NCBI GenBank assembly: GCA_964500415.1
Contig: CAZCOB010000007.1
Span: 10,934-74,933, forward strand
Direction of reading: 5' to 3'
Origin: an uncultured Dehalococcoidaceae bacterium
Lineage (GTDB): Bacteria; Chloroflexota; Dehalococcoidia; Dehalococcoidales; RBG-16-60-22
Length of the DNA: 64,000 nucleotides
The position numbers were made by a program, and so were the translations under genes. Below, piece after piece: positions 1 through 64,000 of this stretch; the first letter of the stretch is position 1, and each line of letters starts with the position of its first letter. Under the pieces are notes generated by a model. The model had not been told where the DNA came from, did no database searches, and was given only the letters and a program-made list of their open reading frames with translations.

Positions 1-1630
1 TTATCAGGCGGGTCATGTCGTAGATATCGTTGGACAGCGCCAGAAGCTGCTCCAGCGTCAGCTCATTTCCCGTGATGTATCTGTAAAAATTCTCGTAGTG
101 TCTTTCGTTGAGGCCGAGTTCTATCCAGGGCAGGCGGCAGACACCAAGCATATCGAACAGCGGACGCAGCGTCTGGTGGTATATTACTGTTTTCACTCTT
201 TCGTCGTCAGACCAGCTCTGCCCCTCCTCCATTTCCCGGGCGATTGTCCAGGCGCGCGTGTGGTGGGCGCCGATGTCCGAGGTGGCGTAAGCCAGCGCCA
301 TGGAGCTTCCAGCGCGGCTGTCGTAGGCGGACTGCTCCAGGCCTTTCACTTCCAGGATTAGTTTGTCCATTTCCGGCCATCTCTCGATGATGCGGCGCGA
401 CCCGTCGGCAATGATATCCCCGATGCCTTCCCGGTTGGCAATCTTGCGTATCAGGTTCAGAATGGCGGCGGCGTCGCCCCAGGTGATTTCCTGACTGTCG
501 AGGTCGGCCAGGGACAGTATTCCTTTCTCATAACCTTCGATGATGGCGCCGATAAGATTGCCCGCCGAGATAGTATCCAGACCGAGTTCGTCACAGAGCC
601 GGTTCGCCGACAGTACCGCTGCAAAGTTATCAACGCCGACGTTGGAGCCGAACATGGCGCAGGACTCGTATTCCGGCCCTTCCACCACCGTCCCGGCATA
701 TTCTCCGTTTTTTACCAGGCAGATGTTACTGCAGCACATAGAGCAGGCGAAACAGGCATTATCGCCTATTTTATAACTATCCAGCATGGTTGCGCCGTTA
801 ATCTGGTCGTACTTGGCGAAAACGCTATCCTTGAAGTTATAGGTGGGCAGGATACCCTTCTCATTGGCATAATCGATGACGTTCATCAGGCCCTGCTGTT
901 GCCATAATTTAAAGTACTTATGCTCCCTCAGGTAGTCGTAGGCTTTATTAGCTTCCTCCATAAGCCCCTGAATATCATAGACCGGCAGGTCCTGATGCCC
1001 CCTTACGATAATCGCCTTGAGGTTCTTAGCTCCCATGATAGCCCCGAATCCTGTTCGTCCGGCGTTGCGGCCCCAGTCGGTATTGACGCAGGCGAATTTT
1101 ACCAGGTTCTCGCCTGCCGGGCCGATGGTGGCGATATGCGCCGTCTGAACGTCCAGCTTTTCGCGGATAATTCCCTCGGCTTCCAGCGAAGTCTTGCCTT
1201 TCAGTTCGGGCATGGGAATGATTTTTATCTCGTGGTTATCGACGAAGAGAACGGAAATTTCCGGGGCCTTGCCGGTAATGGACAGGACATCGGTTCCCGA
1301 TTGTCTCAATTCCACCCCGAAACTGCCGCCGATAGACGAATCTCCATAGAGTCCGGTGGCCGGCGATATTCCGATGAATGAGTTTTTTCCTGACGAAGGC
1401 AGGTAAACGCCGGTGAGGGGGCCGGGGGCGATAACAATGAGGTTTTCCTCGCCCAGCGGGTTTAATTTATAATCGTGTTTTTTCAGGTTGTCCCAGACCA
1501 GCTTGGCGCCGAAGCCGCGCCCGCCGATATACTTTTCCAGGAAAGCGTCCGAAAGGTCCAGGTACTCGGCGCTGCCCCGGGTAAGGTCTACGAAGAGGTG
1601 TTTCCTGAAATAACCGCTCTTGATGCTCAT
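1..1630 (-). CDS. aor: Aldehyde:ferredoxin oxidoreductase (tungstopterin AOR family), C-terminus cut by window edge
   Basis: Absent from the ORF track because it runs off the left edge. My translation of the minus strand from the ATG at 1630..1628 gives MSIKSGYFRKHLFVDLTRGSAEYLDLSDAFLEKYIGGRGFGAKL... and stays open to position 1. It is collinear with the full-length AOR paralog at 48771..50597. The start overlaps the stop of the upstream ferredoxin gene (ATGA). Confidence 0.85.
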   Translation of the reverse strand, partial: MSIKSGYFRKHLFVDLTRGSAEYLDLSDAFLEKYIGGRGFGAKLVWDNLKKHDYKLNPLGEENLIVIAPGPLTGVYLPSSGKNSFIGISPATGLYGDSSIGGSFGVELRQSGTDVLSITGKAPEISVLFVDNHEIKIIPMPELKGKTSLEAEGIIREKLDVQTAHIATIGPAGENLVKFACVNTDWGRNAGRTGFGAIMGAKNLKAIIVRGHQDLPVYDIQGLMEEANKAYDYLREHKYFKLWQQQGLMNVIDYANEKGILPTYNFKDSVFAKYDQINGATMLDSYKIGDNACFACSMCCSNICLVKNGEYAGTVVEGPEYESCAMFGSNVGVDNFAAVLSANRLCDELGLDTISAGNLIGAIIEGYEKGILSLADLDSQEITWGDAAAILNLIRKIANREGIGDIIADGSRRIIERWPEMDKLILEVKGLEQSAYDSRAGSSMALAYATSDIGAHHTRAWTIAREMEEGQSWSDDERVKTVIYHQTLRPLFDMLGVCRLPWIELGLNERHYENFYRYITGNELTLEQLLALSNDIYDMTRLI

Positions 1631-2160
1631 AGCTCTTCCTTTCCTATCTCAGCATAGCGGATGGTCTTCTTTTCACCCTTCTCGTAAAACTCTATCTCCC
1701 GCATCTGGGTATAGCTGAGGACGTTGCTAATTCGTTTGGTATCACCGAGGGCATGCTCCGGTATTAATCTAAGGGCTCCCAGTGGGCAATATTTCACGCA
1801 TTCAGGGTCGCCGCCGCACATATCGCACTTGATGGGCAGGTTACAGTCCTCATGGGCGTAGATAGCTCCGAAGGGACAGGCCTCCGCGCACTTAAAACAG
1901 GAGATACAATCCTCTTCATATAGTTGCACCACCCCATCGACCCACCTTAAAGCATCGGTGGGGCATACCTGGGCGCAGGCCGGCACCCGGCACTGGCTGC
2001 AGACAACCGGCATCCTCATCACCGGATGAGGGTATGTATTGACGATTCTGATTGCCGCCTTCTTGGGATTATTCACCCCGAAGTGCTTTATGGCGCACAC
2101 CAGCTCGCATATCCTGCAATCGGAACACTGCTCGGGAATTACGGTCAGCTTCTTCGACAT
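1627..2160 (-). CDS. 4Fe-4S dicluster ferredoxin-type protein, probable electron partner of the downstream AOR
   Basis: 177-aa ORF with several Cys-cluster motifs (CSDCRICELVC, CSQCRVPACAQVCP, CISCFKCAEACP, CDMCGG..CVKYCP). GAGGAGG RBS upstream of the ATG at 2160. Translationally coupled to the AOR gene. Confidence 0.85.
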   Translation of the reverse strand: MSKKLTVIPEQCSDCRICELVCAIKHFGVNNPKKAAIRIVNTYPHPVMRMPVVCSQCRVPACAQVCPTDALRWVDGVVQLYEEDCISCFKCAEACPFGAIYAHEDCNLPIKCDMCGGDPECVKYCPLGALRLIPEHALGDTKRISNVLSYTQMREIEFYEKGEKKTIRYAEIGKEEL

Positions 2161-2403
2161 TCTCCAGTCCTCCTCAAGATATACGATATCATTATAGCAC
2201 GTTACGTTCGCGTTTATCTTCGCAGGCGCCCGGGATTTATTCCTGCTTCATATGCTCGGGTGGTAACTAGCAAATTTAGTAAGATTTCCTGTATTATATT
2301 AGGGGTATATTACACAGGTTGTGGAAGCTCAAAGTTTTGATTTTCAGGTGATATTGCGGACTTTATTAAGTTAAAAACCCTCGGATTTTATAAGGAGGTA
2401 ACC

Positions 2404-3870
2404 ATGGTTGAAGAAGCGGGGCTGGCAAAAATAGTAGGGGCTGGCAACACAAGCAGCAATCAGGCGGTACTGGACGAATACTCGCGTGACATGAGCTTCG
2501 TGAATCCGGTCAGGCCGGCATATGTCGTCAAACCGGGGAGTGCGGTGGATGTAGAGAAGCTTGTCAAACTGGCCAATGAGACGAATACGCCGCTGGTGCC
2601 GGTAAGCTCGGGGCCTCCCCATTTTCGAGGTGATACGGTTCCGGGCATCGGCGGTGCTGTAATTGTCGATTTAAGCGGCATGAAGAAAATTCTCCGGGTC
2701 GACCGTAAGAACCGGGTAGCCATGTGTGAACCTGGTGTAACCTTCGGCGAACTGATACCCGCCGTGGCTAAAGAAGGACTGCGGCTCAACATGCCCCTGA
2801 TGCCGCGTAAGGCGAAGTCGGTTATCGGCAGCATGCTGGAGCGCGAGCCGGTAATAATGCCCAAGTATCACTGGGATATCGCCGACCCCTTGGCCTGTGT
2901 TGAAGCTATCTTCGGTAACGGTGATATGTTCCGCACCGGCGCCGCCGCCGGACCGGGCACTCTGGAAGAACAGTGGGCTGCTGGTGGGTCTCAAAAAGAA
3001 GCCGCCGGGCCGGGTCAGAGTTCGCTGTACCGGGTAATCGGAGGCGCGCAGGGCACAATGGGCATCGTCACCTGGGCGTCGTTACGCTGCGAGCTGCTCC
3101 CCGGCATTGAAAGCCCTTTCCTCGTCGGTTCTGCCGATATCGAAAAACTTTTTGAATTCATTCACTGGATAATAAGACTGCGCCTGGTCAACGAATGTTT
3201 CGTGCTTAATAACGCCAATCTGGCGGCTATGATGGCCAGGAAGTGGCCTAAGGATTACCGGGACATCAGGGACAGCCTGCCTCCTTATGTACTCCTTTAT
3301 AACGTGGCCGGTTACGAATATCTGGCCGAAGAGAGAGTGGAATACCAGGTGAATGATATAAACGACGTAGCTCAGAGGGCAGGTGTGGAGCCTGTGGGAG
3401 CCATCGGCAGGATTTCTGCCGTAGAACTGCTCAAGGCCGCCAACCAGCCCTCCGCCGAGCCTTACTGGAAGCTCCGTGCCAGGGGCGGCTGCCATGACGT
3501 ATTCTTCGTTACCATCTACGATAAGCTTCCCGGCCTGATTGCCGCCATGAATGACCTGGCCGATGAAGCCGGCTATCCGGCCTCCGACATGGGTATCTAC
3601 CTTCAGCCGATAGTGCAGGGCAGCAGTTGCCACGTCGAGTTCAACCTGTTCTACGACCACTCCAATCCGGGAGAGATCGCCAGGGTCAGGAAACTGTCCG
3701 AAGAAGCCGTTAACAAACTGGAACGCCATGGCGCTTTCTTCTCCAGGCCTTACGGTGAAACCGCCAGAATGGTTATAAATCGGGATGCGGCAACGGTCGA
3801 TGCCCTCATGAGGGTGAAATCGATATTCGACCCCAATAATATCATGAACCCCGGCAAGCTTTGCTTTTAA
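2404..3870 (+). CDS. FAD-binding (PCMH-type) oxidase, GlcD-like subunit
   Basis: 488-aa ORF with an AAGGAGG RBS. FAD-binding-4-like pattern (VVKPGSAVDVEKLVKLANE..PLVPVSSG.. IVDLSGMKKILRVDRKNRVAMCEPGVT). Roughly 70% identical by eye to the paralog at 11119..12585. Confidence 0.8.
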   Translation: MVEEAGLAKIVGAGNTSSNQAVLDEYSRDMSFVNPVRPAYVVKPGSAVDVEKLVKLANETNTPLVPVSSGPPHFRGDTVPGIGGAVIVDLSGMKKILRVDRKNRVAMCEPGVTFGELIPAVAKEGLRLNMPLMPRKAKSVIGSMLEREPVIMPKYHWDIADPLACVEAIFGNGDMFRTGAAAGPGTLEEQWAAGGSQKEAAGPGQSSLYRVIGGAQGTMGIVTWASLRCELLPGIESPFLVGSADIEKLFEFIHWIIRLRLVNECFVLNNANLAAMMARKWPKDYRDIRDSLPPYVLLYNVAGYEYLAEERVEYQVNDINDVAQRAGVEPVGAIGRISAVELLKAANQPSAEPYWKLRARGGCHDVFFVTIYDKLPGLIAAMNDLADEAGYPASDMGIYLQPIVQGSSCHVEFNLFYDHSNPGEIARVRKLSEEAVNKLERHGAFFSRPYGETARMVINRDAATVDALMRVKSIFDPNNIMNPGKLCF

Positions 3871-3909
3871 TATGTTGTGATTAGCGGATAATTCTAAGGA
3901 GGAAATGAG

Positions 3910-5177
3910 ATGGCGCTGGAAGACTTACGAGAAGACATGGAACTCTGCAATAAGTGTAGTATCTGTAAATTCATTCCTCTGGAAAAGGTTAAGGGATTCC
4001 AGCCGGTAAATATTTGCCCCAGTATATCCAGGTATAATTTCAATGCTTACTCGGGGGGCGGACGGTTAAATATCGGCGTGGCCATGCTGGAAAACCGGAT
4101 TGGGTACACGGATAAGCTCCTTGATGTAATCTACAACTGCCAGATGTGCGGCGCCTGCGATGTCTCCTGCAAGTATGCCCTGGACATGGAAGTCATCGAG
4201 CCGATATACGAGTTAAGGATAAAGGCGGTAGAGGAAGGCCACACCCACCCGGCCCTGGATAAGGTTATCAACAGCCTGCGTAAGCAGGGTACAATGGTTC
4301 CGGGCGCCAGGGTAAAGCGCGGCGACTGGGCTGAAGGACTGGATATCAAAGACGCCACTAAACAGAAGGTGAAAGTCCTCTATCATGTCGGCTGCCTCAC
4401 CAGCTACGACAGGGATATGTGGAAGCTGGCCAAAGCTGCCGTCAGGCTGTTGAAAAAGGCGGGAGTCGATTTCGGTATTGCCGGTGAAGCCGAGACATGC
4501 TGCGGCGGCCGGGCCTATCAAATGGGATACAAAGAGGACTTCCTTAATCAGGCCAGGAAGAACATGGAGATGATTAAAAAAACCGGCGTGGAAACGCTGG
4601 TGACGTCCTGCGCCGACGGCTATCAGGCATTCAAGGTGCTCTATGATAAGTACGAGCTGAAGGCGACCTGGAGGTGCTGCATATCACCGAGTACCTCGAC
4701 CGACTTATCAAAGAGGGCAGGCTCAAGCCGACTAAAAAGGTAAAAATGAACGTCACCTACCACGACCCGTGCTACCTCGGCAGGCTGGGCGAGCCCTGGA
4801 TACACTGGAAGGGCAAGAGGCTGCCCGGTATTCAGCGCCGGTTCGACCCGCCGAAGGAATTTCGGCGTGGCACTAACGGCGTTTATGAGCCACCGCGTGA
4901 TGTCCTTAAAGCCATACCCGGTATCAAGCTCGTGGAAATGGTCCGGATTAAGGAATACGCCTGGTGCTGTGGGGCCGGTGGTGGTGTTAACGAGTCCAAT
5001 CCCGAATTTGCCGTTTGGACGGCTGTGGAAAGGATTAAAGAAGCTGAGGCTACCGGAGCCGAGGCGATTGTTTCCGCCTGTCCGTGGTGCGAAAAGACGT
5101 TAAGCGAAGCTGTCAGGGAATGTGGCAGTCGCCTCAAGGTGTACGATATCATCGAACTCGCGGAGAAGGTGATATAG
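3910..5177 (+). pseudogene. GlcF-like (Fe-S, CCG-domain) oxidoreductase subunit disrupted by a 1-nt frameshift
   Basis: Two track ORFs (3910..4743 and 4674..5177) together are collinear with the intact 421-aa paralog at 9801..11066. The frame switches between ...YDKYELK and GDLEVLHITEY... at about 4660-4662: ctgaaggcgac is present where ctg aaR ggc gac is expected. CCG motifs (ETCCGGRAY, WCCGAGGG) and Cys clusters are retained. Confidence 0.75.
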
Positions 5178-5227
5178 ATGATGTATATTCGCGTGTCAGG
5201 CGCGTAAGACGCTTCTACCGAAAGATT

Positions 5228-5270
5228 AAGGCTATTCCCAGTCTCGATTTCCCCGGGAATAGCCTTTTTA
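5228..5270 (+). terminator. Rho-independent terminator between convergent genes
   Basis: Perfect 12-bp stem AAGGCTATTCCC (5228..5239) / GGGAATAGCCTT (5255..5266) followed by TTTTT. It lies between the GlcF-like gene and the convergent Ala-rich gene. Confidence 0.75.
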
Positions 5271-5392
5271 TATTGTTCTTTTTGCTCCTGCCTAAATCAA
5301 CAATAATATGACTCCGACTACCAACAACACAATATCAAGTGACAGTAGCCCGTAAAAGAGTCATGCCCTATCCTTCATTACTATTAGGCCGT

Positions 5393-7894
5393 CTATGGTA
5401 TCAGCATGGCAGCCAGACCGAAGCCTATCATGGTAGCGGCGGCCACCATCGCGATAATTAGTATCCCCATCTCCCAGGAAGTAAACAGCCTGCGGGAGAG
5501 GCCCTTGATTCTGTCCAGAGCCTCTTTGGCCGTGCCGAAGGCTTCCTCTACCTTGGTGGAGAGTGTTTTCACCTCGTCAATGGTCTGCTGGTGTGCCTTC
5601 TCAATTCTGGCCGACATCTCCTCGGCTTTCTTGATGGTATCGGCGGCGAGCACCTTGGCGCCTCGCGCCGCTTCCTCGGCCTTCTGGGAAGCGTTCAACG
5701 ATGTCTTCCCGGCTTCCTCGGCGGCCTTCCTGGCTTCCGCCGAGGCTCTCGAGGCGGTGTCAGCGGATTCCTGGGCTTTCCTGGCCAGAGCTTCAGCCTG
5801 GCTTACCAGTTTCTGCAATGCTGCTGTGGCGGCATCGATGGCGTCATCGCCGGCAGTATCGGCCGCTTCAGCTTTCTGGCGGGTTTCTTCGGATGTCTTC
5901 ATCCCGAGGGTAGATGTAACCATCGTCTGGTCGCCGGCGGTCTTGACTTTATTACCCACCACGCCTGTTAGCTTTGAAGACGAATCGATGGCTTCAGAGG
6001 CGGCCATGGCGGCTGTATCCGCCTTCCTTTCAAGCTCCTCTATCGAACGGTAAGTGGCGGCAGCGGCGGACTTGGCTTTCTCACCCGCATCGTCGGCTTT
6101 CTGGGCACTACTTACGGTGGGGGTTTTTAATGCCTCTTCACGCGCTTCTTTAGCGCTGGCTGCGGTCTTTTCGGCCAGTTTACCGGCCTTTTCCGCTTCT
6201 TTTATCGCTTCCTCAACAGCCTTCTGAGCCAGCCGCGCTATACGCTCGGTTCTAACGGCATCTGCCTCGGTAAACGCAGAGACTCCGGCGCTAACTTCTT
6301 TGACCTTTTGAACCGCCTCTTCGGCGGTCTTTTTCATTTCTTCCGCCTTGGTAACAACTTCTTCTTTAGCGGTATGGGCTGCCGCTTCGGTAGCTTCCCT
6401 AGCCTGTTTGGCAGCTATCTCGGCCTTGTTTCCAGCCTCTTCGGCTATTCTCATAGCTTCCTCGGCTTTGGTGGCGGCTTCTTCACCAGCGGCTCTAATG
6501 GCCGACTCAGCAGATTGACCAGCCTGTCGGGCGGCGGTTTCCGCCTTCAGTCCGGCTTCTTCGGCGACTCTCATGGCTTCTTCGGCCTTGGCGGCGGCTT
6601 CCTCGCCGGCGGCTCTCATGGCTGACTCGGCGGCAAGCCTGGCAGCCTCGGATGCCTTCGTAGCCGCGTCGGATGCTGCCTCGGCAGATTTGGCCAGGTC
6701 TTCGGCACGACTCACCAGCTGGTGCAGCGCTTTGCCCGCATCTTGTATAGCTTCATCTCCGGCAATGTCGGTTGCCTCAGCTTTCTTACGGGTCCTGCCC
6801 GCGGTTAAAAATCCGGTGGCCGCGGTTTGTTTGGCCTCTCTACCCGCCTCATCGACTCTCCCTGCCAGTAATCCCGTTACTCTGGTAGCCGCACTTATAG
6901 CGTCATCTCCGGCTATGGCGGCCGCCTCGGATTTACGGTCGGTCTCTTCGGCTGCCTGGTAAGCGGCAGCGGCTGCCCTCTTGGCTTTTCTGCCCGCTTC
7001 ATCGGCTTTTGTAGCCGTTTCCGGGGTAACGAGTTTGGCAAGTGCCGCACGAGCGGTGCTTGAGGAGAGGGCGCTCTCATCGGCCTGTTTCCCGGCAGCA
7101 TTGGCTTTTTCAATAACTTCTTCGACGGCTTTCTTGGCGGCTACGGCCAGGTCTTCGGCCCGGGCTGCAGCTTCCTCGGACGCTTGCACGGCGAGTGCTT
7201 CCGCTTCTTTAGCGGCCAGGCTGACCTCTTCGGCTTTTTGAGTGGCTTCCTCGGAAGCATATTTAGCTTCGTTGGCGGTCTGTTCGGCTCTTAAAGCGGC
7301 TTCTTCGGCCCGACGTGCCGCTTCGTCGGCGGCTCTGGCAGCTTCATCGGCGGCTTTCTTGGCTAAAGCACTGGCTTCTTCAGCCCGTTGGGCAGCGTCC
7401 TCAGATACGCGTCTCGCTGCTTCAGCGGATTTAATTGCCTTTTCACCTTCTTTAACAGCCTTGGCAGCCGCTTCCTGAGAGGTCTGGGTAGCACCCTCAG
7501 CAGCTTTTTGAAAGGACTTGGCGGCCTCTCTGGCGCCGCTGTCTGCCTCCTCGGCTTTCCTGGCGGCTTCCTCAGCAGTCTCTCTGGCTGCTCTAGCCGT
7601 CGCCTCAGCTTTAGATGCCGCATCGCTGGCTGCCTGTGTTGCGGTTGCAGCGGCGCTTTCACCGGCGAATCGGGCCTCCTCCGCTCTCTTGGCAGCTTCT
7701 GTGGATGCTGTAGTAGCGGCTCCGGCAGCGCTCCGGGCAGCTTTAGCTGCATCTTCGGCTTTACGAGCCGCCATGGCGGCTGCCCGGATGTTCTCCTCCA
7801 TTTCGCCCAGGATTTGTGGGAGAGGTTTGGTCATTATTTCAGGAGATTCCGGTGGCTTGTCTCCCTGGTGAGTCCGCGGTCTCTTAGTAACCAT
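5393..7894 (-). CDS. Ala/Glu/Lys-rich repetitive coiled-coil protein with a single C-terminal transmembrane anchor (tail-anchored), function unknown
   Basis: 833-aa ORF with a GGAGGG RBS 5 nt upstream of the ATG at 7894. Almost entirely A/E/K/T/S low-complexity helix-former sequence. It ends in a hydrophobic segment, WEMGILIIAMVAAATMIGFGLAAMLIP, followed by the stop. Contains internal duplications (see repeat features). Confidence 0.8.
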   Translation of the reverse strand: MVTKRPRTHQGDKPPESPEIMTKPLPQILGEMEENIRAAAMAARKAEDAAKAARSAAGAATTASTEAAKRAEEARFAGESAAATATQAASDAASKAEATARAARETAEEAARKAEEADSGAREAAKSFQKAAEGATQTSQEAAAKAVKEGEKAIKSAEAARRVSEDAAQRAEEASALAKKAADEAARAADEAARRAEEAALRAEQTANEAKYASEEATQKAEEVSLAAKEAEALAVQASEEAAARAEDLAVAAKKAVEEVIEKANAAGKQADESALSSSTARAALAKLVTPETATKADEAGRKAKRAAAAAYQAAEETDRKSEAAAIAGDDAISAATRVTGLLAGRVDEAGREAKQTAATGFLTAGRTRKKAEATDIAGDEAIQDAGKALHQLVSRAEDLAKSAEAASDAATKASEAARLAAESAMRAAGEEAAAKAEEAMRVAEEAGLKAETAARQAGQSAESAIRAAGEEAATKAEEAMRIAEEAGNKAEIAAKQAREATEAAAHTAKEEVVTKAEEMKKTAEEAVQKVKEVSAGVSAFTEADAVRTERIARLAQKAVEEAIKEAEKAGKLAEKTAASAKEAREEALKTPTVSSAQKADDAGEKAKSAAAATYRSIEELERKADTAAMAASEAIDSSSKLTGVVGNKVKTAGDQTMVTSTLGMKTSEETRQKAEAADTAGDDAIDAATAALQKLVSQAEALARKAQESADTASRASAEARKAAEEAGKTSLNASQKAEEAARGAKVLAADTIKKAEEMSARIEKAHQQTIDEVKTLSTKVEEAFGTAKEALDRIKGLSRRLFTSWEMGILIIAMVAAATMIGFGLAAMLIP
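5714..7126 (-). repeat. Large internal duplication (~165 aa blocks at 6629..7126 and 5714..6220) within the Ala-rich gene
   Basis: Block A (aa 257-422) reads VEEVIEKANAAGK...KADEAGRKAKRAAAAAY...VTGLLAGRVDEAG...KKAEATDIAGDEAIQDAGKALHQLVSRAEDLAKSAEAASDAATKASEAARLAAE. It aligns with block B (aa 559-727), VEEAIKEAEKAGK...KADDAGEKAKSAAAATY...LTGVVGNKVKTAG...QKAEAADTAGDDAIDAATAALQKLVSQAEALARKAQESADTASRASAEARKAAEE. Confidence 0.75.
6389..6628 (-). repeat. Tandem 2 x 40-aa (120-nt) repeat inside the Ala-rich gene
   Basis: aa 423-462 ESAMRAAGEEAAAKAEEAMRVAEEAGLKAETAARQAGQSA versus aa 463-502 ESAIRAAGEEAATKAEEAMRIAEEAGNKAEIAAKQAREAT. The nucleotide units are also visibly similar. Confidence 0.85.
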
Positions 7895-8108
7895 AATTTC
7901 CCTCCATTTGCTAAGCCTTTGTAATAGCCGTATTCATTGTTTCTTACTTATAAAAATGGAAAGACACCAGTAAAAGAGTAACCGGTGTCTTCATATACTT
8001 TATTCGCGGATGTGTTCAATTGAAAACGCCTTCCGGCATTCCCGCCCCCGGGCAACCTTTTTAAATTTGAACACATCCAATCCTCAAAACGGGGTAAAAC
8101 TGGCTCTT
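7895..8108 (-). promoter_or_regulatory. Structured 5' leader of the Ala-rich gene (long-range stem plus terminator-like hairpin)
   Basis: 12-bp inverted repeat GGATGTGTTCAA (8008..8019) / TTGAACACATCC (8067..8078) enclosing a 47-nt GC-rich loop. On the minus strand this is followed by hairpin AAGACACC (7961..7968) / GGTGTCTT (7984..7991) and then tccattttta, about 60 nt before the RBS. Confidence 0.4.
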
Positions 8109-8115
8109 AAGCATA

Positions 8116-8145
8116 ATAATAGTAATTGGTAATGGCTCTTGTCAA
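8116..8145 (-). promoter_or_regulatory. Sigma70-type promoter candidate for the Ala-rich gene
   Basis: The minus strand reads TTGACA (8145..8140), an 18-nt spacer, then TATTAT (8121..8116). It sits downstream of the terminator of the preceding operon. Confidence 0.45.
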
Positions 8146-8209
8146 TATCCTCCAGACACTAAGGACATTATTTTTTATAACATAATAATTAACGCAAAAA
8201 AAGCGACCG

Positions 8210-8259
8210 CTTAAAAGAAACACCCCCAAGCCGCGTGGTAAATCCGTGGCTCAGGGGTG
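8210..8259 (-). terminator. Rho-independent terminator of the GlcD/F/E-like operon
   Basis: Minus strand: CACCCC-tga-GCCACG-loop-CGCGGC-ttg-GGGGTG followed by tttctttt, about 50 nt after the stop at 8312. Confidence 0.6.
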
Positions 8260-8311
8260 CCGCTGTTCAATCATACTTTAATAAGACTACTTATCCCCCA
8301 TTTAGCAGTAA

Positions 8312-9781
8312 CTAGACGAGTGCACCTCCCTCCGGTGATACACCATTCGGGTCAAGTGCTTTCGTGAGCTTCCTCCACCATAAATGGTAATTTAATAAAG
8401 CCGGTCCGATTTCATCTTGCGGGCCCATTGTCGATGCGAAGTAGCGTTCCTTAAAAGCCCTCATACTTTGCTCTTTTTGCCATCCTTCTACGGCTGCCTT
8501 GGCTTCAGGGTTGGCAGGATCGAATTTGCAGAATATCTCCGTTTTACCGAGATGCCCCTGTTCAACTCCCCATCCAAAAAAGGCTCCGCCGTCATCCACT
8601 ATATAACCGTCTTTTATCAAAGGCTCCTTCGCTTTGCCGGCTCCTATCGCCCACTTGATGGTCAGGTCTCTCTGGCCCATGATGGGAATGGAATTGAAGG
8701 CTCCGCCGTTACGGAATGTCTCCCTGATAGAGGCAGAGATTCTGGTGCATTGGCACATCAGAATTCCTTCTATCTTGGGGTCTTCGACCGCTTTTAGAGA
8801 CTTCCCGTCAGCTTCACTGACGATCTTCTCCAATACCCGCTTCTTATATTCGAAGTCTGACGGAGAGTCGCCGGCTATGATTACAAAGAAGCCGGGCCCT
8901 TGCACTTCACTATTGAGGCGGTTGAAGGTCTCTTCTTCTTCTTCATTGCATGTCGTGATATTCGCGGCCACCATTGACACATTAAAACCCATCAGCTCGA
9001 ACGCTATTTCGCTTTCACCTATCTTGAGCTCCGCCTGCCACATTTTCTCTACTGACGGGAAGCTGAAATATCGCGCCATCATGTTCGGCGGTATCTCGCT
9101 CAGGGAGTAATGCGGTGATATCCCCTCGATCGGGTACACAGAAGGACCTGGCCAGTGATAAAGCTTTATCGCAGCTTTCGTAAATACACCCGGTGTTACG
9201 CCTGGCGGCACAGCACTGGTAAGTATGCTCCTTAGAGACGGACCCGGCCCGTCGCCGCAGAACCACTCATCCGAAGACCCCAGCGCACCTGACCTGACTA
9301 TGTTCCCTTCAGGAGTTATCCATTCTATAGCCAGATGGTTTCGGTCATCGCCACTTGTGGTTTGATCCATATGTCCGTGACCCCTGAGCATCGCCGAGCA
9401 GTTAGTCCCGGCCCCCTTTATGCAAAAGTTCAAGCCCCTCTTGAAGAGCTCGGCCTGTAACTCTGACGAGATCACATACGGCTCAACCACGGCATACATG
9501 TTTTTCTCGTTGATTTCAATGATGTGGTTCATCCTTCTCAGGTCTAATAAGATAATATCCTTGGGGAAACCTCCCGTCCAGCCTGTACATATGGGTCTGA
9601 ATTGTAACTTGTGTTTGTTACATAGCTTAACTATCGCTTGAACTTCCGCTGTGTTCCCTGGAAGAATTACAGCCGCGAACTCAACCGAGAAATACGCAGG
9701 CATTATTGCCGGGTCATCACAGATATTCTCCTCTCCCACCACATCTTCGAATTCCTTATATACTTCTTTGCTTAAAGCCAT
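8312..9781 (-). CDS. FAD-binding (PCMH-type) oxidase, GlcE-like subunit
   Basis: 489-aa ORF. Pattern ILPGNTAEVQAIVKLCNKHKLQFRPICTGWTGG...LLDLRRMNHIIEINEKNMYAVVEPYV. Paralog of 45180..46736. Last gene of the operon 12585->8312. Confidence 0.7.
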   Translation of the reverse strand: MALSKEVYKEFEDVVGEENICDDPAIMPAYFSVEFAAVILPGNTAEVQAIVKLCNKHKLQFRPICTGWTGGFPKDIILLDLRRMNHIIEINEKNMYAVVEPYVISSELQAELFKRGLNFCIKGAGTNCSAMLRGHGHMDQTTSGDDRNHLAIEWITPEGNIVRSGALGSSDEWFCGDGPGPSLRSILTSAVPPGVTPGVFTKAAIKLYHWPGPSVYPIEGISPHYSLSEIPPNMMARYFSFPSVEKMWQAELKIGESEIAFELMGFNVSMVAANITTCNEEEEETFNRLNSEVQGPGFFVIIAGDSPSDFEYKKRVLEKIVSEADGKSLKAVEDPKIEGILMCQCTRISASIRETFRNGGAFNSIPIMGQRDLTIKWAIGAGKAKEPLIKDGYIVDDGGAFFGWGVEQGHLGKTEIFCKFDPANPEAKAAVEGWQKEQSMRAFKERYFASTMGPQDEIGPALLNYHLWWRKLTKALDPNGVSPEGGALV

Positions 9782-9800
9782 GATTCATTAACCCCCTTTC

Positions 9801-11066
9801 TTAGATTGCCTTTTCCACGAGTTCAACGATATCGTACACCTTCAGGCTGCTGCCGCTTTCTTTGATTGCTTCGTTAAAGGTCTTCTCACATAAGGGACAA
9901 GCGGTAACAATCGCCTCGGCGCCGGTAGATACGGCTTCCTCTATTCTCTTTTGGGCGGTCCATCTGGCAAACCCGGGATTCGACTCATTGACACCGCCAC
10001 CGGCCCCGCAGCACCAGGAGTATTCCTTAATCCTGGTCATTTCCGTGAGTTTTACACCGGGAACGCTCTCGATAACATCCCGGGGCGGTTCGTAAACACC
10101 GTTAGTGCCGCGCCTGTATGGCTTTGGCGGGTCGAAAACAAACCTGTCCCCCGGTATCTTTTTCCCTTTCCAGTGTATCCATGGCTCACCCAGCCTGCCG
10201 AGACGGCACGGGTCATGGTAAGTGACCGAGATGTCGGCTTTCTTACGCGGCTTCAGCTTACCGTCTTTTATCAGTTTGTCGATGTATTCCGAGATATGCA
10301 GCACTACGAGGTCACCCTTAAGGTCAAATCTATCGTAGAGCACCTTGAAGGCCTGGTAGCCATCGGCACAGCCCGTAACGACGGTCTTGATGCCGGCCTT
10401 CTTAATCATGGCCATGTTCTTCTTCGCCTGGTTGAGGAAGTCTTCCTTGTAGCCCATCTGGTAGGCGCGGCCGCCGCAGCACGTCTCGGCGTTACCGGCG
10501 ATGCCGAAATTGACGCCGGCTTTTTGAAGTATCTTCACGGTAGCTTTGGCCAGCTTCTGCATGTCCTTATCGTAGCTCGTGAGACAGCCGACGTGATAGA
10601 GAACGTCCACCTTCTCCTTGGTGGCGTCCTTCAGATTCAGGCCTGCCGCCCAGTCGCCGCGCTTGCCCTTGGCGGGTACCATCGAGCCCTGCTTGCGGAG
10701 ACCGGAGATTACCTTGTCCAGAGCTGGATTGGTCTTACCGTCCTCGACACACTTGAGCCTGAATTCACTGATGGGCTCGAGTACTTCCATGTCCATGGCG
10801 TAATTACATGAGACACCACAGGCGCCGCACATCTGGCAGTTATAAACTATATCAAGGAGCTTATCCGTGTAGTTGAATCCGTTCTTCAACATCGCTGCTG
10901 CGATATTTAATCTTCCGCCGGCGGAGTAGGCGTGAAAATTATATTTCGCTATGCTGGGACACGCGTATGAATACTCAGATCCCTTCACTTTTTGCATGGG
11001 TATAAATTTGCAGGCCGAACACCGGCAGCACATCCCCATATCGCCCTGGTAATCTTCTAGTGCCAT
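9801..11066 (-). CDS. GlcF-like (Fe-S, CCG-domain) oxidoreductase subunit, intact copy
   Basis: 421-aa ORF with Cys clusters (CCRCSACKF..., CQMCGACGVSC) and two CCG motifs (ETCCGGRAY, WCCGAGGG). Serves as the reference for the frameshifted copy at 3910..5177. Confidence 0.8.
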   Translation of the reverse strand: MALEDYQGDMGMCCRCSACKFIPMQKVKGSEYSYACPSIAKYNFHAYSAGGRLNIAAAMLKNGFNYTDKLLDIVYNCQMCGACGVSCNYAMDMEVLEPISEFRLKCVEDGKTNPALDKVISGLRKQGSMVPAKGKRGDWAAGLNLKDATKEKVDVLYHVGCLTSYDKDMQKLAKATVKILQKAGVNFGIAGNAETCCGGRAYQMGYKEDFLNQAKKNMAMIKKAGIKTVVTGCADGYQAFKVLYDRFDLKGDLVVLHISEYIDKLIKDGKLKPRKKADISVTYHDPCRLGRLGEPWIHWKGKKIPGDRFVFDPPKPYRRGTNGVYEPPRDVIESVPGVKLTEMTRIKEYSWCCGAGGGVNESNPGFARWTAQKRIEEAVSTGAEAIVTACPLCEKTFNEAIKESGSSLKVYDIVELVEKAI

Positions 11067-11118
11067 CTTCGCTCCCTCCTGAATTTATTCAATGATGAGT
11101 TCCTATTCTCTACATCCA

Positions 11119-12585
11119 TTAAAAGCACACTTTCCCCGGATTCATAACATTGTTTGGGTCAAAAATATTCTTAAGCTTATTTAACACGGCAACGGTGGCC
11201 GCGTCTCTATTAAAAACCATCCCTGCACTTTCACCATAAGGCCTTGAGAAGAACGCACCATTAGCCATTAAGTTCTTGATGGCTGAGGCAGATAACTCCC
11301 TGACTCGATTTCGCTCGCTCGGGTTTGCGGGGTCATAAAACAGATTAAACTCACAGTGATAGCCAGTGCCCTGTACTATCGGCTGGATGTAAACACCCAT
11401 GTCTGCAGCAGGGTAGCCGGCTTTTTCAGCCAGGTCATTCATGACCCCGATTTGACCTTCGAGCTTATCATAGATGGTCAGAAAGAGGATATCCTCGCAG
11501 GCCCCTTTATAGCGGAGCTTCCAATAGGGCTCCCCGGAAGGCCGCTGGACCACTTTTAATATTTCATTGGCGGAAACTCCACCGGCTGCTTTTACGGCTT
11601 CAATCCCCAATCGCTGGGTTAGATCGGTGATGCCTTTAATATGAGAACTAATCCTTTCCTCCGGCAAAAATTCGTAGCCGGCCACGTTATAGAAAAGAGT
11701 CCAGGTGGGTAGAGTATCCTTAAGGCTCTGATAGTCCTTGGGCCATTTCTTCGCAAAGATAGCCGCCAGGTTGGTATTATTGAGAATAAAGCATTCGTTG
11801 ACCATTCTCAGTCTTATCAGCCAGGAAGCCATCTCGAGCAGCGTATCGAGGTTGGAGGAGCCAACCACGAAGGGCTCTTCAAGACTGGGGAGTATTTCAC
11901 ACCTCATTGATGCCCACGTTACGATGCCTATGGTTCCCTGCGACCCCTGGATAAGCCTGTGCCAGGAAGCTATACCAGGCCCGTAGGGCGCTTTTTGCAC
12001 GCCCCCGACTGCCCACTGCTCCTTGACCGTACCCGGTCCGGCCGCCTGCCCGGTTCTAAACTCATCGCCGCACCCAAAGATTACCTCAACACAGGCCAGC
12101 GGGTCCGATATGTCCCATTGATACTTGGGCATTATTACCGGTTCTCTCTCCAGCAGGCTGCCGATAACGGTCTTCGACTTTCGCGGCAACAGCGGTATAT
12201 TGAGCCTGATGCCCTCCTTTTCCGCCGCCGGTATGAGTTCGCCGAAGGTCACGCCCGGCTCGACCATGGCAACCCTGCGCGCCCGGTCGACATTGATGAT
12301 CTTTTTCATACCGCTTAAATCCACGATAACGGCCCCTCCGATGCCGGGAACGGTATCACCCCTGAAGTGGGGAGGGCCTGAGCTTACTGGCACCAGCGGC
12401 GTTAGAGTCTCGTTGGCAAGTTTTACTATCTTCTGTATGTCACCGGCATTTCTCGGCTTTACGACACATACAGGCCTGATCGTATTGACGAAGCTCATGT
12501 CTTTTGAGTATCCGTCCAGAGTCGCTTGTTCATAGCTTACATTTCCGGCTCCAACAGCCTTTACCAGTTTCTCTTTTACAATCAT
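11119..12585 (-). CDS. FAD-binding (PCMH-type) oxidase, GlcD-like subunit
   Basis: 488-aa ORF, full-length paralog of 2404..3870 with the same length and the same C-terminal FDPNN(I/V)MNPGK(L/V)CF. Confidence 0.8.
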   Translation of the reverse strand: MIVKEKLVKAVGAGNVSYEQATLDGYSKDMSFVNTIRPVCVVKPRNAGDIQKIVKLANETLTPLVPVSSGPPHFRGDTVPGIGGAVIVDLSGMKKIINVDRARRVAMVEPGVTFGELIPAAEKEGIRLNIPLLPRKSKTVIGSLLEREPVIMPKYQWDISDPLACVEVIFGCGDEFRTGQAAGPGTVKEQWAVGGVQKAPYGPGIASWHRLIQGSQGTIGIVTWASMRCEILPSLEEPFVVGSSNLDTLLEMASWLIRLRMVNECFILNNTNLAAIFAKKWPKDYQSLKDTLPTWTLFYNVAGYEFLPEERISSHIKGITDLTQRLGIEAVKAAGGVSANEILKVVQRPSGEPYWKLRYKGACEDILFLTIYDKLEGQIGVMNDLAEKAGYPAADMGVYIQPIVQGTGYHCEFNLFYDPANPSERNRVRELSASAIKNLMANGAFFSRPYGESAGMVFNRDAATVAVLNKLKNIFDPNNVMNPGKVCF

Positions 12586-12957
12586 TCTTACCCCCTTTCG
12601 CTTTTGATATGATTAAATAATAAAAACAAAAAATGCTTGTGCCATGCGGACCCAGGTTGTGTTGAAAAGCTGGATATTTTCAGCCGACTAAATAATTATT
12701 TCCTTTGAGATAGTAGTTTACTTTGTGTCTCCTTGTCAAGTTAATTTACGCTCCGGAGTTTTTTATCCGGGAGCACTCGCATAACCGGTGCTAGAGCCGG
12801 CCTCTGAGCTGTGGTATGAAACGGAATCATAAATAGCAGAAGGTGGCCATAAGTCTTGGACCCACAACCGCCGCCGGATGTTTACTTAATGAATATCTCA
12901 ATAATGGTGCTGTTTACAGTGAAATTTAGGTTATTCGTCAGGGTTTCAGCTACGAAG

Positions 12958-13030
12958 TGAGCCGCGGAGGACTCGAACCTCCAACCGGATGATTAAGAGT
13001 CATCTGCTCTACCAATTGAGCTAGCGGCCC
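12958..13030 (-). tRNA. tRNA-Lys (anticodon CTT)
   Basis: The minus strand folds as a 73-nt cloverleaf: GGGCCGC TA GCTC AATTGGTA GAGC A GATGA CTCTTAA TCATC CGGTT GGAGG TTCGAGT CCTCC GCGGCTC A. CCA is not encoded. D and T loops look bacterial in style. Confidence 0.9.
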
Positions 13031-13226
13031 GTTATCTAATTACCGTCCATCATTTTATCACCATGAGATATATCGTGGCAAGCGGATTGAAGCTGCATGT
13101 CATGGCAGGGCGACTATAAAAAAAAGCCCTCACCGCTTCTTCATGTGTGAGAGCTTTATTAATAGTCTTAACAAAATTGACTGTTTTGTTTTTCCGGAGA
13201 TATTTTGGGTTAGAGCTTATAAAGTG

Positions 13227-13445
13227 TTAGTTTTGTATATGCTCCGTAAGTTTAACCACGTCTACCGGCGCCAGCACATTGCCGTCAGTCGTCATGATAT
13301 CTCTGGCATTTATAAGATTGGTGTCAGGGTGTGCCAGGCGGAACTTCTTCATAACCTCATCGTGTTTCTGAAAAGACTCCTCCTCGTCCTTGGCCGGGCT
13401 CGTTGTTTCTTTATTTATTTTCTTCCGTATCCACAGTATAATCAT
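13227..13445 (-). CDS. Small hypothetical protein (72 aa)
   Basis: GGAGGT RBS 6 nt upstream of the ATG at 13445. No recognisable motif. The opposite-strand ORF 13143..13472 lacks an RBS. Confidence 0.45.
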   Translation of the reverse strand: MIILWIRKKINKETTSPAKDEEESFQKHDEVMKKFRLAHPDTNLINARDIMTTDGNVLAPVDVVKLTEHIQN

Positions 13446-13538
13446 TCTTTACCTCCCGCGGCGATTCATTAATGTTTTATCAGATTCCTTACAATCCGTG
13501 TATTTTTATACAGGTCAAGTGATAATCTCCCTGCTAAT

Positions 13539-14054
13539 TCAGCTTACCGTCATATAGAACCTGGGTGAGGCGGCATCTTTATCGGCGCCGATGCTGTGGC
13601 AGTAAAAACAGCCTTTATCGACGGTTATTCTATAATTGGCGCACCCCGGCAGCTCGAAACTCACCTCACCGTTATGCAGAGTTACGTAGTTATCCCGCGG
13701 CGTTTCGCCTTCGTTTTGGATTACTTTCTCCCAGGTATCGACATCAGTCTGGACGTATACGCCTATGTTGAGAGTCATATAACGGTAATGATGGATAAGT
13801 TCATCGGTGTTGGTGATGTACAGGGTATAAAGCGTATCGGCATTACTCTGTGAAGAATCGATATAGAAGAGGTCGCCCGGTGTAATGCCGCCTATAGCAT
13901 TCCCATAAGCATTAATCCTGGGCGCTGCAGATGATTCGGCAGGCTCTATGTTCATGGGGGCGTTATTTGCCATGGCTCCGTCATAGGCGTAAGCCACCGG
14001 CCAGGGGGAGAGGAGTAAAGCCGCAATCAGGGGAAAAAGTAGTTTCCTTTTCAT
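13539..14054 (-). CDS. Secreted hypothetical protein (signal peptide)
   Basis: 171-aa ORF with an N-terminal signal-like sequence MKRKLLFPLIAALLLSPWPVAYA/YDG. No family recognised. Confidence 0.55.
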   Translation of the reverse strand: MKRKLLFPLIAALLLSPWPVAYAYDGAMANNAPMNIEPAESSAAPRINAYGNAIGGITPGDLFYIDSSQSNADTLYTLYITNTDELIHHYRYMTLNIGVYVQTDVDTWEKVIQNEGETPRDNYVTLHNGEVSFELPGCANYRITVDKGCFYCHSIGADKDAASPRFYMTVS

Positions 14055-14211
14055 TTCATCAGGCCTTATAATTTGGTTCTGTAACCCGGAGCTGCCGCGT
14101 ATCTGGGTTTTCTCTCTTGGTATCAGCTTATCGCGGGAATGAGAAATAAATCATAAATAGGTGGGTAGAAGCTATAAACAATGCATAAATCTTTTCAGGT
14201 GATAAATAGTC

Positions 14212-14252
14212 GTTGAAAATAGAAAGGGCCTAGCATTTTATCGGCTAAGCCC
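14212..14252 (-). terminator. Rho-independent terminator after the single-domain receiver gene
   Basis: Stem GGGCCTAGC (14226..14234) / GCTAAGCCC (14244..14252) with one mismatch. On the minus strand it is followed by tttctatttt. Confidence 0.5.
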
Positions 14253-14315
14253 TGCCCGCTACGGGTGCGTTACCAAGCTGGGGAACAGCTTATCTTTGTA
14301 TATATTTCAGTATCT

Positions 14316-14735
14316 TCAGCGTTTTCCGGTACGTGTATTGGAAAACGGGTCGAGCATTACGGTGGCATTCCGCTTCAGGGTCTCTTCTATCCGTGATTTT
14401 AATAAATCGACTCCAAAAGGCTCGGTTAGATAGCTATCGGAACCCAGGTTCAGGCCCCTGACCGTGTTGTCGCCGGTGCCCCAGGTACTGAGCATCACGA
14501 TGGGGACAAGCGTCCATTGGCGGAGTTGCAGGCATATGCCGATTCCATCCAGCGTGGGCATCATGATATCGAGAATGATTAATTCCGGGTCTTCGTTTTC
14601 GATTATATCCTCGAGGTGGATTCCGGTATGACGGGTGCTTATTATCTCATATCGACCGTCATTCAGTCCTTGCTGCAAAAAACTCACCAGTACCGGGTCG
14701 GTGCTGATAGTAAGAATTTTAGTTTTTGCCAGCAT
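14316..14735 (-). CDS. Single-domain response-regulator receiver (REC) protein with degenerate active-site residues
   Basis: 139-aa ORF. REC fold pattern ILTISTDP...LIILDIMMPTLDG...IVMLST...SYLTEPF. The phospho-Asp position is retained, but the acidic pair is S-T and the conserved Lys is E. Confidence 0.7.
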   Translation of the reverse strand: MLAKTKILTISTDPVLVSFLQQGLNDGRYEIISTRHTGIHLEDIIENEDPELIILDIMMPTLDGIGICLQLRQWTLVPIVMLSTWGTGDNTVRGLNLGSDSYLTEPFGVDLLKSRIEETLKRNATVMLDPFSNTRTGKR

Positions 14736-14984
14736 GTTAGCCTCCTTGGAGTTATTGTTTGATTTTCTGGTATAAGACTAACATCGCGGCGATAAACAGG
14801 GCATAAACGGCCGCAGGCATAAGATAAATATCTCATTAATGATTTGGTGGTGTAGGGGAGACAGGTGTAACTAACGTTAATGGCGTAAATATGGTTGACA
14901 TAAAGCTGGTTTCTAAGCAACCGGCAACCATAAATAAAGGGTGTTTCTTTAGTAAGTTAATGGTTGCCTTTAGCGATTGCTACC

Positions 14985-15422
14985 TTAGCCTTTTTTATCG
15001 TAGACGCTTTGAGGGCCGGTGCTGAAATAAAAAATAGGCCGGTCTACCCGGTGGAAAATTATAGGACAGTGCATCAGTCCTGCTGGAATAAAGACGGCGC
15101 TGCTCTTGGTAATGATATGCTTTTCATCGCCAAGATGTATTTCCACCTCTCCGCATAAATCGTGCGGGTCTTCCGGGTTGCTCCCGAAGAATCCGATGTA
15201 TTCATCCCAGTCGTGGGAGTGGCTGCCGGCCGGACTGCCCCTGCCGGAGGCTTTCCATATCAGGGCGCAGTTTAGGTAAAAAGCCCCTTTAATAACTTCG
15301 TCATCTACAACGACGACGACTTCTCCGCTACGTTCTCCCTCGGATGGCTGGGGAGGTGGTGTTTTAGGCGGCTTTACTTTGGATATAATGTATTTTCCAT
15401 ATTTAGTTTCCGCCATTTTCAC
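14985..15422 (-). CDS. Cupin-domain protein, KYG-motif family, type A
   Basis: 145 aa. N-terminus MAETKYGKYI. Cupin motif 1 SHSHDWDEYIGFFG and motif 2 IPAGLMHCP. Paralog of 15904..16377. Confidence 0.7.
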   Translation of the reverse strand: MKMAETKYGKYIISKVKPPKTPPPQPSEGERSGEVVVVVDDEVIKGAFYLNCALIWKASGRGSPAGSHSHDWDEYIGFFGSNPEDPHDLCGEVEIHLGDEKHIITKSSAVFIPAGLMHCPIIFHRVDRPIFYFSTGPQSVYDKKG

Positions 15423-15439
15423 GTACGCTCCTTACTGTT

Positions 15440-15853
15440 TCATTTATTCAGTTTTTCCTGATGGTATCGACGTGTCAGCATTACTTCCAGGAAGATAACG
15501 GGTTTGGGGATTTTCTTGAAGTTCAGCGGGCCGTGGGGCAATCCTTTGGCAACAGAGACGATGGCAGGGGAGTCGATAATGTGTTTTTCCTGTTCCTCGC
15601 CCAGGCATATCTCGATTACCGCCCCGCCGAAATCGTGCACATCCATCGGATTGGTTCCCAGAAAGCAAAGCAGCTGTACGAAGTCGCTGTGAGAGTGTGG
15701 CTCCTTCAGTACCATCTCCGGTTTGGTGAAAACATGGTGGGTGATAATGCAATCGGCATCCATCTCGTCGCCGCTGGCCGATAGCCCCTCCATCTGGTGG
15801 TGTTTCTTAAACGCGTTTCGAAGGATATGTTTCCCGTATTTGGTCTCTGCCAT
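15440..15853 (-). CDS. Cupin-domain protein, KYG-motif family, type B
   Basis: The track ORF extends to 16195. However, the internal ATG at 15853 has a GAGGAGGG RBS and yields the family N-terminus MAETKYGKHI. Motifs PHSHSDFVQLLCFLG and AKGLPHGP. Confidence 0.7.
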   Translation of the reverse strand: MAETKYGKHILRNAFKKHHQMEGLSASGDEMDADCIITHHVFTKPEMVLKEPHSHSDFVQLLCFLGTNPMDVHDFGGAVIEICLGEEQEKHIIDSPAIVSVAKGLPHGPLNFKKIPKPVIFLEVMLTRRYHQEKLNK

Positions 15854-15903
15854 ATTATTAAACCCTCCTCGCAATGGTTTTGTAATGTAAAAGCAAATAA
15901 TAT

Positions 15904-16377
15904 CTAAAACTCGTTTCCGGATGTACGGGTATACATCGTCCCGTTTCCCGCCGTCCAGAAGAAAATAGGGTAGTCGATTCTCCTGATATAAAGAGGCAGA
16001 TGCTTCATCCCCTTGGGTACATAAATCAGGCAGCTCTTGGTAAGGATGAATTTCTCGTCTTCCAGCCAGAACTCGAGTTCGCCTCCCAGTTCCCGGGGCT
16101 TGCCCGGCACCGTACCCACAAATCCCAGTGTCTCGTCGAAGTCGTGCGTGTGGGCTATCTCTATCTCCAGGTCTCCGGTGCCGTGCTTTTTCCACAGCCA
16201 GACGCAGTTGGTATAAAAAGCGCCTTCGACCACGCTATCATCCAGCGCGAACATCCAGGTGGAATCGAAATAGTTACCTTTTTCTCTCTGCTCCTGTATT
16301 CGCTTCGGTATGGGAAAGGGTTTCTCCGGCGGCTTGACGTCGGTAAAGATGTACTTCGCATATTTGTATTCTGTCAA
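15904..16377 (-). CDS. Cupin-domain protein, KYG-motif family, type A
   Basis: 157 aa. N-terminus MTEYKYAKYI. Motifs AHTHDFDETLGFVG and VPKGMKHLP. Confidence 0.7.
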   Translation of the reverse strand: MTEYKYAKYIFTDVKPPEKPFPIPKRIQEQREKGNYFDSTWMFALDDSVVEGAFYTNCVWLWKKHGTGDLEIEIAHTHDFDETLGFVGTVPGKPRELGGELEFWLEDEKFILTKSCLIYVPKGMKHLPLYIRRIDYPIFFWTAGNGTMYTRTSGNEF

Positions 16378-16398
16378 GTGCTTTTCTCCTTATTTTGA

Positions 16399-16824
16399 TT
16401 ATTTTTTGTCTGGTTTTTTCTTCGGCGGCCGCCGGGGCGGTTTCCAGATGCGGGTAAGCGATATTTCCAGGAATACGAGCGGTTTTTCCACTTTTTTAAA
16501 AACTATCGGACAGTGCTTTACCCCGGAGGGAATGGAAACGACGGCGGTGGAGGTGATGGTATGTTTCTCGCCCCCCAGCGTGAAGTCTATCTCCGCGCCG
16601 AAGTCGGTAACATCTTCCGGGTTGCCCCCGATGAAGCAGAGCATTTCCGGGAACTTGTGGGAGTGGGGATGGTCGAAGGACATAGGTTTGGTGATACAGT
16701 GGTACCCGATGCTGCAGTCCGCATCCAGTTCGCCGTTGTGCGCCAGGACCGATTTACCGGTGTAGTGAGGTATATCTATGATAAGTCCGGTTTTGATGCA
16801 TTTCCCGTATTTTGATTCGGCCAT
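16399..16824 (-). CDS. Cupin-domain protein, KYG-motif family, type B
   Basis: 141 aa. N-terminus MAESKYGKCI. Motifs PHSHKFPEMLCFIG and IPSGVKHCP. Basic C-terminal tail PPRRPPKKKPDKK. Confidence 0.7.
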   Translation of the reverse strand: MAESKYGKCIKTGLIIDIPHYTGKSVLAHNGELDADCSIGYHCITKPMSFDHPHSHKFPEMLCFIGGNPEDVTDFGAEIDFTLGGEKHTITSTAVVSIPSGVKHCPIVFKKVEKPLVFLEISLTRIWKPPRRPPKKKPDKK

Positions 16825-16833
16825 TTTCTCTCC

Positions 16834-17529
16834 CTATCTTTTACCTTTCTTTTTTTTCATTAACCTTGCGTTCTTTTCACTATCGGAAGTCGGCCTACCG
16901 GTGACGGGGTGGTTGTAGTGGAAGGGGAAAATATAGCCGGACATGAACCGTGGGTCGTCAGGCGTGGGCGGAATATCCGGGTCGGGCGCTTTAAAGCCCA
17001 TGATAGACTTGCCAATCATTTCCGATGTTCCCCATGATTCCTCGGGGACCCTGACGTTATAGGGGATAATCCACCTTACCGTCAGGAACTTCCAGGCGCC
17101 GTTTTCCTTGATGTATTCGATTTCATAGATGCCGCCGACCAGCGAGCCGCGGAGCTTGCCCTCCTTGTCAGGCACACAAACGCCCCCGAAGGCGTACCAG
17201 CGGCCTTTAGCCCTCCTGCCATCGGGCTCAACGTCAACGACGCCGGCAATCGGCATTACCTGGTGCAGGAAGCCGGGCGGCGGCTCCGGCCGGTCAGAGC
17301 CGACCCCGAAATAACGTTTCACGCCTTCCTTGCCGAGCCAGGTTCCCTCCAGCCAGTATAGAGCGACATCCGGGTGGTCGGCGAAACAGTCGTATATCTC
17401 GTCACGCATCATGTGCTGGACGTAGTAGCTGTATACCCTTTGCAGCCTCTTGACCTCGTTGATGTCATCCAGGATACCGACCTTCTTTTCCAGGGCTTTA
17501 AGCCGTGCTTCCATCTCTTCTACATTCAT
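16834..17529 (-). CDS. NTF2-like / SnoaL-like fold protein
   Basis: 231-aa ORF. The N-terminal pattern (LDDINEVKRLQRVYSYYVQHMMRDEIYDCFADHPDVALYW) is typical of SnoaL_4/NTF2-like proteins. First gene of the operon containing the four cupins. Confidence 0.5.
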   Translation of the reverse strand: MNVEEMEARLKALEKKVGILDDINEVKRLQRVYSYYVQHMMRDEIYDCFADHPDVALYWLEGTWLGKEGVKRYFGVGSDRPEPPPGFLHQVMPIAGVVDVEPDGRRAKGRWYAFGGVCVPDKEGKLRGSLVGGIYEIEYIKENGAWKFLTVRWIIPYNVRVPEESWGTSEMIGKSIMGFKAPDPDIPPTPDDPRFMSGYIFPFHYNHPVTGRPTSDSEKNARLMKKKKGKR

Positions 17530-17548
17530 GAATAGCTCCTTGTAATTG

Positions 17549-18358
17549 TTATTTTATGATTTCGCTAGCTAATAATTGGGTTGTTTTTCTGGCGTACGCC
17601 AGAATATCGTGAAGAATATCTTTGTTAAATGGCTTGATGTCTTCAGTACCTGTATAGACGGCAAGCACCTGGACGATAGTGTCGGAGAACTCGGACGGAA
17701 GATTAACGAGCGCCCACTCGCCGCCTTCTTTCTTGGACATGACTTTATCTTCCCTGATAAAGGCGATGATGCGGCATGGGGTAAGCACGATGTAAGTTGG
17801 AGGTAGAGTATCGAAATTATCGTTTATCCAATTCAGCTCATTATTTAACGAAGCGATACTCATTTCTCGGGGTATTTCCGGGAACAATTCTTCGATAGCC
17901 TTGCCGTAAAGACAGATACCGCGTTGCCGTATAACCTCGAAATGGAGAACCATATCATCGTCACATCGCTGAGCTGTAAAATCGATGGTTCCGGTCTCGT
18001 ACTGTTCGCGATGGTCGTAGTTATAATGAAGCTCGAATGGCGTCGGATACATAATGTTTTTCACACTGTCTATAGTTACGATACTCATTTCAGCGCGTAT
18101 ATCGGAGATACCGAGAAGGTAGTCGATAATTGCCTTCTTTTGTTCGGTTGTCAGTTTGTGTCGGACAACCGCCAGAAAATCCAGGTCGCTTGACTTGGGA
18201 TTGAAACAGCCCATCGCCAGCGAGCCGTGCAGGTAAAAGCCCTCCAGGTCTCCCCTGAAAGCCCGGCGGTAGAAGCTGAGAATGTCGTTAACCCTGCTCC
18301 GTAGTGACTCCGGGCAGTTATGCCAGCCGTAGAAAGCAGTCAGGTGATTTTTGTTCAT
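17549..18358 (-). CDS. Aminoglycoside nucleotidyltransferase-like protein (AadA / ANT(3'')-ANT(9) family)
   Basis: 269-aa ORF with nucleotidyltransferase signature LHGSLAMGCFNPKSSDLDFLAVV (G-S...D-x-D) and a long C-terminal helical domain. Size matches AadA-type enzymes. Confidence 0.6.
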   Translation of the reverse strand: MNKNHLTAFYGWHNCPESLRSRVNDILSFYRRAFRGDLEGFYLHGSLAMGCFNPKSSDLDFLAVVRHKLTTEQKKAIIDYLLGISDIRAEMSIVTIDSVKNIMYPTPFELHYNYDHREQYETGTIDFTAQRCDDDMVLHFEVIRQRGICLYGKAIEELFPEIPREMSIASLNNELNWINDNFDTLPPTYIVLTPCRIIAFIREDKVMSKKEGGEWALVNLPSEFSDTIVQVLAVYTGTEDIKPFNKDILHDILAYARKTTQLLASEIIK

Positions 18359-18433
18359 GAGTTTGTTTCGGTGAATTTATTGGTTATATTGGAAAATTGT
18401 ATACCTGATTGTACTCTAAAAAAGGTAATTAGA

Positions 18434-18465
18434 CAAATAATAAAAGGGAGCCGTTGCGGCTCCCT
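18434..18465 (-). terminator. Rho-independent terminator ending the two-component operon
   Basis: Perfect 10-bp stem AAGGGAGCCG (18443..18452) / CGGCTCCCTT (18456..18465) with a 3-nt loop. On the minus strand it is followed by ttttattatt. Confidence 0.8.
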
Positions 18466-18495
18466 TCGTTTCTGTCTAATTAAGATGCGAGGCTT

Positions 18496-19194
18496 CTATG
18501 GCACGTCGGTGGCTATGAAGTAGCCCACGCCGGGGATAGTCTGGATATACTTGGGGTTCTTGGGGTCGGGTTCCAGCTTCCGGCGTAGTCGGCCCACGAA
18601 CACGCGCAGGTACTCCTTCTCCGATGAGTATTCGCTGCCCCAGACGCTCTGTAAAAGCATACTGTGGGTGAGGACTTTATCCGAGTTCACCGCCAGGTGT
18701 TGCAGCAGCGAATACTCGGTGGGAGTAAGCGTTATCTCATTGCCGTTGACGGTGACGCGCCTCTTGGCAAAGTTAATCTCCAGTCCGTCGCAGGCGAAGC
18801 TTGACTGTGCCGGCGCTGCGGTGGGGTCGCCGCGGTGTCGGAAAGCCGTCTTGATTCTCGCCATAAGCTCGGCAATGCCGAAGGGCTTGGTCAGATAATC
18901 GTCGGCGCCCAGCTCCAGGCATTTAACCTTGTCGTTTTCATCGCCGCGTGCGCTGAGGATAATGATAGGTACGTTTGACCATTCCCGGATACGCCGTACC
19001 ACTTCCACGCCGTCCACTTTGGGCATCATAAGGTCGAGTATTATCAGGTCGACGAAATCTCTCTGCACCGCTTCCAGCGATTCCTCGCCGTTGGTAGCGG
19101 TAATTACTTCGTAGCCGCGTGCCTTGAGATTCGTACTGAGCAGTCTCAATATCGCCGGGTCATCATCTACGATGAGCAAGTTTTTCTTATCCAT
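18496..19194 (-). CDS. OmpR-family response regulator (REC + winged-helix DNA-binding domain)
   Basis: The start is reassigned to the ATG at 19194 (AAGGGGGA RBS), because the track start at 19311 overlaps the upstream kinase. Motifs MDKKNLLIVDDDP...LIILDLMMP...DDYLTKPF. C-terminus LTPTEYSLLQHL...YIQTIPGVGY. Confidence 0.9.
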   Translation of the reverse strand: MDKKNLLIVDDDPAILRLLSTNLKARGYEVITATNGEESLEAVQRDFVDLIILDLMMPKVDGVEVVRRIREWSNVPIIILSARGDENDKVKCLELGADDYLTKPFGIAELMARIKTAFRHRGDPTAAPAQSSFACDGLEINFAKRRVTVNGNEITLTPTEYSLLQHLAVNSDKVLTHSMLLQSVWGSEYSSEKEYLRVFVGRLRRKLEPDPKNPKYIQTIPGVGYFIATDVP

Positions 19195-19207
19195 AGTCGT
19201 TCCCCCT

Positions 19208-20827
19208 TTAGTCCACCGGCAGACTGAAGCTGAATCTGGTACCCTTAGCCGGTTCGCTTTCCACCCAGATTCTGCCGCCGTGTGCCTCGATAATACCCCG
19301 GCAAATGGCAAGCCCCAGCCCGGTCCCCTTTCTCCTTCCGGTTTTGCGCCCGTTTCCCTGGAAGAATCGTTCGAAAATTTTCAGTTGTTGTTCCGAAGGA
19401 ATGCCGACGCCTTCATCGGCCACGCTTAAAATAACTTCTTTTTTGCCGTTGGTATGCACTTCGATGGTAATGGTTGTATTATCTTCCGAAAACTTCACCG
19501 CGTTATCAACAAGATTGGTAAGGACCTCCCTGATGCGTCCGTCATCGATAGACACCGGCGGAAGCGAGTCGGGGATATCGATGCGCAGGTGGTGCCTGGC
19601 AGTAAGCTTATCCAGCCTGTCCTTTGTTGCGTAAATAACATCGGCGAGTTTATGAGGCTTCCTTTTTACCTCCAGAGCATTGGCTTCAAGACGCGACATC
19701 ATAAGCAGGTCGTCCACCAGGCGTGTCAGCGTGTCAGCGTCTTTGTCGATGGATACCAGGAAATCGCGCCGTGTCTGGTCGTCGAAAATAACATCGGATT
19801 GCAGGAGACTGTTAGCGCAACCCTTTATGACGGCCAGCGGTGTACGCAGTTCGTGGGAAACGTTGGCCAGGAACTCGGTACGCATGGAGTCCAGTTCCCG
19901 GAGAGCCTTGGCGCTGGAAGCATCTTCGTATAACTGTGCATTCCGCACGGCGATAGCTATCTCGCGGCCTATACCGGTAAGCAGCTCGACATTATTGGAA
20001 CTGAAATATCGCGCAAAACTGGTGGCTACACCCAGCACGCCGATACTTTCCCCCAGGATGGTCAGGGGGACGCCGGCGAATGAGTGGTAACCCCCGTTAA
20101 TAAGAAAATTGAGGTCGGTTTGTGTATCTCTAACTAACTCTTCGATTATTTCGGACCCGGCCTCCCCGAAGATACGACCGATAACACCGCTATTCTTGCT
20201 GATTTCTTTCGGCATGGACTGGACCAGCCTCTTGGATAAACCGTGGTGCCCCTTCAACCGCAGGTGGTCGTTTTCGCCTAGGTAGATAAAATTCGCCTCC
20301 AGGCCGGTAGACCGGGCTACTGTGTCCAGCGCCGAATCTATAATTTCCTGGAGGTCAAGCGACTGGGATACAGCTTGGGATACGTTAAGCAGGATATTGG
20401 TGATACGGTTATGCCGTTCCAGTTCTTCCACCAGCTGCCGGTTTTCCAGCACCAGACGCTGTTTCTCCAGGCCGCGGCTGATAACCGATAGCAGGTTATC
20501 CGGGTCGAGGGGTTTCTCCAGATAAGCGAAAGCGCCACGATTCAACGATTCCACGGCGTTCTGCACCGAAGAGTGGCCGGTCAGCATTATAGCGATGATT
20601 TCCGGGTGAATTTCGAGGATTCCGGAAAGCAGCTTGGTGCCATTAACGTCAGGCAGGCTGATATCCACAATAACGGCATTATAGAAAAGTTCTTTCAGGC
20701 GCAAAAAAGCGTCGCCGCCGGAAGGAGCGGTTTCTACCTCGTATCCCTTACCTTTGAGAATGCGGCTGATGATATTCAGGAAATCGAGGTCATCATCGAC
20801 TACCAGCACGCTTTCCTTAGCCTTCAT
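19208..20827 (-). CDS. Hybrid sensor kinase: REC - GAF - HisKA - HATPase_c
   Basis: 539 aa. N-terminal receiver (VLVVDDD...VIVDISLPDVNG...YLEKPL), a central GAF-like region, H-box SHELRTPLAVI, and ATPase motifs (DNAVKF, GTGLGLAI). The start overlaps the upstream gene by 11 nt. Confidence 0.85.
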   Translation of the reverse strand: MKAKESVLVVDDDLDFLNIISRILKGKGYEVETAPSGGDAFLRLKELFYNAVIVDISLPDVNGTKLLSGILEIHPEIIAIMLTGHSSVQNAVESLNRGAFAYLEKPLDPDNLLSVISRGLEKQRLVLENRQLVEELERHNRITNILLNVSQAVSQSLDLQEIIDSALDTVARSTGLEANFIYLGENDHLRLKGHHGLSKRLVQSMPKEISKNSGVIGRIFGEAGSEIIEELVRDTQTDLNFLINGGYHSFAGVPLTILGESIGVLGVATSFARYFSSNNVELLTGIGREIAIAVRNAQLYEDASSAKALRELDSMRTEFLANVSHELRTPLAVIKGCANSLLQSDVIFDDQTRRDFLVSIDKDADTLTRLVDDLLMMSRLEANALEVKRKPHKLADVIYATKDRLDKLTARHHLRIDIPDSLPPVSIDDGRIREVLTNLVDNAVKFSEDNTTITIEVHTNGKKEVILSVADEGVGIPSEQQLKIFERFFQGNGRKTGRRKGTGLGLAICRGIIEAHGGRIWVESEPAKGTRFSFSLPVD

Positions 20828-21575
20828 CTACTCTCCTGGAATGACGTTTCTTTTTTCTTATGTTGCTTACTATTTTGGCGGCTTCGGCAGGGTCGAACGG
20901 TTTGTAAAGGCAGGTAATCGCCGCAGCTTCCTGGGCCTTGTCCAGGGCGTCTTTGACTTCGTTACGGAATCCGGTCATCATTACTGTCAGGATGTCCGGG
21001 TTGATTTCCTTCAGGCGCAGCAGGGTTTCCAGACCGTCTATATTAGGCAGCTTTACATCTATAAAAGCCATCTGGAGCTCCTTTTCCTGAGCTATGGTAA
21101 CCGCCTCTTCGCCGCTACACGCCGTCAATACGTTGTATCCCTGCTGTTTCAGCACCTTGGTCAGGGTATCGCAGATATCGGCATCGTCATCAATGACGAG
21201 AATCGGCTGGTTGCCGGCTGCCGCTTCAATCATTTCTATCAATTTGTCTATTTTTATCGGTTTCTGGATGATTTTATGAGCACCCTCATCCCTGGCTATC
21301 TGAATCAGGCCCTCATCGGAATAGGCTGTCATCAGGATTATCGAGGCTTCGGGTTGCGCCTCCTTTATTTTCCGGAAAGCTTCCACGCCGTTCATCTCCG
21401 GCATAACGATATCCATTAGCGTGACGTCGAAATCATGTTCTTTAAACTTATCTACGGCGGATACCCCGTTACTCGCGGTTTCCACAGTAAAACCACGCCG
21501 TCTCAAAATCATCGCGAAGGTCTCCAGCAAATCCTCGTTATCGTCAACGACCAGAATCGTCGCTTCTTCGTTCAT
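20817..21575 (-). CDS. Tandem-receiver (REC-REC) response regulator without output domain
   Basis: 252 aa. REC1: ILVVDDNEDL...VTLMDIVMPEMNG...IIQKPI. REC2: ILVIDDDADI...MAFIDVKLPNIDG...CLYKPF. Both have canonical phospho-acceptor residues. Confidence 0.85.
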   Translation of the reverse strand: MNEEATILVVDDNEDLLETFAMILRRRGFTVETASNGVSAVDKFKEHDFDVTLMDIVMPEMNGVEAFRKIKEAQPEASIILMTAYSDEGLIQIARDEGAHKIIQKPIKIDKLIEMIEAAAGNQPILVIDDDADICDTLTKVLKQQGYNVLTACSGEEAVTIAQEKELQMAFIDVKLPNIDGLETLLRLKEINPDILTVMMTGFRNEVKDALDKAQEAAAITCLYKPFDPAEAAKIVSNIRKKKRHSRRVDEG

Positions 21576-21582
21576 TTCAGGT

Positions 21583-23085
21583 CTATCTCCTTTTCTCTAG
21601 CGGTAGCTTCACAATGAAGGTGGTGCCCTGGTCTACCTTACTGGTGATTTCAATTTTACCTCCGTTTTGCTCGACGAGCCTCTTGGTAATGGCCAGCCCC
21701 AGTCCGATGCCTTTAGGTTTGGTGGTGAAGAGAGGCTCGAATATCTTTTCGAAATTCCCTTCGGGGATGCCGCAGCCGTTGTCATGGAACTTTATCCAGA
21801 CGATGTCGCTCTCTTCGCCGGTATCGATGTCCAGTTTCCCAGCTTTCCCGTTCATGGCCTGTATGGCATTGGAAATGATATTGGTGAAGACACGGCTTAT
21901 CTGCTCGGCGTCGGTCCTGACCTTCGTGGGGTGACCGTTTAGATTGGCATTGACGGTGACGTGTTCCGGTACGGTTATCCATGACAGGCTTTCGGTGATG
22001 AGATTTTTAAGGTCGACCCTGTCCGGCGATGGAGGTGTGATGCGGGTGAAATCAAGCAGGTCGGTGACGATTTTATTAGCTATGTCAATCTGCTTGTCCA
22101 GGACTTTCAAGGTATTTACTGCCTCTTCGTCACCTTTATCCGTAAGGGCTATGTTCAGCAGGTAAGCGCAGTTCCTGATAACGTTGAGGGGATTGCGGAG
22201 TTCGTGACCGACGCCCGAGGCAAGCTCGCCTACGGCGGCCAGCCTTTCGGAGCGGATAAGTTTTTCCTGCACCTGTTCCAGGTCTTTCGTCCGGCTCTCG
22301 ACCTCGTCCTCCAGCTGTTCATAGTAACACTGGAGAGACTGCTCCAGCTCCATCTGGCGTATGGCACCGCCGATTCTCTCGACGAGTGTCTTGGTCAGGT
22401 GGCTCCTTTTCTTCAGGTAAGGATTATCACGGTATGAATATATCTCCACCAGACCCATCGTTTCGCCGCTGACGACTAGATTCTCGGATATTTTACTGGA
22501 AGATTTGTGGAAGTTGTTGCTCTTGAAGACACGGTCGTGAAAGGTGATTCTAACCTTGGTTTCTTCGGGATACTGCATCGCCTGAGGTACGATATTCACC
22601 ACCACCGACAGGAACTCGTCAACGGAGTCGCTTTCCTCCACCGCCTTACCGATATCATAGACGCATTTCATCTCCTTCATCCCCAGCCGGTGCTGCAGTT
22701 CGCTTCTCTGCAATAAGGCCACTGTGGAGCCGACGGCGCTGAGGATGATGAAAAAGGCTGTAGGTTTGAACAGTGCATTCGGGTAAGTATCGATAAGTAT
22801 GGCATGAGGCAGGAAAATTAGCATAGCGATAAGGCCGGACATTATCGCTGGTATTACCCCGAGAACATAAGCGGTGTAAACTACCGGTGCGAAGAATATC
22901 AGCCCCAGGAAGTCGATACCGTAAAAATTATGAAGGGTGTTGAGGGAGTTCTCCAGCGATGTCCAGCCGAAAAAGCCTCCGATAACGGGCAGATAGTAAA
23001 CAATGGAACAAAACACCGTGATGGCTATGATGTACCTCAGGTGTATGTTCGTCCACCATCTCTTCTTATTACGTCTGTGACTCAT
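21583..23085 (-). CDS. Membrane sensor histidine kinase (multi-pass N-terminus, HisKA + HATPase_c)
   Basis: 500 aa with a GGGAGG RBS. About 4-5 hydrophobic helices in the first ~125 aa. H-box GHELRNPLNVI. ATPase motifs NAIQAM and GIGLGLAI. Confidence 0.85.
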   Translation of the reverse strand: MSHRRNKKRWWTNIHLRYIIAITVFCSIVYYLPVIGGFFGWTSLENSLNTLHNFYGIDFLGLIFFAPVVYTAYVLGVIPAIMSGLIAMLIFLPHAILIDTYPNALFKPTAFFIILSAVGSTVALLQRSELQHRLGMKEMKCVYDIGKAVEESDSVDEFLSVVVNIVPQAMQYPEETKVRITFHDRVFKSNNFHKSSSKISENLVVSGETMGLVEIYSYRDNPYLKKRSHLTKTLVERIGGAIRQMELEQSLQCYYEQLEDEVESRTKDLEQVQEKLIRSERLAAVGELASGVGHELRNPLNVIRNCAYLLNIALTDKGDEEAVNTLKVLDKQIDIANKIVTDLLDFTRITPPSPDRVDLKNLITESLSWITVPEHVTVNANLNGHPTKVRTDAEQISRVFTNIISNAIQAMNGKAGKLDIDTGEESDIVWIKFHDNGCGIPEGNFEKIFEPLFTTKPKGIGLGLAITKRLVEQNGGKIEITSKVDQGTTFIVKLPLEKRR

Positions 23086-23298
23086 CTTCGGCCTCCCTAA
23101 TTATCCATAGGGTACGGTCGCTTTTCGCCATGGCTCCGTTAACTGCAACAGTTATCACAGCTAATTTTTCGCGCTTGCCCTGCAATTTCAGGCTACTACT
23201 GCGGCGCCATGGGAGGCAACCATGATAACCCCCTATTTTATCGGGGTATTCCCTCAGTCCCGTGAGCAGGAATCCCCAGACTGTACGGTATATATATT

Positions 23299-23847
23299 TT
23301 AGCTTTGTTGCCATTCCTTTATTATGCCCTTGATTTCGTTAAGGTCATCTATCAGTTCCTCGGATGTAACCTCCGGCAGCGCATTGATGAGGTTAGCCAG
23401 TGGATTTTCTTCCTCCTCATCGTCACTAAAAAGCGAATTGATGGAATCATCGCCGGTATCCTCTTCCACCTTTACTTCTTTCTCTCCTTCTGCCGGTGGA
23501 GTGCTTCCCAGCGCAAGCTCGACCACCTTGATATCCTCACCACCCTCTTCAAGGGGGGGTACATCTTCATCGATATCATCTATCTCGGTCAGTTTATCTT
23601 CCGGCTCGATAGTTAGCTCATCTATTGGCCCGTGAGGCCCTACCGGGGTAGCCTCGTCTTCAGTAGTGGTGGCGGTTTCTTTTGAGAGTTCCTGTAGTTC
23701 CTGTGTTGTTTCCTCGAGGTTCTTGGTTCTGCCGTTGATTTTTTCTTCCATCTCGGCAATTTGTTCGGCGGTATTATCTTCCGCTGTGCCGTTGTTTTTC
23801 CCCAGTTTTTCTTTTAATTTGCCTATGTTGAAACTTTTTATGCGCAT
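23299..23847 (-). CDS. Highly acidic hypothetical protein, last gene of the archaellum cluster
   Basis: 182 aa, D/E/T-rich. The C-terminal NPLANLINALPEVTSEELIDDLNEIKGIIKEW resembles the MLANLINWV... block of the ArlD/E-like protein. Lies 57 nt after arlI. Confidence 0.55.
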   Translation of the reverse strand: MRIKSFNIGKLKEKLGKNNGTAEDNTAEQIAEMEEKINGRTKNLEETTQELQELSKETATTTEDEATPVGPHGPIDELTIEPEDKLTEIDDIDEDVPPLEEGGEDIKVVELALGSTPPAEGEKEVKVEEDTGDDSINSLFSDDEEEENPLANLINALPEVTSEELIDDLNEIKGIIKEWQQS

Positions 23848-23904
23848 TTATAACCTCCTTGAAGGCAGGCTACCGTAAGTCTGCCATGCTGGCAATCCCC
23901 GTTA

Positions 23905-25710
23905 TTAACGGAAAAGACCGTCCCGGTATGCCTTGGATAATATCGCGTAAACATCGTAAAAATCGGTTTTACCCTGCTCGCTCATACGCCTCAGGACATC
24001 GGACCTTTGCTTCAGCAGCTTGTATATCTGCCTTCTCTTCTCTTCCGGGAGGCCGCGCCTGGGAGCTATTTTATTCTCCAGCAGGTATGAGTTCTGGAAA
24101 CCCCGGAACAGGAAAGAGTCGTCCAGCGGGTTCCAGTTGAAAGTCTCGATGAAAGAAAAAGAGTCGCCCACCGAATCGTAGCTGACGATTTCATTAACGC
24201 TGGTTATTTTCCGGGCAAGGCCGCCGTTGGCCAGCCGGACCTGCTGGCAGATAACGACGACGTTAAGGTTGTCCACGTATGTCTTGGGTACGCTGATGGG
24301 GACGCCGGTAACACGCTGGATGAGCTTGGATACAGAGGCGGCGTGGAAGGTGCTCATAGTTGCATGACCGGTTTGCATGGCCTGGAAGGCGATAGCGCCT
24401 TCGGCACCACGAATCTCACCGACAATGATAAGGTTGGGCCTCTGCCGCAGGGCAGCCTTGAGAAGGTCGAACATGGATACCTCGGAGGAGTCGCCCCCTT
24501 TATCGGAACCGCGGGTAACCCCGCGAATCCAGTTATGGTGCGGCACCTGGACTTCCGGGGTATCTTCGATGCTTACTATCTTGGCATCGGGGGGAATAAA
24601 GGTAGTGAGAGCGTTCAGCAGGGTAGTTTTACCGGAGGCCGTTTCCCCGGATACCCAGACATTCATACCTTCTTGGAGTATGATGGAGAGATAGGCGGCC
24701 ATATCGAAGCTCAGCATGCCGAACTGGATAAGCTCCAGTATGCTCAGCGGTGTGTCGCTGAACTTCCTGATGGTAAAATTGCTGCCCCGCTTGGAAACAT
24801 CGGTGCCGTAGACGATATTAATACGTGAGCCGTCGGGCAGAGTAGCATCGACAACCGGTTCGCGGAAGGTGACCGGGTGCTTGATGCCCTCGGCAAGCTC
24901 GATGACGAATTTATCCAGCGCCTCGTTGGTCTCGAATCCGATGCTTGCCCTGAGACCGCCGAAAATTTTATGCTCCACAAAGATATTACCGAGGCCGGAA
25001 CACGAAATATCTTCGATGTTGGGGTCAAGTATCATGGGGTCCAAGAGACCCATACCTTCCAGCTTACGCCGTAGCAGATACCGGAGGCTGTTGTACTGGA
25101 ACCTGGTTATCTGTATCTTTCCTTTGGAGCTACTTTTAGAATTAAAGAAAGGAATGTTTTTCCCTTTCTTATTTTGTTTATCATCTTTTTTATCACCTTC
25201 AGCGCTCTTGGTTTCATCAGGTTTCGGTGCTTTAGTTTTATAACCGCTAATAGAAACAACTCTATCGACGATTCCCATTATTATTTCAAGCCGTTTTCTG
25301 GAGTCGGCTACACCCTCAAGCTCTTCAACATAGTCGGCAAGGCGCAGTTCTATCTCGTCGAGTGTGCTGTCCTGGGCGTCGATGAGACTCGGTTCCACGG
25401 CGACATAGTAGTCCCTGACGTCCTCGGGGTTGGCCATGACATGAACGAATACCCCGCCGCCGACATCATAGATAAGGTTGGGGTTTTTAGTACCCTTGAG
25501 TGCCCGCGTTATTTTCTCATAGTACTGCGGGATTTCGAATTTATCCTCCGGAAGCATACGCAGGTACTGGAGGAGGTGCGGGTTATTTTTGCATACCTCC
25601 TGGAAATCAGGCGGGAGTTTCCCGAACATCGGGCACTTTTCCAGGGCGGCCCCGCATTCCTTCCCGCATTCCCCGGGGCACTGTTTTATTTCAAATGGCA
25701 GACGAAGCAT
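23905..25710 (-). CDS. arlI: Archaellum motor ATPase ArlI (FlaI), secretion-ATPase superfamily
   Basis: 601 aa. Walker A VSGETASGKTTLLNAL, followed by LIIVGEIRGAEG and the TGHATMSTFHA His-box region. Sits beside arlH and arlJ. Has an N-terminal CPGECGKECGAALEKC motif and a Lys-rich insert. Confidence 0.85.
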   Translation of the reverse strand: MLRLPFEIKQCPGECGKECGAALEKCPMFGKLPPDFQEVCKNNPHLLQYLRMLPEDKFEIPQYYEKITRALKGTKNPNLIYDVGGGVFVHVMANPEDVRDYYVAVEPSLIDAQDSTLDEIELRLADYVEELEGVADSRKRLEIIMGIVDRVVSISGYKTKAPKPDETKSAEGDKKDDKQNKKGKNIPFFNSKSSSKGKIQITRFQYNSLRYLLRRKLEGMGLLDPMILDPNIEDISCSGLGNIFVEHKIFGGLRASIGFETNEALDKFVIELAEGIKHPVTFREPVVDATLPDGSRINIVYGTDVSKRGSNFTIRKFSDTPLSILELIQFGMLSFDMAAYLSIILQEGMNVWVSGETASGKTTLLNALTTFIPPDAKIVSIEDTPEVQVPHHNWIRGVTRGSDKGGDSSEVSMFDLLKAALRQRPNLIIVGEIRGAEGAIAFQAMQTGHATMSTFHAASVSKLIQRVTGVPISVPKTYVDNLNVVVICQQVRLANGGLARKITSVNEIVSYDSVGDSFSFIETFNWNPLDDSFLFRGFQNSYLLENKIAPRRGLPEEKRRQIYKLLKQRSDVLRRMSEQGKTDFYDVYAILSKAYRDGLFR

Positions 25711-25718
25711 CTAATCTC

Positions 25719-26432
25719 CTAGACTCTAGCCTTGGCAAGCGGTATTATCCTCATGCCCATCTTGGGTTCTATATCGAAACTGACCACATCCCCGGTAGGG
25801 CGCTCGGCGCCGCGTACCTTGAGTACCTCCATAAGTTTAATCATGCTGTCGCCAACCTGCTCCAGGCGCAATCTAAAACGTGCATCGCATAACGAGCGGG
25901 TCCGGGCGAGCAAATCTTCTTCAAAAGCATATGAATGCGCTACCAGGATTATTGTTTTACCTTCGTCACATAAGCCTTTACATCTGGAAAAGAAATCGAT
26001 AATGGCCACCGGATTGCTATGCGCCACGAGCAGGGTGATAGAGTCCACTATTATCAGTTTAAATTCCTGCGGCTGTTGTGAAAAATGGTGAGTCAGCACG
26101 TAAAACGGTTTCTGCCCGCCCTGCATACTACTGTGAAAGGTCAGCGGGTAGACGCGCAGGTGGTCCGCCAGGAAATGGTCAAGTACGCTCATTGCCAGCG
26201 ATTCCATCTGGCTTATCAGGCTTCTAACGCTGTTTTCCGTAGTATAGTAAGCTACCGAGATTTCGCCGGTAACCAGGGTGCCGTTGGTCAGATGCTGGCA
26301 CAGGACGCTTTTACCGGCATCGGAGTGGCCTTCGATGAGGCACAGAGAACCGAGCGGAATACCGCCGCCCAGCTTCTCATCAACCTCCGGTACTCCGGTA
26401 ATTATAAACTCCTTTTTCTTCTGTGTCGCCAT
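25719..26432 (-). CDS. arlH: ArlH (FlaH), KaiC/RecA-like ATP-binding archaellum protein
   Basis: 237 aa. Motifs GGGIPLGSLCLIEGHSDAGKSVL (Walker A) and LIIVDSIT (Walker B-like). Size and position next to arlI match ArlH. Confidence 0.8.
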   Translation of the reverse strand: MATQKKKEFIITGVPEVDEKLGGGIPLGSLCLIEGHSDAGKSVLCQHLTNGTLVTGEISVAYYTTENSVRSLISQMESLAMSVLDHFLADHLRVYPLTFHSSMQGGQKPFYVLTHHFSQQPQEFKLIIVDSITLLVAHSNPVAIIDFFSRCKGLCDEGKTIILVAHSYAFEEDLLARTRSLCDARFRLRLEQVGDSMIKLMEVLKVRGAERPTGDVVSFDIEPKMGMRIIPLAKARV

Positions 26433-26463
26433 TATCAGTCACCTCTCTCTTGTGCGGGGATTT

Positions 26464-27513
26464 TCATTTTTTACGCTTTTTAGGAGGGTCATCTTTGCTC
26501 TCCTCGGGATTGAGGTCAATGCAAAACTCCTTGCTCTTGCCGTCACCATTCGGGAAGACGAGTTTCAGTTTTACCGGGGACTCTTTATTCTTGTCTACCT
26601 CTATTATCTCTTCTTCCTCGGTCAGTTCCGCCTCGCTGCTGGACTCGCTCCAGGAAGGGCTTACCGGATGGAGCGGCGCATCGCCACCCGTCAGGATTCC
26701 GTGCAGTAAAAGCATAGTCTGGCTCCAGACCTCGGCGTTATTGGCGACTTCCGGATGCTCTGCTGATATTTCTGAAAGGTGTATAATGAGTTCCTTCAAT
26801 TCGGGAGTCAGGTGCCCGCTGATACCATAGACCTCGAGGAAGGTAGTCAACTGTTCCTGGCCTATTTCTTTCTTGGCTCTGGCAACCCAGTTAATTAAAT
26901 TGGCCAGCATGTTAACCTTCGGTATTGCTGATTCTGCTTCAACAGCAGTAATTTTTTCATAGTCCACAGGTTGTTCCTCCTCTGCGGGTATCTCTGATTG
27001 AGGTGAGGTGATTTCACCTTGTTCATCAAGCTCATCGGATTCACCGATTTCGTCAGGTTCGCTGAATTCTTCGCCTTCAAAAGCATCTTCCGGAACAAGT
27101 TGCGAATCATCGGAAGGAAGGTCTTCTTCCTGACCGATTGAGTCATCTTCTGAGAGCATTTCGGTTTCTTCCCTGAGCGGTTTTTCCATGTCGAGCAGGT
27201 CTTCATCTTCGGGGGGTGTTTCCAAATCATCTTCGACTTGCTCCTCGGTGGTTTCCTTCGTAGTTTCCACCTCTTCCGCTCCCTGGGCAGCGGCTTCGGC
27301 AGCTTTATTACCCAGGGCATTAGCGATGCTGCCGTCGATGGTTACTTTCTGGTTGCCGTCACTACCGAGAGCCGCCAGAATAGTGGAAAATTCCGATGAA
27401 GGCAATTCCATGTTAAGCAGGTAGTCCCGGACGCTGGCCAGTGACTGCTTTATTTCCCCCTTCAACAGCTTAATATCATCTTGGAGAGTTTCAACTTTTT
27501 TTTCTTCTGCCAT
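26464..27513 (-). CDS. Acidic protein with ArlD/ArlE-like C-terminal block (candidate archaellum switch/cytoplasmic ring component)
   Basis: 349 aa with an N-terminal coiled coil and a long D/E-rich linker. The block NLINWVARAKKEIGQEQLTTFLEVYGISGHLTPELKELI resembles, from memory, the W..fL....G.....L.yY..iGWIs..v signature of archaeal FlaD/E. Confidence 0.5.
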   Translation of the reverse strand: MAEEKKVETLQDDIKLLKGEIKQSLASVRDYLLNMELPSSEFSTILAALGSDGNQKVTIDGSIANALGNKAAEAAAQGAEEVETTKETTEEQVEDDLETPPEDEDLLDMEKPLREETEMLSEDDSIGQEEDLPSDDSQLVPEDAFEGEEFSEPDEIGESDELDEQGEITSPQSEIPAEEEQPVDYEKITAVEAESAIPKVNMLANLINWVARAKKEIGQEQLTTFLEVYGISGHLTPELKELIIHLSEISAEHPEVANNAEVWSQTMLLLHGILTGGDAPLHPVSPSWSESSSEAELTEEEEIIEVDKNKESPVKLKLVFPNGDGKSKEFCIDLNPEESKDDPPKKRKK

Positions 27514-27519
27514 GATGTT

Positions 27520-27711
27520 TTATCCCCTTTCCGCTTCAAGTTCTTCACGGAGCCTTTCCCTGGCCAGGTCGTTAGGGATGGGTGTCTGAGCTTCCATGAT
27601 GTAAGTACGGATATCAAGCAATATCTCTTTCAATTCGTCGCTTATTTCCTGTAATTCAGCCTCGACTGTTTTAGCTTCATTTTCTTTCTCTGTATTGGTC
27701 TTTGTCTCCAT
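27520..27711 (-). CDS. Small acidic coiled-coil protein (possible ArlC-like)
   Basis: 63 aa, tightly packed between arlJ (10-nt gap) and the ArlD/E-like gene (6-nt gap). LKEILLDIRTYIMEAQTP parallels IKQSLASVRDYLLNMELP at the N-terminus of the next protein. Confidence 0.45.
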   Translation of the reverse strand: METKTNTEKENEAKTVEAELQEISDELKEILLDIRTYIMEAQTPIPNDLARERLREELEAERG

Positions 27712-27721
27712 ATTAACCTCC

Positions 27722-29230
27722 TTATATTTGGGAAACAGATGTAAATAAAGAATTGGCTAAAGCCGGCAGGATGACCAGGGCCAGGCCGGAAATAGTTGCG
27801 GTAATTGCAAAATTACTTAATACTTTATATTTGCTGCCACCGTCCGCCAGAGTGGGCACGATAGCATTGGCTACCGTAAATATAAGGACCAGCGGCAATA
27901 CCATCTGGTGCATCAGCTCAAGCCCGGAGAGATTGAAGCTGCTAAGAGAGCTGAAGGAAGGTGCTCCAGACGTCGTGGGCATCGTCTCCTGGGCTTTGCT
28001 TACCATGCCGCCAAAAGACGTGATAACCTCCGTAATGAATACCAGTATAATAACGACGCAAGTGTGCATGGTGACGCAGAGCCAGCGGAATGGACCGGTT
28101 ATCGTCCTTCGCTTTGCCCTGAGCAATGCAATCCTGTTGGCGAAGGAAGCGGCATGCTGGCCGGCCTGGCCTGCCGAGCCGCCCACTTCAATGGCATCGT
28201 AGAACATGCTTACGCTGCGGTGAGTCAGTTCGCTTCCAGTCTCGTCGATGAATACCTTCCAGGATAGCTTAGGCTTGATACCGGCGGTGAGTCTCGTGTG
28301 CAGATTTTTTACCGAGCTCCTCAGCACGTTGATGGCATCAAGGTCGAGCCGGCTCAGTGCGGCATTCACCGTCGTACCCAGGGCGGTACAGACACCGCCC
28401 AGTGAACGCAGGAAAGTCCCTACTTCATCATCCCTCTTGGTTACTTTATGGTCGTCGCGCATCATGATAAAGCCTATGGGAAAGACCAGCCCCGCGACTA
28501 CTAAAAGCGCTAAACCCAGGTTCTGCCCGGTTAATAAAAAGAGGGCGCCGATGCCGACGGCAATCGGCAGAAAGAATTTTACAAGCTTGCTGGCCAGCTT
28601 TTGTTCCTTGGAACCTGACCAGCGCAAGACCATCTTCTCTTTGGGCGAGATCAGCCAGATAAGCCAGACACCGACGGTGGTAGTACCAATAGCGATGAAT
28701 GCCATAGCTATAATCAGCGAAGTTTCGATTTTCCATATCATGGTGGATACTATCCCGATGACTATTACCAGTACCGCCGAAAGGATGAGGGAGATATAGG
28801 CATCTGTCCACATTTTCAGGCCTTCCAGGCTTCTCGTATATTCGTTTTCGTAATCCTCGGCGCGGGCATGGGCTTCTCTCATAAGAAAATCGGCCTCGGG
28901 TTCGCCGGAGATGAGCGAACTGGAGAAGCGGAGAAGTAGACCTTTCACGTCCTCTTCTTTAAGTGGTTCTCCTACCGCACGGCAGGCCCGGGCATAATCG
29001 TATTTCAAACGTTTGCGGGCTAACTCGACTCTTTTAAAATATTCCGCAGAGGAACACTGAAGCTCGGCGGAGCGTTCGAAAATCTGGTCGCGCGGCACGC
29101 CGGCGGCGGCGATGGCGGACATGTATGATAGCTGGTAAAACATGTCAAAACTCATCAGGCGGTTGGTCTTGTTCTTGCTCTTACCCTTTTCGCCTTTTCT
29201 AAATATCAGTTGTTTTAACTTTTCCAGCAT
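27722..29230 (-). CDS. arlJ: ArlJ (FlaJ), polytopic membrane platform protein (T2SS-F-like)
   Basis: 502 aa. A soluble N-terminal region is followed by at least 7 hydrophobic helices (e.g. YISLILSAVLVIVIGIVSTMIW, LALLVVAGLVFPIGFIMM, FAITATISGLALVILPALA). Located within the archaellum cluster. Confidence 0.8.
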   Translation of the reverse strand: MLEKLKQLIFRKGEKGKSKNKTNRLMSFDMFYQLSYMSAIAAAGVPRDQIFERSAELQCSSAEYFKRVELARKRLKYDYARACRAVGEPLKEEDVKGLLLRFSSSLISGEPEADFLMREAHARAEDYENEYTRSLEGLKMWTDAYISLILSAVLVIVIGIVSTMIWKIETSLIIAMAFIAIGTTTVGVWLIWLISPKEKMVLRWSGSKEQKLASKLVKFFLPIAVGIGALFLLTGQNLGLALLVVAGLVFPIGFIMMRDDHKVTKRDDEVGTFLRSLGGVCTALGTTVNAALSRLDLDAINVLRSSVKNLHTRLTAGIKPKLSWKVFIDETGSELTHRSVSMFYDAIEVGGSAGQAGQHAASFANRIALLRAKRRTITGPFRWLCVTMHTCVVIILVFITEVITSFGGMVSKAQETMPTTSGAPSFSSLSSFNLSGLELMHQMVLPLVLIFTVANAIVPTLADGGSKYKVLSNFAITATISGLALVILPALANSLFTSVSQI

Positions 29231-29269
29231 TCTGGTTGTGTTTCCCTTCCTTTACTCATTATGGTCGAT

Positions 29270-30355
29270 TTAAGACCACTCGATTCCCTGTATTCTGGTC
29301 TGGCTGGTCTCTGGCAGGGAACCATCGTCCACTCTAAGCCTGATATAGCTGCTTCCACTCGGCCCGGGAAAGTCGGAGACGCCGTAATAAGCAATCTCCA
29401 GATAGTCGGTATTATCAACCACGGTATATCCCGGGAAACTGTAACTTGCCGAAATGTTTATCCAGAAATTGCGGGTATAAAAGCTAGCCGCAGCGACTTC
29501 GGTGTCGATGACCTCGCGGATAGTCCCGTCGGCTCTCCTGATAATAACGTCGATATTAAGCGAGGCATTCCACCAGGTTCCTGACACCCAGCCGTAAGCC
29601 CGGCCGCGATAGCGCACCGTCCAGGTGGATGCCGAAATTTCATTGACATTGGATAGGGGGAATAAGTGCCTGGCATACCTGGAATCATCATTGTCATCAT
29701 GGAGAAGCCATCGGCCTGTTACCCTGTTGCCGATACGGTCGGTTGTTTCCGTTACCGCAGAGCCGTCAGCCGGAGTCCATCCCTTGAGCATGAAGTAATC
29801 GATTCCAACAAGAGTGACAGTTTCCGTATGAGCCGTGAGTGTGGGCGGACCGCAGACGAGGGTAGGGGCGATACCGTTGGGAGTAACAATAGTCATTTTA
29901 ATCGCCCGGTAGCCGGCTATCGGTTCCAGAATTGCCCCCAAATCCAGTTGTTCTTCCGGGTTAAGTATATCCGGCTCGAAGGCTTCCGGTCCTCCGTTGA
30001 GAGAGATGCCCGTCTTGTACCACTGGTTTTCGGCCGGCGAGCCTTCCACGTAGGGCAGCCAGTTCACGTTGAAACTGTCGCTATCATCGTAGTACTCCAC
30101 GATGAAGTCCCATCTATCGAAACTCGCCAGTTTAACCTGACCGTTATTCTCAAATGTTGCCAGTAGCGTATCGTACGAAGGCAGGCTGGCATCGACCCCG
30201 ACCAAATCGGTTCTCATTATCTCTCCCTCTCTCAAGGCAATCCCCTCGACGCTGAGGGCGGTAGAGTCCGCCGAGGTGAGAATCCCCTGGGACAATGACA
30301 TGCCTCCTACTACTATCATCGCTATACAAATAATCGAGACGACGGCAGTCGCCAT
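29270..30355 (-). CDS. ArlF/ArlG-family protein with ~190-aa extra C-terminal domain
   Basis: 361 aa. aa 1-~170 are paralogous to the 174-aa neighbour (MATAVVSIICIAMIVVGGMSLSQG, RTDLVGVDASL, FDRWDFIVEYYD, VNWLPY, FEPDILNPEEQ). The remainder is a W/Y/T-rich, beta-looking domain with no recognisable match. Confidence 0.65.
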   Translation of the reverse strand: MATAVVSIICIAMIVVGGMSLSQGILTSADSTALSVEGIALREGEIMRTDLVGVDASLPSYDTLLATFENNGQVKLASFDRWDFIVEYYDDSDSFNVNWLPYVEGSPAENQWYKTGISLNGGPEAFEPDILNPEEQLDLGAILEPIAGYRAIKMTIVTPNGIAPTLVCGPPTLTAHTETVTLVGIDYFMLKGWTPADGSAVTETTDRIGNRVTGRWLLHDDNDDSRYARHLFPLSNVNEISASTWTVRYRGRAYGWVSGTWWNASLNIDVIIRRADGTIREVIDTEVAAASFYTRNFWINISASYSFPGYTVVDNTDYLEIAYYGVSDFPGPSGSSYIRLRVDDGSLPETSQTRIQGIEWS

Positions 30356-30416
30356 ATCATTCGCTCCTTAATAACTCTGGCGTTAGTATTAATTTATTCC
30401 TCCTGTTATCAAATCA

Positions 30417-30941
30417 TCAGGGCGAGAAATAGGTCGAAGCGGTAACCCCGCTGGGCGTAGAGATAATCACCATATTGGTGGTGCCGTATCCTACCGACGG
30501 ATAAAGCCAGGTTCTTATCATCATCTGCTCACCGGGATTTAATACGTTCGGTTCAAATATCTCTGGCTCTCCGTCCACCTGTATCCAGACCACTTCCCAC
30601 TCGTATGTCCCCGCTGTATCTTCATTGTAGGGTAGCCAGACTACATGATATTCGCTGCCCGTATCGTAATACTGGACGATGACATCCCATTTATCGAAAT
30701 CAGCCAGCTTAGTCTGGCCGGTGTTTTCCAGTACTATCTCCAGGGGGTCGGGGCCGGATGGAGTCGAAAGGCTGGTACTGATGGGCGTCAGTTCCGTCCT
30801 CATTATCGTTTCATCTCTCTGGCCTACCTCTTCGAGTCCCACCGTGCTGGCGTCAACCGACGTCATGAATCCCTGGGACATTGTCATACCGCCAAACACT
30901 ATCAAGGCTATACATATTATTGAGACAATAGCCGTCTCCAT
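30417..30941 (-). CDS. ArlF/ArlG-family archaellum stator-like protein
   Basis: 174 aa. N-terminal TM METAIVSIICIALIVFGGMTMSQG followed by a beta-rich domain (FDKWDVIVQYYD, VVWLPY, FEPNVLNPGEQ). Position after the archaellins matches arlF/arlG. Confidence 0.7.
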   Translation of the reverse strand: METAIVSIICIALIVFGGMTMSQGFMTSVDASTVGLEEVGQRDETIMRTELTPISTSLSTPSGPDPLEIVLENTGQTKLADFDKWDVIVQYYDTGSEYHVVWLPYNEDTAGTYEWEVVWIQVDGEPEIFEPNVLNPGEQMMIRTWLYPSVGYGTTNMVIISTPSGVTASTYFSP

Positions 30942-30953
30942 AATTTTTCTCCG

Positions 30954-31430
30954 TTACATACTGAAGTAAAATTCATCAGATATACCGTTAGGAATAATGA
31001 ACTTAGAATAATAAGTCCCCGTGCCGGGGTCACTGGTATAACTTATGGTAATTTTTAAAGTGGCACTGGTCTGCCACTCGCTATCATTCTCTATATCAAA
31101 ATCCCATTGTGGATAAGCCCCCTCGGCATCCTCGTAGTAGGGGACATGGGTAAAGTTGTCCGATTGCCCGAAGAACAGGTCGCTCTCTTCAACGCTGACG
31201 ATGCGCTGGGTGCCCACGTTTTTTACCCAGAGGTAAACGTACAGGCGGTCGACGGAATTTGCCGCATGAACAATATTTATCCGACTCTTCATCCGTTCGT
31301 CAACCTGTTCGGCCATGCTGACCATGGCTTGGCTGGAACGGTTTATCATCGGATAAACACTATTAAAGACAAATATCATACACACAACTCCCGCTATTAT
31401 AAGTAGAGCTGTAGTAATGGCCTTGTCCAC
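30954..31430 (-). CDS. ArlF/ArlG-family archaellum stator-like protein
   Basis: 158 aa. GTG start with a GGAGG RBS 7 nt upstream. N-terminal TM AITTALLIIAGVVCMIFVF followed by LYVYLWVKNVGTQRI..., typical of FlaG/FlaF-type proteins. Confidence 0.65.
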   Translation of the reverse strand: MDKAITTALLIIAGVVCMIFVFNSVYPMINRSSQAMVSMAEQVDERMKSRINIVHAANSVDRLYVYLWVKNVGTQRIVSVEESDLFFGQSDNFTHVPYYEDAEGAYPQWDFDIENDSEWQTSATLKITISYTSDPGTGTYYSKFIIPNGISDEFYFSM

Positions 31431-31529
31431 AAAAGACCTCCATTTTTTCTTCGGAGCGGGTGTTTGCGACCGTCCACATCTCCCACAGCTTTCAGAAGCG
31501 GGTGGCGCCTACTCAACATCACAGGTTTG

Positions 31530-31560
31530 GGGTGGGGGTCCGGCCGGAGAACCCCCACCC
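31530..31560 (-). promoter_or_regulatory. GC-rich stem-loop between archaellin and accessory genes (attenuator / mRNA-stability element candidate)
   Basis: Perfect 10-bp stem GGGTGGGGGT (31530..31539) / ACCCCCACCC (31551..31560), 29 nt after the arlB stop in a 158-nt gap. No U-tract follows it. Confidence 0.45.
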
Positions 31561-31588
31561 GATTTAAGGCTTTAACTAACTGAATCGG

Positions 31589-32218
31589 CTAGCGCAGGTT
31601 CATGATAGTATCAATATACGGGGGTGTGGTGCGTTCAAGCGTAAGAACTGCACCCACAGGCGTCATGACTACGATACTGAAGGTAGTGTTAATGTTCAGG
31701 TCCGGGTTGAGAGCGTCACCAAGATGACCGGGCGTAGTTGCCGCACCTCCGATGGTTACCTGGAACTTTTCGTCGGCTTCCAGAAGGTCATCACCATCTT
31801 CTTTCCCCAGCTTGGCAACGGACCAGTAGAGGTTGTCCACTGTCTGCCCTTTATCAATGTAGTTGATGATTACCTTATTGGCGGTACCGGTGGCGGTTCC
31901 ATTCGAACCGTTCGTTGGCGGAGTGAAATCAACCGCTTCACCACCGAGTACGTTGGCTACGGTAAAGGTTAACTGGTGGATTCTACCGTTTGAACCTGAA
32001 GTGTTGGCAGTAGCAATCATCGAACCCCTGAGCTCCATAGTGCTCTGTGCTTCCTTCAGTCCGGAATATACGGCCTCCTGGCTCTTCTGTGTGGTGAAAA
32101 GCCCAGCCGATAATGCCGTATAGGCGAAGACCGCGGCTACCACGACGAAAGCAATCAGGATGATAGCGGTCTCCAGACCGGTAATACCTTTCTCGCGTCT
32201 TAGAAATTTTTTAAGCAT
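31589..32218 (-). CDS. arlB: Archaellin (ArlB/FlaB family)
   Basis: 209 aa. Class III signal peptide plus hydrophobic N-terminus MLKKFLRREKG/ITGLETAIILIAFVVVAAVFAYTALSAGLFTTQKSQE. C-terminus ...LERTTPPYIDTIMNLR. Confidence 0.9.
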   Translation of the reverse strand: MLKKFLRREKGITGLETAIILIAFVVVAAVFAYTALSAGLFTTQKSQEAVYSGLKEAQSTMELRGSMIATANTSGSNGRIHQLTFTVANVLGGEAVDFTPPTNGSNGTATGTANKVIINYIDKGQTVDNLYWSVAKLGKEDGDDLLEADEKFQVTIGGAATTPGHLGDALNPDLNINTTFSIVVMTPVGAVLTLERTTPPYIDTIMNLR

Positions 32219-32253
32219 TTTTCCTCCTTTTAGCTTGTCTGGTAAGTATCACT

Positions 32254-32907
32254 CTAGCGTAGGTTCATGATGGTATCGACGTAGGCAGGCGTGGTGCGCT
32301 CAATATTCAGCACGGCACCATGAGGGGTAACTACTTCCAGGGTAAAGGTAGTATTGGGCCCCAGCTCATTACCGGAAAGGGCATCGAGAAGGTTGCCGCC
32401 ACCCGTACCGTTATCAGTGTTGCCGATGGATATCTGGAATTTCTCGTTGGTCTCCAGCAGGTCGTCGCCATCGGTGCTGCCAAGCTCCGATTTAGTCCAG
32501 TAAAGATTGTCGGCAGTCTGGTTCTTATCGATGTAGTTGATAACTACCTTGTTGGTGGCGCTGGTTCCGGTTAGAGCCAATCCGTCGTCACTGCCAGATA
32601 CAGTCGGTATAGTGAAATCGATCTCTTCACCACCGAGCACGTTGGCAACGACGAATGTTATCTGCGCTACGGTGCCGGAAGCACCGGTGTCCCCGGCTGT
32701 AGCAATAATGGGACCCCTGAGTTCAAGAGTGCTCCTGGCTTCTTCTAGCGCGGAATAGACTGCTTCCTGGGCCTTCTGTGTGGAGAACAGGCCGGCTGAA
32801 AGTGCCGTGTAGGCGAAGACCGCGGCTACCACCACGAACGCAATCAGGATGATGGCGGTCTCCAGGCCGGTGATACCTTTCTCATGATTCATGAATTTCT
32901 TTAACAT
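32254..32907 (-). CDS. arlB: Archaellin (ArlB/FlaB family)
   Basis: 217 aa. N-terminus MLKKFMNHEKG/ITGLETAIILIAFVVVAAVFAYTALSAGLFSTQKAQE. Close paralog of 31589..32218. Confidence 0.9.
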   Translation of the reverse strand: MLKKFMNHEKGITGLETAIILIAFVVVAAVFAYTALSAGLFSTQKAQEAVYSALEEARSTLELRGPIIATAGDTGASGTVAQITFVVANVLGGEEIDFTIPTVSGSDDGLALTGTSATNKVVINYIDKNQTADNLYWTKSELGSTDGDDLLETNEKFQISIGNTDNGTGGGNLLDALSGNELGPNTTFTLEVVTPHGAVLNIERTTPAYVDTIMNLR

Positions 32908-33105
32908 TTTTCCTCCTTAGTTGATGGGATTCTTCGAGTAAAGTATTTTGTTCCGTTGATTTTCCTGAGCACCTATGCTTCTTTGAACATCACCCCCTTC
33001 CATTTAATTACTTTTTTTATCCTCAGTTGTTACACCTTATTTTCACATTCTTTTCACACTCCTTTACGCTGATTAACCGGCTCATCATGAAGGCTTGTTC
33101 CGGTG

Positions 33106-33444
33106 TTAACCGGGTAACACCGCCTTCTCAAGATTGGAGTAAACCAGTTCGTAAATATTATGGTCAGGCGGGCGGATGCTATCGGAGGTGCCGCCTGGCT
33201 TTGAAAATTCTGCTGCATCTGGCAGTAGCGGTACTTCAAGATCGTATTTTTCCGGCTGGCTGGAGAATATATCGTTAACAGCGGGAATCTGCGACAGGAC
33301 TACCACCAATACCGTACCTGCTATAAAGGCACAAGCCATCCTCAAGCGGGTGGTAATATCTTTACTCTCTTTTACCCATTTGGTTATATTTCTAATAACT
33401 TCCCGCATCTTTATATATCTGCTGACGTATAATTCTGATTCCAT
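33106..33444 (-). CDS. Hypothetical single-pass membrane protein inserted between archaellin genes
   Basis: 112 aa. The start lies 3 nt after the upstream archaellin stop, suggesting translational coupling. One TM helix, ACAFIAGTVLVVVLSQIPAV. No family recognised. Confidence 0.45.
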   Translation of the reverse strand: MESELYVSRYIKMREVIRNITKWVKESKDITTRLRMACAFIAGTVLVVVLSQIPAVNDIFSSQPEKYDLEVPLLPDAAEFSKPGGTSDSIRPPDHNIYELVYSNLEKAVLPG

Positions 33445-33447
33445 TGA

Positions 33448-34047
33448 TTAATAAAGGTTGACAATCTGGTCGACCCTGGCGGGGATAGTTCGCTCGAGAA
33501 CGAGTACGGCACCCACGGGCGGTTTCACTTCCAGTTGAAACTTATGATACGGACCCGGTTTCTGTTCGTCACTGACATTTTCGCTGACACAGGTCAGGTC
33601 GACCGTAATCATGAATAACTCGTTCCTATCAAGCAGGTTATCGGTGGTGTCCGTGTTCAGCTTATCCATCGTCCAGTTAACCGATGGGATTATCTGGTAG
33701 GCGTCGCTATAGGTGATAACAACCTTGTTGGAAGAATTAGCCGAGGAAGTATCGGTGAAGTCTATCATATCGCCTCCAGTGGTGGTGGCCAGGGTGAAAC
33801 ATACTTCCGTCAGTATGCTGTCCGTCATTCTCCCGTACATATTGCCTTTTACCTCTATGGTACTTTTGGCTTCATCCAGGCCGGAGTGGATGGCCTCCTT
33901 GGCTTTCTGGGTGGAAAACAGGCCGGCCGAAAGAGCGACGTAGGCAAACACCGATGCTACGATGACGAAAGCGATGAGAATAATGGCTGTTTCTATCCCG
34001 GTGATGCCTCGCTGGTCCCTGAATACACGTTTTACAAATCTATACAT
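33448..34047 (-). CDS. arlB: Archaellin (ArlB/FlaB family), divergent copy
   Basis: 199 aa with a GGGGAGGAAG RBS. N-terminus MYRFVKRVFRDQRG/ITGIETAIILIAFVIVASVFAYVALSAGLFSTQKAKE. The variable domain differs from the other two copies. Confidence 0.9.
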   Translation of the reverse strand: MYRFVKRVFRDQRGITGIETAIILIAFVIVASVFAYVALSAGLFSTQKAKEAIHSGLDEAKSTIEVKGNMYGRMTDSILTEVCFTLATTTGGDMIDFTDTSSANSSNKVVITYSDAYQIIPSVNWTMDKLNTDTTDNLLDRNELFMITVDLTCVSENVSDEQKPGPYHKFQLEVKPPVGAVLVLERTIPARVDQIVNLY

Positions 34048-34121
34048 GAAGACTTCCTCCCCTGCGATGGCATGGATATATCCAATCTACCTCTGATGGC
34101 GTACAGTGACTAGGAGACCAT

Positions 34122-34135
34122 CACCAATCTTGGTG
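34122..34135. promoter_or_regulatory. Palindrome CACCAATCTTGGTG in the divergent control region
   Basis: Perfect 6-bp arms CACCAA/TTGGTG with a 2-nt spacer, about 75-90 nt upstream of the first archaellin start. Confidence 0.3.
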
Positions 34136-34274
34136 CATCATTTTCCTGATAATCATTTGGGGGCGTTCTCCGATGTGAATGTAAGGTAATCCCTATAACG
34201 AATTGGGGGGTAGCATCTATTGCAAATAAGGGGTTGAGATGCCAGAATTCAGAGACAGATGACTATCGGGGTTA

Positions 34275-34284
34275 GCCAATTGGC
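34275..34284. promoter_or_regulatory. Palindrome GCCAATTGGC in the divergent control region
   Basis: Perfect 10-bp palindrome that shares the CCAA/TTGG half-site with 34122..34135. Lies between the archaellin and LuxR-type regulator genes. Confidence 0.3.
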
Positions 34285-34446
34285 AAAAACATAATGAAAA
34301 ATTAATGATATTTTAATGGGATATTTATGAATTTTTATTAATCTCTTTATATATGTGGCTTACAATCATAATTAGTTGTCCATTGGAGAATATGGTGAGC
34401 CGGGGGAGCCTGAAGCTCAAAGAGCTATAAAGAGAAAGGTAAAAGT

Positions 34447-35178
34447 ATGATTCAGGAAAAGCCAGAAGCCGTAAGTCTATATATAGTAGAAGAGCAGGAA
34501 ATCTACCGGGAAATGTACAGTTATATCCTTCCGAACCGGGCAAATGTTGAAATACTGAGAATCTCTGGAAACAGTGATATAGAATCTATGGGGCGGGCGG
34601 TATCTGAGCTTGTTCCTGACGTTTTAATATTGAGTGTCAAGAAGCTTGATTCGGGAATTATTGAAGAACTGGAGCGAATCAGGAATGACTATCCCAGGAT
34701 GGGGATAATTATTTTAATCATATTTTACAGCTCGCAGGATATTGAACTGCTGCGCCGGCTGGCCCTCAGTGGAGAGAGCGGTATGGCGCTTTTTTTGAAA
34801 CAATCCCTGGACAAGGTAGACCAGCTGTGCCAGTTTATTATGGCGGTCAGCCAGGGGCAGGTTATCCTCGACCCGCCATTGGCGACTTTCATGTTCGCCG
34901 GAAAGCCGGAGTGCCCCTTCCTGAAACAGCTCACCACCCGCGAACTGGAAATTCTTAGCCTTCTCTCGCAGGGATACACCAACTCGGCCATCGCTGAAAC
35001 CCTCTTTATCGATATCAAGACCGTCGAACATCACCTGAACAGTATGTACAGCAAGCTCAAGGCAGACCCCGATTATAATTCGAAACACCTGAGAGTAAGC
35101 GCCGCCCGGCTTTACCTGGAAACGATGGGCACGCTATACCCGAAAGAAGAACCTCTGGCACGCGTTGCGGGACACTGA
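34447..35178 (+). CDS. NarL/LuxR-family regulator with atypical (non-phosphorylatable-looking) receiver domain
   Basis: 243 aa. C-terminal LuxR HTH LTTRELEILSLLSQGYTNSAIAETLFIDIKTVEHHLNSMYSKL. The receiver aligns by eye to NarL, but it has EE for the acidic pair and S at the phospho-Asp position (DVLILSV). Confidence 0.75.
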   Translation: MIQEKPEAVSLYIVEEQEIYREMYSYILPNRANVEILRISGNSDIESMGRAVSELVPDVLILSVKKLDSGIIEELERIRNDYPRMGIIILIIFYSSQDIELLRRLALSGESGMALFLKQSLDKVDQLCQFIMAVSQGQVILDPPLATFMFAGKPECPFLKQLTTRELEILSLLSQGYTNSAIAETLFIDIKTVEHHLNSMYSKLKADPDYNSKHLRVSAARLYLETMGTLYPKEEPLARVAGH

Positions 35179-35183
35179 AGACC

Positions 35184-35501
35184 TCAAAGTAGAAAAATAA
35201 CCAGTTCCTTGATGTTCCAGATAACTACAAGAATGAGCAGGCCGATTGACGGCCAGAGGAGGCGGCCCGGCATCAACCAGGCGATGAGAACCGGGATAGC
35301 CAGTTTAACCATAAGAAGTAATGCGGGAATCTGAACCAGGAATCTGATAAACGGATTGATTTCAGTCAAGCCGAGGTTCGCCGCCAGGACTGTCAGCGCA
35401 AGGTCAAATCCGCACAGCAGTATAAACGAGGACTTCTCCACGGTACACCTTTTAAATGTCGCCGAAGAACCCCACCAGCTCGCTTCCATTCCGATAATCA
35501 A
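35184..35501 (-). CDS. Small integral membrane protein (DUF5658-like)
   Basis: 105 aa with 3 hydrophobic helices. The LTEINPF motif is reminiscent of DUF5658. The start codon is uncertain. Confidence 0.4.
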   Translation of the reverse strand: MIIGMEASWWGSSATFKRCTVEKSSFILLCGFDLALTVLAANLGLTEINPFIRFLVQIPALLLMVKLAIPVLIAWLMPGRLLWPSIGLLILVVIWNIKELVIFLL

Positions 35502-35743
35502 CCGCCTTTACTTCTTACCCTAATAGTAACCCAATTATCTCAACTAATACAAATATACTTGCCCTTCAGATCTCCCGTAATTAACGGATGCCTTAGTCTC
35601 ATACTCATAAAAAACAGGTCTTATTGCGAGTTCGGGCCTGCCACTTTGTCAAAAATGGTCGGCCATATATTTGACTTTATTTAACAGGGGAAATAGACTG
35701 ATTGTGGCTAATACTCAATAAAGTACTGTTGGAGGAAGTCACT

Positions 35744-36820
35744 ATGAAAGCCGCAGTTTGTTATGAATTCGCTAAACCGCTGGTGGTGGAAGAGGTGGAT
35801 ATCGACCCGCCGAAGAAAGACGAGGTAAAGGTAAAGATAGCCGCGACTGCCGTCTGCCACAGCGATATTCATGTCTGCATGGGAGAACTGGGTGGTGAAG
35901 TGCCCTTTATCGGTGGGCATGAATCCGCCGGTTACGTCGAAGAATTGGGAGAAGGCGTTACCTCGGTAAAACCCGGCGACCCCGTGGTGGTCTCGCTTCT
36001 GGCATCCTGCGGGAAATGTAGTTATTGCCGGACGGGACGCAGCCACTTGTGCAGCTACATGTGGCCTCTGGATAAGGAAAGCCGCGCTCACAACAAGAAG
36101 GGACAGGACCTGCCCCCGATGGTAAGGACGGGTACTTTTGCCGAATATGCCATCGTGCACGAGTCGCAGGTGGTGAAAATACCCGCGGACATGCCGCTGG
36201 ACAGGGCTTCGCTGCTGGCCTGCGGTGTTATTACGGGATTCGGTGCGGTGGTCAACCGGGCTAAAGTCCCGGTGCTCAGCAGCTGCGTTATCATCGGCAC
36301 GGGGGGTGTCGGCCTCAACGCTGTACAGGGTGCGGCTATCTCCGGTGCTTACCCGGTCATAGCCGTTGACGTCTCGGACAGCAAGCTGGAAGCGGCCAAA
36401 ACTTTCGGAGCTACCCATACGGTAAACGCGGCGAATTCAGATGCCGTCACGACCGTCCGCGAAATGACGGGTGGTGCTGAATATGTCTTTGTCACGGTAG
36501 GCAACGCGGACGCGATAATCCAGGGCTTTGGCATGTTGAGACCGGGCGGCATGACCGTCGTGGTAGGCCTGCCTAAGGTTACCGATACCATAACTCTTTC
36601 ACCGCTTATGTTCATCAAGGACGAGAAAACACTTACCGCCAGCTATATGGGCTCCACGGAGCTGCAGACGCATATTCCCAAACTGATAAATCTTTATAAG
36701 GCGGGAATTCTTAAACTTGACGAGCTTATCACCGGGAGGTATCCGCTGGACCAGATAAACGAGGCTATAGACTCGGTGGTGAAGGGTAAAGCGTTGAGAA
36801 ATGTGATAGTGTTTCAGTAA
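35744..36820 (+). CDS. Zinc-dependent alcohol dehydrogenase (class III / medium-chain dehydrogenase family)
   Basis: The ATG at 35744 has a GGAGGA RBS, whereas the track's TTG at 35702 is an unlikely extension. Motifs CHSDIH, GHESAGYVEELGEGV, structural-Zn Cys cluster CGKCSYCRTGRSHLC, and GTGGVGL. Confidence 0.85.
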   Translation: MKAAVCYEFAKPLVVEEVDIDPPKKDEVKVKIAATAVCHSDIHVCMGELGGEVPFIGGHESAGYVEELGEGVTSVKPGDPVVVSLLASCGKCSYCRTGRSHLCSYMWPLDKESRAHNKKGQDLPPMVRTGTFAEYAIVHESQVVKIPADMPLDRASLLACGVITGFGAVVNRAKVPVLSSCVIIGTGGVGLNAVQGAAISGAYPVIAVDVSDSKLEAAKTFGATHTVNAANSDAVTTVREMTGGAEYVFVTVGNADAIIQGFGMLRPGGMTVVVGLPKVTDTITLSPLMFIKDEKTLTASYMGSTELQTHIPKLINLYKAGILKLDELITGRYPLDQINEAIDSVVKGKALRNVIVFQ

Positions 36821-36845
36821 CTCGACTCGAAACCTGAATCTGAGA

Positions 36846-36884
36846 TAAAAAATAAGGCCGGGACTTCATAGCCCGGCCTTTTCT
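36846..36884. terminator. Bidirectional Rho-independent terminator
   Basis: 9-bp stem AAGGCCGGG (36854..36862) / CCCGGCCTT (36872..36880) flanked by an A-run upstream and a T-run downstream. Lies between convergent genes. Confidence 0.75.
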
Positions 36885-36910
36885 ATTAATGATATCCGTA
36901 TCTTACACAG

Positions 36911-37837
36911 CTAACTCTGGCCTGGAGGTGTGAAGAAGCTGTCGCCCCATCCTTCCGCCATGGTACCGCAACCAAGCATAATTGCCATCTCGATAAAAGG
37001 CTTCTTTACGTCGAGCCATTTTAGCGGGCCGTGGCGCAGGCCTCTCGGAACGTACATGCCGTAACTGGTATCGAATTGCAGCGTATCGCCGCCCATGCCG
37101 AACTCCATCGTGCCGCCGAGGTTTTCGGGATTCTCCGGGTCGCCGCCGATATGCAGTACGATTTCGTCGAATTTCTTATGGGCCATCTCCGGGATACCCG
37201 GTTTCACCAGGCCCCATATCCAGCCGAATTCTATATAATAGTTGGCAACGTTTATCTGGGTGCTGCTCATGTATGTCATCGTTGGAGTCTGGCGGCCGCT
37301 TTCAAATCCACGACCTGCCTCTCGCATGGGACTGCGGATTACATATTGTTCGTAGTCGAATTTCTCTTTCCTCACGGGCAGTCCTTCTTTAGGTTTGGAG
37401 ATTCCGCTTTCGCCCCATCCGGCAAATGGGTCTCCTGTGCCCAGCATCATGGCCATCTCGATATGTGGAAACCGGAATTTCTTCCAGGTTAACGGACCAT
37501 GAGGTGTCCCTTTGGGAATGAAAATACCGGTGGTGGTATTGAAGGTAATGGGTTGCCCGTCGATATAAAACTCGATTTCTCCACCGAGGTCCTGCGGGAC
37601 TTCGGGATTGCCTCCCCAGTGTAGAACAATCTCATCATAATCATGCACGTGTTCGTGGATATGGGGATTGGGTTCGGGGATGTCATATATCCAGCCGAGT
37701 TCGATATAATAATTGGCTTCTGGAACCTGCTTGCTGCTCATGAAAGTCATCGTTGGGCTTTGGCGGTTTTTAATTCCTGGTCCCGCTTCGTATAGTGGCT
37801 TGCGAACTGCGTATTTTTCATATTCCGATTCCGACAT
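36911..37837 (-). CDS. Bicupin protein, KYG-motif family (two fused cupin domains)
   Basis: 308 aa. Domain 1 starts MSESEYEKYAV and carries PHIHEHVHDYDEIVLHWGG / IPKGTPHGP. Domain 2 starts KFDYEQYVI and carries AHKKFDEIVLHIGG / VPRGLRHGP. Lies 23 nt after the Mo-enzyme gene. Confidence 0.7.
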   Translation of the reverse strand: MSESEYEKYAVRKPLYEAGPGIKNRQSPTMTFMSSKQVPEANYYIELGWIYDIPEPNPHIHEHVHDYDEIVLHWGGNPEVPQDLGGEIEFYIDGQPITFNTTTGIFIPKGTPHGPLTWKKFRFPHIEMAMMLGTGDPFAGWGESGISKPKEGLPVRKEKFDYEQYVIRSPMREAGRGFESGRQTPTMTYMSSTQINVANYYIEFGWIWGLVKPGIPEMAHKKFDEIVLHIGGDPENPENLGGTMEFGMGGDTLQFDTSYGMYVPRGLRHGPLKWLDVKKPFIEMAIMLGCGTMAEGWGDSFFTPPGQS

Positions 37838-37860
37838 CTGGTTGCGCTCCTTTATAGTTA

Positions 37861-39984
37861 TTACTCTGCTTTATAAACTTTACATAACAGTGCTGTGAGG
37901 TCCGGCGAACCGAACATGGGGTCGCAGTGGTCGTTCGAGGTAAGCACGTTGGGATTGGACTTCAGCATTCCGTGTAGCGGCCCCGGTTCCTCCGGATAGA
38001 AACAGTTGGCGGTAGCCATCACTGCCCCCGGGTGAATGCCGGGAAACAACCTTGCCTTTTGCTTTATCCTGCCCCGCGGCGATTCAATCCAGGCCCAGTC
38101 TCCATCATCAATTCCTAATTTATTTGCCGTATCGGGGTGAATCTGCACCACCGGGTCTTTCTGGAAACTCCTCAACCAGGGAATGTTGCGGTACTGCGAG
38201 AGGAAATAGAAAGGCTGGCGGTAGCCGGTGGAAAGCACCAGCGGGTATTCTTTCGCCAGTTCCGGCGTGGAAATGGGGCTTTCGCCGGGCTCCTGGAAAT
38301 AGGGGAGGGCATCATACCCCAGCTCTTCGAGAACGGTGGAGAAAAATTCAAACTTTCCGGTAGGCGCGGGGAAACCGCCGCCTTTTCTCCAGTAATCGGT
38401 CTTGTATTTGTAGTAAATCTGGTCTTTACCCATCTTGGCCAGGACACCCTTTTCACTGAACTCTTTCCAAGTAAGGCCGGACTTTCTCACCGTGTAGTCC
38501 AGCATCTTCTCGACGTTTTCGAACCAGAGATCGGGGGCCATCCTTTTGCCGATTTCGTTAAATATTTTATTGTCGGGCCAGGCCTCGCCGGGTGGGTCGA
38601 CGGTCTTGTTAATGGCCTCGATCATAAAACGCGGGTGCATATTGTAGATATCATCCATCTCCAGCCAGTGGGCCGCCGGCAGGACGATATCGGCGTGTTC
38701 CGCCATGGGTCCCATGAACTGGTCGGCATGTACCAGGAAGTCCACGTTGTGTATTGCCTGCAAGACCTCCCCGGTGTTGGCCAGGTGGAGTATTTGCTGG
38801 CCGCCGACGCTGAACCATACTTTTACCACGGAATTGCCGTTGACCAGTTGCTTGATAACGCTGTCCGAGTGGGCGGTACGCGCCGCGCCCATTTTATATT
38901 TGTCGCTGCCCACGATTCCCTGTCGCATTTCATCGGTCAGCGGTAGCTCAAGGTAGAAATCTTCCAGAAGCCCGGTATCCGGAACCATCCAGCTCATCAT
39001 GCTGCCCGGCCTTTCGATGTTGCCGGTGAGTCCCATCAGGCAAATAATCGACCTAATTGTCTGGCCGCAGTTGGCCTGACGCTCCAGTGAGCTGCCGATC
39101 TGTATACAACCGGGTGTGTCCTCCGCGAAGAGTCGGGCCGCCTTGATGATATCGTCCGCCTTGAGCCAGGTGATTTCGGCGACGCGCTCCGGCGTGTATT
39201 CCTGGGCTCTCTCTTTCAGCTTGTCGAACCCGTAGGTCCATTTCTCAACGAACTCTTTATCCCACAATCCCTCGTTGATGATTATGTTTATCATGCCCAG
39301 CGCCAGGGCTGCATCCGTCCCCGGACGTATTTGCAGCCATAGTGTCGCCCGGGAAGAAAGTGCCGTTTCCCTCGGGTCGATAACAATCAGGTTCTTAACG
39401 TACCTGAGCGAGTTCAGGAACCAAACCGCCATCTCGGAATCGGCGCTGCTTATCTCCAGCTGCTTGGCCCAGGATATCTGTGTTTTGGGGAACTCTCCGC
39501 CCCAGCCGTGGTAATCGCAGTAAAGCCTGCCGTAACCCGTCACCAGACCGTACATACCCAGCCGGGGGCTGTGGCAAATATAGCCGGGTGTAATGATATT
39601 GGCCGTGCCTATCGACCGTGCCAGGCGGTGAGTATATCTGTTATAGCCCCGCCCTGTCCCCTGGGACACGGCGATTGACGAAGGGCCATATTTTTCTATC
39701 GATTCCTTCATCTTGCTCTCGATTGTTTCCAGCGCCTCGTCCCAGGTTATCCTTTGCCATTTCCCCTCACCCCTTTTCCCCATTCTTTTCAGGGGGTATT
39801 TGAGGCGGTCGGGGTGGTTGATATGCTGGATGCTGGATAGTCCCTTGGAGCACATCGTGCCCCAGGTTGGCGTGTCCGGGTTTCCCTCGATGTGGGTTAT
39901 TGCCCCGTCCTCGACGGTCACCAGGACGCCGCAGCCGCCGTGGCAGCCTTTACAGGTGGTCTTGATAATCTTTTTTTCGCTCAT
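37861..39984 (-). CDS. Molybdopterin (bis-MGD) oxidoreductase catalytic subunit, no Tat signal
   Basis: The likely start is the ATG at 39984 (MSEKKIIKTTCKGCHGGCGVLV, an N-terminal CxxCxxxC 4Fe-4S motif). The track start at 40047 would overlap the upstream gene. About 707 aa, typical of the DMSO-reductase family. No twin-arginine motif with either start. Confidence 0.85.
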   Translation of the reverse strand: MSEKKIIKTTCKGCHGGCGVLVTVEDGAITHIEGNPDTPTWGTMCSKGLSSIQHINHPDRLKYPLKRMGKRGEGKWQRITWDEALETIESKMKESIEKYGPSSIAVSQGTGRGYNRYTHRLARSIGTANIITPGYICHSPRLGMYGLVTGYGRLYCDYHGWGGEFPKTQISWAKQLEISSADSEMAVWFLNSLRYVKNLIVIDPRETALSSRATLWLQIRPGTDAALALGMINIIINEGLWDKEFVEKWTYGFDKLKERAQEYTPERVAEITWLKADDIIKAARLFAEDTPGCIQIGSSLERQANCGQTIRSIICLMGLTGNIERPGSMMSWMVPDTGLLEDFYLELPLTDEMRQGIVGSDKYKMGAARTAHSDSVIKQLVNGNSVVKVWFSVGGQQILHLANTGEVLQAIHNVDFLVHADQFMGPMAEHADIVLPAAHWLEMDDIYNMHPRFMIEAINKTVDPPGEAWPDNKIFNEIGKRMAPDLWFENVEKMLDYTVRKSGLTWKEFSEKGVLAKMGKDQIYYKYKTDYWRKGGGFPAPTGKFEFFSTVLEELGYDALPYFQEPGESPISTPELAKEYPLVLSTGYRQPFYFLSQYRNIPWLRSFQKDPVVQIHPDTANKLGIDDGDWAWIESPRGRIKQKARLFPGIHPGAVMATANCFYPEEPGPLHGMLKSNPNVLTSNDHCDPMFGSPDLTALLCKVYKAE

Positions 39985-40024
39985 ACATTTATATCTTTCG
40001 AGAATGATAATGGTCGTCTGCCTG

Positions 40025-40912
40025 TCAGTTAGGCGATTGTTGGGCAATGGCGACCAGCGGTTTATAGGCTCCCGCCTTGAGTACGCAATACCTCAGAGCC
40101 AACCCGCCGATTATTTCACAGGTGACGCCGGTTACCAGCAGCGTCGAGGAAAGCTCAGCGACGAAGTAGCTGGATAAGGCGATGGCCATTGGTACGACGA
40201 TACCCAGGACGACTATACCAACCCAGAAAACGGGGGCGAGATTGCCGCGTATCTGCTCCATAACCGATTTTTTCCCGGTCGCCTCGCGGTTAGACGCTCC
40301 CCAGAGATAGACGACTATCAGCAGGGCATTGACGATGAGTAGCCACCGACTCCCCGTTTCAGCGACGGCAACGTTGACGTTCCCCCCGTTCAGGCCGATG
40401 ATTACCGAGAGGCCGAATCCCCCCAGGATACCGCATAGGACGAATAATAGCGGCAGTAATGTAGAGTTCCAGAAGGGTACGGCCTTGACCGTGTTCAGTA
40501 CGAAACCGGTATATACTGCAATCGCCAGCGCCGAAATCCCCGCCAGCACCTTAAAGAAAATTTCTACAGCGGTGCCCGGCAGCCAGAATGAAAGCGCCAG
40601 TTGTGCCGCTGCGAAAACGGTGAATGCCAGCACGAAGATAATACCCCTGGCCAGCCAGGATGAGTTCGGACGGAAGATGATTCTCCAGAAACGCAGCGGT
40701 TTGCCCAGGTAGATAAGATGGGCGCCACCCTTGACCACGGCGATAATAAGCCAACTGAGGAACATACCCCACAGGCTGTTGAAGTACAGCGATACCAGGT
40801 AAAGTCCTCCGCCGAGTCCGCCAGCGTAAAAGGCAATCCAGAGAAAGATGCCCCGCCGGTCAATCCATTCCGTCTGGCGGGTATAATTTATCATCCATTC
40901 GTGTATTTCCAA
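40025..40912 (-). CDS. NrfD/PsrC-like integral membrane subunit
   Basis: 295 aa with about 8 hydrophobic helices. Located between the FeS and Mo subunits of a complex iron-sulfur molybdoenzyme-type operon. Confidence 0.75.
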   Translation of the reverse strand: MEIHEWMINYTRQTEWIDRRGIFLWIAFYAGGLGGGLYLVSLYFNSLWGMFLSWLIIAVVKGGAHLIYLGKPLRFWRIIFRPNSSWLARGIIFVLAFTVFAAAQLALSFWLPGTAVEIFFKVLAGISALAIAVYTGFVLNTVKAVPFWNSTLLPLLFVLCGILGGFGLSVIIGLNGGNVNVAVAETGSRWLLIVNALLIVVYLWGASNREATGKKSVMEQIRGNLAPVFWVGIVVLGIVVPMAIALSSYFVAELSSTLLVTGVTCEIIGGLALRYCVLKAGAYKPLVAIAQQSPN

Positions 40913-40916
40913 TTTA

Positions 40917-41639
40917 TTACTTCACTCCTGTCGGGGTAGGCTCATGCTCGGAATCGCCTCTTGTTTCCGTTACTTCGGAATATCCTATTTTACCGTCGAT
41001 GAAGTACACCGAGGGGTTGGTATCGTATTCCGGGTGCAGCTGGAACCCTCCGCGTTCCTTTATCAGGCGCGATATCTCGCTGTCGGGGTCGTCGAGGTCG
41101 CCGAAGGTCAGCGCCTGCGCCGGGCAGGTATTGACGCAGGCGGGCGTGGCATCGCGGTCGATTCCCGGTTTCAGGCCTTTAGCCAGCCCGGCATCTATTC
41201 TCTCTACGCAAAAATTGCATTTCTCCGTCGTGCCGATTTGATGAGGGTATCGTTCTTTGCCGGCTTTTTCGAAGTCGGTCTGCGTACTGCCGGGGAAAAA
41301 CCCTTTGTCCTTGTCTCTGGAAAGGAAAGTCCGGTTCTGATAAGGGCAGGCGATAACGCAGTAGCGGCAGCCGACGCATTTACTCTGGTCGATTACTACG
41401 ATGCCATCCTCGCGCTGATAGGTGGCGCCGGTAGGGCATACCTCGACACATGGCGCGTTCTGGCACTGGTTGCAGCGCACCGAGTAAGTCGATACCGTAG
41501 GTCTGTCGCCGCCCGTTTCCATGGCTACCAGTCTCGGCCATGACATGCCTATGGGCAAAAAGTGCTCGATGCGGCAGGCAGCCACGCAGGCATAGCACCT
41601 TATGCATCTGGTTAAATCTACGACCATTCCCCATCTCAT
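40917..41639 (-). CDS. 4Fe-4S ferredoxin-type subunit (DmsB/PsrB-like)
   Basis: 240 aa with four Cys clusters (CIRCYACVAAC, CNQCQNAPCVEVCP, CVGCRYCVIACP, CNFC...CVNTCP). First gene of the operon. Confidence 0.85.
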   Translation of the reverse strand: MRWGMVVDLTRCIRCYACVAACRIEHFLPIGMSWPRLVAMETGGDRPTVSTYSVRCNQCQNAPCVEVCPTGATYQREDGIVVIDQSKCVGCRYCVIACPYQNRTFLSRDKDKGFFPGSTQTDFEKAGKERYPHQIGTTEKCNFCVERIDAGLAKGLKPGIDRDATPACVNTCPAQALTFGDLDDPDSEISRLIKERGGFQLHPEYDTNPSVYFIDGKIGYSEVTETRGDSEHEPTPTGVK

Positions 41640-41924
41640 AGTAACATACCTCTAATATAAATTATCATATTGCACACAATATGTCAACGCTCTATAACGA
41701 AAGCGTAATAACAACAATAATTATATGTGCAATAGAACTATCATATAAATATTATAAGATGTATAACGTAATATTACTATAACTTAGGTTACATTTTACG
41801 GTTTATTTTTAATGAGGAAGTCGGCGGCTCAGGTAATGAATCTGAGCAATTTGTCTAAAAAATTTTAATATCATTACAAGTAGTGATATAATAAGGCCGT
41901 TTTTAGTACTTTCAGGAGGAAGAT

Positions 41925-43481
41925 ATGAGCGATAATAAGCAGGCAATAGTCACCACCGCATCCGGTAAAGTAGAGGGGATTTATCAGGAAGGACTGTACG
42001 TCTTCAAGGGAATCCCTTACGCCGCCCCGCCGGTCGGGGAATTACGCTGGATGCCTCCGCAGCCGGTAAAGCCGTGGGATGGAGTAAGACAGACGAAAGA
42101 GTTCGGGCCGATTTCTCCCCAGAATCCAATGGTAGGCGGGCCGATGACCCAAGTTGAACAGGCTCAGGATGAAGACTGCCTGTTCCTGAATATCTGGACT
42201 TCCGGTCTTGATGGTGCTCGCCGGCCGGTCATGGTCTGGATTCACGGCGGTGCCTTTACCATAGGCTCGGGTTCCGACCCCATGTATGACAATCCAGGTC
42301 TGGCTACCCGTGGCGATATTGTGCTGGTAACCATTAACTACCGACTCGGCATGCTGGGTTTCCTGAATCTGAAGGAAGTAACAGGAGGTAAAATACCCGC
42401 TACCGGTAATGAAGGACTTCTCGACCAGGTAGCCGCTCTGAAATGGGTCAAGGATAATATCACTGCTTTTGGCGGCGACCCCGCTAACGTTACCGTTTTT
42501 GGGGAGTCAGCCGGCAGCATGAGTATCGCCTGTCTTATGGCGATGCCCGCGGCTAAAGGGTATTTCCACAAGGGCATTCTGGAAAGCGGTGTCGGCAGTA
42601 CGGCGGGACCGCTGGATGATGCCGTGGATACGGCTGAGAAGTTCCTGAAACACGTCGGTATAAATGGCAATGATGTCGAGGCGCTGAGAGCGCTGACGGT
42701 ACAGCAGCTCCTTGATGTCGAGATGAAACTGAGGACAGATTTGGCCATGCCCGGCGAGGCTGCCAGGATAACGGCGACGGCGCCGGTAACCGACGGCGAG
42801 GTAATTCCCGGCGTGCCGAACCAGATGGCTAGGGCCGGTTCCGCTAAAGACATCCCGGCGATAATCGGTTCAAATCTTGAGGAGTGGAAGCTCTTCGGCA
42901 TGATGCAGCCCGGTATAAACGAGTTAACCGAAGCCGGTTTGATAGAACGGATAACTCCTTATATGTTGGAAAAGGATGCCAGAGAACTGGTAAGTACCTA
43001 TCACCAGGCACGGCAGAAACGCGGCGAACCGGTAACTAACTTCGAACTCTTGTCAGCGATTAATACCGATTTGATGTTCCGTATTCCCATCCTCGGACTT
43101 GTCGAAGCGCAGCGTGATAACGTTCAGCTTGCTTACAACTATCTCTTTACCTGGAAGTCGCCAGTAATGGGTGGTGCTCTGGGTGCCTGCCACGCTCTTG
43201 AAATCGGCTTCGTCTTCGGCGGGTATGACGATTTGTTCTGCGGTAGCGGTCCGGACGCGGATAAACTCTCGGAGTGCATTCAGGAAGCCTGGATAGCCTT
43301 CGCCCGCACTGGCAACCCCTCCTGCAAGGCTATTGGAGAATGGCCTGTTTACGGCAAGAACCGCGCCACGATGATGCTGGGCAAACCCTGCCACGTGGAA
43401 GAAGCGCCTTACGAGGAAGAGCGCAGCTACTGGGAAAAAATAGTGTGGGATACTGTAGTCCGTAAAACGGCTATGCCTTAA
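41925..43481 (+). CDS. Carboxylesterase type B (para-nitrobenzyl esterase-like)
   Basis: 518 aa with a GGAGGA RBS. Motifs EDCLFLNIW, WIHGGAF and nucleophile elbow FGESAGS. Its stop overlaps the stop of the convergent gene (ttaa). Confidence 0.85.
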   Translation: MSDNKQAIVTTASGKVEGIYQEGLYVFKGIPYAAPPVGELRWMPPQPVKPWDGVRQTKEFGPISPQNPMVGGPMTQVEQAQDEDCLFLNIWTSGLDGARRPVMVWIHGGAFTIGSGSDPMYDNPGLATRGDIVLVTINYRLGMLGFLNLKEVTGGKIPATGNEGLLDQVAALKWVKDNITAFGGDPANVTVFGESAGSMSIACLMAMPAAKGYFHKGILESGVGSTAGPLDDAVDTAEKFLKHVGINGNDVEALRALTVQQLLDVEMKLRTDLAMPGEAARITATAPVTDGEVIPGVPNQMARAGSAKDIPAIIGSNLEEWKLFGMMQPGINELTEAGLIERITPYMLEKDARELVSTYHQARQKRGEPVTNFELLSAINTDLMFRIPILGLVEAQRDNVQLAYNYLFTWKSPVMGGALGACHALEIGFVFGGYDDLFCGSGPDADKLSECIQEAWIAFARTGNPSCKAIGEWPVYGKNRATMMLGKPCHVEEAPYEEERSYWEKIVWDTVVRKTAMP

Positions 43482-45151
43482 ACGGGCTGCAACCTGACGT
43501 CCAGCACGGCTGGCTTGCCGCTTTTTACCATGGACAGGCAGTCCTTCAACGCCACGGGAACATCGGCGGGGTCTTCCACCATGCGACCGTAGGCATTATT
43601 GGCTGAGGCGATTTTAGAATAATCGGGGGGAGTGGGAATATCCGCGCCCATGTTGTCCACGTCGTACTTTTCGCTGAAGAGTCCCTTGATAGCGCCGTAG
43701 CCCTGGTTATCGTAGATGATGGCCAGGTACGGGGCTTTGTAAAAACTCGCCGACCACAGTGATGCCTCCGGGCAGCCGTAGATGAAAGCTCCGTCGCCCA
43801 TCAGGCTGATGACGGTTTTATCAGGTGCTGCCAGCTTGACGCCCAGCGCCGCTCCCGGCGCCCAGCCGATACACCCTCCGGCGCAGGAAAGCAGTGTGCC
43901 CGGCCTGGTACGTTCAATCAGGTGTGCCACGATGGTCGCCGGAGAGATGGTCTGGTTCACGATAATCGTGTCGTCATCAATTGCTTCATTAATGCAGTGG
44001 CTGAGCCAGTGGGCGGAAATAGGCTTTCGTTTGGCGTGGCTCTTCGCCAGCTCCCGCCATTCATCGGAGAGTTTATTATGCTCAGTTTCAAGCCTGGAAA
44101 AGCGCTCTTTTAGCTGTTTTCTTCTTTCAGGGGTGATTTTCTTGTTCAATATGTCGGTAAGTGCCGGAATTGCCCGACTGGAATCGGCTTTTATCAGTAT
44201 ATCCGGCTTCCTGCCCCATAGCGGCACACCCTTTTTCACCGTGTCGATGTCTATATGGATGATTTTCACGTCCTTGCGTAGTGCTGCCGGTGGTCCTGCG
44301 TAGTGCATATCATAGTCGATTGCCAGAATAGCGTCGGCCGTGGTCAACAGGGGATTACCGTATCCGACGGCCACCGAGAGATACGCCGAAAGTGGGTGTG
44401 TGTTCGGAAAATTTACCCGGATATCGGTGGTCAGTACCCGCGAACTTAATGCCTCCGCCAGTTTTATGAGCGAATCTACTGACTCTAGATTCCTGCCGGA
44501 ATAGCCGGTCACGATGAGCGGGTCTTCGGCTTCAATCAGTATCCCGGTCGCTTTGTCCAGCGTTTCGGCATCGGCTTCTGGTATTGCTGCTCTGGCAATA
44601 TCGGGTGATGTTTTTTCGGTAATATTCTTATCGTCCCAGAGTACTTCACGCGGGAGGGTCAGATATACCGGTCCGCATGGCTCGGTGGTGGCGATGTTGA
44701 AAGCCTTCTTAAATATGTCGATGATATCCTCGCCAGCAGCGAGTTGATGGTCCCACTTGACGAAGTTTCGTACCATCGTCCCCTGGTCGAAAGCCTCTCC
44801 CCTCCAGTTGGTGCGCTGGGGAGGGCCCTGGTTCTCCGTGAAGAATACCACTGGCACTTTTCCCCACTGGGCGTTGTGCAGGGCGCCGCCAATTTGAAGG
44901 GTGCCCAGTTCCGAGTGTACCGAGACTACCTGAGGCCGACCCGAAGCCATGTAGTTGCCGTGGGCGGCCGTCATCGCCACGAACTCATCGAGGCAGAGTA
45001 TTCCTCTGGGTGATTTCTTGCCCTCGGCGCTGTATTTCGATATCGTTTCCAGTACGGGAACGTTATCGATTCCCGGGTTAAAGAAAACGTACTCAACGCC
45101 ATGGGCGTTCATAACCTCGATGAGAGCTTTGATATTACCGTATTCTTTCAT
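43478..45151 (-). CDS. Thiamine-pyrophosphate-dependent enzyme (acetolactate synthase / benzoylformate decarboxylase-like)
   Basis: 557 aa with three-domain architecture. TPP-binding motif GDGAFIYG...IIYDNQGYG near the C-terminus. Confidence 0.8.
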   Translation of the reverse strand: MKEYGNIKALIEVMNAHGVEYVFFNPGIDNVPVLETISKYSAEGKKSPRGILCLDEFVAMTAAHGNYMASGRPQVVSVHSELGTLQIGGALHNAQWGKVPVVFFTENQGPPQRTNWRGEAFDQGTMVRNFVKWDHQLAAGEDIIDIFKKAFNIATTEPCGPVYLTLPREVLWDDKNITEKTSPDIARAAIPEADAETLDKATGILIEAEDPLIVTGYSGRNLESVDSLIKLAEALSSRVLTTDIRVNFPNTHPLSAYLSVAVGYGNPLLTTADAILAIDYDMHYAGPPAALRKDVKIIHIDIDTVKKGVPLWGRKPDILIKADSSRAIPALTDILNKKITPERRKQLKERFSRLETEHNKLSDEWRELAKSHAKRKPISAHWLSHCINEAIDDDTIIVNQTISPATIVAHLIERTRPGTLLSCAGGCIGWAPGAALGVKLAAPDKTVISLMGDGAFIYGCPEASLWSASFYKAPYLAIIYDNQGYGAIKGLFSEKYDVDNMGADIPTPPDYSKIASANNAYGRMVEDPADVPVALKDCLSMVKSGKPAVLDVRLQPV

Positions 45152-45179
45152 AAAAGATTGCTCCCGTAACTGAGTGCCG

Positions 45180-46736
45180 TTACGACTTGTCTTCGGGATT
45201 TACATAGTGGCTGGCTTCGGACGCCGTTTTGGGGTCGAATGTCTTCTTGATATTCCTCAGCCACTTTGTATAATTCAATGTATCCGGACCGTACATGTCG
45301 CAGACGGCGTCGCTCCAGACATGGTGGGGAACGCCGTAGTGTCCCTCGACGGCTGTCCGGTTGGCCGCTATGAAAACCTCGAAGCTGGCCTGTACCGCGG
45401 CGGGATTGTTCGGTACGTAACGGATGAGTAGCTCTCCGTGACCGCAGTGCCCGTGTTCTATCAGCTGCACGAAAGGGTCGGTGCCATCGGCCATGAGCAG
45501 CCCTTTCTGGATAAAACCCTCCTTGACCCTGGAGCCCTCCTCGATGAACTTGCTCATGAGATTGAAGACGTCGGTGCCGCCCACCTCTCCCCCGAAAACT
45601 CCCGTGGCCCTCATTGTTTCCCGGATGGAGCCGGTAACCCTGACGAATCTCCATATGAAGCCCCCGGCATTCTCGGGGTCTTCCACAGGTTCTAACGACT
45701 TACCGTTGGTCTCTTCAGCTATTTTTTGAAGCACCCTCTTTTTATAGGCGAAATCACCCGGAGAGTTTCCGGCGATGATAATCATGAAGCCCGGCCCCAG
45801 TACCAGGTCAGTAAATTCTTTCAGGTAGGCGGCATCTTCGTCGTTATTCGTAGCGATGTTGGACGCCATCATGGCCGTGTTGAAGCCCATAAAAATGAAG
45901 GCTATTTCTGCCTCGCCAACCCGCCTCGCGGCTTCCCTCAACGCTTCCTGGGAAGGAAATGACAGGTATCTAATCATAAAACCGGGAGGCACGCGGCTCG
46001 GTTTATAGTGAGGTGATACTCCTTCGATGGGGAAGGTGGCCGGCCCCGGCCAGTGATAGATTTTCTGGGCGGCTTTCGTATAGACGCCGAGTCCGCCCAG
46101 CGGCATGGTATTACCTCTTATGATTCCTCGTAGAGATGGCCCCGGCCCGTCGCCGCAAAACCATTCCTTGATGGTTGCCAGCGAACCCGTCCTGACGATT
46201 TCTCCGTCCGGCGTAACCCATTCTAGCGCCAGCTGGTTTCTTTCGCCGTAGCTGCCGCTCACGCTGAGATGCCCCAGGTTGGAGTGGGCTGCTAGCGGCA
46301 GCGCCGAGCAGTTGCTGCCGGCACCGGTAATGTTGGTATTAAGACCTCTCTTCATAAGTTCGGCCTGTAGTTGGGCATAAATCACGTAAGGCTCGACCAC
46401 CGCGTACATATTCTTTTCGTTAATCTCGATGATTCGGTTCATGCGGCGCAGGTCCAGCTTGATGACGCCCGGTCCGGTAGGGTCGCAGTAAGGCCCCCAG
46501 CCCGTGCTGGAAGCCTTGAACTGGAGACCGTGTTTGTTACACAGCCTGACTATCGCCTGGACTTCGGCGGTATCTTTAGGGAGAGTCACGGCTTCGAAAC
46601 GTGGCACGAATTTATCGGTCTTGGCCACCAGCCCGGAACGCCAGGCATAAGAGTCGAGAATGGCCGGGTCGTCGGTGATATTCTCCGGCCCCACCACGCC
46701 CTCGAAAGCCTTGTAGATGTCTTTGATTAGAGCCAT
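45180..46736 (-). CDS. FAD-binding (PCMH-type) oxidase, GlcE-like paralog
   Basis: 518 aa. Shares with 8312..9781 the blocks MAL.K..YK.FE.VVG.ENI.DDPAI and LDLRRMN.IIEINEKNMYAVVEPYVI. Confidence 0.7.
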   Translation of the reverse strand: MALIKDIYKAFEGVVGPENITDDPAILDSYAWRSGLVAKTDKFVPRFEAVTLPKDTAEVQAIVRLCNKHGLQFKASSTGWGPYCDPTGPGVIKLDLRRMNRIIEINEKNMYAVVEPYVIYAQLQAELMKRGLNTNITGAGSNCSALPLAAHSNLGHLSVSGSYGERNQLALEWVTPDGEIVRTGSLATIKEWFCGDGPGPSLRGIIRGNTMPLGGLGVYTKAAQKIYHWPGPATFPIEGVSPHYKPSRVPPGFMIRYLSFPSQEALREAARRVGEAEIAFIFMGFNTAMMASNIATNNDEDAAYLKEFTDLVLGPGFMIIIAGNSPGDFAYKKRVLQKIAEETNGKSLEPVEDPENAGGFIWRFVRVTGSIRETMRATGVFGGEVGGTDVFNLMSKFIEEGSRVKEGFIQKGLLMADGTDPFVQLIEHGHCGHGELLIRYVPNNPAAVQASFEVFIAANRTAVEGHYGVPHHVWSDAVCDMYGPDTLNYTKWLRNIKKTFDPKTASEASHYVNPEDKS

Positions 46737-46765
46737 GTTGACCTCCGCTTTTTACTGGTTATTGA

Positions 46766-48118
46766 TTATTTCCGGTAATATCCGTATTCACGCACGGCTT
46801 CCATCATCGCCCGCAGGTTTTCCAGCTTGGGATTATCGGCTATGGTACCGGCCGAAAGGATGAAGCCTCCCCCTTTGCCGACCTCCTCGATAAGCTTGCG
46901 GCAGTATTCCTTGGTCTCTTCGGGAGTGCCCATGACTATCATGGATGAAGGCACGTTGCCCTGCAGGCAGCAGTCCTTGCCCAGTATCTTCTTCGCCTGC
47001 GACATATCAGTGCGGTCGAAGTACCAGGCAACCGAGCCTTTGGGAAAATCGTTGACGTATTCGAGACGGGTATTATAGCTGCCCTCGGCGAAAAGGGTCT
47101 GGATAAGACCCTCGTTAATAAAGGCGTCCATGACCTTTTTCATGGGCGGCCAGTAGAAAGTATCGAACGCCTTCTGGGACATCCATCCGTCCGCGCCTTT
47201 ATGGAGAGGGTACATTACCATTGTCAGATTATCGATGTTTGGAGAGCTTAGAATGGTATTGATGGTCAGGTCCGCAATCACGTCGAGGGCTTTCAGTAGC
47301 TTGTCGGGCCGGCGGAACATATCACCCATTATGCCCTTGGTGCCTCGGAGTGTATCCCCCAGCGTGTCGAAGGGCACTTTAGCAAATCCTCCCCCCATGA
47401 ACCCGGAGAAGCTCGCAGACGCCGAGCCTCTGGCCTTCATCATGATTTCCATCATCTTCTGGTATTCTTTGCCGACATCCAGCAATTTCTGGAGCATCTC
47501 CTGCACCGGCGGCATGGCCAGCGGCATGAACTGCATGACATGGACGCTTTCCGTGATATTGGTGAACGGCTGGAACATCCTCATAGGCTCGAGGGCGCCG
47601 AAGACGCGGGGCATGTATTTCCTTATCCAGAAATCAGAAGGGTCGAGGATGAATTCGTCATACTCGTCTGCCGTCATGTATTCGCCCTCGATATACTGCC
47701 AGATGGTTCCGTCTTCGGCGGTACCGTGTCCCGGCCAGGCGTAAATCTTGTAGTCCAGCAAATCCAGTACCCGACCCGGAATGATAAAAGGCATGGCGGT
47801 ATATTCCAGCTCCTCCCCGTATTCTTCGTTGAATTTAGTGGTAGCTTCCAGGGCTTTCTCATAATCATAAATGCCGGTGCGGGAACTGACGCCGTACATC
47901 CTTAGCGGCAGATCGCCCACGGGCAGGTGTACCGGCACCCTGTCAGGCTCTTCCACGTTATAAACGTCAATAAGTCTCTGTACTCTCGTCCTGTAGGCCT
48001 TCTTTGCCTCGTCGGTCGGTAAGTTGCTGTCGTTATTGAGCCACCGGTTTAAGCGCTGTCCCCTTTTTTCCTGCGGCGTCATATCTTCCCAATTTTTATC
48101 TGTCATCAATAAATACAC
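46766..48118 (-). CDS. Uroporphyrinogen-decarboxylase (URO-D)-like family protein
   Basis: 450 aa. Overall pattern and C-terminal region (GGGFILSAGTIADNPKLENLRAMMEAVREYG) are typical of UroD/MtaA-like TIM-barrel proteins. The start is ambiguous: GTG at 48118 or ATG at 48106. Confidence 0.55.
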   Translation of the reverse strand: MYLLMTDKNWEDMTPQEKRGQRLNRWLNNDSNLPTDEAKKAYRTRVQRLIDVYNVEEPDRVPVHLPVGDLPLRMYGVSSRTGIYDYEKALEATTKFNEEYGEELEYTAMPFIIPGRVLDLLDYKIYAWPGHGTAEDGTIWQYIEGEYMTADEYDEFILDPSDFWIRKYMPRVFGALEPMRMFQPFTNITESVHVMQFMPLAMPPVQEMLQKLLDVGKEYQKMMEIMMKARGSASASFSGFMGGGFAKVPFDTLGDTLRGTKGIMGDMFRRPDKLLKALDVIADLTINTILSSPNIDNLTMVMYPLHKGADGWMSQKAFDTFYWPPMKKVMDAFINEGLIQTLFAEGSYNTRLEYVNDFPKGSVAWYFDRTDMSQAKKILGKDCCLQGNVPSSMIVMGTPEETKEYCRKLIEEVGKGGGFILSAGTIADNPKLENLRAMMEAVREYGYYRK

Positions 48119-48212
48119 GTCCTTTACTAAATTAAAACGTTAACCTCGACCTGAAAAGGCCGGCTTTCAAATTATAACAGGGCGGCATCTGATATTACAA
48201 AATACGGTCCGG

Positions 48213-48641
48213 TTACTTGTACTTTGCAGTCTTGGGGTCGTGGTTCCTGAAATGGGCGATGCGGATGCGCTTCATCTTGCCGTTATCGTCGAGGTTGTAA
48301 ATCACCCAGTTGGTCATGATGTTGATATCGCCTTTTTTAAACTGCTGGCCCGTCCCCTCCACTTCTTTAAAGGTATGGAACTCGGTATAAAGCTCGACGA
48401 ATACCAGGTCGCCTTCCGCCATGAAGTCGCCGAGTTCCAGTACTTCTCTCGTGTGCTCGTGCAAAGCCCGGTAGTTGGCTTCGAACTCCTTGGGCCCGTG
48501 CAGCGTGCGGGCGGGGAACTGGGAACCGAAGGCGTTGTCGAAGTACTCTACGGTGATGTCCGGCGCAAAGTAGCTCGTGACTTTATCGTACCTCTTGTTG
48601 TTAAAGTGGTCGGCGTATTCCAGGTATTGCTCTCTATTCAT
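48213..48641 (-). CDS. NTF2-like / SnoaL-like small protein
   Basis: 142 aa. Size and alpha+beta pattern (YLEYADHFNNKRYDKVTSYFAPDITVEY...) fit SnoaL/ketosteroid-isomerase-like folds. Confidence 0.5.
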   Translation of the reverse strand: MNREQYLEYADHFNNKRYDKVTSYFAPDITVEYFDNAFGSQFPARTLHGPKEFEANYRALHEHTREVLELGDFMAEGDLVFVELYTEFHTFKEVEGTGQQFKKGDINIMTNWVIYNLDDNGKMKRIRIAHFRNHDPKTAKYK

Positions 48642-48770
48642 TTCACGCTCCTTTTTTATATATTTCCTGCTATATTAGTACTTTTATAGGCAATCATCAA
48701 ATCGGGAATCTTAATTTGACCCCTTCTTCCGGGCATGGCTATAATGACAAGAGCAAGAGAGAAGGAGAAT

Positions 48771-50597
48771 ATGATGTCCAGAGGCTACATGGGGAAGCTA
48801 TTATTTGTGAATCTTTCTACGGGCGACTTGAAAGACGAAGCGCTTGATGAGAATCTCGCTAAGGATTTTATCGGCGGTTACGGTCTGGGTGCCCGGATTC
48901 TTTACAGTCGGCAGAAGGCCGGCGTCGACCCCCTGGGACCGGAGAATACCTTGGGTGTACTAACCGGCCCGCTTACCGGCACTCCGGCCACATTCGGGGC
49001 ACGCTACGCGGTCGTGGCGAAGTCGCCGCTTACCGGGGGCTGGGGCGATGCCAACTCCGGCGGCCATTTCGGTCCCCATTTGAAGTTTGCTGGATACGAC
49101 GGAGTGTTCTTCACTGGTATATCTGAAAAGCCTGTCTATCTATTGCTCGATAACGGTAAAGCCGAATTAAAGGATGCCTCGCAACTCTGGGGTAAGACCA
49201 CCTATGAAACCGAGGACACCCTCGAAGCACAGTACGGCCCGACTTCTAAAGTTATCAGCATCGGTCCGGCCGGGGAAAGGGTGTCTCTTTGCGCCTGTAT
49301 TATGACCAACCGGGGAGATGCTGCCGGGCGTTCCGGTATCGGCGCGGTCATGGGTTCCAAGAGAATCAAGGCGATTGTAGCTAGGGGTGAGATGAAGGTA
49401 CCCGTTTTCGACGTCGAAGGAGCTAACAATCTTCGCAAAAAGCATATTGCGGAACTAAAGGAGTTCCTGGAGCATTTCGGCGTCTACGGTACCAGCGGCC
49501 ACGGTGATGCTTCGGCGCACAACGGAGATACCCCCGTTAAAAACTGGGGCGGTATCGGCGTCAATGAAATACCTGACGTTTCCGGTCTAAAAGGCGATAA
49601 TATGATAGCCAACCTGGATAAGCGGAAGGGTTGCTGGCACTGTCCCGCGGTCTGTAAGGCCAGCCTGAAAGCCGGTACTAAATACCCGTACCCGGCCGGC
49701 GCTCATCGTCTGGAATACGAGACTATCGGCGCTTTCGGGGCCAACTGCTGTTGTACCGACGCCGAGGCGATTGCCATGGCCAACCACATCTGTAACTCCT
49801 ACGGCATGGATACCATATCGACTGGCAGCATCGTCGCTTTCGCCATGGAGTTGTACGAGCATGGCATCATCACGAAAAAGGATACGGATGGAATTGATTT
49901 GACCTGGGGTAATCCCGACGGTCTGGTCGCCATAACCGAGAAGATAGTAAGGCGGGAAGGCATTGGTGCCATTCTCGCCGATGGTGTTAAGGTAGCCGCC
50001 GGGAAAATCGGCAAAGGCGCCGATAAATACGCGGTGCATATCGGCGGGCAGGAACTGGGCATGCACGACCCCAAGGCCAGCTTCTTCGGCGAAAGGATGA
50101 CGATGGCCATGTACCACATGGATGCTACCCCCGGCCGCCACACCACCGGATTCGGGCCGAGTCAGTTCATGCAGTATGTCAGCAGTTCCGCCGGACTCTG
50201 CATGCACGGCGGCATTGCCGGGAACCCGGATAAATATATTACAGGATTCCTGAAATACGTTACCGGCTGGGACCGCTCTAGGGAAGAACTGCTCAAGAAC
50301 GGCGAGAGGATTGCCATTATAAGGCATGTCTTTACCCTCCGCGAAGGCGATAATCCTTTAAAGCGATTCGTCCATCCCAGAATACCGGGCATTCCCCCGC
50401 AGACGGAAGGGCCTCTGGCCGGTGTCACCAGGGACATGGAGGCGCAGGCTTATTGGAACCTCGGCGCCCTCGACTGGGACAGATTTACCACCAAGCCCAG
50501 CCTGGAAAAGTTGCAGGAACTCGGCCTTGATGACGTGGCTGACGAGCTTTATCCCCCCGACCAGCGTAACACGAAGGTCGTTCAGCCCGGAGAGTAG
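48771..50597 (+). CDS. aor: Aldehyde:ferredoxin oxidoreductase (tungstopterin AOR family)
   Basis: AAGGAG RBS just upstream of ATGATG at 48771/48774 (the track start at 48735 is unlikely). N-terminus GKLLFVNLSTG...FIGGYGLGARILY...GPLTG. Motifs GPAGE, GAVMGSK, and the Cys region CWHCPAVC. Confidence 0.85.
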   Translation: MMSRGYMGKLLFVNLSTGDLKDEALDENLAKDFIGGYGLGARILYSRQKAGVDPLGPENTLGVLTGPLTGTPATFGARYAVVAKSPLTGGWGDANSGGHFGPHLKFAGYDGVFFTGISEKPVYLLLDNGKAELKDASQLWGKTTYETEDTLEAQYGPTSKVISIGPAGERVSLCACIMTNRGDAAGRSGIGAVMGSKRIKAIVARGEMKVPVFDVEGANNLRKKHIAELKEFLEHFGVYGTSGHGDASAHNGDTPVKNWGGIGVNEIPDVSGLKGDNMIANLDKRKGCWHCPAVCKASLKAGTKYPYPAGAHRLEYETIGAFGANCCCTDAEAIAMANHICNSYGMDTISTGSIVAFAMELYEHGIITKKDTDGIDLTWGNPDGLVAITEKIVRREGIGAILADGVKVAAGKIGKGADKYAVHIGGQELGMHDPKASFFGERMTMAMYHMDATPGRHTTGFGPSQFMQYVSSSAGLCMHGGIAGNPDKYITGFLKYVTGWDRSREELLKNGERIAIIRHVFTLREGDNPLKRFVHPRIPGIPPQTEGPLAGVTRDMEAQAYWNLGALDWDRFTTKPSLEKLQELGLDDVADELYPPDQRNTKVVQPGE

Positions 50598-50612
50598 TAA
50601 AATCCTTTAACT

Positions 50613-51590
50613 CTACACCTTTATGGGTTCCAGCCCGGCCTCTAAACGGGCGTCGTTGATATGTATCAATACCGCTTCCTCCAGCGGCATGCAGGAGAAG
50701 CCGAACTCTTCTTTAGCCCGCGCCGTGCTGACCTTCCATGGCAGGCCGCGCCGCCCTCCGGTCATCGGTTTCTGCGTGCCGAACTCTATTCTGGCATCGG
50801 GGATGTATTTTCGTACCGCCTCTGCCACGTCTCTCATGCTGGCCGGCGGGCCGCCGACGTTGTATGCCGGGTATTTGGATGCTTTAACATGCAGCAGAAT
50901 CCTGGTAAATTCCGCTAAATCGTCGGAGGAAACGGGGGAGATTAAATTCGTACCGTCAAACTCGAAAATCGCCGGTTTGCCCACCGCCGCCAGCGATATT
51001 ATATCGGAAAACCATTTGGTTCCGGGCGGGAAATATGCTCCGTAACCGAACCCTATGGTTGGCCGTAGAGCGGTAAAGCTCATGCCATGCTGTTCGGCGT
51101 ATTGTCCGGCGGTTACCTCGGCCAGGCGCTTGCACAGGGCGTAAGAATGGCTGGGCATCAGGCGGTCATCCTCGGTCACCTCTCTGTCTCCGTACTCGTC
51201 CTGCGGACCGTATACTGTCTCCGAACTGGCGTAGATTACCCGCGAGACTCCCATGAGTCTGGCCGCCTCGAAAGCGTTGCTCATCCCCAGCGCGTTTATT
51301 TTCACGGCCATACGGGGATTGGTTTCTATCTGTTCGCCCATGAAAAACGCCCAGTTTACCAGTTTATCGATGTTATAAGCCTTCATCGCGTTGAGGATGT
51401 CCTCTATCTGCGAGACATCTCCTCGGACGTAACGGAACGTGTTCTTGTATTCATCGATGGCCTTTATAAACCAGTCTCTCGGCGGTACGATATCCATGGA
51501 TACAACTGTTTTTACGTCTTTATCCCTGAGCAGGTGCAGGCATGTTTTACGGCCGAACAGTCCGCTGCCGCCGGTAACCAGTACGTTCAT
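50613..51590 (-). CDS. NAD-dependent epimerase/dehydratase (extended SDR)
   Basis: 325 aa. N-terminal Rossmann motif MNVLVTGGSGLFG and catalytic YxxxK (YALCKRL). Confidence 0.8.
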   Translation of the reverse strand: MNVLVTGGSGLFGRKTCLHLLRDKDVKTVVSMDIVPPRDWFIKAIDEYKNTFRYVRGDVSQIEDILNAMKAYNIDKLVNWAFFMGEQIETNPRMAVKINALGMSNAFEAARLMGVSRVIYASSETVYGPQDEYGDREVTEDDRLMPSHSYALCKRLAEVTAGQYAEQHGMSFTALRPTIGFGYGAYFPPGTKWFSDIISLAAVGKPAIFEFDGTNLISPVSSDDLAEFTRILLHVKASKYPAYNVGGPPASMRDVAEAVRKYIPDARIEFGTQKPMTGGRRGLPWKVSTARAKEEFGFSCMPLEEAVLIHINDARLEAGLEPIKV

Positions 51591-51617
51591 ATTTGCCTCC
51601 GTGTGTTATTGACTTTC

Positions 51618-53066
51618 TTATTTGCCGATGTATTTCAGGGCATTCTTCGCGGCAATCCGGCCGGAGTTGGTGGCGAAGCTCGATGACAGGCCGGAAGAAT
51701 TGCCGATAGAATAACTGTCGCCGTACATACCGCCCGCATCGTAGCCTGCCGCGTAAAGGCCGGGGATGACCTTGTCTTTCTTGTCTATCACTTCCAGGTT
51801 GTGATTTACCTTGATTCCGCCGAGTGTTCCCAGGAAGACTGTCCGGGCTCTGATGGCGTAAAATTTCGGTCCCTTGATTGGTCGGAGATATTTGGGATTC
51901 TTGGCGAAGAGGTCGTCGTGGCCTTTCTCGCAGAACCCGTTGTATTCGTCGACAGTGGCTTTTAGTCCCGCCGCGTCGACTGCTATTTTCCCGGCCAGTT
52001 CCTCTACTGAGTCCGCCTCGAACACCTCCGTGCTCTGGTTTTTCTTGGCGGCTTCCAGTTCCCGGTCCAACTCGGTGGTGCGTGAGCCCGGAGGGAATTC
52101 CATGGCCATGGCTTTTGTCGTTCCTCTCTCGATTAATTCCTGTTTAATGGATGTGTCGAATATGCTGTAAGTGCAGTCTCCCGGCTGTCTGGCGTTGGCG
52201 TTGCCGACATATGCGTCATCAAATCCTACCGACTCGTCGCAGAACCTTTCGCCCTTGTTATTAACCCACAGGTCGGGCTGGACAGCCGCATTTTCGAGGT
52301 GCGACCCCATGGCGAATTCCGTGCCTACGGGGCCCGCGCGAACCAGCTCCAGGACGCCGAGACCCTCCTCGGCGGCACCCACCTCGAAGGCCATGCGGAT
52401 GCCGTCACCGGTCTTATCGACATTCCCGACGGGTATCAAGTTTACATCCAGGTCGAACCCCGAGTATTTCTTAATCCATTCTTTATTATTGGCATAGCCG
52501 CCGCTGGCGATGACGACCACTTTAGTCGCAACCTGTACATCTTCATCATTCTCTTCAACAATAACCCCAGCGATGCGGTCGCCCGATTTGATCAATTGCT
52601 TGACAGGCGTTCCGGGTATTACGGTCACCCCCAGCTCTCTGGCTCTCGTCGCTAACGCCTTGATAATCGCCTCCCCCTTCCCCTTGACGAGGTGATAGGT
52701 ACGGGGAGCGTCGGGGATGTTGATGGTGGCGTCGGTAAATTCGACCCCGTTTTTCTGAAGCCAGTCGATTGTCCCGGCGGACTCGCTGACGATGGCTCTC
52801 ACCAGACGCGGGTTGGCTCGCCAGTGGCTGTATTCCATGATATTTTTAAATGCGTCGTCGCGACTGTAGAATATGTATCTTTGCTGCTGCATCGTGCTTT
52901 CCACAGCGAACATGCCATGGAAGAAGTTGGAGGTACCCCCCAGGGAGCGCTCTTTCTCGAAAACGATAACCCTGGCGCCGCCCTCCGCCAGCGTTACCGC
53001 TGATGCCAGGCCCGAGACGCCGGAGCCGGTTACCACGATTTCGGCTTCTGCCGGTATATTGCTCAT
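51618..53066 (-). CDS. FAD-dependent oxidoreductase, fumarate-reductase/KstD-like flavoprotein family
   Basis: 482 aa. N-terminal dinucleotide motif IVVTGSGVSGLASA..EGGARVIVFEK. C-terminal GLYAAGYDAGG is typical of the FAD_binding_2 family. Confidence 0.75.
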   Translation of the reverse strand: MSNIPAEAEIVVTGSGVSGLASAVTLAEGGARVIVFEKERSLGGTSNFFHGMFAVESTMQQQRYIFYSRDDAFKNIMEYSHWRANPRLVRAIVSESAGTIDWLQKNGVEFTDATINIPDAPRTYHLVKGKGEAIIKALATRARELGVTVIPGTPVKQLIKSGDRIAGVIVEENDEDVQVATKVVVIASGGYANNKEWIKKYSGFDLDVNLIPVGNVDKTGDGIRMAFEVGAAEEGLGVLELVRAGPVGTEFAMGSHLENAAVQPDLWVNNKGERFCDESVGFDDAYVGNANARQPGDCTYSIFDTSIKQELIERGTTKAMAMEFPPGSRTTELDRELEAAKKNQSTEVFEADSVEELAGKIAVDAAGLKATVDEYNGFCEKGHDDLFAKNPKYLRPIKGPKFYAIRARTVFLGTLGGIKVNHNLEVIDKKDKVIPGLYAAGYDAGGMYGDSYSIGNSSGLSSSFATNSGRIAAKNALKYIGK

Positions 53067-53108
53067 TTTCTCCTCCTTAGCTATCGACTGAACGATAGTA
53101 TCATATTA

Positions 53109-55220
53109 TCAGTAATTGCCCCAGAATTTCACGGATGTGATTTTCAACCGCAGGTCGCATTGCAGACAGCGCTCAGATTCTTCGGTCGCCGTCTTTTCAT
53201 CTATGTCCCTGACTACTTTGGTGAAGCTTTTTACCCGTTCTTCCGGGAGAATGCAGGACTCTTCACAGCGTTTTTCAAACGCAAAGCCTTCCTTAAACCC
53301 GATACATCTCTCCGGCTCCCTGACAACAGCCAGCTTTTCATCGATGATACCGTTTCCCTCCAGGTATCTATCGACGGCGATGGCAGTTTTTCGACCCGAT
53401 GCTATGGCCTTGATTACCGACGACGTGCCGTTGACGGCGTCCCCCGCGGCAAAGACCCCTTCTTTGCTGGTGCTTAGGGAAAACGGGTCGATTTCGATGA
53501 GATTGTTGGACTTTATATCCAATCCGAAGTCCGGCGGTATTTCCGGGCACTGGCCGATGGCGAATATCACCGTATCTCCCTCCAGGACATGCGTGGAGCT
53601 TTCGACTACTTCAAGGCAGGGATTTTTGTCCTCGTCGAAGCTGAGTGAGGCTACCTCTACGCATTCCACCCCGGTGATACGCCCGTTTTCGCTTAAAATC
53701 CTGGTAAAACTCCTGGCGGGATGAATCACGATTCCCTCCTCCTCCCCCTGCTTGATTTCGTCGTTCGTGGCCGGCATGTCTTCACGGCTTTCCAGGCAGG
53801 TGAGATGCACCTCCCCGACGCCGAGTCGCTTGGCCGCCCGGGCGCAGTCGAAAGCCACGTTACCCCCACCCAGGACGATAATTTTCTCTCCGATGTCCAC
53901 CTTGTTCCCTAGGTTTATCTCCTTCAGGAAATCGACTCCTATCAATACTCCTTTATTATCCGCCCCTGGAATATTGAGCTTCTGCCCCCGGTGGGTCCCC
54001 ACGGCGACGATTATCGCATTAAAATCCTCCTCTAGGAGCGTATCAATCGATTCTACTCTGTTGCCGGTTTTTACCTCCACCCCACTGTTTATAATATCCT
54101 GGATTTCGTTATCGAGCACGTGTCTGGGGAGGCGGTACTCGGGGATTCCGGAGTGCATCATACCCCCGGCAAACGGCAAAGAATCGAACACGGTGACGTT
54201 GTGCCCTTTATTGGATAGATAGTAGGCCGCGGTCAGTCCAGAGGGCCCCGCCCCGATTACCGCCACTTTTTTACCGGTTGAGTCCTTTTTGTTTAAATTT
54301 TCCTTCCAAACTCTATTCTTATCATGTTCTGCGGCAAATCTCTTTAGTTCCCTGATGGCGACGGCCTCGTTCACCTCGCCCCTCCGGCAGACGTCCTCGC
54401 AGGGACGGTCGCACACGTAACCGAGCACCCCGGGAAACGGCACCTTCTCCCGGATAACCGCCGCCGCAGCGGAGTAGTCTTTTTCCCTGATTAATCGAAT
54501 GTATCTCGGTACGTCTATCTCGGCGGGGCAGGTGTACCGGCAGGGGATTAAGGCATCCCTTCGTTTTTTCCCTTTGACGAGTCCCTCCCTATCCTGTATG
54601 GCTCCGGTAGGGCAGACCTCGGCACAGGCACCGCAGAAACGACAGCCAGCATCAGCCAGCGGCAGGTCCGCTGCCGTACCGGTCAGGGTTTCCCTGCCTT
54701 TCTTTACATAAAATAATATCCCCACGCCGCGCATATCGTCGCAGGCCCTCACGCACCGCCCGCACACCACGCACTTGTTGGGGTCGTGCACGAAAAGCGG
54801 GTTGTCGCTATTAATCGGCAGCAGTTTGGAGCGCCTTCTCACGCTCAATTCCTCGCAGCCCAGGTACTGCTTCAACGATTGCACTTCGCAGTTGAGGTAC
54901 TTATCGCAGCTGCCGCAGTCCGCCGGGTGTCCGGCCAGCATTAATTCCATGGCAAGTCGCCGCCAGCGGTCGATTTTTTCGCTTTTCGTCCTGACCGTCA
55001 GGCCGTTTTCAGCTGGTGTCACGCAAGATGAAAGAAGCCCTTCGATACCATCAATTTCCACGACGCACAACCGGCACGCGCCGATGGGCGGAAGGTCGGG
55101 GTGATGGCAGAGGTGGGGGATGTAGATTCCCGCGTCGAGCGCGACTTCGAGTACGCTTTTCCCGGCTTCCGTCTCGATGTCCCGTCCGTCGATATTCAGT
55201 TTTATTGTTTCTTCGGACAC
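53109..55220 (-). CDS. Fusion of NuoG-like N-terminal FeS domains with a GltD-like NAD(P)H/FAD oxidoreductase
   Basis: 703 aa. GTG start with an AAGGGGGA RBS. Contains a 2Fe-2S-type region (CHHPDLPPIGACRLCVVEI), HPADCGSCDKYLNCE, 4Fe-4S motifs, then GltD-like KKVAVIGAGPSGLTAAYYL and VLGGGNVAFDCA. Overlaps the upstream gene by 19 nt. Confidence 0.75.
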   Translation of the reverse strand: MSEETIKLNIDGRDIETEAGKSVLEVALDAGIYIPHLCHHPDLPPIGACRLCVVEIDGIEGLLSSCVTPAENGLTVRTKSEKIDRWRRLAMELMLAGHPADCGSCDKYLNCEVQSLKQYLGCEELSVRRRSKLLPINSDNPLFVHDPNKCVVCGRCVRACDDMRGVGILFYVKKGRETLTGTAADLPLADAGCRFCGACAEVCPTGAIQDREGLVKGKKRRDALIPCRYTCPAEIDVPRYIRLIREKDYSAAAAVIREKVPFPGVLGYVCDRPCEDVCRRGEVNEAVAIRELKRFAAEHDKNRVWKENLNKKDSTGKKVAVIGAGPSGLTAAYYLSNKGHNVTVFDSLPFAGGMMHSGIPEYRLPRHVLDNEIQDIINSGVEVKTGNRVESIDTLLEEDFNAIIVAVGTHRGQKLNIPGADNKGVLIGVDFLKEINLGNKVDIGEKIIVLGGGNVAFDCARAAKRLGVGEVHLTCLESREDMPATNDEIKQGEEEGIVIHPARSFTRILSENGRITGVECVEVASLSFDEDKNPCLEVVESSTHVLEGDTVIFAIGQCPEIPPDFGLDIKSNNLIEIDPFSLSTSKEGVFAAGDAVNGTSSVIKAIASGRKTAIAVDRYLEGNGIIDEKLAVVREPERCIGFKEGFAFEKRCEESCILPEERVKSFTKVVRDIDEKTATEESERCLQCDLRLKITSVKFWGNY

Positions 55221-56833
55221 TTTCCCCCTTTTATATGGGCGTCATAGTCGCCTCGGAAAAGCTCCAGGCTGCTTAAAACCGGATTGGGTGCCGTCCGCCC
55301 CAGACCGCAGATACTGCCGGTTTTCATTCCTTCACCCAGTTCCATGAGCATGTCTAAATCTTCGGGTTTCCCCTTGTTATCGGCGATATCGTTCAGGATG
55401 TCCGCTATCTGGTACGTTCCCTCGCGGCAGAAGACGCATTTGCCGCAGGACTCGGCCTGGAGGTAAGACATTACATCTCTTGTCATTTCTACCGCGCATA
55501 AGTCGCCGTTAAAGACTTCTACGGTCCCCGACCCCATAATCCCCCCGATTTCACTTATTGTTTCATAATTAATCGGACTATCTAACGAATTTTTATCAAA
55601 ATAACGTCCCGTCGGCCCGCCGAACTGTACAGCTTTAATTCCTTTCCCGCTTGATATACCGCCCCCGATATCCATGATTACAGTTCGTAGCGTTGTTCCC
55701 AACGGGATCTCGACCGTATATTTGTGAGCAATGTCGCCCGTGATGGTAACGATTTTTGTATCGCTGCCTTTCTCCGTGCCGCTCTGAAAAATGGACGATA
55801 CATTAGCCATTGTCTCCACATTATTGACCAGCGTCGGCTTATCTTTGTAGCCTCTTACGGCGGGATATGGTGGGCGCAGGTAAGGCATCCCCTGCTTGTT
55901 CTCCAGGGAGCGAATAAGGGCTGTTTCCTCGCCGGAGACCAGCGAGGTCTCCACGCCTTTAATCTCTATCTCGCATTTTAAATCGGAATCTAAAATATAA
56001 TCCCCCAGCAGCCCGTATTCCCTCATCTGCGCCAGCGCCTTATCTAGCCTGTTTATGGCAGTAGCATATTCGGAATTCACACAAATAAAAACATGACCGG
56101 CACCGACCGTATAAGCGCCGATTAACAGGCCTTCCAGGACGGAATGAGGGTCGCTCTCTAGTAATAATTTCGCCGTCTTTGCTTCGGGGTCGGTATCCAC
56201 GGCATCGCAGACAACATATTTCTCGCTGCCTTCGGAATCACGGCAGATTTTCCATTTCTCGGCGGTAGAGAAACCCCCGCCGCCCCTGCCCCTTAGACCG
56301 GACTTCTCCAGTCCTTCGATTAACCCCGTACGGCCTATTCGTAAGGCGCGGGAAAGCCCGCTGTAGCCGTTATCATGCAAGATATATTCGTTGATATTCT
56401 CAGGGTCGATGTAACCGCAGTTTCGCAGGGCTATTCTGTTCTGCAGGCTGAAAGCGGGTATCTCTGAGATATCCGGAATGCCATCTATTTTATCGCCGCC
56501 GAAACCGGCAAGAGCCAGGTCCGACCTGGGATTGTCCTTCACTAAATAATCGTCGACCAGTTCCAGGGCTGTTTCGGGTGTAATATTATGGTACAGTACG
56601 GCTGGACTGCCCGGCTTTTCGATTAATACCAGAGGTTCGAGGTCGTACAGTCCCCACGAGCCGGCGACGATTACTTTGGCTTTTATCCCGCTGATATGCT
56701 TCTGGAATTGATTGACGGTTTCCGCATACTCAGTATTGTCCGCCGCCGCCCCTACCCGTACCTTAACGCAGTCTTTATCGTTGAAGTAAGCGCATTCGGG
56801 CTCTGCCTTGGCGTAAATCTGCTCAAGATTCAT
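55202..56833 (-). CDS. NuoF-like NADH-binding FMN/4Fe-4S flavoprotein (HydB/Nqo1-like)
   Basis: 543 aa. FMN/NADH motifs GLRGRGGGGFSTAEKW, and 4Fe-4S motif ESCGKCVFCREG...GSICGLG. Confidence 0.8.
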   Translation of the reverse strand: MNLEQIYAKAEPECAYFNDKDCVKVRVGAAADNTEYAETVNQFQKHISGIKAKVIVAGSWGLYDLEPLVLIEKPGSPAVLYHNITPETALELVDDYLVKDNPRSDLALAGFGGDKIDGIPDISEIPAFSLQNRIALRNCGYIDPENINEYILHDNGYSGLSRALRIGRTGLIEGLEKSGLRGRGGGGFSTAEKWKICRDSEGSEKYVVCDAVDTDPEAKTAKLLLESDPHSVLEGLLIGAYTVGAGHVFICVNSEYATAINRLDKALAQMREYGLLGDYILDSDLKCEIEIKGVETSLVSGEETALIRSLENKQGMPYLRPPYPAVRGYKDKPTLVNNVETMANVSSIFQSGTEKGSDTKIVTITGDIAHKYTVEIPLGTTLRTVIMDIGGGISSGKGIKAVQFGGPTGRYFDKNSLDSPINYETISEIGGIMGSGTVEVFNGDLCAVEMTRDVMSYLQAESCGKCVFCREGTYQIADILNDIADNKGKPEDLDMLMELGEGMKTGSICGLGRTAPNPVLSSLELFRGDYDAHIKGGKCPKKQ

Positions 56834-56873
56834 CGGTATTCCTTATATGGCGTGGGTAACTTAATAAAATGTT

Positions 56874-57734
56874 TCAACCGAGAAATGTAGTGTCGTGCTC
56901 GGTATTCAGACAGATGGCGCTGAAACTGTAAGGCTTATCGACTCTCCTGGTTATCAGTGGACAGTGCACCAGTCCTTTCGGGGCGACGACCACGGTGGGG
57001 GTATCGAACACGTGGATTTCCTGTTCCTCGCCCATGGCAATCTCGATTTCCGCCCCCAGGTAGTCGGGATTGTCCGGGTCCAGTCCAACGAAGAGCAGGC
57101 ATTCGTCGTTGGGATGCACGTGCGGGTCTTTTTCGTGCCAGGCCCCAAGTCCGGTGTGAAACGCCCAGGTGAAATTCAGGTTGAACCCCTCCATATCCTT
57201 ACCGCTCCACCACCCGATATAGTCGGCGTTTCCCCCCGATTTACGATTAATATCACGCAGCTCTAATTTCTGCACGAGGTGCGCGTATTTATCTCCCGTC
57301 GTAAGTGGTCCGCTTCTATCAGGTAAATCAGTAGGCTTGTGTTCTCCATTAAGAGAAATTATCAGAAAACCATAAGGTTTATCGGCTTTCCTGGTTATCA
57401 TAGGATTGTGCGGGAATCCCGCAGGGACAACGACGACGGTGGGAGTGTCAAATACATGCTTCTCCCCTTCCTCACCCATCACCATCTCGATTTCCGCCCC
57501 CAAATTATTCGGATGGTCATAGTCGAGTCCGGTAAAGACAAAACATTCGCCGTAAGGATGTATGTGTCCGCCGGTTCTCCCGGGAGTCCATTCTCCAACG
57601 AAGCTGGTATATCCCCAGGCAAAATTCAGGTTCAGCCCCTCCAGGTCGCTACCCATAGGCCAGACTATCTTGCCAAGCGGATGTTCCTGGTAGTTTAATT
57701 TTTTCACCAGGTGCCCGTATTTTGTTTTCGCCAT
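56874..57734 (-). CDS. Bicupin protein, KYG-motif family
   Basis: 286 aa. Domain 1: MAKTKYGHLVKKL...GHIHPYGECFVFTG...VPAGFPHNP. Domain 2: GDKYAHLVQKL...PHVHPNDECLLFVG...APKGLVHCP. Confidence 0.7.
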   Translation of the reverse strand: MAKTKYGHLVKKLNYQEHPLGKIVWPMGSDLEGLNLNFAWGYTSFVGEWTPGRTGGHIHPYGECFVFTGLDYDHPNNLGAEIEMVMGEEGEKHVFDTPTVVVVPAGFPHNPMITRKADKPYGFLIISLNGEHKPTDLPDRSGPLTTGDKYAHLVQKLELRDINRKSGGNADYIGWWSGKDMEGFNLNFTWAFHTGLGAWHEKDPHVHPNDECLLFVGLDPDNPDYLGAEIEIAMGEEQEIHVFDTPTVVVAPKGLVHCPLITRRVDKPYSFSAICLNTEHDTTFLG

Positions 57735-57764
57735 TTTCTTTGTCCTCCTTTGGCGATTTGTCCA

Positions 57765-58670
57765 CTAGGCTACGTACCCGTCCTTACCTCTCCCTACGTG
57801 ACCCCACGGACGTATTACCGCGAATATCCAGGGCTTGTCCTGCCTGGTAACGATTAGCGGACAGTGCGCGTGTCCTTTGGGCTGTATGGCTATCGACGGC
57901 GTGTTAATAACGTGTTTCTCCATTTCCTTGCCCATGTACATCTCACACTCGGCACCGAGGTCACTCAGATCGTTGCAGTCGGCCCCCATGAAGAGCAGGA
58001 ACTCGGTATACGGGTGTACGTGTGGTTTATCGGGTACCGGCCCGAACCGGTAAGGTGCTTTATTCATACTTTCATACGACATATGAAATTCGAAGTCTTT
58101 GCCGCGGACATCGGTTATCGCCCCTTCGTGAGTATCCGCGTTAAGCGGTCCGTAGTGCCAGGGGCCGTTACGCGTGAAAGCCAGGTGCTGGACGCTCCCC
58201 ATGTACTTTGAGCGCATAAAGCTGGCCGGCTGTACCGGGGTATCGTCCGTAGGCACCGGTGTCGACTTCAGTTCCGGGGCCACTGAAATGGTCACATATA
58301 TAAACCGGTCGTCCATCCTCACGATTGTCGCCGGCATATGCGGTGTGCCCTTGGGAACGGCAACCGCCGTGGCCGTGGTAATCATGTGCATTTCCTTTTC
58401 TTTTCCCAGGCAGAACTCTACCTCCGCCCCCAGATACCCCATGTCGTACGTATCCGTACCCATGAATATCATGACCTGGTCGAAGTCATGCACCTCAGCT
58501 CCGTAAGGCTCCTTGCCTATTTTACCCGCCGACCAGCAGGCTCCGTATTGTATGTTGAGGTCATAACCGAGGAACTCGCCGTTCATCTCAGTCCCCTGTC
58601 GGTAAAGGCCGGTACCATAATCCTTAAAAGAGAGACTCTTGACCAGATGACCGTATTTCGTTTTCGCCAT
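57765..58670 (-). CDS. Bicupin protein, KYG-motif family
   Basis: 301 aa. N-terminus MAKTKYGHLVKSL. The second domain starts RSKYMGSVQHL. Motifs AEVHDFDQVMIFMG / VPKGTPHMP and PHVHPYTEFLLFMG / QPKGHAHCP. Confidence 0.7.
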   Translation of the reverse strand: MAKTKYGHLVKSLSFKDYGTGLYRQGTEMNGEFLGYDLNIQYGACWSAGKIGKEPYGAEVHDFDQVMIFMGTDTYDMGYLGAEVEFCLGKEKEMHMITTATAVAVPKGTPHMPATIVRMDDRFIYVTISVAPELKSTPVPTDDTPVQPASFMRSKYMGSVQHLAFTRNGPWHYGPLNADTHEGAITDVRGKDFEFHMSYESMNKAPYRFGPVPDKPHVHPYTEFLLFMGADCNDLSDLGAECEMYMGKEMEKHVINTPSIAIQPKGHAHCPLIVTRQDKPWIFAVIRPWGHVGRGKDGYVA

Positions 58671-58899
58671 TTCGGCATCCTCCTTGTGTACGTTTCGGGA
58701 AAATTATAGCGTTTCACTCCGCTATCTGCAACGTTGAAAAGAGAGATGCAACTGACCGACGTTAAATATGCGTCACGAGGAAATCCTTCATGGTACGTTT
58801 CGGCTATCGTATTATATCAAGATACCAGGTTCTGGCCCGGCGTCCGGAAGATAGTATGGCGGCAGGTCCTGCTATCAGGGTATAGTGTCTTAAAAGGAG

Positions 58900-58949
58900 T
58901 GGCGACCCCGGCCGGATTTGAACCGGCGATCTCCACCGTGACAGGGTGG
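58900..58949 (-). pseudogene. tRNA-Asp (GTC) 3' fragment (anticodon arm to CCA), no 5' half
   Basis: The minus strand reads CCACC CTGTCAC GGTGG AGATC GCCGG TTCAAAT CCGGC CGGGGTC G CCA. The sequence 5' of it (GGACGGGGGTCGGGGAATACAACATG) cannot pair with the acceptor 3' strand or form a D arm. Confidence 0.6.
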
Positions 58950-59092
58950 CATGTTGTATTCCCCGACCCCCGTCCAAAAGTTCATCGTCCTTGGTGTGGC
59001 GGTAAACATTTCGACCTTCTCTGACATAGCTATCATTAATCTATCTAAACAGTGGGCTGGTGTCAAGGTAACGATACCCTGAGCCCGTACGG

Positions 59093-59494
59093 TTATTTCC
59101 GGGATATCTTTTTCCTCTTGGTCTCTTCCAGACCGACGGCCCTTGAAAGCGTCGATACCAGGAACTGGTTAAGGCTAACGCCTTCCCTGTCGGCTATCTG
59201 GTCCAGCCGTCGGTGCAGGCTTTTGGGGAAACGGACATTAAACTTGCCGCTGTATTCCCTGTCCTCTCTAGGCAGCGGGATATCCAACTCGTCCTCATAA
59301 GCTGATTCAAGCCAGAGCCGACGGGCTTCCTCCATATTCTCGTAGGTTTCTTCAATTGTTTCGCCTTGGGTAAAGCATCCGGGCAGGTCTTCAATCTCTG
59401 CCACGTAGCCGCCGGTTTCATCCGGGATTATCGTAACAGGGTATTTGAGCCCTAAGTAAAACTCAAGCGACTTGTGCTCAATATCAGTGATCAT
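59093..59494 (-). CDS. hicB: HicB-family antitoxin (HicB fold + C-terminal ribbon-helix-helix)
   Basis: 133 aa. YPVTIIPDETGGYVAEIEDLPGCFTQGETIEE is the classic HicB core. C-terminal FNVRFPKSLHRRLDQIADREGVSLNQFL is RHH-like. Starts 1 nt after the hicA stop. Confidence 0.8.
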   Translation of the reverse strand: MITDIEHKSLEFYLGLKYPVTIIPDETGGYVAEIEDLPGCFTQGETIEETYENMEEARRLWLESAYEDELDIPLPREDREYSGKFNVRFPKSLHRRLDQIADREGVSLNQFLVSTLSRAVGLEETKRKKISRK

Positions 59495-59495
59495 C

Positions 59496-59735
59496 CTATT
59501 CCTCCAGATTAAGTTTTCTAATTATCTTGTCTACATAACCTGGCTTTACGTACTTTGTGTTTTTGGGAGTTACGACGTTAATCGGGGTATCACCCTTTTT
59601 ATGAAACGTCCGGTGGCTACCGCCCTTTTTATGCAATTCATAACCGTAAGTAGTGAGAAGCCTCTCACAATCCTCAACCGTGATGTGCATCCTGTCGGTG
59701 AGGAATTTCCGTATCAGCTTCTCATTTTCCTTCAT
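59496..59735 (-). CDS. hicA: HicA-family mRNA-interferase toxin
   Basis: The ATG at 59735 is preferred over the track's TTG at 59759. LLTTYGYELHKKGGSHRTFHKKGDTPINVVTPKNTKYVKPGYVDKIIRKL matches the HicA/YcfA pattern (GSH..f.....vp.h...v..g....I). Confidence 0.75.
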   Translation of the reverse strand: MKENEKLIRKFLTDRMHITVEDCERLLTTYGYELHKKGGSHRTFHKKGDTPINVVTPKNTKYVKPGYVDKIIRKLNLEE

Positions 59736-59808
59736 ACCTTTACCCCAATACAGTACCAAATATAGTGGCGTATGTCAAGTGTTCCGAGAAGAATTATCAT
59801 ATTTATTC

Positions 59809-60246
59809 TCAGTCATCCTCGATGTTGATCCAGCCGTGTTTTAATGCTTCCATTGCCGCTTCCGTCCGGGAATTGACGTGCATTTTATCGAAGACATTCA
59901 TCAGATGTCCCTTGACCGTGCGAACGCCGACGCCGAGCTGGACGGCGATATCCCGGTTGTTCTTCCCCTTGGCTGCCAGCCTCAACACCTCAAGCTCACG
60001 TGTGGTCAGGTGCTCCCCAAAATCAAGGGCAACCGGCTGGCGCCGCATCCGCTTGAAGATCTTCTGCGCTATCAGCGGGTGCGAGACAAACTCCCCAGAC
60101 CTTACGAAGCGGATAGCCTGAACCAACTCCTCGCCTTTGGCGCTTTTCAGCATATAGCCGTTAGCGCCGGCTCCCAGAAGACCGATAACATCATCCTGGT
60201 CGTCATGGGTGGTTAAAATGAGAACGGCAGTTTCAGGAAGCTCCGC
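59809..60246 (-). pseudogene. 5'-truncated NarL/LuxR-family response regulator
   Basis: The frame is open only back to a TGA at 60247..60249. The retained sequence EALPETAVLILTTHDDQDDVIGLLGAGANGYMLKS... is the beta4-alpha5 part of a receiver, followed by a LuxR HTH (LTTRELEVLRLAAKGKNNRDIAVQLGVGVRTVKGHL). The beta1-beta3 part, which carries the phospho-Asp, is absent. Confidence 0.65.
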
Positions 60247-60723
60247 TCATATATATTAGGCGTATTACGCACTAATACCAGCACGCTCGGCTCGCTTGCC
60301 AATCCTTTCAGCTTGTTAAATGGGCTTATCCTATTCAGATTAGTGCTTTGCCCTCAACTCTGGCTGGTAATAAGATAAGATAGGTAGGGCTTACCAGCCT
60401 GCCAAAGTAACCGAGTTTTGTTAAGGTGCAAGTCAATTCTACGAACAGCGTATAACAAAATAGCTTTGTGTAATATCAGAAAACCTAGCTAGTATTTCCT
60501 CTCTCCCTCCCCCGAGATATAGAGTGAAATTCAAGAATTATATTCGGGGGATAGAAGCGATGATGAGTAGATCACCCATAGTCAGACGACGCTGTTTGTC
60601 CAGATTTAGTGTTGTGTTTGCCTGAATACGACCATTGCATCAGTGCTGTGTTATGCATTACTACCAACATAGTTGAAGGTGGTGTAAAATGCAGTAGCGA
60701 ATAAAATAATACCAAGTAAGAAA

Positions 60724-62835
60724 ATGAATCTGCGAAATAGTATAAAGGTTCTTAATAAGCTGGCTCATATATGGGGGGTACAGACTGTCTATTACGACGT
60801 TTCCCACCAGAGACGGCGGGCGTCTATAGAAACCGTATTATCGGTTTTAACAGCCTTGGGTGCTCCGATTTCATCTCTCCGTGATATCGTTCCTGCCTGT
60901 CGGGAGCGACAATTGGAACTGTGGCAACGACCACTGGAGCCTGTAACCGTTGTTTGGGAAGGTCAGCCAACTTTAATTACAATACGCCTTCCTTCGAATT
61001 ATGCTGACCTCTCGATAGATTATTGTCTTTTATTGGAAAACGGTGAATACATTGACGGCAGATGCTCTCTTACCGACATGCCGGTGTTAGCCACAACTGA
61101 AATGGAAGGACAAATGCACATTGCCAGGCAGTTCACTCTTCAAAATCCGTTACCATGGGGATATCATCGGCTTATCCTGGACCTGCAAGGGAAAAATGAA
61201 GAGACTCTTATAATATCGGCACCCTTTGCTGCTTACACGCCTGAATCAGAAAGCCGCAACTGGGGGCTTTTTGTTCCGCTTTATGCTTTACTTAGCGAAA
61301 AAAGTTGGGCCAGCGGTGATTTTACGGATTTAAACGCCCTTATGACCTGGGCTGCGGAGAAGGGGGCAGGGGTGATAGCTACCTTGCCGCTTCTGGCACA
61401 TTTCCCTGATGATAGGCCTGTTCCCAGCCCGTATAGACCCATAAGCCGCCTGATGTGGAGCGAGTCTTACTTGGACATAAGCAGTGTCCCGGAAATGAAG
61501 GATTGTCCGGCAGCTCAGGAGATTGTTGCGTCATCATCATTCCAGGACCAGGTTGAAGCCGTCCGTAACGCCAGCTTTGTAGATTATCGCCAGCAAATGA
61601 TATTAAAGCGCCGTGTCCTGGAAGAAATGTGCGGGTGTATTTTTGCCGGGCCATCTGCCCGTCTCGTGGCTTTCCATGATTTCGCCGGGGAAAATCAGAG
61701 CGTACAAGATTATGCCCGTTTCCGGGCTGCCAATGAGAAGCTGGGCGCTCCCTGGCAAACGTGGCCTCAATTGGCAAGGGAAGGCATTCTGCAAGGAGAC
61801 GATTTTGAGGAACAGTCAAGGCGTTATCATCTTTATGTGCAATGGCTGGCCGACCAGCAGATACGCTCTCTCGCTGATGATGCCGCGCGTAAAAATGTTC
61901 GGCTATACTTTGACCTGCCACTGGGCGTCCACCCCAATGGCTATGACGTCTGGCGCGAGCGCAGCCTGTTTGTTCGGGACTTCTCGGCTGGCGCGCCCCC
62001 GGATGCAGTCTTTACTAAAGGGCAGGTCTGGGACTGCCCGCCGCTGCATCCCGATAAAATCAGAGAACAAGGCTACCAATACACCATAGCGTACCTGCGC
62101 CACAACTTGAGACATGCCGGAATCCTTCGCGTTGACCATGTGATGGGCCTTCACCGGCTTTTTTGCATTCCGAACGGAATGGAAGCGAGCGAAGGGGCTT
62201 ATATTCGCTATCGTAATGAAGAGCTTTACGCCATTCTAACCCTGGAATCTCATCGGAATCAGACTGTCCTCGTCGGTGAAGACCTGGGCACTGTGCCTGC
62301 CTATGTGAGAACTGAGATGGCCAGGCATAAACTCTATCGTATGTATGTAGTGCAGTACGAGTTGGCGTCTGATGAAGTAACAAAACTTCCCCCTGTTCCC
62401 AAGAATGCAGTAGCGAGTCTTAATACCCACGATATGTATCCTTTCTCTGCCTTCTGGCAGGGCTTGGATATTGAAGAAAGACTCGCTCTTGGTCTTTTAG
62501 ATAAGAGAGGCGCTCAATTGGAGCGTAAGGCTCGCCGGAGCACTAAATTAGCTATAATTAAATTGCTGTGGAACAAAGGCTTGCTGCAGAAACAGGCGTC
62601 GGATGTTAGCGCGATACTTAGAGCCTGTCTCTCCTTCTTAGGTAATAGTCGTGCCGGAATGGTGCTGCTTAACCTGGAAGACCTGTGGCTGGAAACACTA
62701 CCGCAAAACGTACCTGGTACTTGTGAGGGATGCCCGAACTGGAGTCGCAAAATACGTTATAGTTTCGAAGCGTTTAGTCAACTGGCCGAAGTGAATGAAA
62801 TGCTACATGAGATTAATAGTTCCAGGAAAAAGTGA
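60724..62835 (+). CDS. malQ: 4-alpha-glucanotransferase (amylomaltase, GH77) with N-terminal extension
   Basis: 703 aa. GH77-type blocks: WGLFVPLYAL, YFDLPLGVHPNGYDVW, GILRVDHVMGLHRLF, VGEDLGTVP, LNTHDM. Confidence 0.85.
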   Translation: MNLRNSIKVLNKLAHIWGVQTVYYDVSHQRRRASIETVLSVLTALGAPISSLRDIVPACRERQLELWQRPLEPVTVVWEGQPTLITIRLPSNYADLSIDYCLLLENGEYIDGRCSLTDMPVLATTEMEGQMHIARQFTLQNPLPWGYHRLILDLQGKNEETLIISAPFAAYTPESESRNWGLFVPLYALLSEKSWASGDFTDLNALMTWAAEKGAGVIATLPLLAHFPDDRPVPSPYRPISRLMWSESYLDISSVPEMKDCPAAQEIVASSSFQDQVEAVRNASFVDYRQQMILKRRVLEEMCGCIFAGPSARLVAFHDFAGENQSVQDYARFRAANEKLGAPWQTWPQLAREGILQGDDFEEQSRRYHLYVQWLADQQIRSLADDAARKNVRLYFDLPLGVHPNGYDVWRERSLFVRDFSAGAPPDAVFTKGQVWDCPPLHPDKIREQGYQYTIAYLRHNLRHAGILRVDHVMGLHRLFCIPNGMEASEGAYIRYRNEELYAILTLESHRNQTVLVGEDLGTVPAYVRTEMARHKLYRMYVVQYELASDEVTKLPPVPKNAVASLNTHDMYPFSAFWQGLDIEERLALGLLDKRGAQLERKARRSTKLAIIKLLWNKGLLQKQASDVSAILRACLSFLGNSRAGMVLLNLEDLWLETLPQNVPGTCEGCPNWSRKIRYSFEAFSQLAEVNEMLHEINSSRKK

Positions 62836-62894
62836 GGGAGTTTACTCCCGTTGTATTTCCGACTAAAATAAACATACTGTAAAGCTTTGATAAT

Positions 62895-64000
62895 ATGGCC
62901 ATGAAGTTGGAAAGTAACTTAGGAGCCAAATATTTGGGGGACAGCCGCTGCCGGTTTTTAGTTTGGGCGCCACTGGCTGAAAGGGTGAATGTTCATATAA
63001 TATCACCCAAGGAGATGACAGTTTGTTTAGAAAAGGATATTCGGGGCTACCATGAGGCAACAGTTGATGGTGTAGAGCCAGGCTGTCAGTATTTCTACAG
63101 GCTTGGGCAGAAGGAGTTTCCCGACCTGGTTTCCAGCTTCCAACCCGGCGGTGTACATGGGCCTTCACAGGTAATTGACCACAATTATTCTTGGGAAGAT
63201 AGCCTCTGGCCAGGTATACCGTTACAGGAATATATAATCTATGAGCTGCACGTCGGTGTCTTCACCCCGGAAGGCACTTTTGATGCTATTATCCCTTACC
63301 TTGACCAAATCAAGAAGCTGGGCGTTACTGCCGTAGAGCTTATGCCGGTCGCTCAATTCCCCGGAGAACGCAACTGGGGCTATGACGGTATTCATCTCTT
63401 CGCCGTGCAAAATTCCTACGGTGGCCCAGATAGTCTCAAGCGGCTGGTGGATGCCTGTCACCAGAGGGGACTAGCCGTTATTCTGGACGTGGTCTACAAT
63501 CACTTCGGCCCGGAGGGCAATAACCTGGAAGCCTTCGGACCGTATTTCACCAGTCGATACCATACCCCGTGGGGGAAAGCCATTAACTTTGACGGGCCCT
63601 ATAGTGACGAGGTACGCAGGTTTTTCATCGAGAACGCACTATACTGGGTAACCGAGTTTCATATTGATGCTCTCCGTCTTGATGCGCTCCATGCCATACT
63701 TGATACCTCTTCGTATACATTCTTAGAAGAGCTTGCCAGTGCTGTTCACGAGCAGGCAGTACTATTAAAGCGCCAGGTTTACCTCATGGGTGAGAGCGCC
63801 GCTAATGACGCCAGGCTTATCCGTCCGCCGGAGGAAGGCGGATACGGACTGGATGCCCAGTGGAATGATGACTTCCATCATTCGCTTCATACGCTGCTGA
63901 CCGGCGAGCAAACCGGGTATTATGAAGACTTTGGTCAACTTCAGCACCTTGTAAAAGCGATTCAAGAAGGATTTGTTTATTCCGGGGAATATTCCGTGTA
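62895..64000 (+). CDS. treZ: Malto-oligosyltrehalose trehalohydrolase (GH13), C-terminus cut by window edge
   Basis: Absent from the ORF track because it runs off the right edge. My translation from the ATG at 62895 gives MAMKLESNLGAKYLGDSRCRFLVWAP...IYELHVGVFTPEGTF...LGVTAVELMPVAQFPGERNWGYDG...VILDVVYNHFGPEGN...IDALRLDALHAI...GESAAND...QWNDDFHH. These are the GH13 conserved regions, in a TreZ-like pattern. Confidence 0.8.
   Translation, partial: MAMKLESNLGAKYLGDSRCRFLVWAPLAERVNVHIISPKEMTVCLEKDIRGYHEATVDGVEPGCQYFYRLGQKEFPDLVSSFQPGGVHGPSQVIDHNYSWEDSLWPGIPLQEYIIYELHVGVFTPEGTFDAIIPYLDQIKKLGVTAVELMPVAQFPGERNWGYDGIHLFAVQNSYGGPDSLKRLVDACHQRGLAVILDVVYNHFGPEGNNLEAFGPYFTSRYHTPWGKAINFDGPYSDEVRRFFIENALYWVTEFHIDALRLDALHAILDTSSYTFLEELASAVHEQAVLLKRQVYLMGESAANDARLIRPPEEGGYGLDAQWNDDFHHSLHTLLTGEQTGYYEDFGQLQHLVKAIQEGFVYSGEYSV

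Follow-up and report, generated by a model that had tools for sequence, protein, structure and literature searches.

How does a bacterium govern a motor that it borrowed from archaea? The question is raised by the window analysed here, a stretch of 64,000 nucleotides in which an archaellum cluster is followed by four two-component genes. Chloroflexota archaella are a published case of horizontal transfer with Euryarchaeota as the source (Sivabalasarma et al., 2025; PMC12488501), and their control is an open question in published work (PMC12488501; Mahanta et al., 2026 preprint, 10.64898/2026.05.11.724246). The host is a member of the Chloroflexota (Dehalococcoidales-like), as ArlI, the kinase and the flanking genes are all closest to MAGs of Dehalococcoidales/Chloroflexota. 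The idea of a bacterial relay that invaded an archaeon must therefore be reversed: the host is bacterial, and it is the archaellum that came by horizontal transfer. The motor and the genes behind it are:

23905..34047 (-): archaellum cluster, arl2-like (Arch_flagellin, FlaF_Ig-like, T2SSF, KaiC ATPase and T2SSE; Pfam)
23299..23847 (-): unk182, an acidic protein directly after arlI, the final archaellum-cluster gene in the clade
21583..23085 (-): HK500, a membrane sensor histidine kinase of 500 aa (HisKA and HATPase_c; Pfam)
20817..21575 (-): REC-REC, 252 aa, consisting of two Response_reg domains without an output domain (Pfam)
19208..20827 (-): hybHK, a Rec-controlled hybrid kinase of 539 aa (Response_reg, GAF, HisKA and HATPase_c; Pfam)
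18496..19194 (-): OmpR/PhoB-family response regulator of 232 aa (Response_reg and Trans_reg_C; Pfam)
18443..18467 (-): intrinsic terminator at the operon end, with an 11-bp stem containing 7 G-C pairs and a 3-nt loop, then TTTTATTATTT (TTTTATTATTTGT)

The archaellum genes run in the order arlB1, 112-aa ORF, arlB2, arlB3, arlG, arlF, 361-aa ORF, arlJ, small ORF, 349-aa acidic ORF, arlH and arlI, which is identical across L002-L019. Among the closest known systems are the published Chloroflexota clusters (PMC12488501; 10.64898/2026.05.11.724246), which are likewise arl2-type with arlG before arlF, have a variable arlHIJ order and belong to bacterial hosts of the Dehalococcoidia. Unk182 had no family match in Pfam or NCBIfam; its homologues follow arlI throughout the clade lineages, che-bearing ones included, with a conserved C-terminal motif (LFS..EEE.PL..LI.SLPDVS..EL).

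The four genes share one orientation (18496-23085, minus strand), and their predicted content was borne out by Pfam. Direct reading of the sequence confirmed the 7-nt gap, the 11-nt overlap (the start of hybHK with the end of REC-REC) and the 13-nt gap between the hybHK stop codon and the OmpR gene, and the strong terminator is present. The OmpR ORF was called as 18496-19311(-), but translation really starts at the ATG at 19194, which follows the Shine-Dalgarno sequence AGGGGGA. HK500 has 4-5 transmembrane helices before the kinase domains with very short outside loops (hydropathy), and its residues ~135-245 form a cytoplasmic alpha/beta, GAF/PAS-like domain (pLDDT 85-91 in an AlphaFold2 model). 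Its kinase core is AtoS/ZraS-like: the top NCBIfam matches, under cut-off, are AtoS/ZraS and the best Foldseek match is the ZraS cytoplasmic domain 9jfj. The N-terminal receiver of hybHK is NtrC/NtrX/ZraR-like and its kinase core PnpS/PhoR/WalK-like (NCBIfam), while the OmpR-type regulator is RpaB/MtrA/PhoB-like over its full length (NCBIfam). By family, the AtoS/ZraS-like kinase thus goes with the AtoC/NtrC-like receivers and the PhoR/WalK-like kinase with the RpaB/PhoB-like regulator, which is a weak indication of pairing specificity.

The original prediction called this operon a phosphorelay. None of the four proteins contains an HPt domain (Pfam), and therefore it is not a classical His-Asp-His-Asp phosphorelay; the name is a label and not an observed feature. 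The operon looks more like two adjoining kinase-regulator pairs with a Rec-controlled kinase as the bridge between them, and gene spacing indeed places the partners of each pair adjacent and translationally coupled. Similar two-tier His-Asp / His-Asp systems without HPt are known from LvrB of Leptospira (PMC13269768) and CheS3 (PMC3868531), in which the DHp and catalytic domains come after an N-terminal receiver, and an upstream kinase phosphorylates this receiver, switching the downstream kinase. HybHK differs by a GAF domain between receiver and DHp, by a presumed upstream kinase that is a membrane, AtoS/ZraS-like protein, and by its presumed downstream partner, an OmpR-type regulator rather than an anti-sigma factor (LvrB) or CheY3 (CheS3). 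Compared with the PhoR/PhoB, WalK/WalR and EnvZ/OmpR pairs, the hybHK core and the OmpR regulator match over full domains and their genes are likewise translationally coupled, but all scores fall under the equivalog cut-offs, so that no orthologue can be named, and hybHK is soluble and controlled by receiver and GAF.

Is the operon tied to the motor or only next to it? In the ArlI tree the window and 19 loci form one monophyletic clade, and 16 of these loci have enough downstream DNA to be informative. HK500, REC-REC and hybHK follow directly after arlI-unk182 in all 16 species-level loci, and the OmpR gene is also present wherever the contig reaches that far. Conversely, all seven contigs found from the kinase side (5/5) or the REC-REC side (2/2 informative) carry arlI upstream; remoter tandem-receiver proteins (<=36% identity) have no arl neighbours. 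Within the clade no counter-example was thus found, neither a locus without the operon nor an operon without the locus. ArlI identity across the clade loci is 61-89% with saturated synonymous sites, orthologues of HK500 are 55-86% identical across 16 loci and those of the OmpR regulator 70-92% across orthologous loci. The dN/dS values of the four operon genes are 0.04-0.16, like arlI, with dS mostly >1. Found again in 16 further species-level genomes and under purifying selection, the arrangement is more than chance.

With slightly better than even confidence, we read the operon as a bacterial two-component module attached to the acquired archaellum cluster, which likely decides on archaellum production and possibly on its running. 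All function is assigned here by association. The operon could also be a neighbour by descent, an ordinary environmental two-component system with targets elsewhere, whose adjacency was kept because rearrangements of this chromosomal region are rare in the clade; the flanking genes ADH372, c15 and SnoaL231 are indeed likewise syntenic in close relatives. This is unlikely in our view, as the linkage spans lineages whose ArlI proteins are only 50-60% identical to one another with saturated dS, and outlasts the gain or loss of an 8-kb che cluster and differing outer flanks, which vary among loci. In basal members just 14-33 nt separate the kinase from the motility gene before it.

The 213-nt gap upstream of HK500 bears on the same question. 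It contains the following elements:

23086..23298 (-): gap between unk182 and HK500 (conserved non-coding block, RNA hairpin)
23190..23231 (-): the conserved leader hairpin of the operon RNA, GGGUUAUCAUGGUUG ... GUAGUAGCCU (RNAalifold, 15 pairs)

An alignment of orthologous gaps showed that the block GGGACTG.GGGAATACCCCGATAAAATAG (~23234-23261) is conserved in 14 species; in 12 loci its distance upstream from the HK500 start is 148-163 nt, and the Shine-Dalgarno sequence AGGGAGG lies downstream of it. This block is possibly a promoter or operator. The share of paired cells in the leader hairpin is 92%, compared with 29-58% with the partner slid, three pairs show compensatory changes and the covariation score was equalled by 1/500 shuffles. 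The gap had no Rfam match and no terminator-like site was found between arlI and HK500. The caveat in the original prediction that the gap could hold a separate promoter is backed by the conserved block, which together with the hairpin makes a promoter of the operon's own likely. In basal L018 and L019 the kinase starts only 14-29 nt after unk182. The gap motif occurs once in the window and is shared with none of the arl promoter regions; therefore, a single regulon with arlB is not demonstrable, and the separate upstream block and hairpin are what an independent neighbour would show.

The prediction that the window lacks che and MCP genes was upheld: Pfam on the large ORFs found neither, tblastn with the Che proteins of related loci found no che genes and a receiver scan over all ORFs of at least 70 aa found no che-type receiver genes. 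For the relatives, the che-less state was read from single contigs, near the locus. Of the sister lineages found through the kinase, P0125, P0134 and L085 have a complete che cluster between arlI and the trio of HK500, REC-REC and hybHK (CheA-CheC-CheD-CheY-CheB-CheR, an HD-GYP-like gene and a protein with a FliM-type CheY-binding N-terminus). L082 has only a CheR remnant at this position, and in L038 the same che set is followed by the HK500 orthologue, where the DNA ends. In P0125, P0134, L085 and L082 no DNA-binding regulator is encoded after the trio. As the trio is kept in che-bearing sisters without OmpR, the conserved core is, judged by gene content, the trio, to which OmpR was apparently added in the che-less subclade. 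The OmpR regulator, confined to that subclade, is therefore an add-on and not the conserved output.

The position of the trio directly behind the che genes would also fit an accessory chemosensory branch, in which CheA phosphorylates REC-REC and the hybHK receiver; there is a precedent in Rhodospirillum centenum, where CheA3 phosphorylates the Rec-controlled kinase CheS3 (PMC3868531). In the che-less window the trio would then be fed by an unlinked CheA, or be a remnant rewired to HK500 alone. We rank this as the least likely reading. Neither the window nor any of 16 related loci has che genes close by, yet catalytic and phospho-site residues are invariant and dN/dS is low, and therefore the trio is not a decaying remnant. 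Moreover, the dedicated membrane kinase HK500 accompanies the trio in every lineage.

If the trio is the core of an archaellum control module, REC-REC might be its main output. Both receivers are canonical, as was predicted: they keep the acidic pair, phospho-Asp, Thr and Lys (DD/D/T/K), invariant in 19 orthologues. The protein would act on the motor as a CheF-independent switch or brake, with ArlH/ArlI or the acidic ArlCDE-like and unk182 proteins as targets, and the OmpR branch would be secondary. In the che-bearing lineages REC-REC is the sole terminal regulator encoded with the trio. REC1 is nearest to AtoC/NtrC-type receivers, with haloarchaeal CheY as second-best family match, but its CheY_Halo score (79.6 bits) is far under the family cut-off of 200. 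Receiver devices also occur in other Chloroflexota archaellum loci: 11 have REC-ArlH fusions, SAR202-type loci have a receiver protein after arlJ and L020 has another kinase/REC-REC set. The fusions hint at receiver-ArlH contact, but the fused receivers are closer to OmpR-type receivers than to REC1 or REC2. A further parallel is FrzZ of Myxococcus xanthus (PMC3441718), an output of the motility-reversal pathway that also has two receivers, lacks an output domain, is encoded with motility control and acts by protein contact, as may REC-REC. FrzZ, however, is phosphorylated by the CheA-type FrzE and controls the polarity of gliding/pilus motility, whereas REC-REC adjoins a HisKA membrane kinase and an archaellum. 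Since output-less receivers are frequently phosphate sinks or connectors, it seems doubtful that REC-REC is the main output. Nor is it a plain CheY substitute, because the sister lineages have the trio alongside a complete che cluster, CheY included. The CheY-CheF-ArlCDE system of Euryarchaeota (PMC9126983) is comparable in that a phosphorylated receiver encoded near the archaellum may serve as motor input. The window has none of CheF, CheA, CheW and MCP, REC-REC as a tandem receiver scores under the CheY family cut-off, and CheF was reported absent from Chloroflexota (PMC12488501).

For the transcriptional branch, the region upstream of arlB1 contains:

34447..35178 (+): NarL/VraR-family regulator, divergent from arlB1 (GerE; Pfam)
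34292..34329 (-): four CAT(T/A)A direct repeats phased at exactly 11 bp, lying between arlB1 and the NarL-type gene
34275..34284 (-): GCCAATTGGC, a perfect palindrome immediately downstream of the array

The repeat array is a candidate binding site for a winged-helix (OmpR-type) regulator. No other such site occurs in the window, where chance would give 0.07 with <=1 mismatch, and among 83 loci scanned the pattern is confined to the same intergenic region of L002, L003, L004, L009, L011, L012 and L015. The array lies ~118 nt from the start of the NarL-type gene and could serve that gene or bind its protein. The NarL-type protein is a rival candidate for arlB regulation, with full-length matches to MadR/NarL/VraR (NCBIfam, PDB) and orthologues of 58-86% identity at an unchanged position in 12 loci. 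Its receiver is atypical, with Ser replacing the phospho-accepting Asp (the VraR Asp aligns to 'LILSVKK'). The palindrome, kept as GCCA(A/T)(A/T)TGGC in 9/12 aligned loci, is a candidate site for the NarL-type dimer.

Two further genes travel downstream of OmpR:

14316..14735 (-): REC139, a stand-alone degenerate receiver (Response_reg; Pfam)
13539..14054 (-): p171, a secreted-looking protein of 171 aa with an N-terminal signal-like sequence

REC139 has Glu for the conserved Lys and a pocket with one acidic residue only. Here it lies 3.8 kb from OmpR, and in several relatives directly behind it; orthologues of 48-82% identity are found downstream of OmpR in L003, L008-L010, L012, L013, L015, L017 and L019, and L084 has a 122-aa receiver at this position. 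P171, without family match, has orthologues that adjoin REC139 in L003, L012, L013, L015, L017 and L084. That OmpR, REC139 and p171 appear together suggests a self-contained unit, and if the operon is only a neighbour by descent, its targets may be REC139/p171 or unlinked genes.

Returning to the module attached to the archaellum, we propose that it is dedicated to archaellum control and has two branches, one transcriptional (OmpR) and one at the protein level (REC-REC). Beyond the observed domain content, conserved linkage, purifying selection and conserved leader element, we infer all phosphotransfer steps and both outputs. HK500, which has hardly any external loops and a cytoplasmic GAF/PAS-like domain, would sense a membrane or cytoplasmic cue and phosphorylate the adjacent NtrC-type receivers, those of REC-REC and the N-terminal receiver of hybHK. 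The latter, once phosphorylated, would switch hybHK as in LvrB or CheS3, with the GAF domain as second input, and the PhoR/WalK-like core would phosphorylate the OmpR-type regulator. This regulator would act on transcription, with the four CAT(T/A)A repeats as best candidate target, while REC-REC may serve as a phosphate sink or make contact with the motor or its acidic accessory proteins. OmpR, REC139 and p171 would have joined in the che-less subclade, whose che cluster was lost.

Published work describes one receiver of 129 aa within the cluster of L. aerophila and how F1/ACF chemosensory systems are distributed (PMC12488501; 10.64898/2026.05.11.724246). The main texts of these two papers make no mention of a histidine kinase or two-component operon beside the cluster, and the kinase/REC-REC/hybrid-kinase trio is not described in them. 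Kept behind the motor genes in every relative examined, the operon is a leading candidate for bacterial control of a borrowed archaeal motor.

From 13.5 kb to 34 kb the window has genes on the minus strand only. The archaellum cluster and the operon behind it (18496-23085) are composed as follows:

34047 down to 23905, minus strand: archaellum cluster, containing according to Pfam three arlB genes, arlG, arlF, arlJ, arlH, arlI and several unassigned ORFs
23299-23847, minus strand: unk182, an unassigned acidic ORF between arlI and the operon
Operon gene 1, minus strand: HK500, a 500-aa HisKA/HATPase_c membrane kinase with 4-5 N-terminal hydrophobic helices
Operon gene 2, minus strand: REC-REC, 252 aa, nothing but two receiver domains (REC1 and REC2)
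Operon gene 3, minus strand: hybHK, 539 aa, REC(7-116)-GAF(157-294)-HisKA(315-382)-HATPase_c(428-538) by Pfam
Operon gene 4, minus strand: OmpR-type regulator, with its real start at the ATG at 19194
18467-18443, minus strand: terminator, made up of an 11-bp stem with 7 G-C pairs and then a T-rich tail

The archaellum cluster is of the arl2 type, with arlB, arlG-arlF in GF order, a KaiC-like arlH, a T2SSE-type arlI and a T2SSF-type arlJ. The tight packing described in the original prediction is exact (7-nt gap, 11-nt overlap, 13-nt gap), and the strong terminator expected at the operon end is present. Between arlJ and the unassigned ORF unk349 lies an uncalled 63-codon ORF (27520-27711, minus strand) with a good Shine-Dalgarno sequence; three related loci (L082, L083 and L084) have a called gene of 58-62 aa at the equivalent position. 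It probably encodes a small coiled-coil protein belonging to the archaellum cluster.

A scan with ArlI, using one genome per species, returned 80 loci. The closest (61-89% identity) were all from MAGs named Dehalococcoidales, Dehalococcoidaceae or Chloroflexi, which have flanking non-motility genes in common with the window, and the named homologues of HK500 likewise belong to Dehalococcoidales or Chloroflexota. The archaellum cluster is orthologous to these Dehalococcoidia loci and also to loci of Methanosarcinales, the archaeal loci appearing only at 46-54% ArlI identity. Functional archaella in Chloroflexota, gained from Euryarchaeota, were published in 2025, with records of the arlG-arlF order and of a variable arlHIJ order, both of which occur in the window (PMC12488501). 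Since the relatives of ArlI, of the kinase and of the flanks are Chloroflexota and the transfer is published, the signalling genes are, judged from these affinities, native, and it is the archaellum that came in from outside. The earlier implicit picture, of a bacterial relay in an archaeal setting, is thereby reversed. The first three operon genes, hereafter the trio, were not found in any archaeal locus retrieved by the ArlI scan, and thus appear to be a bacterial addition.

In the ArlI tree the window falls within a monophyletic clade of 20 sequences with a common arlJ-X-arlH-arlI order. All clade members with enough downstream DNA (L002, L003, L005-L015, L017, L018, which is cut within the hybrid kinase, and L019) show the operon genes in unchanged order immediately behind arlI-unk182. 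Compared with the window proteins, the kinase is 55-86% identical, REC-REC 46-87%, the hybrid kinase 54-82% and the OmpR-type regulator 70-92%. The dN/dS values of the operon genes are 0.04-0.16, like those of arlI, with dS above 1 (saturated) for most pairs. The reverse test, starting from kinase homologues, found arlI upstream in five of the five contigs examined. A metagenome scan anchored on REC-REC gave five orthologous loci, and arlH and arlI were present in both of those with upstream DNA; its other matches were mostly unrelated tandem or single receivers of 24-40% identity, and the tandem-receiver proteins at 36% identity or below had no arl neighbours. Among the ArlI-, kinase- and REC-REC-anchored loci no orthologous trio was seen apart from an archaellum, so that neither the locus without the operon nor the operon without the locus, either of which would have spoken against the proposed linkage, occurs within the clade as sampled. 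The finding is real and well beyond chance adjacency. Chloroflexota archaellum loci outside the clade are without the trio operon and often have other receiver devices.

As claimed before, the window contains no che or MCP genes. Pfam found only metabolic enzymes in the remaining large ORFs; tblastn with CheA, CheW, CheC, CheD, CheR and MCP of related loci gave only cross-matches to the receiver and ATPase domains of the operon itself; and a receiver scan of all window ORFs of at least 70 aa found the operon receivers plus one extra stand-alone receiver (14316-14735). An F1-type chemosensory system (CheA, CheW, MCP, CheB, CheR, CheC, CheD), not found within the 64-kb window, occupies the position after arlI in six related loci (L016, L024, L038, P0125, P0134 and L085). 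In L016, L024 and L038 genes for MCP, CheW, CheA, CheC, CheD, CheY, CheB and CheR follow arlI-unk182. The DNA of L016 and L024 runs out inside this cluster; that of L038 continues with an HD-GYP-like gene, a 212-aa ORF and an HK500 orthologue (50% identity) before it ends. P0125, P0134 and L085 show the order arlI, unk182-like ORF, che cluster, HD-GYP-like gene, ORF of about 190-220 aa, kinase, REC-REC and REC-GAF-kinase, and no OmpR-type gene was found after the trio. In L082 the che genes are reduced to a CheR remnant and an MCP, again with no OmpR-type gene, and L084 resembles the window in having the OmpR-type regulator, a single receiver and a homologue of p171, a secreted-looking protein. 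L004, L016 and L024 were considered as counter-examples and rejected, as the DNA of each stops short of the expected trio position; that of L004, uninformative for adjacency, ends right after arlI.

The che cluster was thus either lost from an ancestral arl-che-trio order or inserted, and by these gene orders the trio was kept with the archaellum both ways. That the operon is merely a stable neighbour of the archaellum is weakened by this history, as the linkage outlasts che gain or loss and shifting flanks. The trio could also be an accessory branch of chemotaxis, which is consistent with the che-bearing sister lineages and fits those only, since the che-less lineages maintain the module in full.

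The comparison upholds the linkage of the proposed four-gene unit to the archaellum and redraws its limits: on the gene orders compared, what is conserved is the trio, with its membrane kinase, REC-REC protein and Rec-controlled kinase. The OmpR-type regulator is confined, in the compared loci, to the che-less subclade, together with the following two genes, and all three look like a later addition:

14316-14735, minus strand: REC139, a stand-alone receiver, degenerate (Lys to Glu at a conserved receiver position)
13539-14054, minus strand: p171

REC139 and p171 travel together downstream of the OmpR-type gene, directly after it in some relatives and with 0-5 variable genes between in others. 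In the window the variable insert between the OmpR-type gene and REC139 consists of an AadA-like nucleotidyltransferase, a SnoaL-like protein and small paralogues (14985-16824, minus strand) with N-termini of the form M.E.KYGKYI... and a cupin-like HxH..E pattern, which have no Pfam match and vary in copy number among relatives:

16399-16824, minus strand: cupin-like paralogue
15904-16377, minus strand: cupin-like paralogue
14985-15422, minus strand: cupin-like paralogue
C-terminal half of 15440-16195, minus strand: cupin-like paralogue

The operon proteins have the domains of two-component systems, with HisKA and HATPase_c in both kinases by Pfam. The H-boxes read GHELRNPL and SHELRTPL, and H294 is invariant among 28 homologues. 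REC1, REC2 and the receivers of hybHK and of the OmpR-type regulator are all canonical, and the phospho-site residues of REC1 and REC2 are invariant in 19 orthologues. The term phosphorelay, under which the operon was first described, is not borne out. No Hpt domain was matched by Pfam in the four operon proteins or the other scanned window ORFs, in a search that readily found Hpt in CheA of related loci, and the hybHK receiver (residues 7-116) is N-terminal and not C-terminal to the catalytic domain. With an N-terminal receiver ahead of DHp-CA in one polypeptide, hybHK has the layout of the Rec-controlled kinases LvrB and CheS3. REC-REC does not qualify as a CheY, being a tandem receiver in a window without CheA, CheW or MCP, and REC1 scored 79.6 bits against the NCBIfam model CheY_Halo (cut-off 200). 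Its layout of two receivers and zero output domains is FrzZ-like. No CheA was present in the window; the REC-REC orthologues of the sister lineages lie after a che cluster with CheA. The OmpR-type regulator belongs to the OmpR/PhoB family (Pfam Response_reg 117.6 bits, Trans_reg_C 87.5 bits) and aligns over its full length to the NCBIfam models for RpaB, MtrA, PhoB, KdpE and OmpR, all under the equivalog cut-offs.

HK500 has hardly any extracytoplasmic loops and carries an alpha/beta domain between the membrane helices and the DHp domain, modelled with a pLDDT of 85-91; it therefore probably senses a membrane or cytoplasmic cue. For the N-terminal sensor, Pfam at E <=10 gave only an insignificant match to DUF4118, and Foldseek with the whole HK500 model returned kinase cores only and no sensor family; LvrB structures among the matches reflect the common kinase core only. 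The kinase core of HK500 is AtoS/ZraS-like, receivers of the AtoC/NtrC/ZraR type are the nearest to REC1 and to the hybHK receiver, the hybHK kinase core is PnpS/PhoR/WalK-like and the OmpR-type regulator is RpaB/MtrA/PhoB-like. These family affinities, together with gene adjacency and translational coupling, suggest two putative phosphotransfer paths, one from HK500 to REC-REC and the hybHK receiver and one from hybHK to the OmpR-type regulator. On the family-level affinity of its receiver for NtrC/AtoC types, hybHK may be switched through phosphorylation of that receiver by the other kinase. This is the logic of LvrB (PMC13269768) and CheS3 (PMC3868531), and differs from that of an HPt phosphorelay. 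As it has no output domain, REC-REC must, by its domain content, work through protein contact or else serve as a sink for phosphate. FrzZ is a dual-receiver precedent in motility (PMC3441718).

The caution that the 213-nt gap upstream of the operon could hold a separate promoter gained support from a predicted promoter region of conserved non-coding sequence and a hairpin. The block GGGACTG.GGGAATACCCCGATAAAATAG is conserved in 14 species at saturated synonymous divergence, and this motif occurs once in the window. After this block comes a hairpin, GGGUUAUCAUGGUUG...GUAGUAGCCU (23231-23190; block and hairpin lie within 23190-23261, minus strand), in which 92% of cells pair, as against 29-58% with the 3' partner slid; compensatory changes occur in three apical pairs, and the covariation score was reached by only one of 500 shuffles. 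No known RNA family was found in the gap, with zero Rfam matches even at E <=1. The hairpin is 15 bp and G-U-rich, and an enclosed ATG would start a mini-ORF of 11 codons whose sequence is not conserved. We read the block and hairpin as a putative internal promoter or operator with a structured leader, so that transcription of the operon probably starts at a site of its own; read-through from arlI is also possible, and no terminator-like site was found between arlI and HK500. The kinase of the basal loci L018 and L019, like that of the che-bearing lineages, starts only 14-33 nt after the preceding gene, which suggests co-transcription with the motility genes there. The conserved sequence CCCCGATAA in the gap resembles a sigma-28 -10 element. 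A shared sigma-28-like promoter was rejected as a regulon signal: ahead of arlB1, CCCGATA is present only in L009 and the window, at non-aligned positions, and is not conserved in the alignment of that region.

Candidate DNA targets lie upstream of arlB1, the first archaellin gene:

34447-35178, plus strand: full-length NarL/VraR-family regulator, divergent from arlB1
34329-34292, minus strand: four CAT(T/A)A direct repeats in exact 11-bp phase, between the NarL-type gene and arlB1
After the repeat array, within 34275-34329, minus strand: perfect palindrome GCCAATTGGC; array and palindrome both lie in a long, conserved leader of arlB1

The NarL-type regulator occupies the same position in 12 related loci (58-86% identity). 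Ser replaces the phospho-accepting Asp, so it is an atypical regulator and probably independent of phosphorylation. The repeat array is the single such site in the window (0.07 expected), and among 83 loci scanned it was found only in the equivalent intergenic region, in seven relatives. In L038, the sole OmpR-less locus with the relevant intergenic DNA, it is degenerate and still recognisable. Direct repeats 10-11 bp apart fit a winged-helix regulator, and a palindrome fits a NarL-type dimer. We hypothesize that the array is a candidate operator for the winged-helix OmpR-type regulator; it could equally serve the NarL-type gene.

Taken together, the conserved linkage, the purifying selection and the analogy to known systems tip the balance, by a modest margin, towards the operon controlling the archaellum.

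Chloroflexota lack CheF and may have evolved another component that joins signalling to the motor (PMC12488501); the chemosensory systems of these genomes were surveyed in a 2026 preprint. The che-bearing Dehalococcoidia loci encode a protein of 160-216 aa with the N-terminus (V/L)LSQ(A/S)(D/E)(I/V)DA(L/M); then come a linker of low complexity, a coiled coil and, C-terminally, a CxxC...CxxC zinc ribbon that ends in W.GW(W/F)P:

L038, 19518-20156: zinc-ribbon protein
L082, 9412-9975: zinc-ribbon protein
L083, 7095-7658: zinc-ribbon protein
L080, 18263-18802: zinc-ribbon protein
L036, 7207-7689: zinc-ribbon protein

It is absent from the window and has no Pfam or NCBIfam family. The gene lies immediately upstream of the HK500 orthologue in L038, L082, P0125, P0134 and L085. 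Its N-terminus is the FliM/FliY-type 'EIDALL' peptide, which binds CheY-P (PMC9126983). The zinc-ribbon protein is a candidate for the missing adaptor between CheY and the archaellum that stands in for CheF in Chloroflexota. Between cheR and this gene an HD-GYP-type protein of 360 aa (Pfam HD_5) is conserved (L038 18398-19480, P0125, P0134, L085), which hints at a cyclic-di-GMP input to the motility supercluster.

Of 77 ArlH ORFs, 11 carry an N-terminal receiver, and these are in Anaerolineae-type loci:

L045, 8891-9988: REC-ArlH, with Response_reg at residues 17-130 and the KaiC ATPase at 144-360 (Pfam)
L054, L057, L058, L061, L065, L066, L069, L071, L072 and L077: REC-ArlH

The phospho-Asp and Lys of the receiver are kept and Thr is replaced by Ala, and the fusion suggests direct phospho-control of the motor via ArlH. 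It is not mentioned in either Chloroflexota archaellum paper. Signalling genes also come right behind arlJ in other Chloroflexota archaellum types. In L020 (13747-21526) they encode a kinase, a REC-REC protein (30% identical to that of the window), two hybrid kinases with multiple receivers and one more receiver protein, and in SAR202-type loci a receiver protein of about 221 aa. L021, L022, L025, L026, L029 and L030 have such genes at about 13.2-13.9 kb or the equivalent place.

A bolder proposal, which we put forward as an unlikely one, is that Chloroflexota steer the imported archaeal motor without CheF, by bacterial receivers wired straight to it. The trio would then be the interface between signalling and motor in this clade: phosphorylated REC-REC would bind ArlH/ArlI or the acidic accessory proteins unk349 and unk182 and so start, stop or reverse the archaellum, and the OmpR branch would tie the same signal to archaellin transcription. 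Such wiring would have parallels in the Anaerolineae-type loci, with their REC-ArlH fusions, and in the che-bearing sister lineages, where the FliM-like 'LSQxDVDAL' zinc-ribbon adaptor is found alongside CheY.

The module joins a two-component system to a motility locus, in this case a bacterial archaellum, and is undescribed in the literature searched: neither Chloroflexota archaellum paper mentions, in its main text, any two-component operon or histidine kinase next to the cluster, and a full-text literature search for such an operon found no description. Functional bacterial archaella were shown only in 2025, and their control is explicitly an open question, since they lack the archaeal adaptor CheF and no chemosensory system is detectable in the model strain. 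The locus gives one testable candidate in the trio, kept on the archaellum cluster through deep divergence and che loss, and a second in the OmpR-type regulator with a plausible operator before the first archaellin gene. If true, this would be a clear case of a host regulatory network grafted onto a machine moved between domains of life, and purified proteins and defined DNA sites would be the entry points for organisms that are not yet cultured.

What the first reader, a model, noticed from the sequence alone, without database searches (positions are those of the whole stretch)
29270..30941. Third ArlF/G-family paralog with a ~190-aa novel C-terminal domain
Archaea normally have one ArlF and one ArlG; here there are three such genes. 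The 174-aa and 361-aa proteins are clear paralogs over the first ~170 aa: they share the TM helix and the RT(E/D)L, FD(K/R)WD.IV(Q/E)YYD, V.WLPY and FEP.(V/I)LNP(G/E)EQ blocks. The longer one continues into an aromatic-rich, beta-looking domain (…WTVRYRGRAYGWVSGTWWNASLNIDVII…YLEIAYYGVSDFPGPSGSSYIRLRVDDGS…). In archaea ArlF/G anchor the motor to the S-layer. In a bacterial envelope an extra domain could supply a new anchor, for example to peptidoglycan or a sheath. That role is speculation.
Basis: inference. Interest (0 to 1): 0.65.

Follow-up and report, generated by a model that had tools for sequence, protein, structure and literature searches.

The report
Second ArlF stator protein with jelly-roll tip
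In a Dehalococcoidia bacterium that carries an archaeal-type swimming motor, a duplicated copy of the motor's wall-anchoring protein (ArlF) has gained an extra, unannotated beta-sandwich domain, making it a concrete candidate for how this archaeal motor is fixed to a bacterial cell envelope.

Summary
On the minus strand lies a complete archaellum operon: arlB x3, arlG (158 aa), arlF (174 aa), a 361-aa gene, arlJ, an arlCDE-like gene, arlH and arlI. Residues 1-170 of the 361-aa protein are an ArlF paralog, 45% identical to the 174-aa ArlF (E 4e-49) and with a FlaF fold. Residues 171-361 form a confidently predicted all-beta jelly-roll domain (pLDDT 95.5) with no Pfam, NCBIfam, PHROG or PDB sequence match.

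It is not a fusion artefact. Thirty-seven species-level Dehalococcoidia loci carry it. The order is arlG-arlF-arlF(long)-arlJ in all 32 loci whose upstream region is on the contig.

The domain is not unique to this protein. It belongs to a mobile extracellular module family that also occurs in PKD/DUF11 surface proteins, Bathyarchaeia pilin-like proteins, viral fibre-like proteins and 660-2300-aa SAR202 ArlF-like proteins. Anaerolineae independently attached Cadherin_3 repeats to ArlF.

The best explanation is that the protein is a stator cap subunit whose added tip binds the lineage-specific outer envelope layer. This is inferred, not shown. Published work mentions only an arlF duplication. 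I rate it a new variant of a known kind, with moderately high interest.

The parts
29270..30355 (-). arlF2, the long ArlF paralog of 361 aa (the target gene; the stop codon is included)
   Evidence: ORF. It is 45% identical to the 174-aa ArlF and belongs to a conserved family.
29846..30355 (-). Residues 1-170: an N-terminal hydrophobic helix followed by an ArlF/FlaF Ig-like beta-sandwich
   Evidence: AF2 predicts a helix at residues 2-46 followed by beta strands. The family profile hits PDB FlaF 4p94 at E 9e-4. Foldseek matches 4p94 at E 1.7e-8 with TM 0.72-0.81. PF22201 is found in 27 of 37 family members.
29273..29845 (-). Residues 171-361: an unannotated jelly-roll beta-sandwich domain with the conserved motifs H-x-E, FPL-G, W-V-YR, IDI-IR-ADGT-R, YTVVD-TDYLEI and RIDD
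   Evidence: AF2 gives pLDDT 95.5 and pTM 0.92 with 13 strands. There is no Pfam, NCBIfam, PHROG or PDB sequence hit. Foldseek finds only jelly-roll analogues in the PDB. BFVD tail-fibre-type proteins match at TM 0.64-0.70. It is the only copy in the window.
30364..30369 (-). Shine-Dalgarno AAGGAG, 8 nt upstream of the arlF2 ATG
   Evidence: Read directly from the sequence.
30417..30941 (-). arlF, the short canonical ArlF of 174 aa
   Evidence: PDB FlaF at E 8.9e-5. PF22201 and PF01917 match just below the Pfam cut-off. NCBIfam ArlF at E 1e-3.
30954..31430 (-). arlG (158 aa)
   Evidence: PDB FlaG 5tug at E 3.2e-5. NCBIfam ArlG and ArlF both give weak hits. The position matches the arl2 order arlG-arlF (PMC12488501).
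31589..34047 (-). Three archaellin genes (arlB at 33448-34047, 32254-32907 and 31589-32218) plus a small conserved ORF at 33106-33444
   Evidence: PF01917 at E 1e-24 and TIGR02537 for the 31589-32218 archaellin. The other two are called archaellins from their homologous N-termini in the ORF list. The small ORF is conserved in several related loci.
27722..29230 (-). arlJ, the platform protein, immediately downstream of arlF2
   Evidence: NCBIfam ArlJ at E 9.5e-119. FL is followed by arlJ in 37 of 37 loci.
23299..27513 (-). The rest of the operon: an acidic ArlCDE-like gene (26464-27513), arlH (25719-26432), arlI (23905-25710) and an acidic 182-aa gene (23299-23847)
   Evidence: NCBIfam FlaH at E 5e-75 and FlaI at E 1.6e-198. 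The arlCDE-like assignment is only an inference, based on position and on homology to the SAR202 899-aa protein. Synteny is shown.

Best explanation
The 361-aa protein is a second ArlF, the archaellum stator cap protein, kept alongside the ordinary ArlG and ArlF. Its N-terminal helix anchors it in the membrane or feeds it into the stator. Its ArlF beta-sandwich docks to ArlG or ArlF as in archaea, where an ArlF-capped ArlG filament reaches the S-layer. The added C-terminal jelly-roll sits at the outward end and binds the outer wall layer of Dehalococcoidia, most likely an S-layer-like protein or glycan coat. That contact gives the motor something rigid to push against.

Shown here: the paralogy, the two-domain architecture, strict operon linkage, conservation across the clade, and the extracellular, modular nature of the domain family. 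Inferred: membership of the stator complex, the outward orientation of the domain, and what it binds.
For: 1. ArlF identity of residues 1-170 is supported.

2. The gene always lies between arlF and arlJ. The order G-F-FL held in 32 of 32 loci with an intact upstream region, and FL-J in 37 of 37. Both halves are under purifying selection, with mean pairwise identity 58% for the N-terminal half and 51% for the C-terminal half.

3. A second Dehalococcoidia lineage, SAR202, keeps a 670-aa ArlF-like protein with the same jelly-roll directly next to its arlB-arlCDE-arlG-arlF-arlH-arlI-arlJ operon.

4. Anaerolineae independently extended their single ArlF with 1-2 Cadherin_3 repeats (E 1e-39 to 1e-43). 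The C-terminus of ArlF is therefore a repeated site of extracellular-domain accretion in Chloroflexota.

5. The jelly-roll family is otherwise found behind signal peptides or pilin-like anchors in large PKD/DUF11/CARDB/Ig surface proteins and in viral fibre-like proteins. These are typical contexts for surface-binding modules.

6. The most variable segments are 201-210, 251-260, 291-300 and 321-340. The 251-260 loop is where homologues insert whole domains. Three of these loops (roughly 255-263, 292-298 and 328-335) should lie at one end of the sandwich, by hairpin topology read. That pattern is consistent with a lineage-tuned binding tip.

7. The established model is that ArlF binds the S-layer and that this contact is needed for motility (PMC8667602). 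How Chloroflexota lacking PilN/PilO anchor their archaella is stated to be unknown (PMC13319060).
Against: There is no experimental or co-folding evidence that the long ArlF joins the stator. The fold search gives no ligand-specific relative: the best solved structures reach only TM about 0.5. In the viral protein examined and in the PKD-type surface proteins scanned, the domain is N-terminal, which in tail fibres is often the attachment end rather than the receptor end. Closely related loci manage with one short ArlF (L036, L039, L040, L042-L045, L048-L050), and L047 has a second short ArlF without the domain, so the domain is not universally required. A satellite cluster of ArlG-like and ArlF-jelly-roll genes has no arlHIJ within the 17 kb held (L082), which shows that such proteins may act outside the motor.
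Confidence: 0.5

Rival explanations
1. The protein acts as a structural collar or spacer rather than a binder. The jelly-roll would oligomerise, as many TNF-like and tail-fibre jelly-rolls do. It would either lengthen the ArlG/ArlF stalk or build a ring around the filament exit, to span a thicker or differently spaced envelope.
For: Fold-level matches include trimeric jelly-rolls such as BclA, 4-1BBL and viral capsid or fibre proteins. The full-length model has a fairly high pTM of 0.79, and a strand runs on across the domain junction (166-168 into 172-182), which suggests a rigid two-domain rod.
Against: TM-scores to the trimeric folds are low, at 0.20-0.33. The variable loops and domain insertions at one end look more like a specificity surface than an oligomer interface.
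Confidence: 0.15
2. The protein is a neofunctionalised surface adhesin or receptor display protein. The ArlF-like half would only tether it, perhaps on an ArlG stalk, and the jelly-roll would bind external substrates, partner cells or particles. In that case it is co-expressed with the archaellum but is not part of torque generation.
For: Satellite clusters contain 2 ArlG-like and 3 ArlF-jelly-roll proteins of 749, 672 and 2338 aa. They carry DUF2341, TIG and LamG domains, lie next to an integrase, and have no arlHIJ within the 17 kb held. The same domain heads large adhesin-like PKD/DUF11 proteins. Sister loci are complete without the gene.
Against: The invariant position inside the operon between arlF and arlJ in 37 loci, and the adjacency to the SAR202 operon, argue for a motor-linked role. 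The compact 361-aa form has no further adhesin domains.
Confidence: 0.25
3. The long ORF is an assembly or sequencing fusion, or a decaying duplicate without function.
For: None was found. The only hint is that Pfam and NCBIfam give no hit to the 361-aa protein.
Against: The same architecture occurs in more than 120 protein clusters and in 37 species-level genomes from independent assemblies. Residues are invariant across both domains. The AF2 models are confident, and the gene has its own Shine-Dalgarno.
Confidence: 0.01

Closest known systems
ArlF (FlaF) of Sulfolobus acidocaldarius, PDB 4P94: the S-layer-binding cap of the ArlG stator filament
   Same: Both have an N-terminal hydrophobic helix without a prepilin cleavage motif and an Ig-like beta-sandwich (Foldseek E 1.7e-8, TM 0.72-0.81, 26-27% identity). 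The conserved strand WD-IV-YY aligns with FlaF ...SVIVQYY.... Both are encoded next to arlG in the archaellum operon.
   Different: This protein is twice as long, with a 191-aa jelly-roll fused to the C-terminus. It exists as a second copy beside a normal ArlF, in a bacterium. It scores below the NCBIfam ArlF cut-off.
Anaerolineae ArlF proteins with Cadherin_3 repeats (L053, L060 and L071 at 377-379 aa; L070 and L078 at 276-283 aa), found here
   Same: An ArlF domain is followed directly by extracellular beta domains, within a Chloroflexota archaellum operon.
   Different: The added domain is a different family (PF16184 cadherin-like, one or two copies). It sits on the only ArlF of the locus, not on a duplicate. 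These proteins form a separate clade in the N-domain tree, so the event was independent.
SAR202 / Chloroflexi 650-750-aa ArlF-like proteins (P0144, P0380 family)
   Same: They have an ArlF-like N-domain plus a homologous jelly-roll (36-41% identity in the C-terminal half). They are encoded beside the archaellum operon.
   Different: Their jelly-roll is split by an insertion of about 330 aa at the loop equivalent to residues 255-265. The gene is on the opposite strand or in satellite clusters, and some copies reach 2338 aa with DUF2341, TIG and LamG domains.
PilO-LysM / PilN scaffold proposed for Litorilinea aerophila (PMC13319060)
   Same: It addresses the same problem, namely fixing an archaeal motor in a Chloroflexota envelope by recruiting an envelope-binding domain.
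   Different: It uses different proteins and a different domain, and it targets peptidoglycan. That study found pilO with a LysM domain next to the archaellum genes in only 3 of 244 archaellated Chloroflexota (34 encode pilO and pilN). Here the adaptation is on the stator protein itself.
MotB/PomB C-terminal OmpA-like domain of the bacterial flagellar stator (analogy from general knowledge)
   Same: The logic is the same: a membrane-anchored stator subunit carries a C-terminal wall-binding domain so that torque can be generated.
   Different: There is no homology. The motor, fold and ligand are all different.

Membership tests
ArlF/FlaF archaellum stator protein | An Ig-like beta-sandwich soluble domain homologous to FlaF (PF22201; PDB 4P94) | tested here: met
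   The family profile hits 4p94 at E 9e-4. Foldseek gives E 1.7e-8 and TM 0.72-0.81. PF22201 matches in 27 of 37 family members, though each is below the gathering score, and the window protein itself gives no Pfam hit.
ArlF/FlaF archaellum stator protein | An N-terminal hydrophobic helix without a class III (prepilin) signal-peptide cleavage site | tested here: met
   The sequence starts MATAVVSIICIAMIVVGG with no charged leader or G/A cleavage motif, unlike the archaellins (…KGITGLETAI…). AF2 predicts a helix at residues 2-46.
ArlF/FlaF archaellum stator protein | Encoded in the archaellum operon adjacent to arlG | tested here: met
   The order is arlG-arlF-arlF2-arlJ in the window and in all 32 related loci with an intact upstream region.
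ArlF/FlaF archaellum stator protein | A single-domain protein of about 140-175 aa that reaches the NCBIfam ArlF equivalog score (110 bits; model length 137) | tested here: not met
   The protein is 361 aa with two domains, and NCBIfam gives no hit at E<=0.1. It is therefore an ArlF paralog or variant, not a canonical equivalog.
ArlF/FlaF archaellum stator protein | Binds the S-layer or envelope, forms a complex with ArlG, and is required for motility | not testable with these tools
   This is known for S. acidocaldarius (summarised in PMC8667602). No binding or multimer tool was available here.
ArlG/FlaG stator filament protein | Closest similarity to FlaG (PDB 5TUG/5TUH) | tested here: not met
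   FlaG ranks below FlaF for the long protein (Foldseek E 4.7e-5 against 1.7e-8). The separate 158-aa gene is the FlaG match.
Archaellin ArlB | A class III signal peptide and a PF01917 match above the cut-off | tested here: not met
   The 361-aa protein has no PF01917 hit and no cleavage motif. The three true archaellins lie upstream.
Carbohydrate-binding / galactose-binding-like jelly-roll modules | A jelly-roll beta-sandwich with sequence or close structural membership in a CBM family and a recognisable ligand site | tested here: inconclusive
   The fold is all-beta and its best structural matches are jelly-roll domains. The best solved matches are the CocE C-terminal domain at TM 0.46-0.55 and rmsd 6-10 A. 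The weak HMM hits to GH43 enzymes that also carry a CBM6 module (3c7e, 5a8c; E 0.15-0.7) fall outside the CBM by my reading of the positions and are not significant.
Unannotated 'HxE…YTVVDxTDYLEID…RIDD' jelly-roll module family (defined here) | Full-length homology to the domain found in PKD/DUF11 surface proteins, Bathyarchaeia pilin-like proteins and viral fibre-like proteins | tested here: met
   phmmer against 1.84 billion representatives found 196 hits at E<=1e-3 and 122 at E<=1e-10. Viral contigs match at 34-36% identity over residues 3-191. Bathyarchaeia names appear.

The most novel reading that the evidence does not exclude
The outward end of ArlF is a swappable envelope adaptor. Acquiring lineage-specific tip domains would then be the step that let a horizontally transferred archaeal rotary motor find a rigid anchor in bacterial envelopes. 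The tips seen here are a compact jelly-roll in this Dehalococcoidia clade, an insertion-bearing jelly-roll in SAR202, and cadherin-like repeats in Anaerolineae. A wilder corollary is that ArlG plus ArlF-jelly-roll sets without arlHIJ nearby (L082) build motor-independent surface stalks derived from the stator.
Probability: 0.3. Interest if true: 0.75.

Novelty: new variant of a known kind. Interest (0 to 1): 0.6.

Why it matters
The discovery of working archaella in Chloroflexota (2025) left one mechanical question open. A rotary motor needs a stator fixed to something rigid, and it is not known how that is achieved outside an archaeal S-layer. The 2026 follow-up proposes PilO-LysM for Litorilinea. 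It states that the anchoring mechanism in members that encode peptidoglycan synthesis but lack PilN/PilO is unknown.

This finding supplies a specific, widely conserved candidate on the stator itself. It also shows the same solution arising at least twice with different domains. The domain boundaries (residues 171-361) are directly usable for binding assays, co-folding and cryo-ET interpretation. In addition, the work defines an unannotated extracellular domain family shared by bacteria, archaea and viruses.

Tried and rejected
- **Sequence family searches.** Pfam, NCBIfam and PHROGs scans of the C-domain found nothing.
- **PDB profile searches.** Searches with the family alignment (A2) and a broad alignment (A3) gave only non-significant hits. 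The GH43 hits at E 0.15-0.7 share an 'ADGTI' strand motif, and one hit is a Fab heavy chain. I rejected all of them as chance.
- **Foldseek on the full-length model.** It was dominated by FlaF and by long, poor alignments to birnavirus VP2 (rmsd about 20 A). I therefore modelled the domain alone.
- **Promoter and terminator scan.** It found no more sites than shuffled sequence.
- **Naming the source organism.** Cluster look-ups gave no name for the identical protein. Taxonomy rests instead on 72-92% identical syntenic flanking genes in named Dehalococcoidia MAGs.
- **Limit of the genome scan.** It used N-domain peptide patterns, so it could not by itself exclude divergent archaeal ArlF proteins carrying the domain. 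The exhaustive protein search found none that I could recognise, but most hits are unnamed.
- **Tsai et al. 2020.** The paper is not held in the library.
- **Peptidoglycan-anchor idea.** I downgraded it because Dehalococcoidia and SAR202 are reported to lack peptidoglycan synthesis. However, another paper reports such genes in 235 of 244 archaellated Chloroflexota.
Full report
**What is in the window.** The minus strand between about 23.3 and 34.0 kb carries a complete archaellum operon. It contains three archaellins, at 33448-34047, 32254-32907 and 31589-32218; the last was scanned and gives PF01917 E 1e-24. These are followed by a 158-aa gene (30954-31430), a 174-aa gene (30417-30941) and the 361-aa target (29270-30355). 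Downstream come arlJ (27722-29230; NCBIfam E 9.5e-119), an acidic 349-aa protein, arlH (E 5e-75), arlI (E 1.6e-198, above the curated cut-off) and an acidic 182-aa protein. The 158-aa protein matches S. acidocaldarius FlaG in the PDB (E 3.2e-5), and the 174-aa protein matches FlaF (E 8.9e-5). This is the arl2-type order arlG-arlF that has been described for Chloroflexota (PMC12488501).

**Checking the observation.** The 361-aa protein aligns with the 174-aa ArlF over the whole length of the latter: 79/174 identical, E 4e-49. It has no detectable similarity to the 158-aa ArlG. The gene has its own AAGGAG ribosome-binding site 8 nt upstream of the ATG. A family profile of residues 1-170 hits FlaF 4P94 (E 9e-4). 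PF22201 (FlaF_Ig-like) is found in 27 of 37 family members. Foldseek on the AlphaFold2 model (pLDDT 88, pTM 0.79) puts FlaF first (E 1.7e-8, TM 0.72-0.81), with FlaG further down. The protein is therefore a second ArlF, not a third kind of stator protein. Residues 171-361, modelled alone from a 22-sequence alignment, give a very confident all-beta domain (pLDDT 95.5, pTM 0.92, 13 strands).

**Not an artefact, and bacterial.** A search of 5.8 billion proteins returned 241 relatives. The best 120 are almost all 343-391 aa, 45-71% identical and cover 93-100% of the query. Where a name exists it is Chloroflexota or Dehalococcoidales. In one genome per species (GTDB), the 80 best loci are all Chloroflexota, and full-length matches are confined to Dehalococcoidia-labelled MAGs.

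I re-annotated all loci by BLAST. Thirty-seven carry the long ArlF. In all 32 whose upstream region is on the contig the order is arlG, short arlF, long arlF. In all 37 the next gene is arlJ. Genes flanking the window's operon are 72-92% identical and syntenic with the same MAG loci. These are a LuxR-type regulator, an alcohol dehydrogenase, a histidine kinase and a molybdopterin oxidoreductase. The window therefore comes from this Dehalococcoidia lineage.

**History of the duplication.** Sister loci with the same rearranged order (arlB-G-F-J-cde-H-I) have only one short ArlF: L036, L039, L040, L042-L045 and L048-L050. L047 has a second short ArlF at the position of the long one. L052 and L055 have independently duplicated short copies.

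In a neighbour-joining tree of N-domains, all long-form N-domains are monophyletic. The only short sequence inside that clade is the contig-truncated second copy of L046. The second copy of L047 branches at their base, and the short ArlFs form the sister group. This fits one duplication followed by one domain gain. However, the tree is a quick distance tree without support values.

**What the C-terminal domain is.** It has no match in Pfam, NCBIfam, PHROGs or PDB sequences, even with family-wide profiles. By fold it is a jelly-roll sandwich. Solved structures match only at fold level: the CocE C-terminal domain at TM about 0.5, birnavirus VP2, and TNF-like or BclA domains at TM 0.2-0.3. Predicted viral proteins match better, at TM 0.64-0.70 and rmsd 3.0-3.8 A over about 190 columns. 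These are domains within large tail-fibre-type proteins carrying collagen repeats, peptidase S74 or intramolecular-chaperone domains.

An exhaustive phmmer search of 1.84 billion representatives found 196 homologues at E<=1e-3 and 122 at E<=1e-10. I mapped domains on the 220 hits pooled. Only 38 carry an ArlF-like N-domain, and 182 do not. The other carriers fall into four groups:
- proteins of 500-1750 aa with a signal peptide, the jelly-roll at the N-terminus, then PKD, DUF11, CARDB, SdrD-B, Ig or DUF2341 domains;
- proteins with archaeal class-III/pilin-like N-termini, one of them named Bathyarchaeia;
- standalone proteins of about 250 aa, one from a Bathyarchaeia MAG in a region of small unknown ORFs;
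- proteins on five IMG/VR viral contigs (34-36% identity over the whole domain). In L090, the one I examined, the domain heads a 917-aa repeat-rich fibre-like protein.

The closest non-ArlF relatives (45-51% identity) lie in bacterial contexts. The domain is thus a recruited, mobile extracellular module shared across domains of life. It is unannotated rather than unique.

**The wider pattern in Chloroflexota ArlF.** Two further observations raise the significance.

First, SAR202/Chloroflexi genomes encode ArlF-like proteins of 650-750 aa in which the same jelly-roll is split by an insertion of about 330 aa. In the SAR202-family contig L093 (encoding P0380, which NCBI names as from a SAR202 cluster bacterium) such a gene lies immediately beside a canonical arlB-arlCDE-arlG-arlF-arlH-arlI-arlJ operon. 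In L082, two ArlG-like genes and three ArlF-jelly-roll genes (749, 672 and 2338 aa) form a satellite cluster with no arlHIJ within the 17 kb held.

Second, some Anaerolineae have a single ArlF extended by one or two Cadherin_3 repeats (PF16184, E 1e-21 to 1e-43). These form their own clade. The C-terminus of ArlF has therefore gained extracellular beta domains at least twice independently.

**Mechanism.** In archaea the accepted working model is an ArlG filament capped by ArlF, which binds the S-layer, and that contact is required for motility (PMC8667602; PMC13319060). The long ArlF keeps the ArlF sandwich, including the WD-IV-YY strand that aligns with FlaF ...SVIVQYY.... From memory, I86 in that strand is a FlaF dimer-interface residue; this is a lead I did not test. 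The short ArlF is always retained.

The most economical reading is a stator cap that contains the long ArlF, possibly as a heterodimer with ArlF. Its jelly-roll would then contact the outer wall layer. Within the domain, the motifs ADGT-R, YTVVD-TDYLEI and RIDD are nearly invariant across the whole family. The most variable segments are 201-210, 251-260, 291-300 and 321-340. The 251-260 loop is the insertion site in the split homologues. Counting hairpins in the predicted strand order, loops 255-263, 292-298 and 328-335 fall at one end of the sandwich. That would suit a lineage-tuned binding tip. This last step is topological inference, because I could not inspect coordinates.

The likely target is an S-layer-like or glycan coat rather than peptidoglycan. 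SAR202 isolates and other Dehalococcoidia are reported to lack peptidoglycan synthesis and to show an S-layer-like layer (PMC10444878). Another study counts peptidoglycan genes in 235 of 244 archaellated Chloroflexota, so this remains open.

**Rivals.** A structural collar or spacer role, and an adhesin role independent of torque, both remain possible. The satellite cluster L082 and the sister loci that lack the gene argue that the domain is not a universal requirement. An artefact is excluded.

**Novelty.** The literature I could search mentions only 'duplication of arlF' in some Chloroflexota. It has nothing on an extension, either in the text or in the held supplements. It states that anchoring in Chloroflexota that encode peptidoglycan synthesis but lack PilN/PilO is unknown. 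I therefore rate this a new variant of a known kind, an ArlF stator protein with a recruited tip domain. Its interest is moderately high because it makes the anchoring question directly testable.

Noticed in passing
window 5393-7894 (-): An 833-aa Ala/Glu/Lys-rich, apparently coiled-coil protein with a C-terminal transmembrane anchor and no Pfam hit. It accounts for the odd composition of 6001-8000 (GC 0.578, AT skew -0.386).
   Followed up: partly
L053 8001-9134, L060 8001-9134, L071 432-1571, L070 7906-8736, L078 640-1491: Anaerolineae archaellum loci whose only ArlF carries one or two C-terminal Cadherin_3 (PF16184) repeats. This is an independent extension of ArlF with a different domain.
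   Followed up: yes
L082 3414-15997 (and L083): A satellite cluster in a SAR202-type Chloroflexota metagenome contig. It holds two ArlG-like genes (151 and 159 aa) and three ArlF-like genes (749, 672 and 2338 aa), each with the jelly-roll split by large insertions. The largest also carries DUF2341, TIG and LamG domains. The cluster lies next to a phage-type integrase and has no arlHIJ within the 17 kb held.
   Followed up: partly
L093 10001-12013 versus 12111-22013: A SAR202-family contig (the protein's cluster is named 'SAR202 cluster bacterium' by NCBI). A 670-aa ArlF-like protein with a split jelly-roll lies convergently next to a canonical arlB-arlCDE(899 aa)-arlG-arlF-arlH-arlI-arlJ operon.
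   Followed up: yes
L090 5986-8739; also L088, L089, L091, L092: IMG/VR viral contigs encode the same jelly-roll domain at 34-36% identity. In L090, the one I examined, it is the N-terminus of a 917-aa repeat-rich fibre-like protein, beside a 784-aa His/Thr-repeat protein.
   Followed up: partly
L084 73-822 (protein P0322) and the related P0302-P0323: A family of proteins of about 250 aa starting 'MDKPIAKLKLL…', made of the jelly-roll alone with no signal peptide. One comes from a Bathyarchaeia MAG, in a run of small ORFs with no Pfam hits, which may be a virus or mobile element. Longer relatives (up to 1345 aa) share the same N-terminus.
   Followed up: partly
window 23299-23847 (-) and 26464-27513 (-): Two very acidic proteins (182 and 349 aa) are conserved in the operon across the clade. 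Both ends of the 349-aa one are homologous to the 899-aa SAR202 protein at the arlCDE position. The 182-aa one has a positional counterpart, an acidic 199-aa protein, after arlJ in SAR202. Neither has a Pfam hit.
   Followed up: partly
window 19208-23085 (-) and 34447-35178 (+): Histidine kinases, a double-receiver response regulator and a LuxR-type response regulator flank the operon. The kinase at 21583-23085 and the LuxR-type regulator are syntenic with it in related MAGs at 74-87% identity. This suggests two-component control of archaellum expression.
   Followed up: no
window 33106-33444 (-): A small 112-aa ORF with one predicted hydrophobic helix lies between the first and second archaellin genes. 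It is conserved at the same place in L006, L007, L010, L020 and L035.
   Followed up: no
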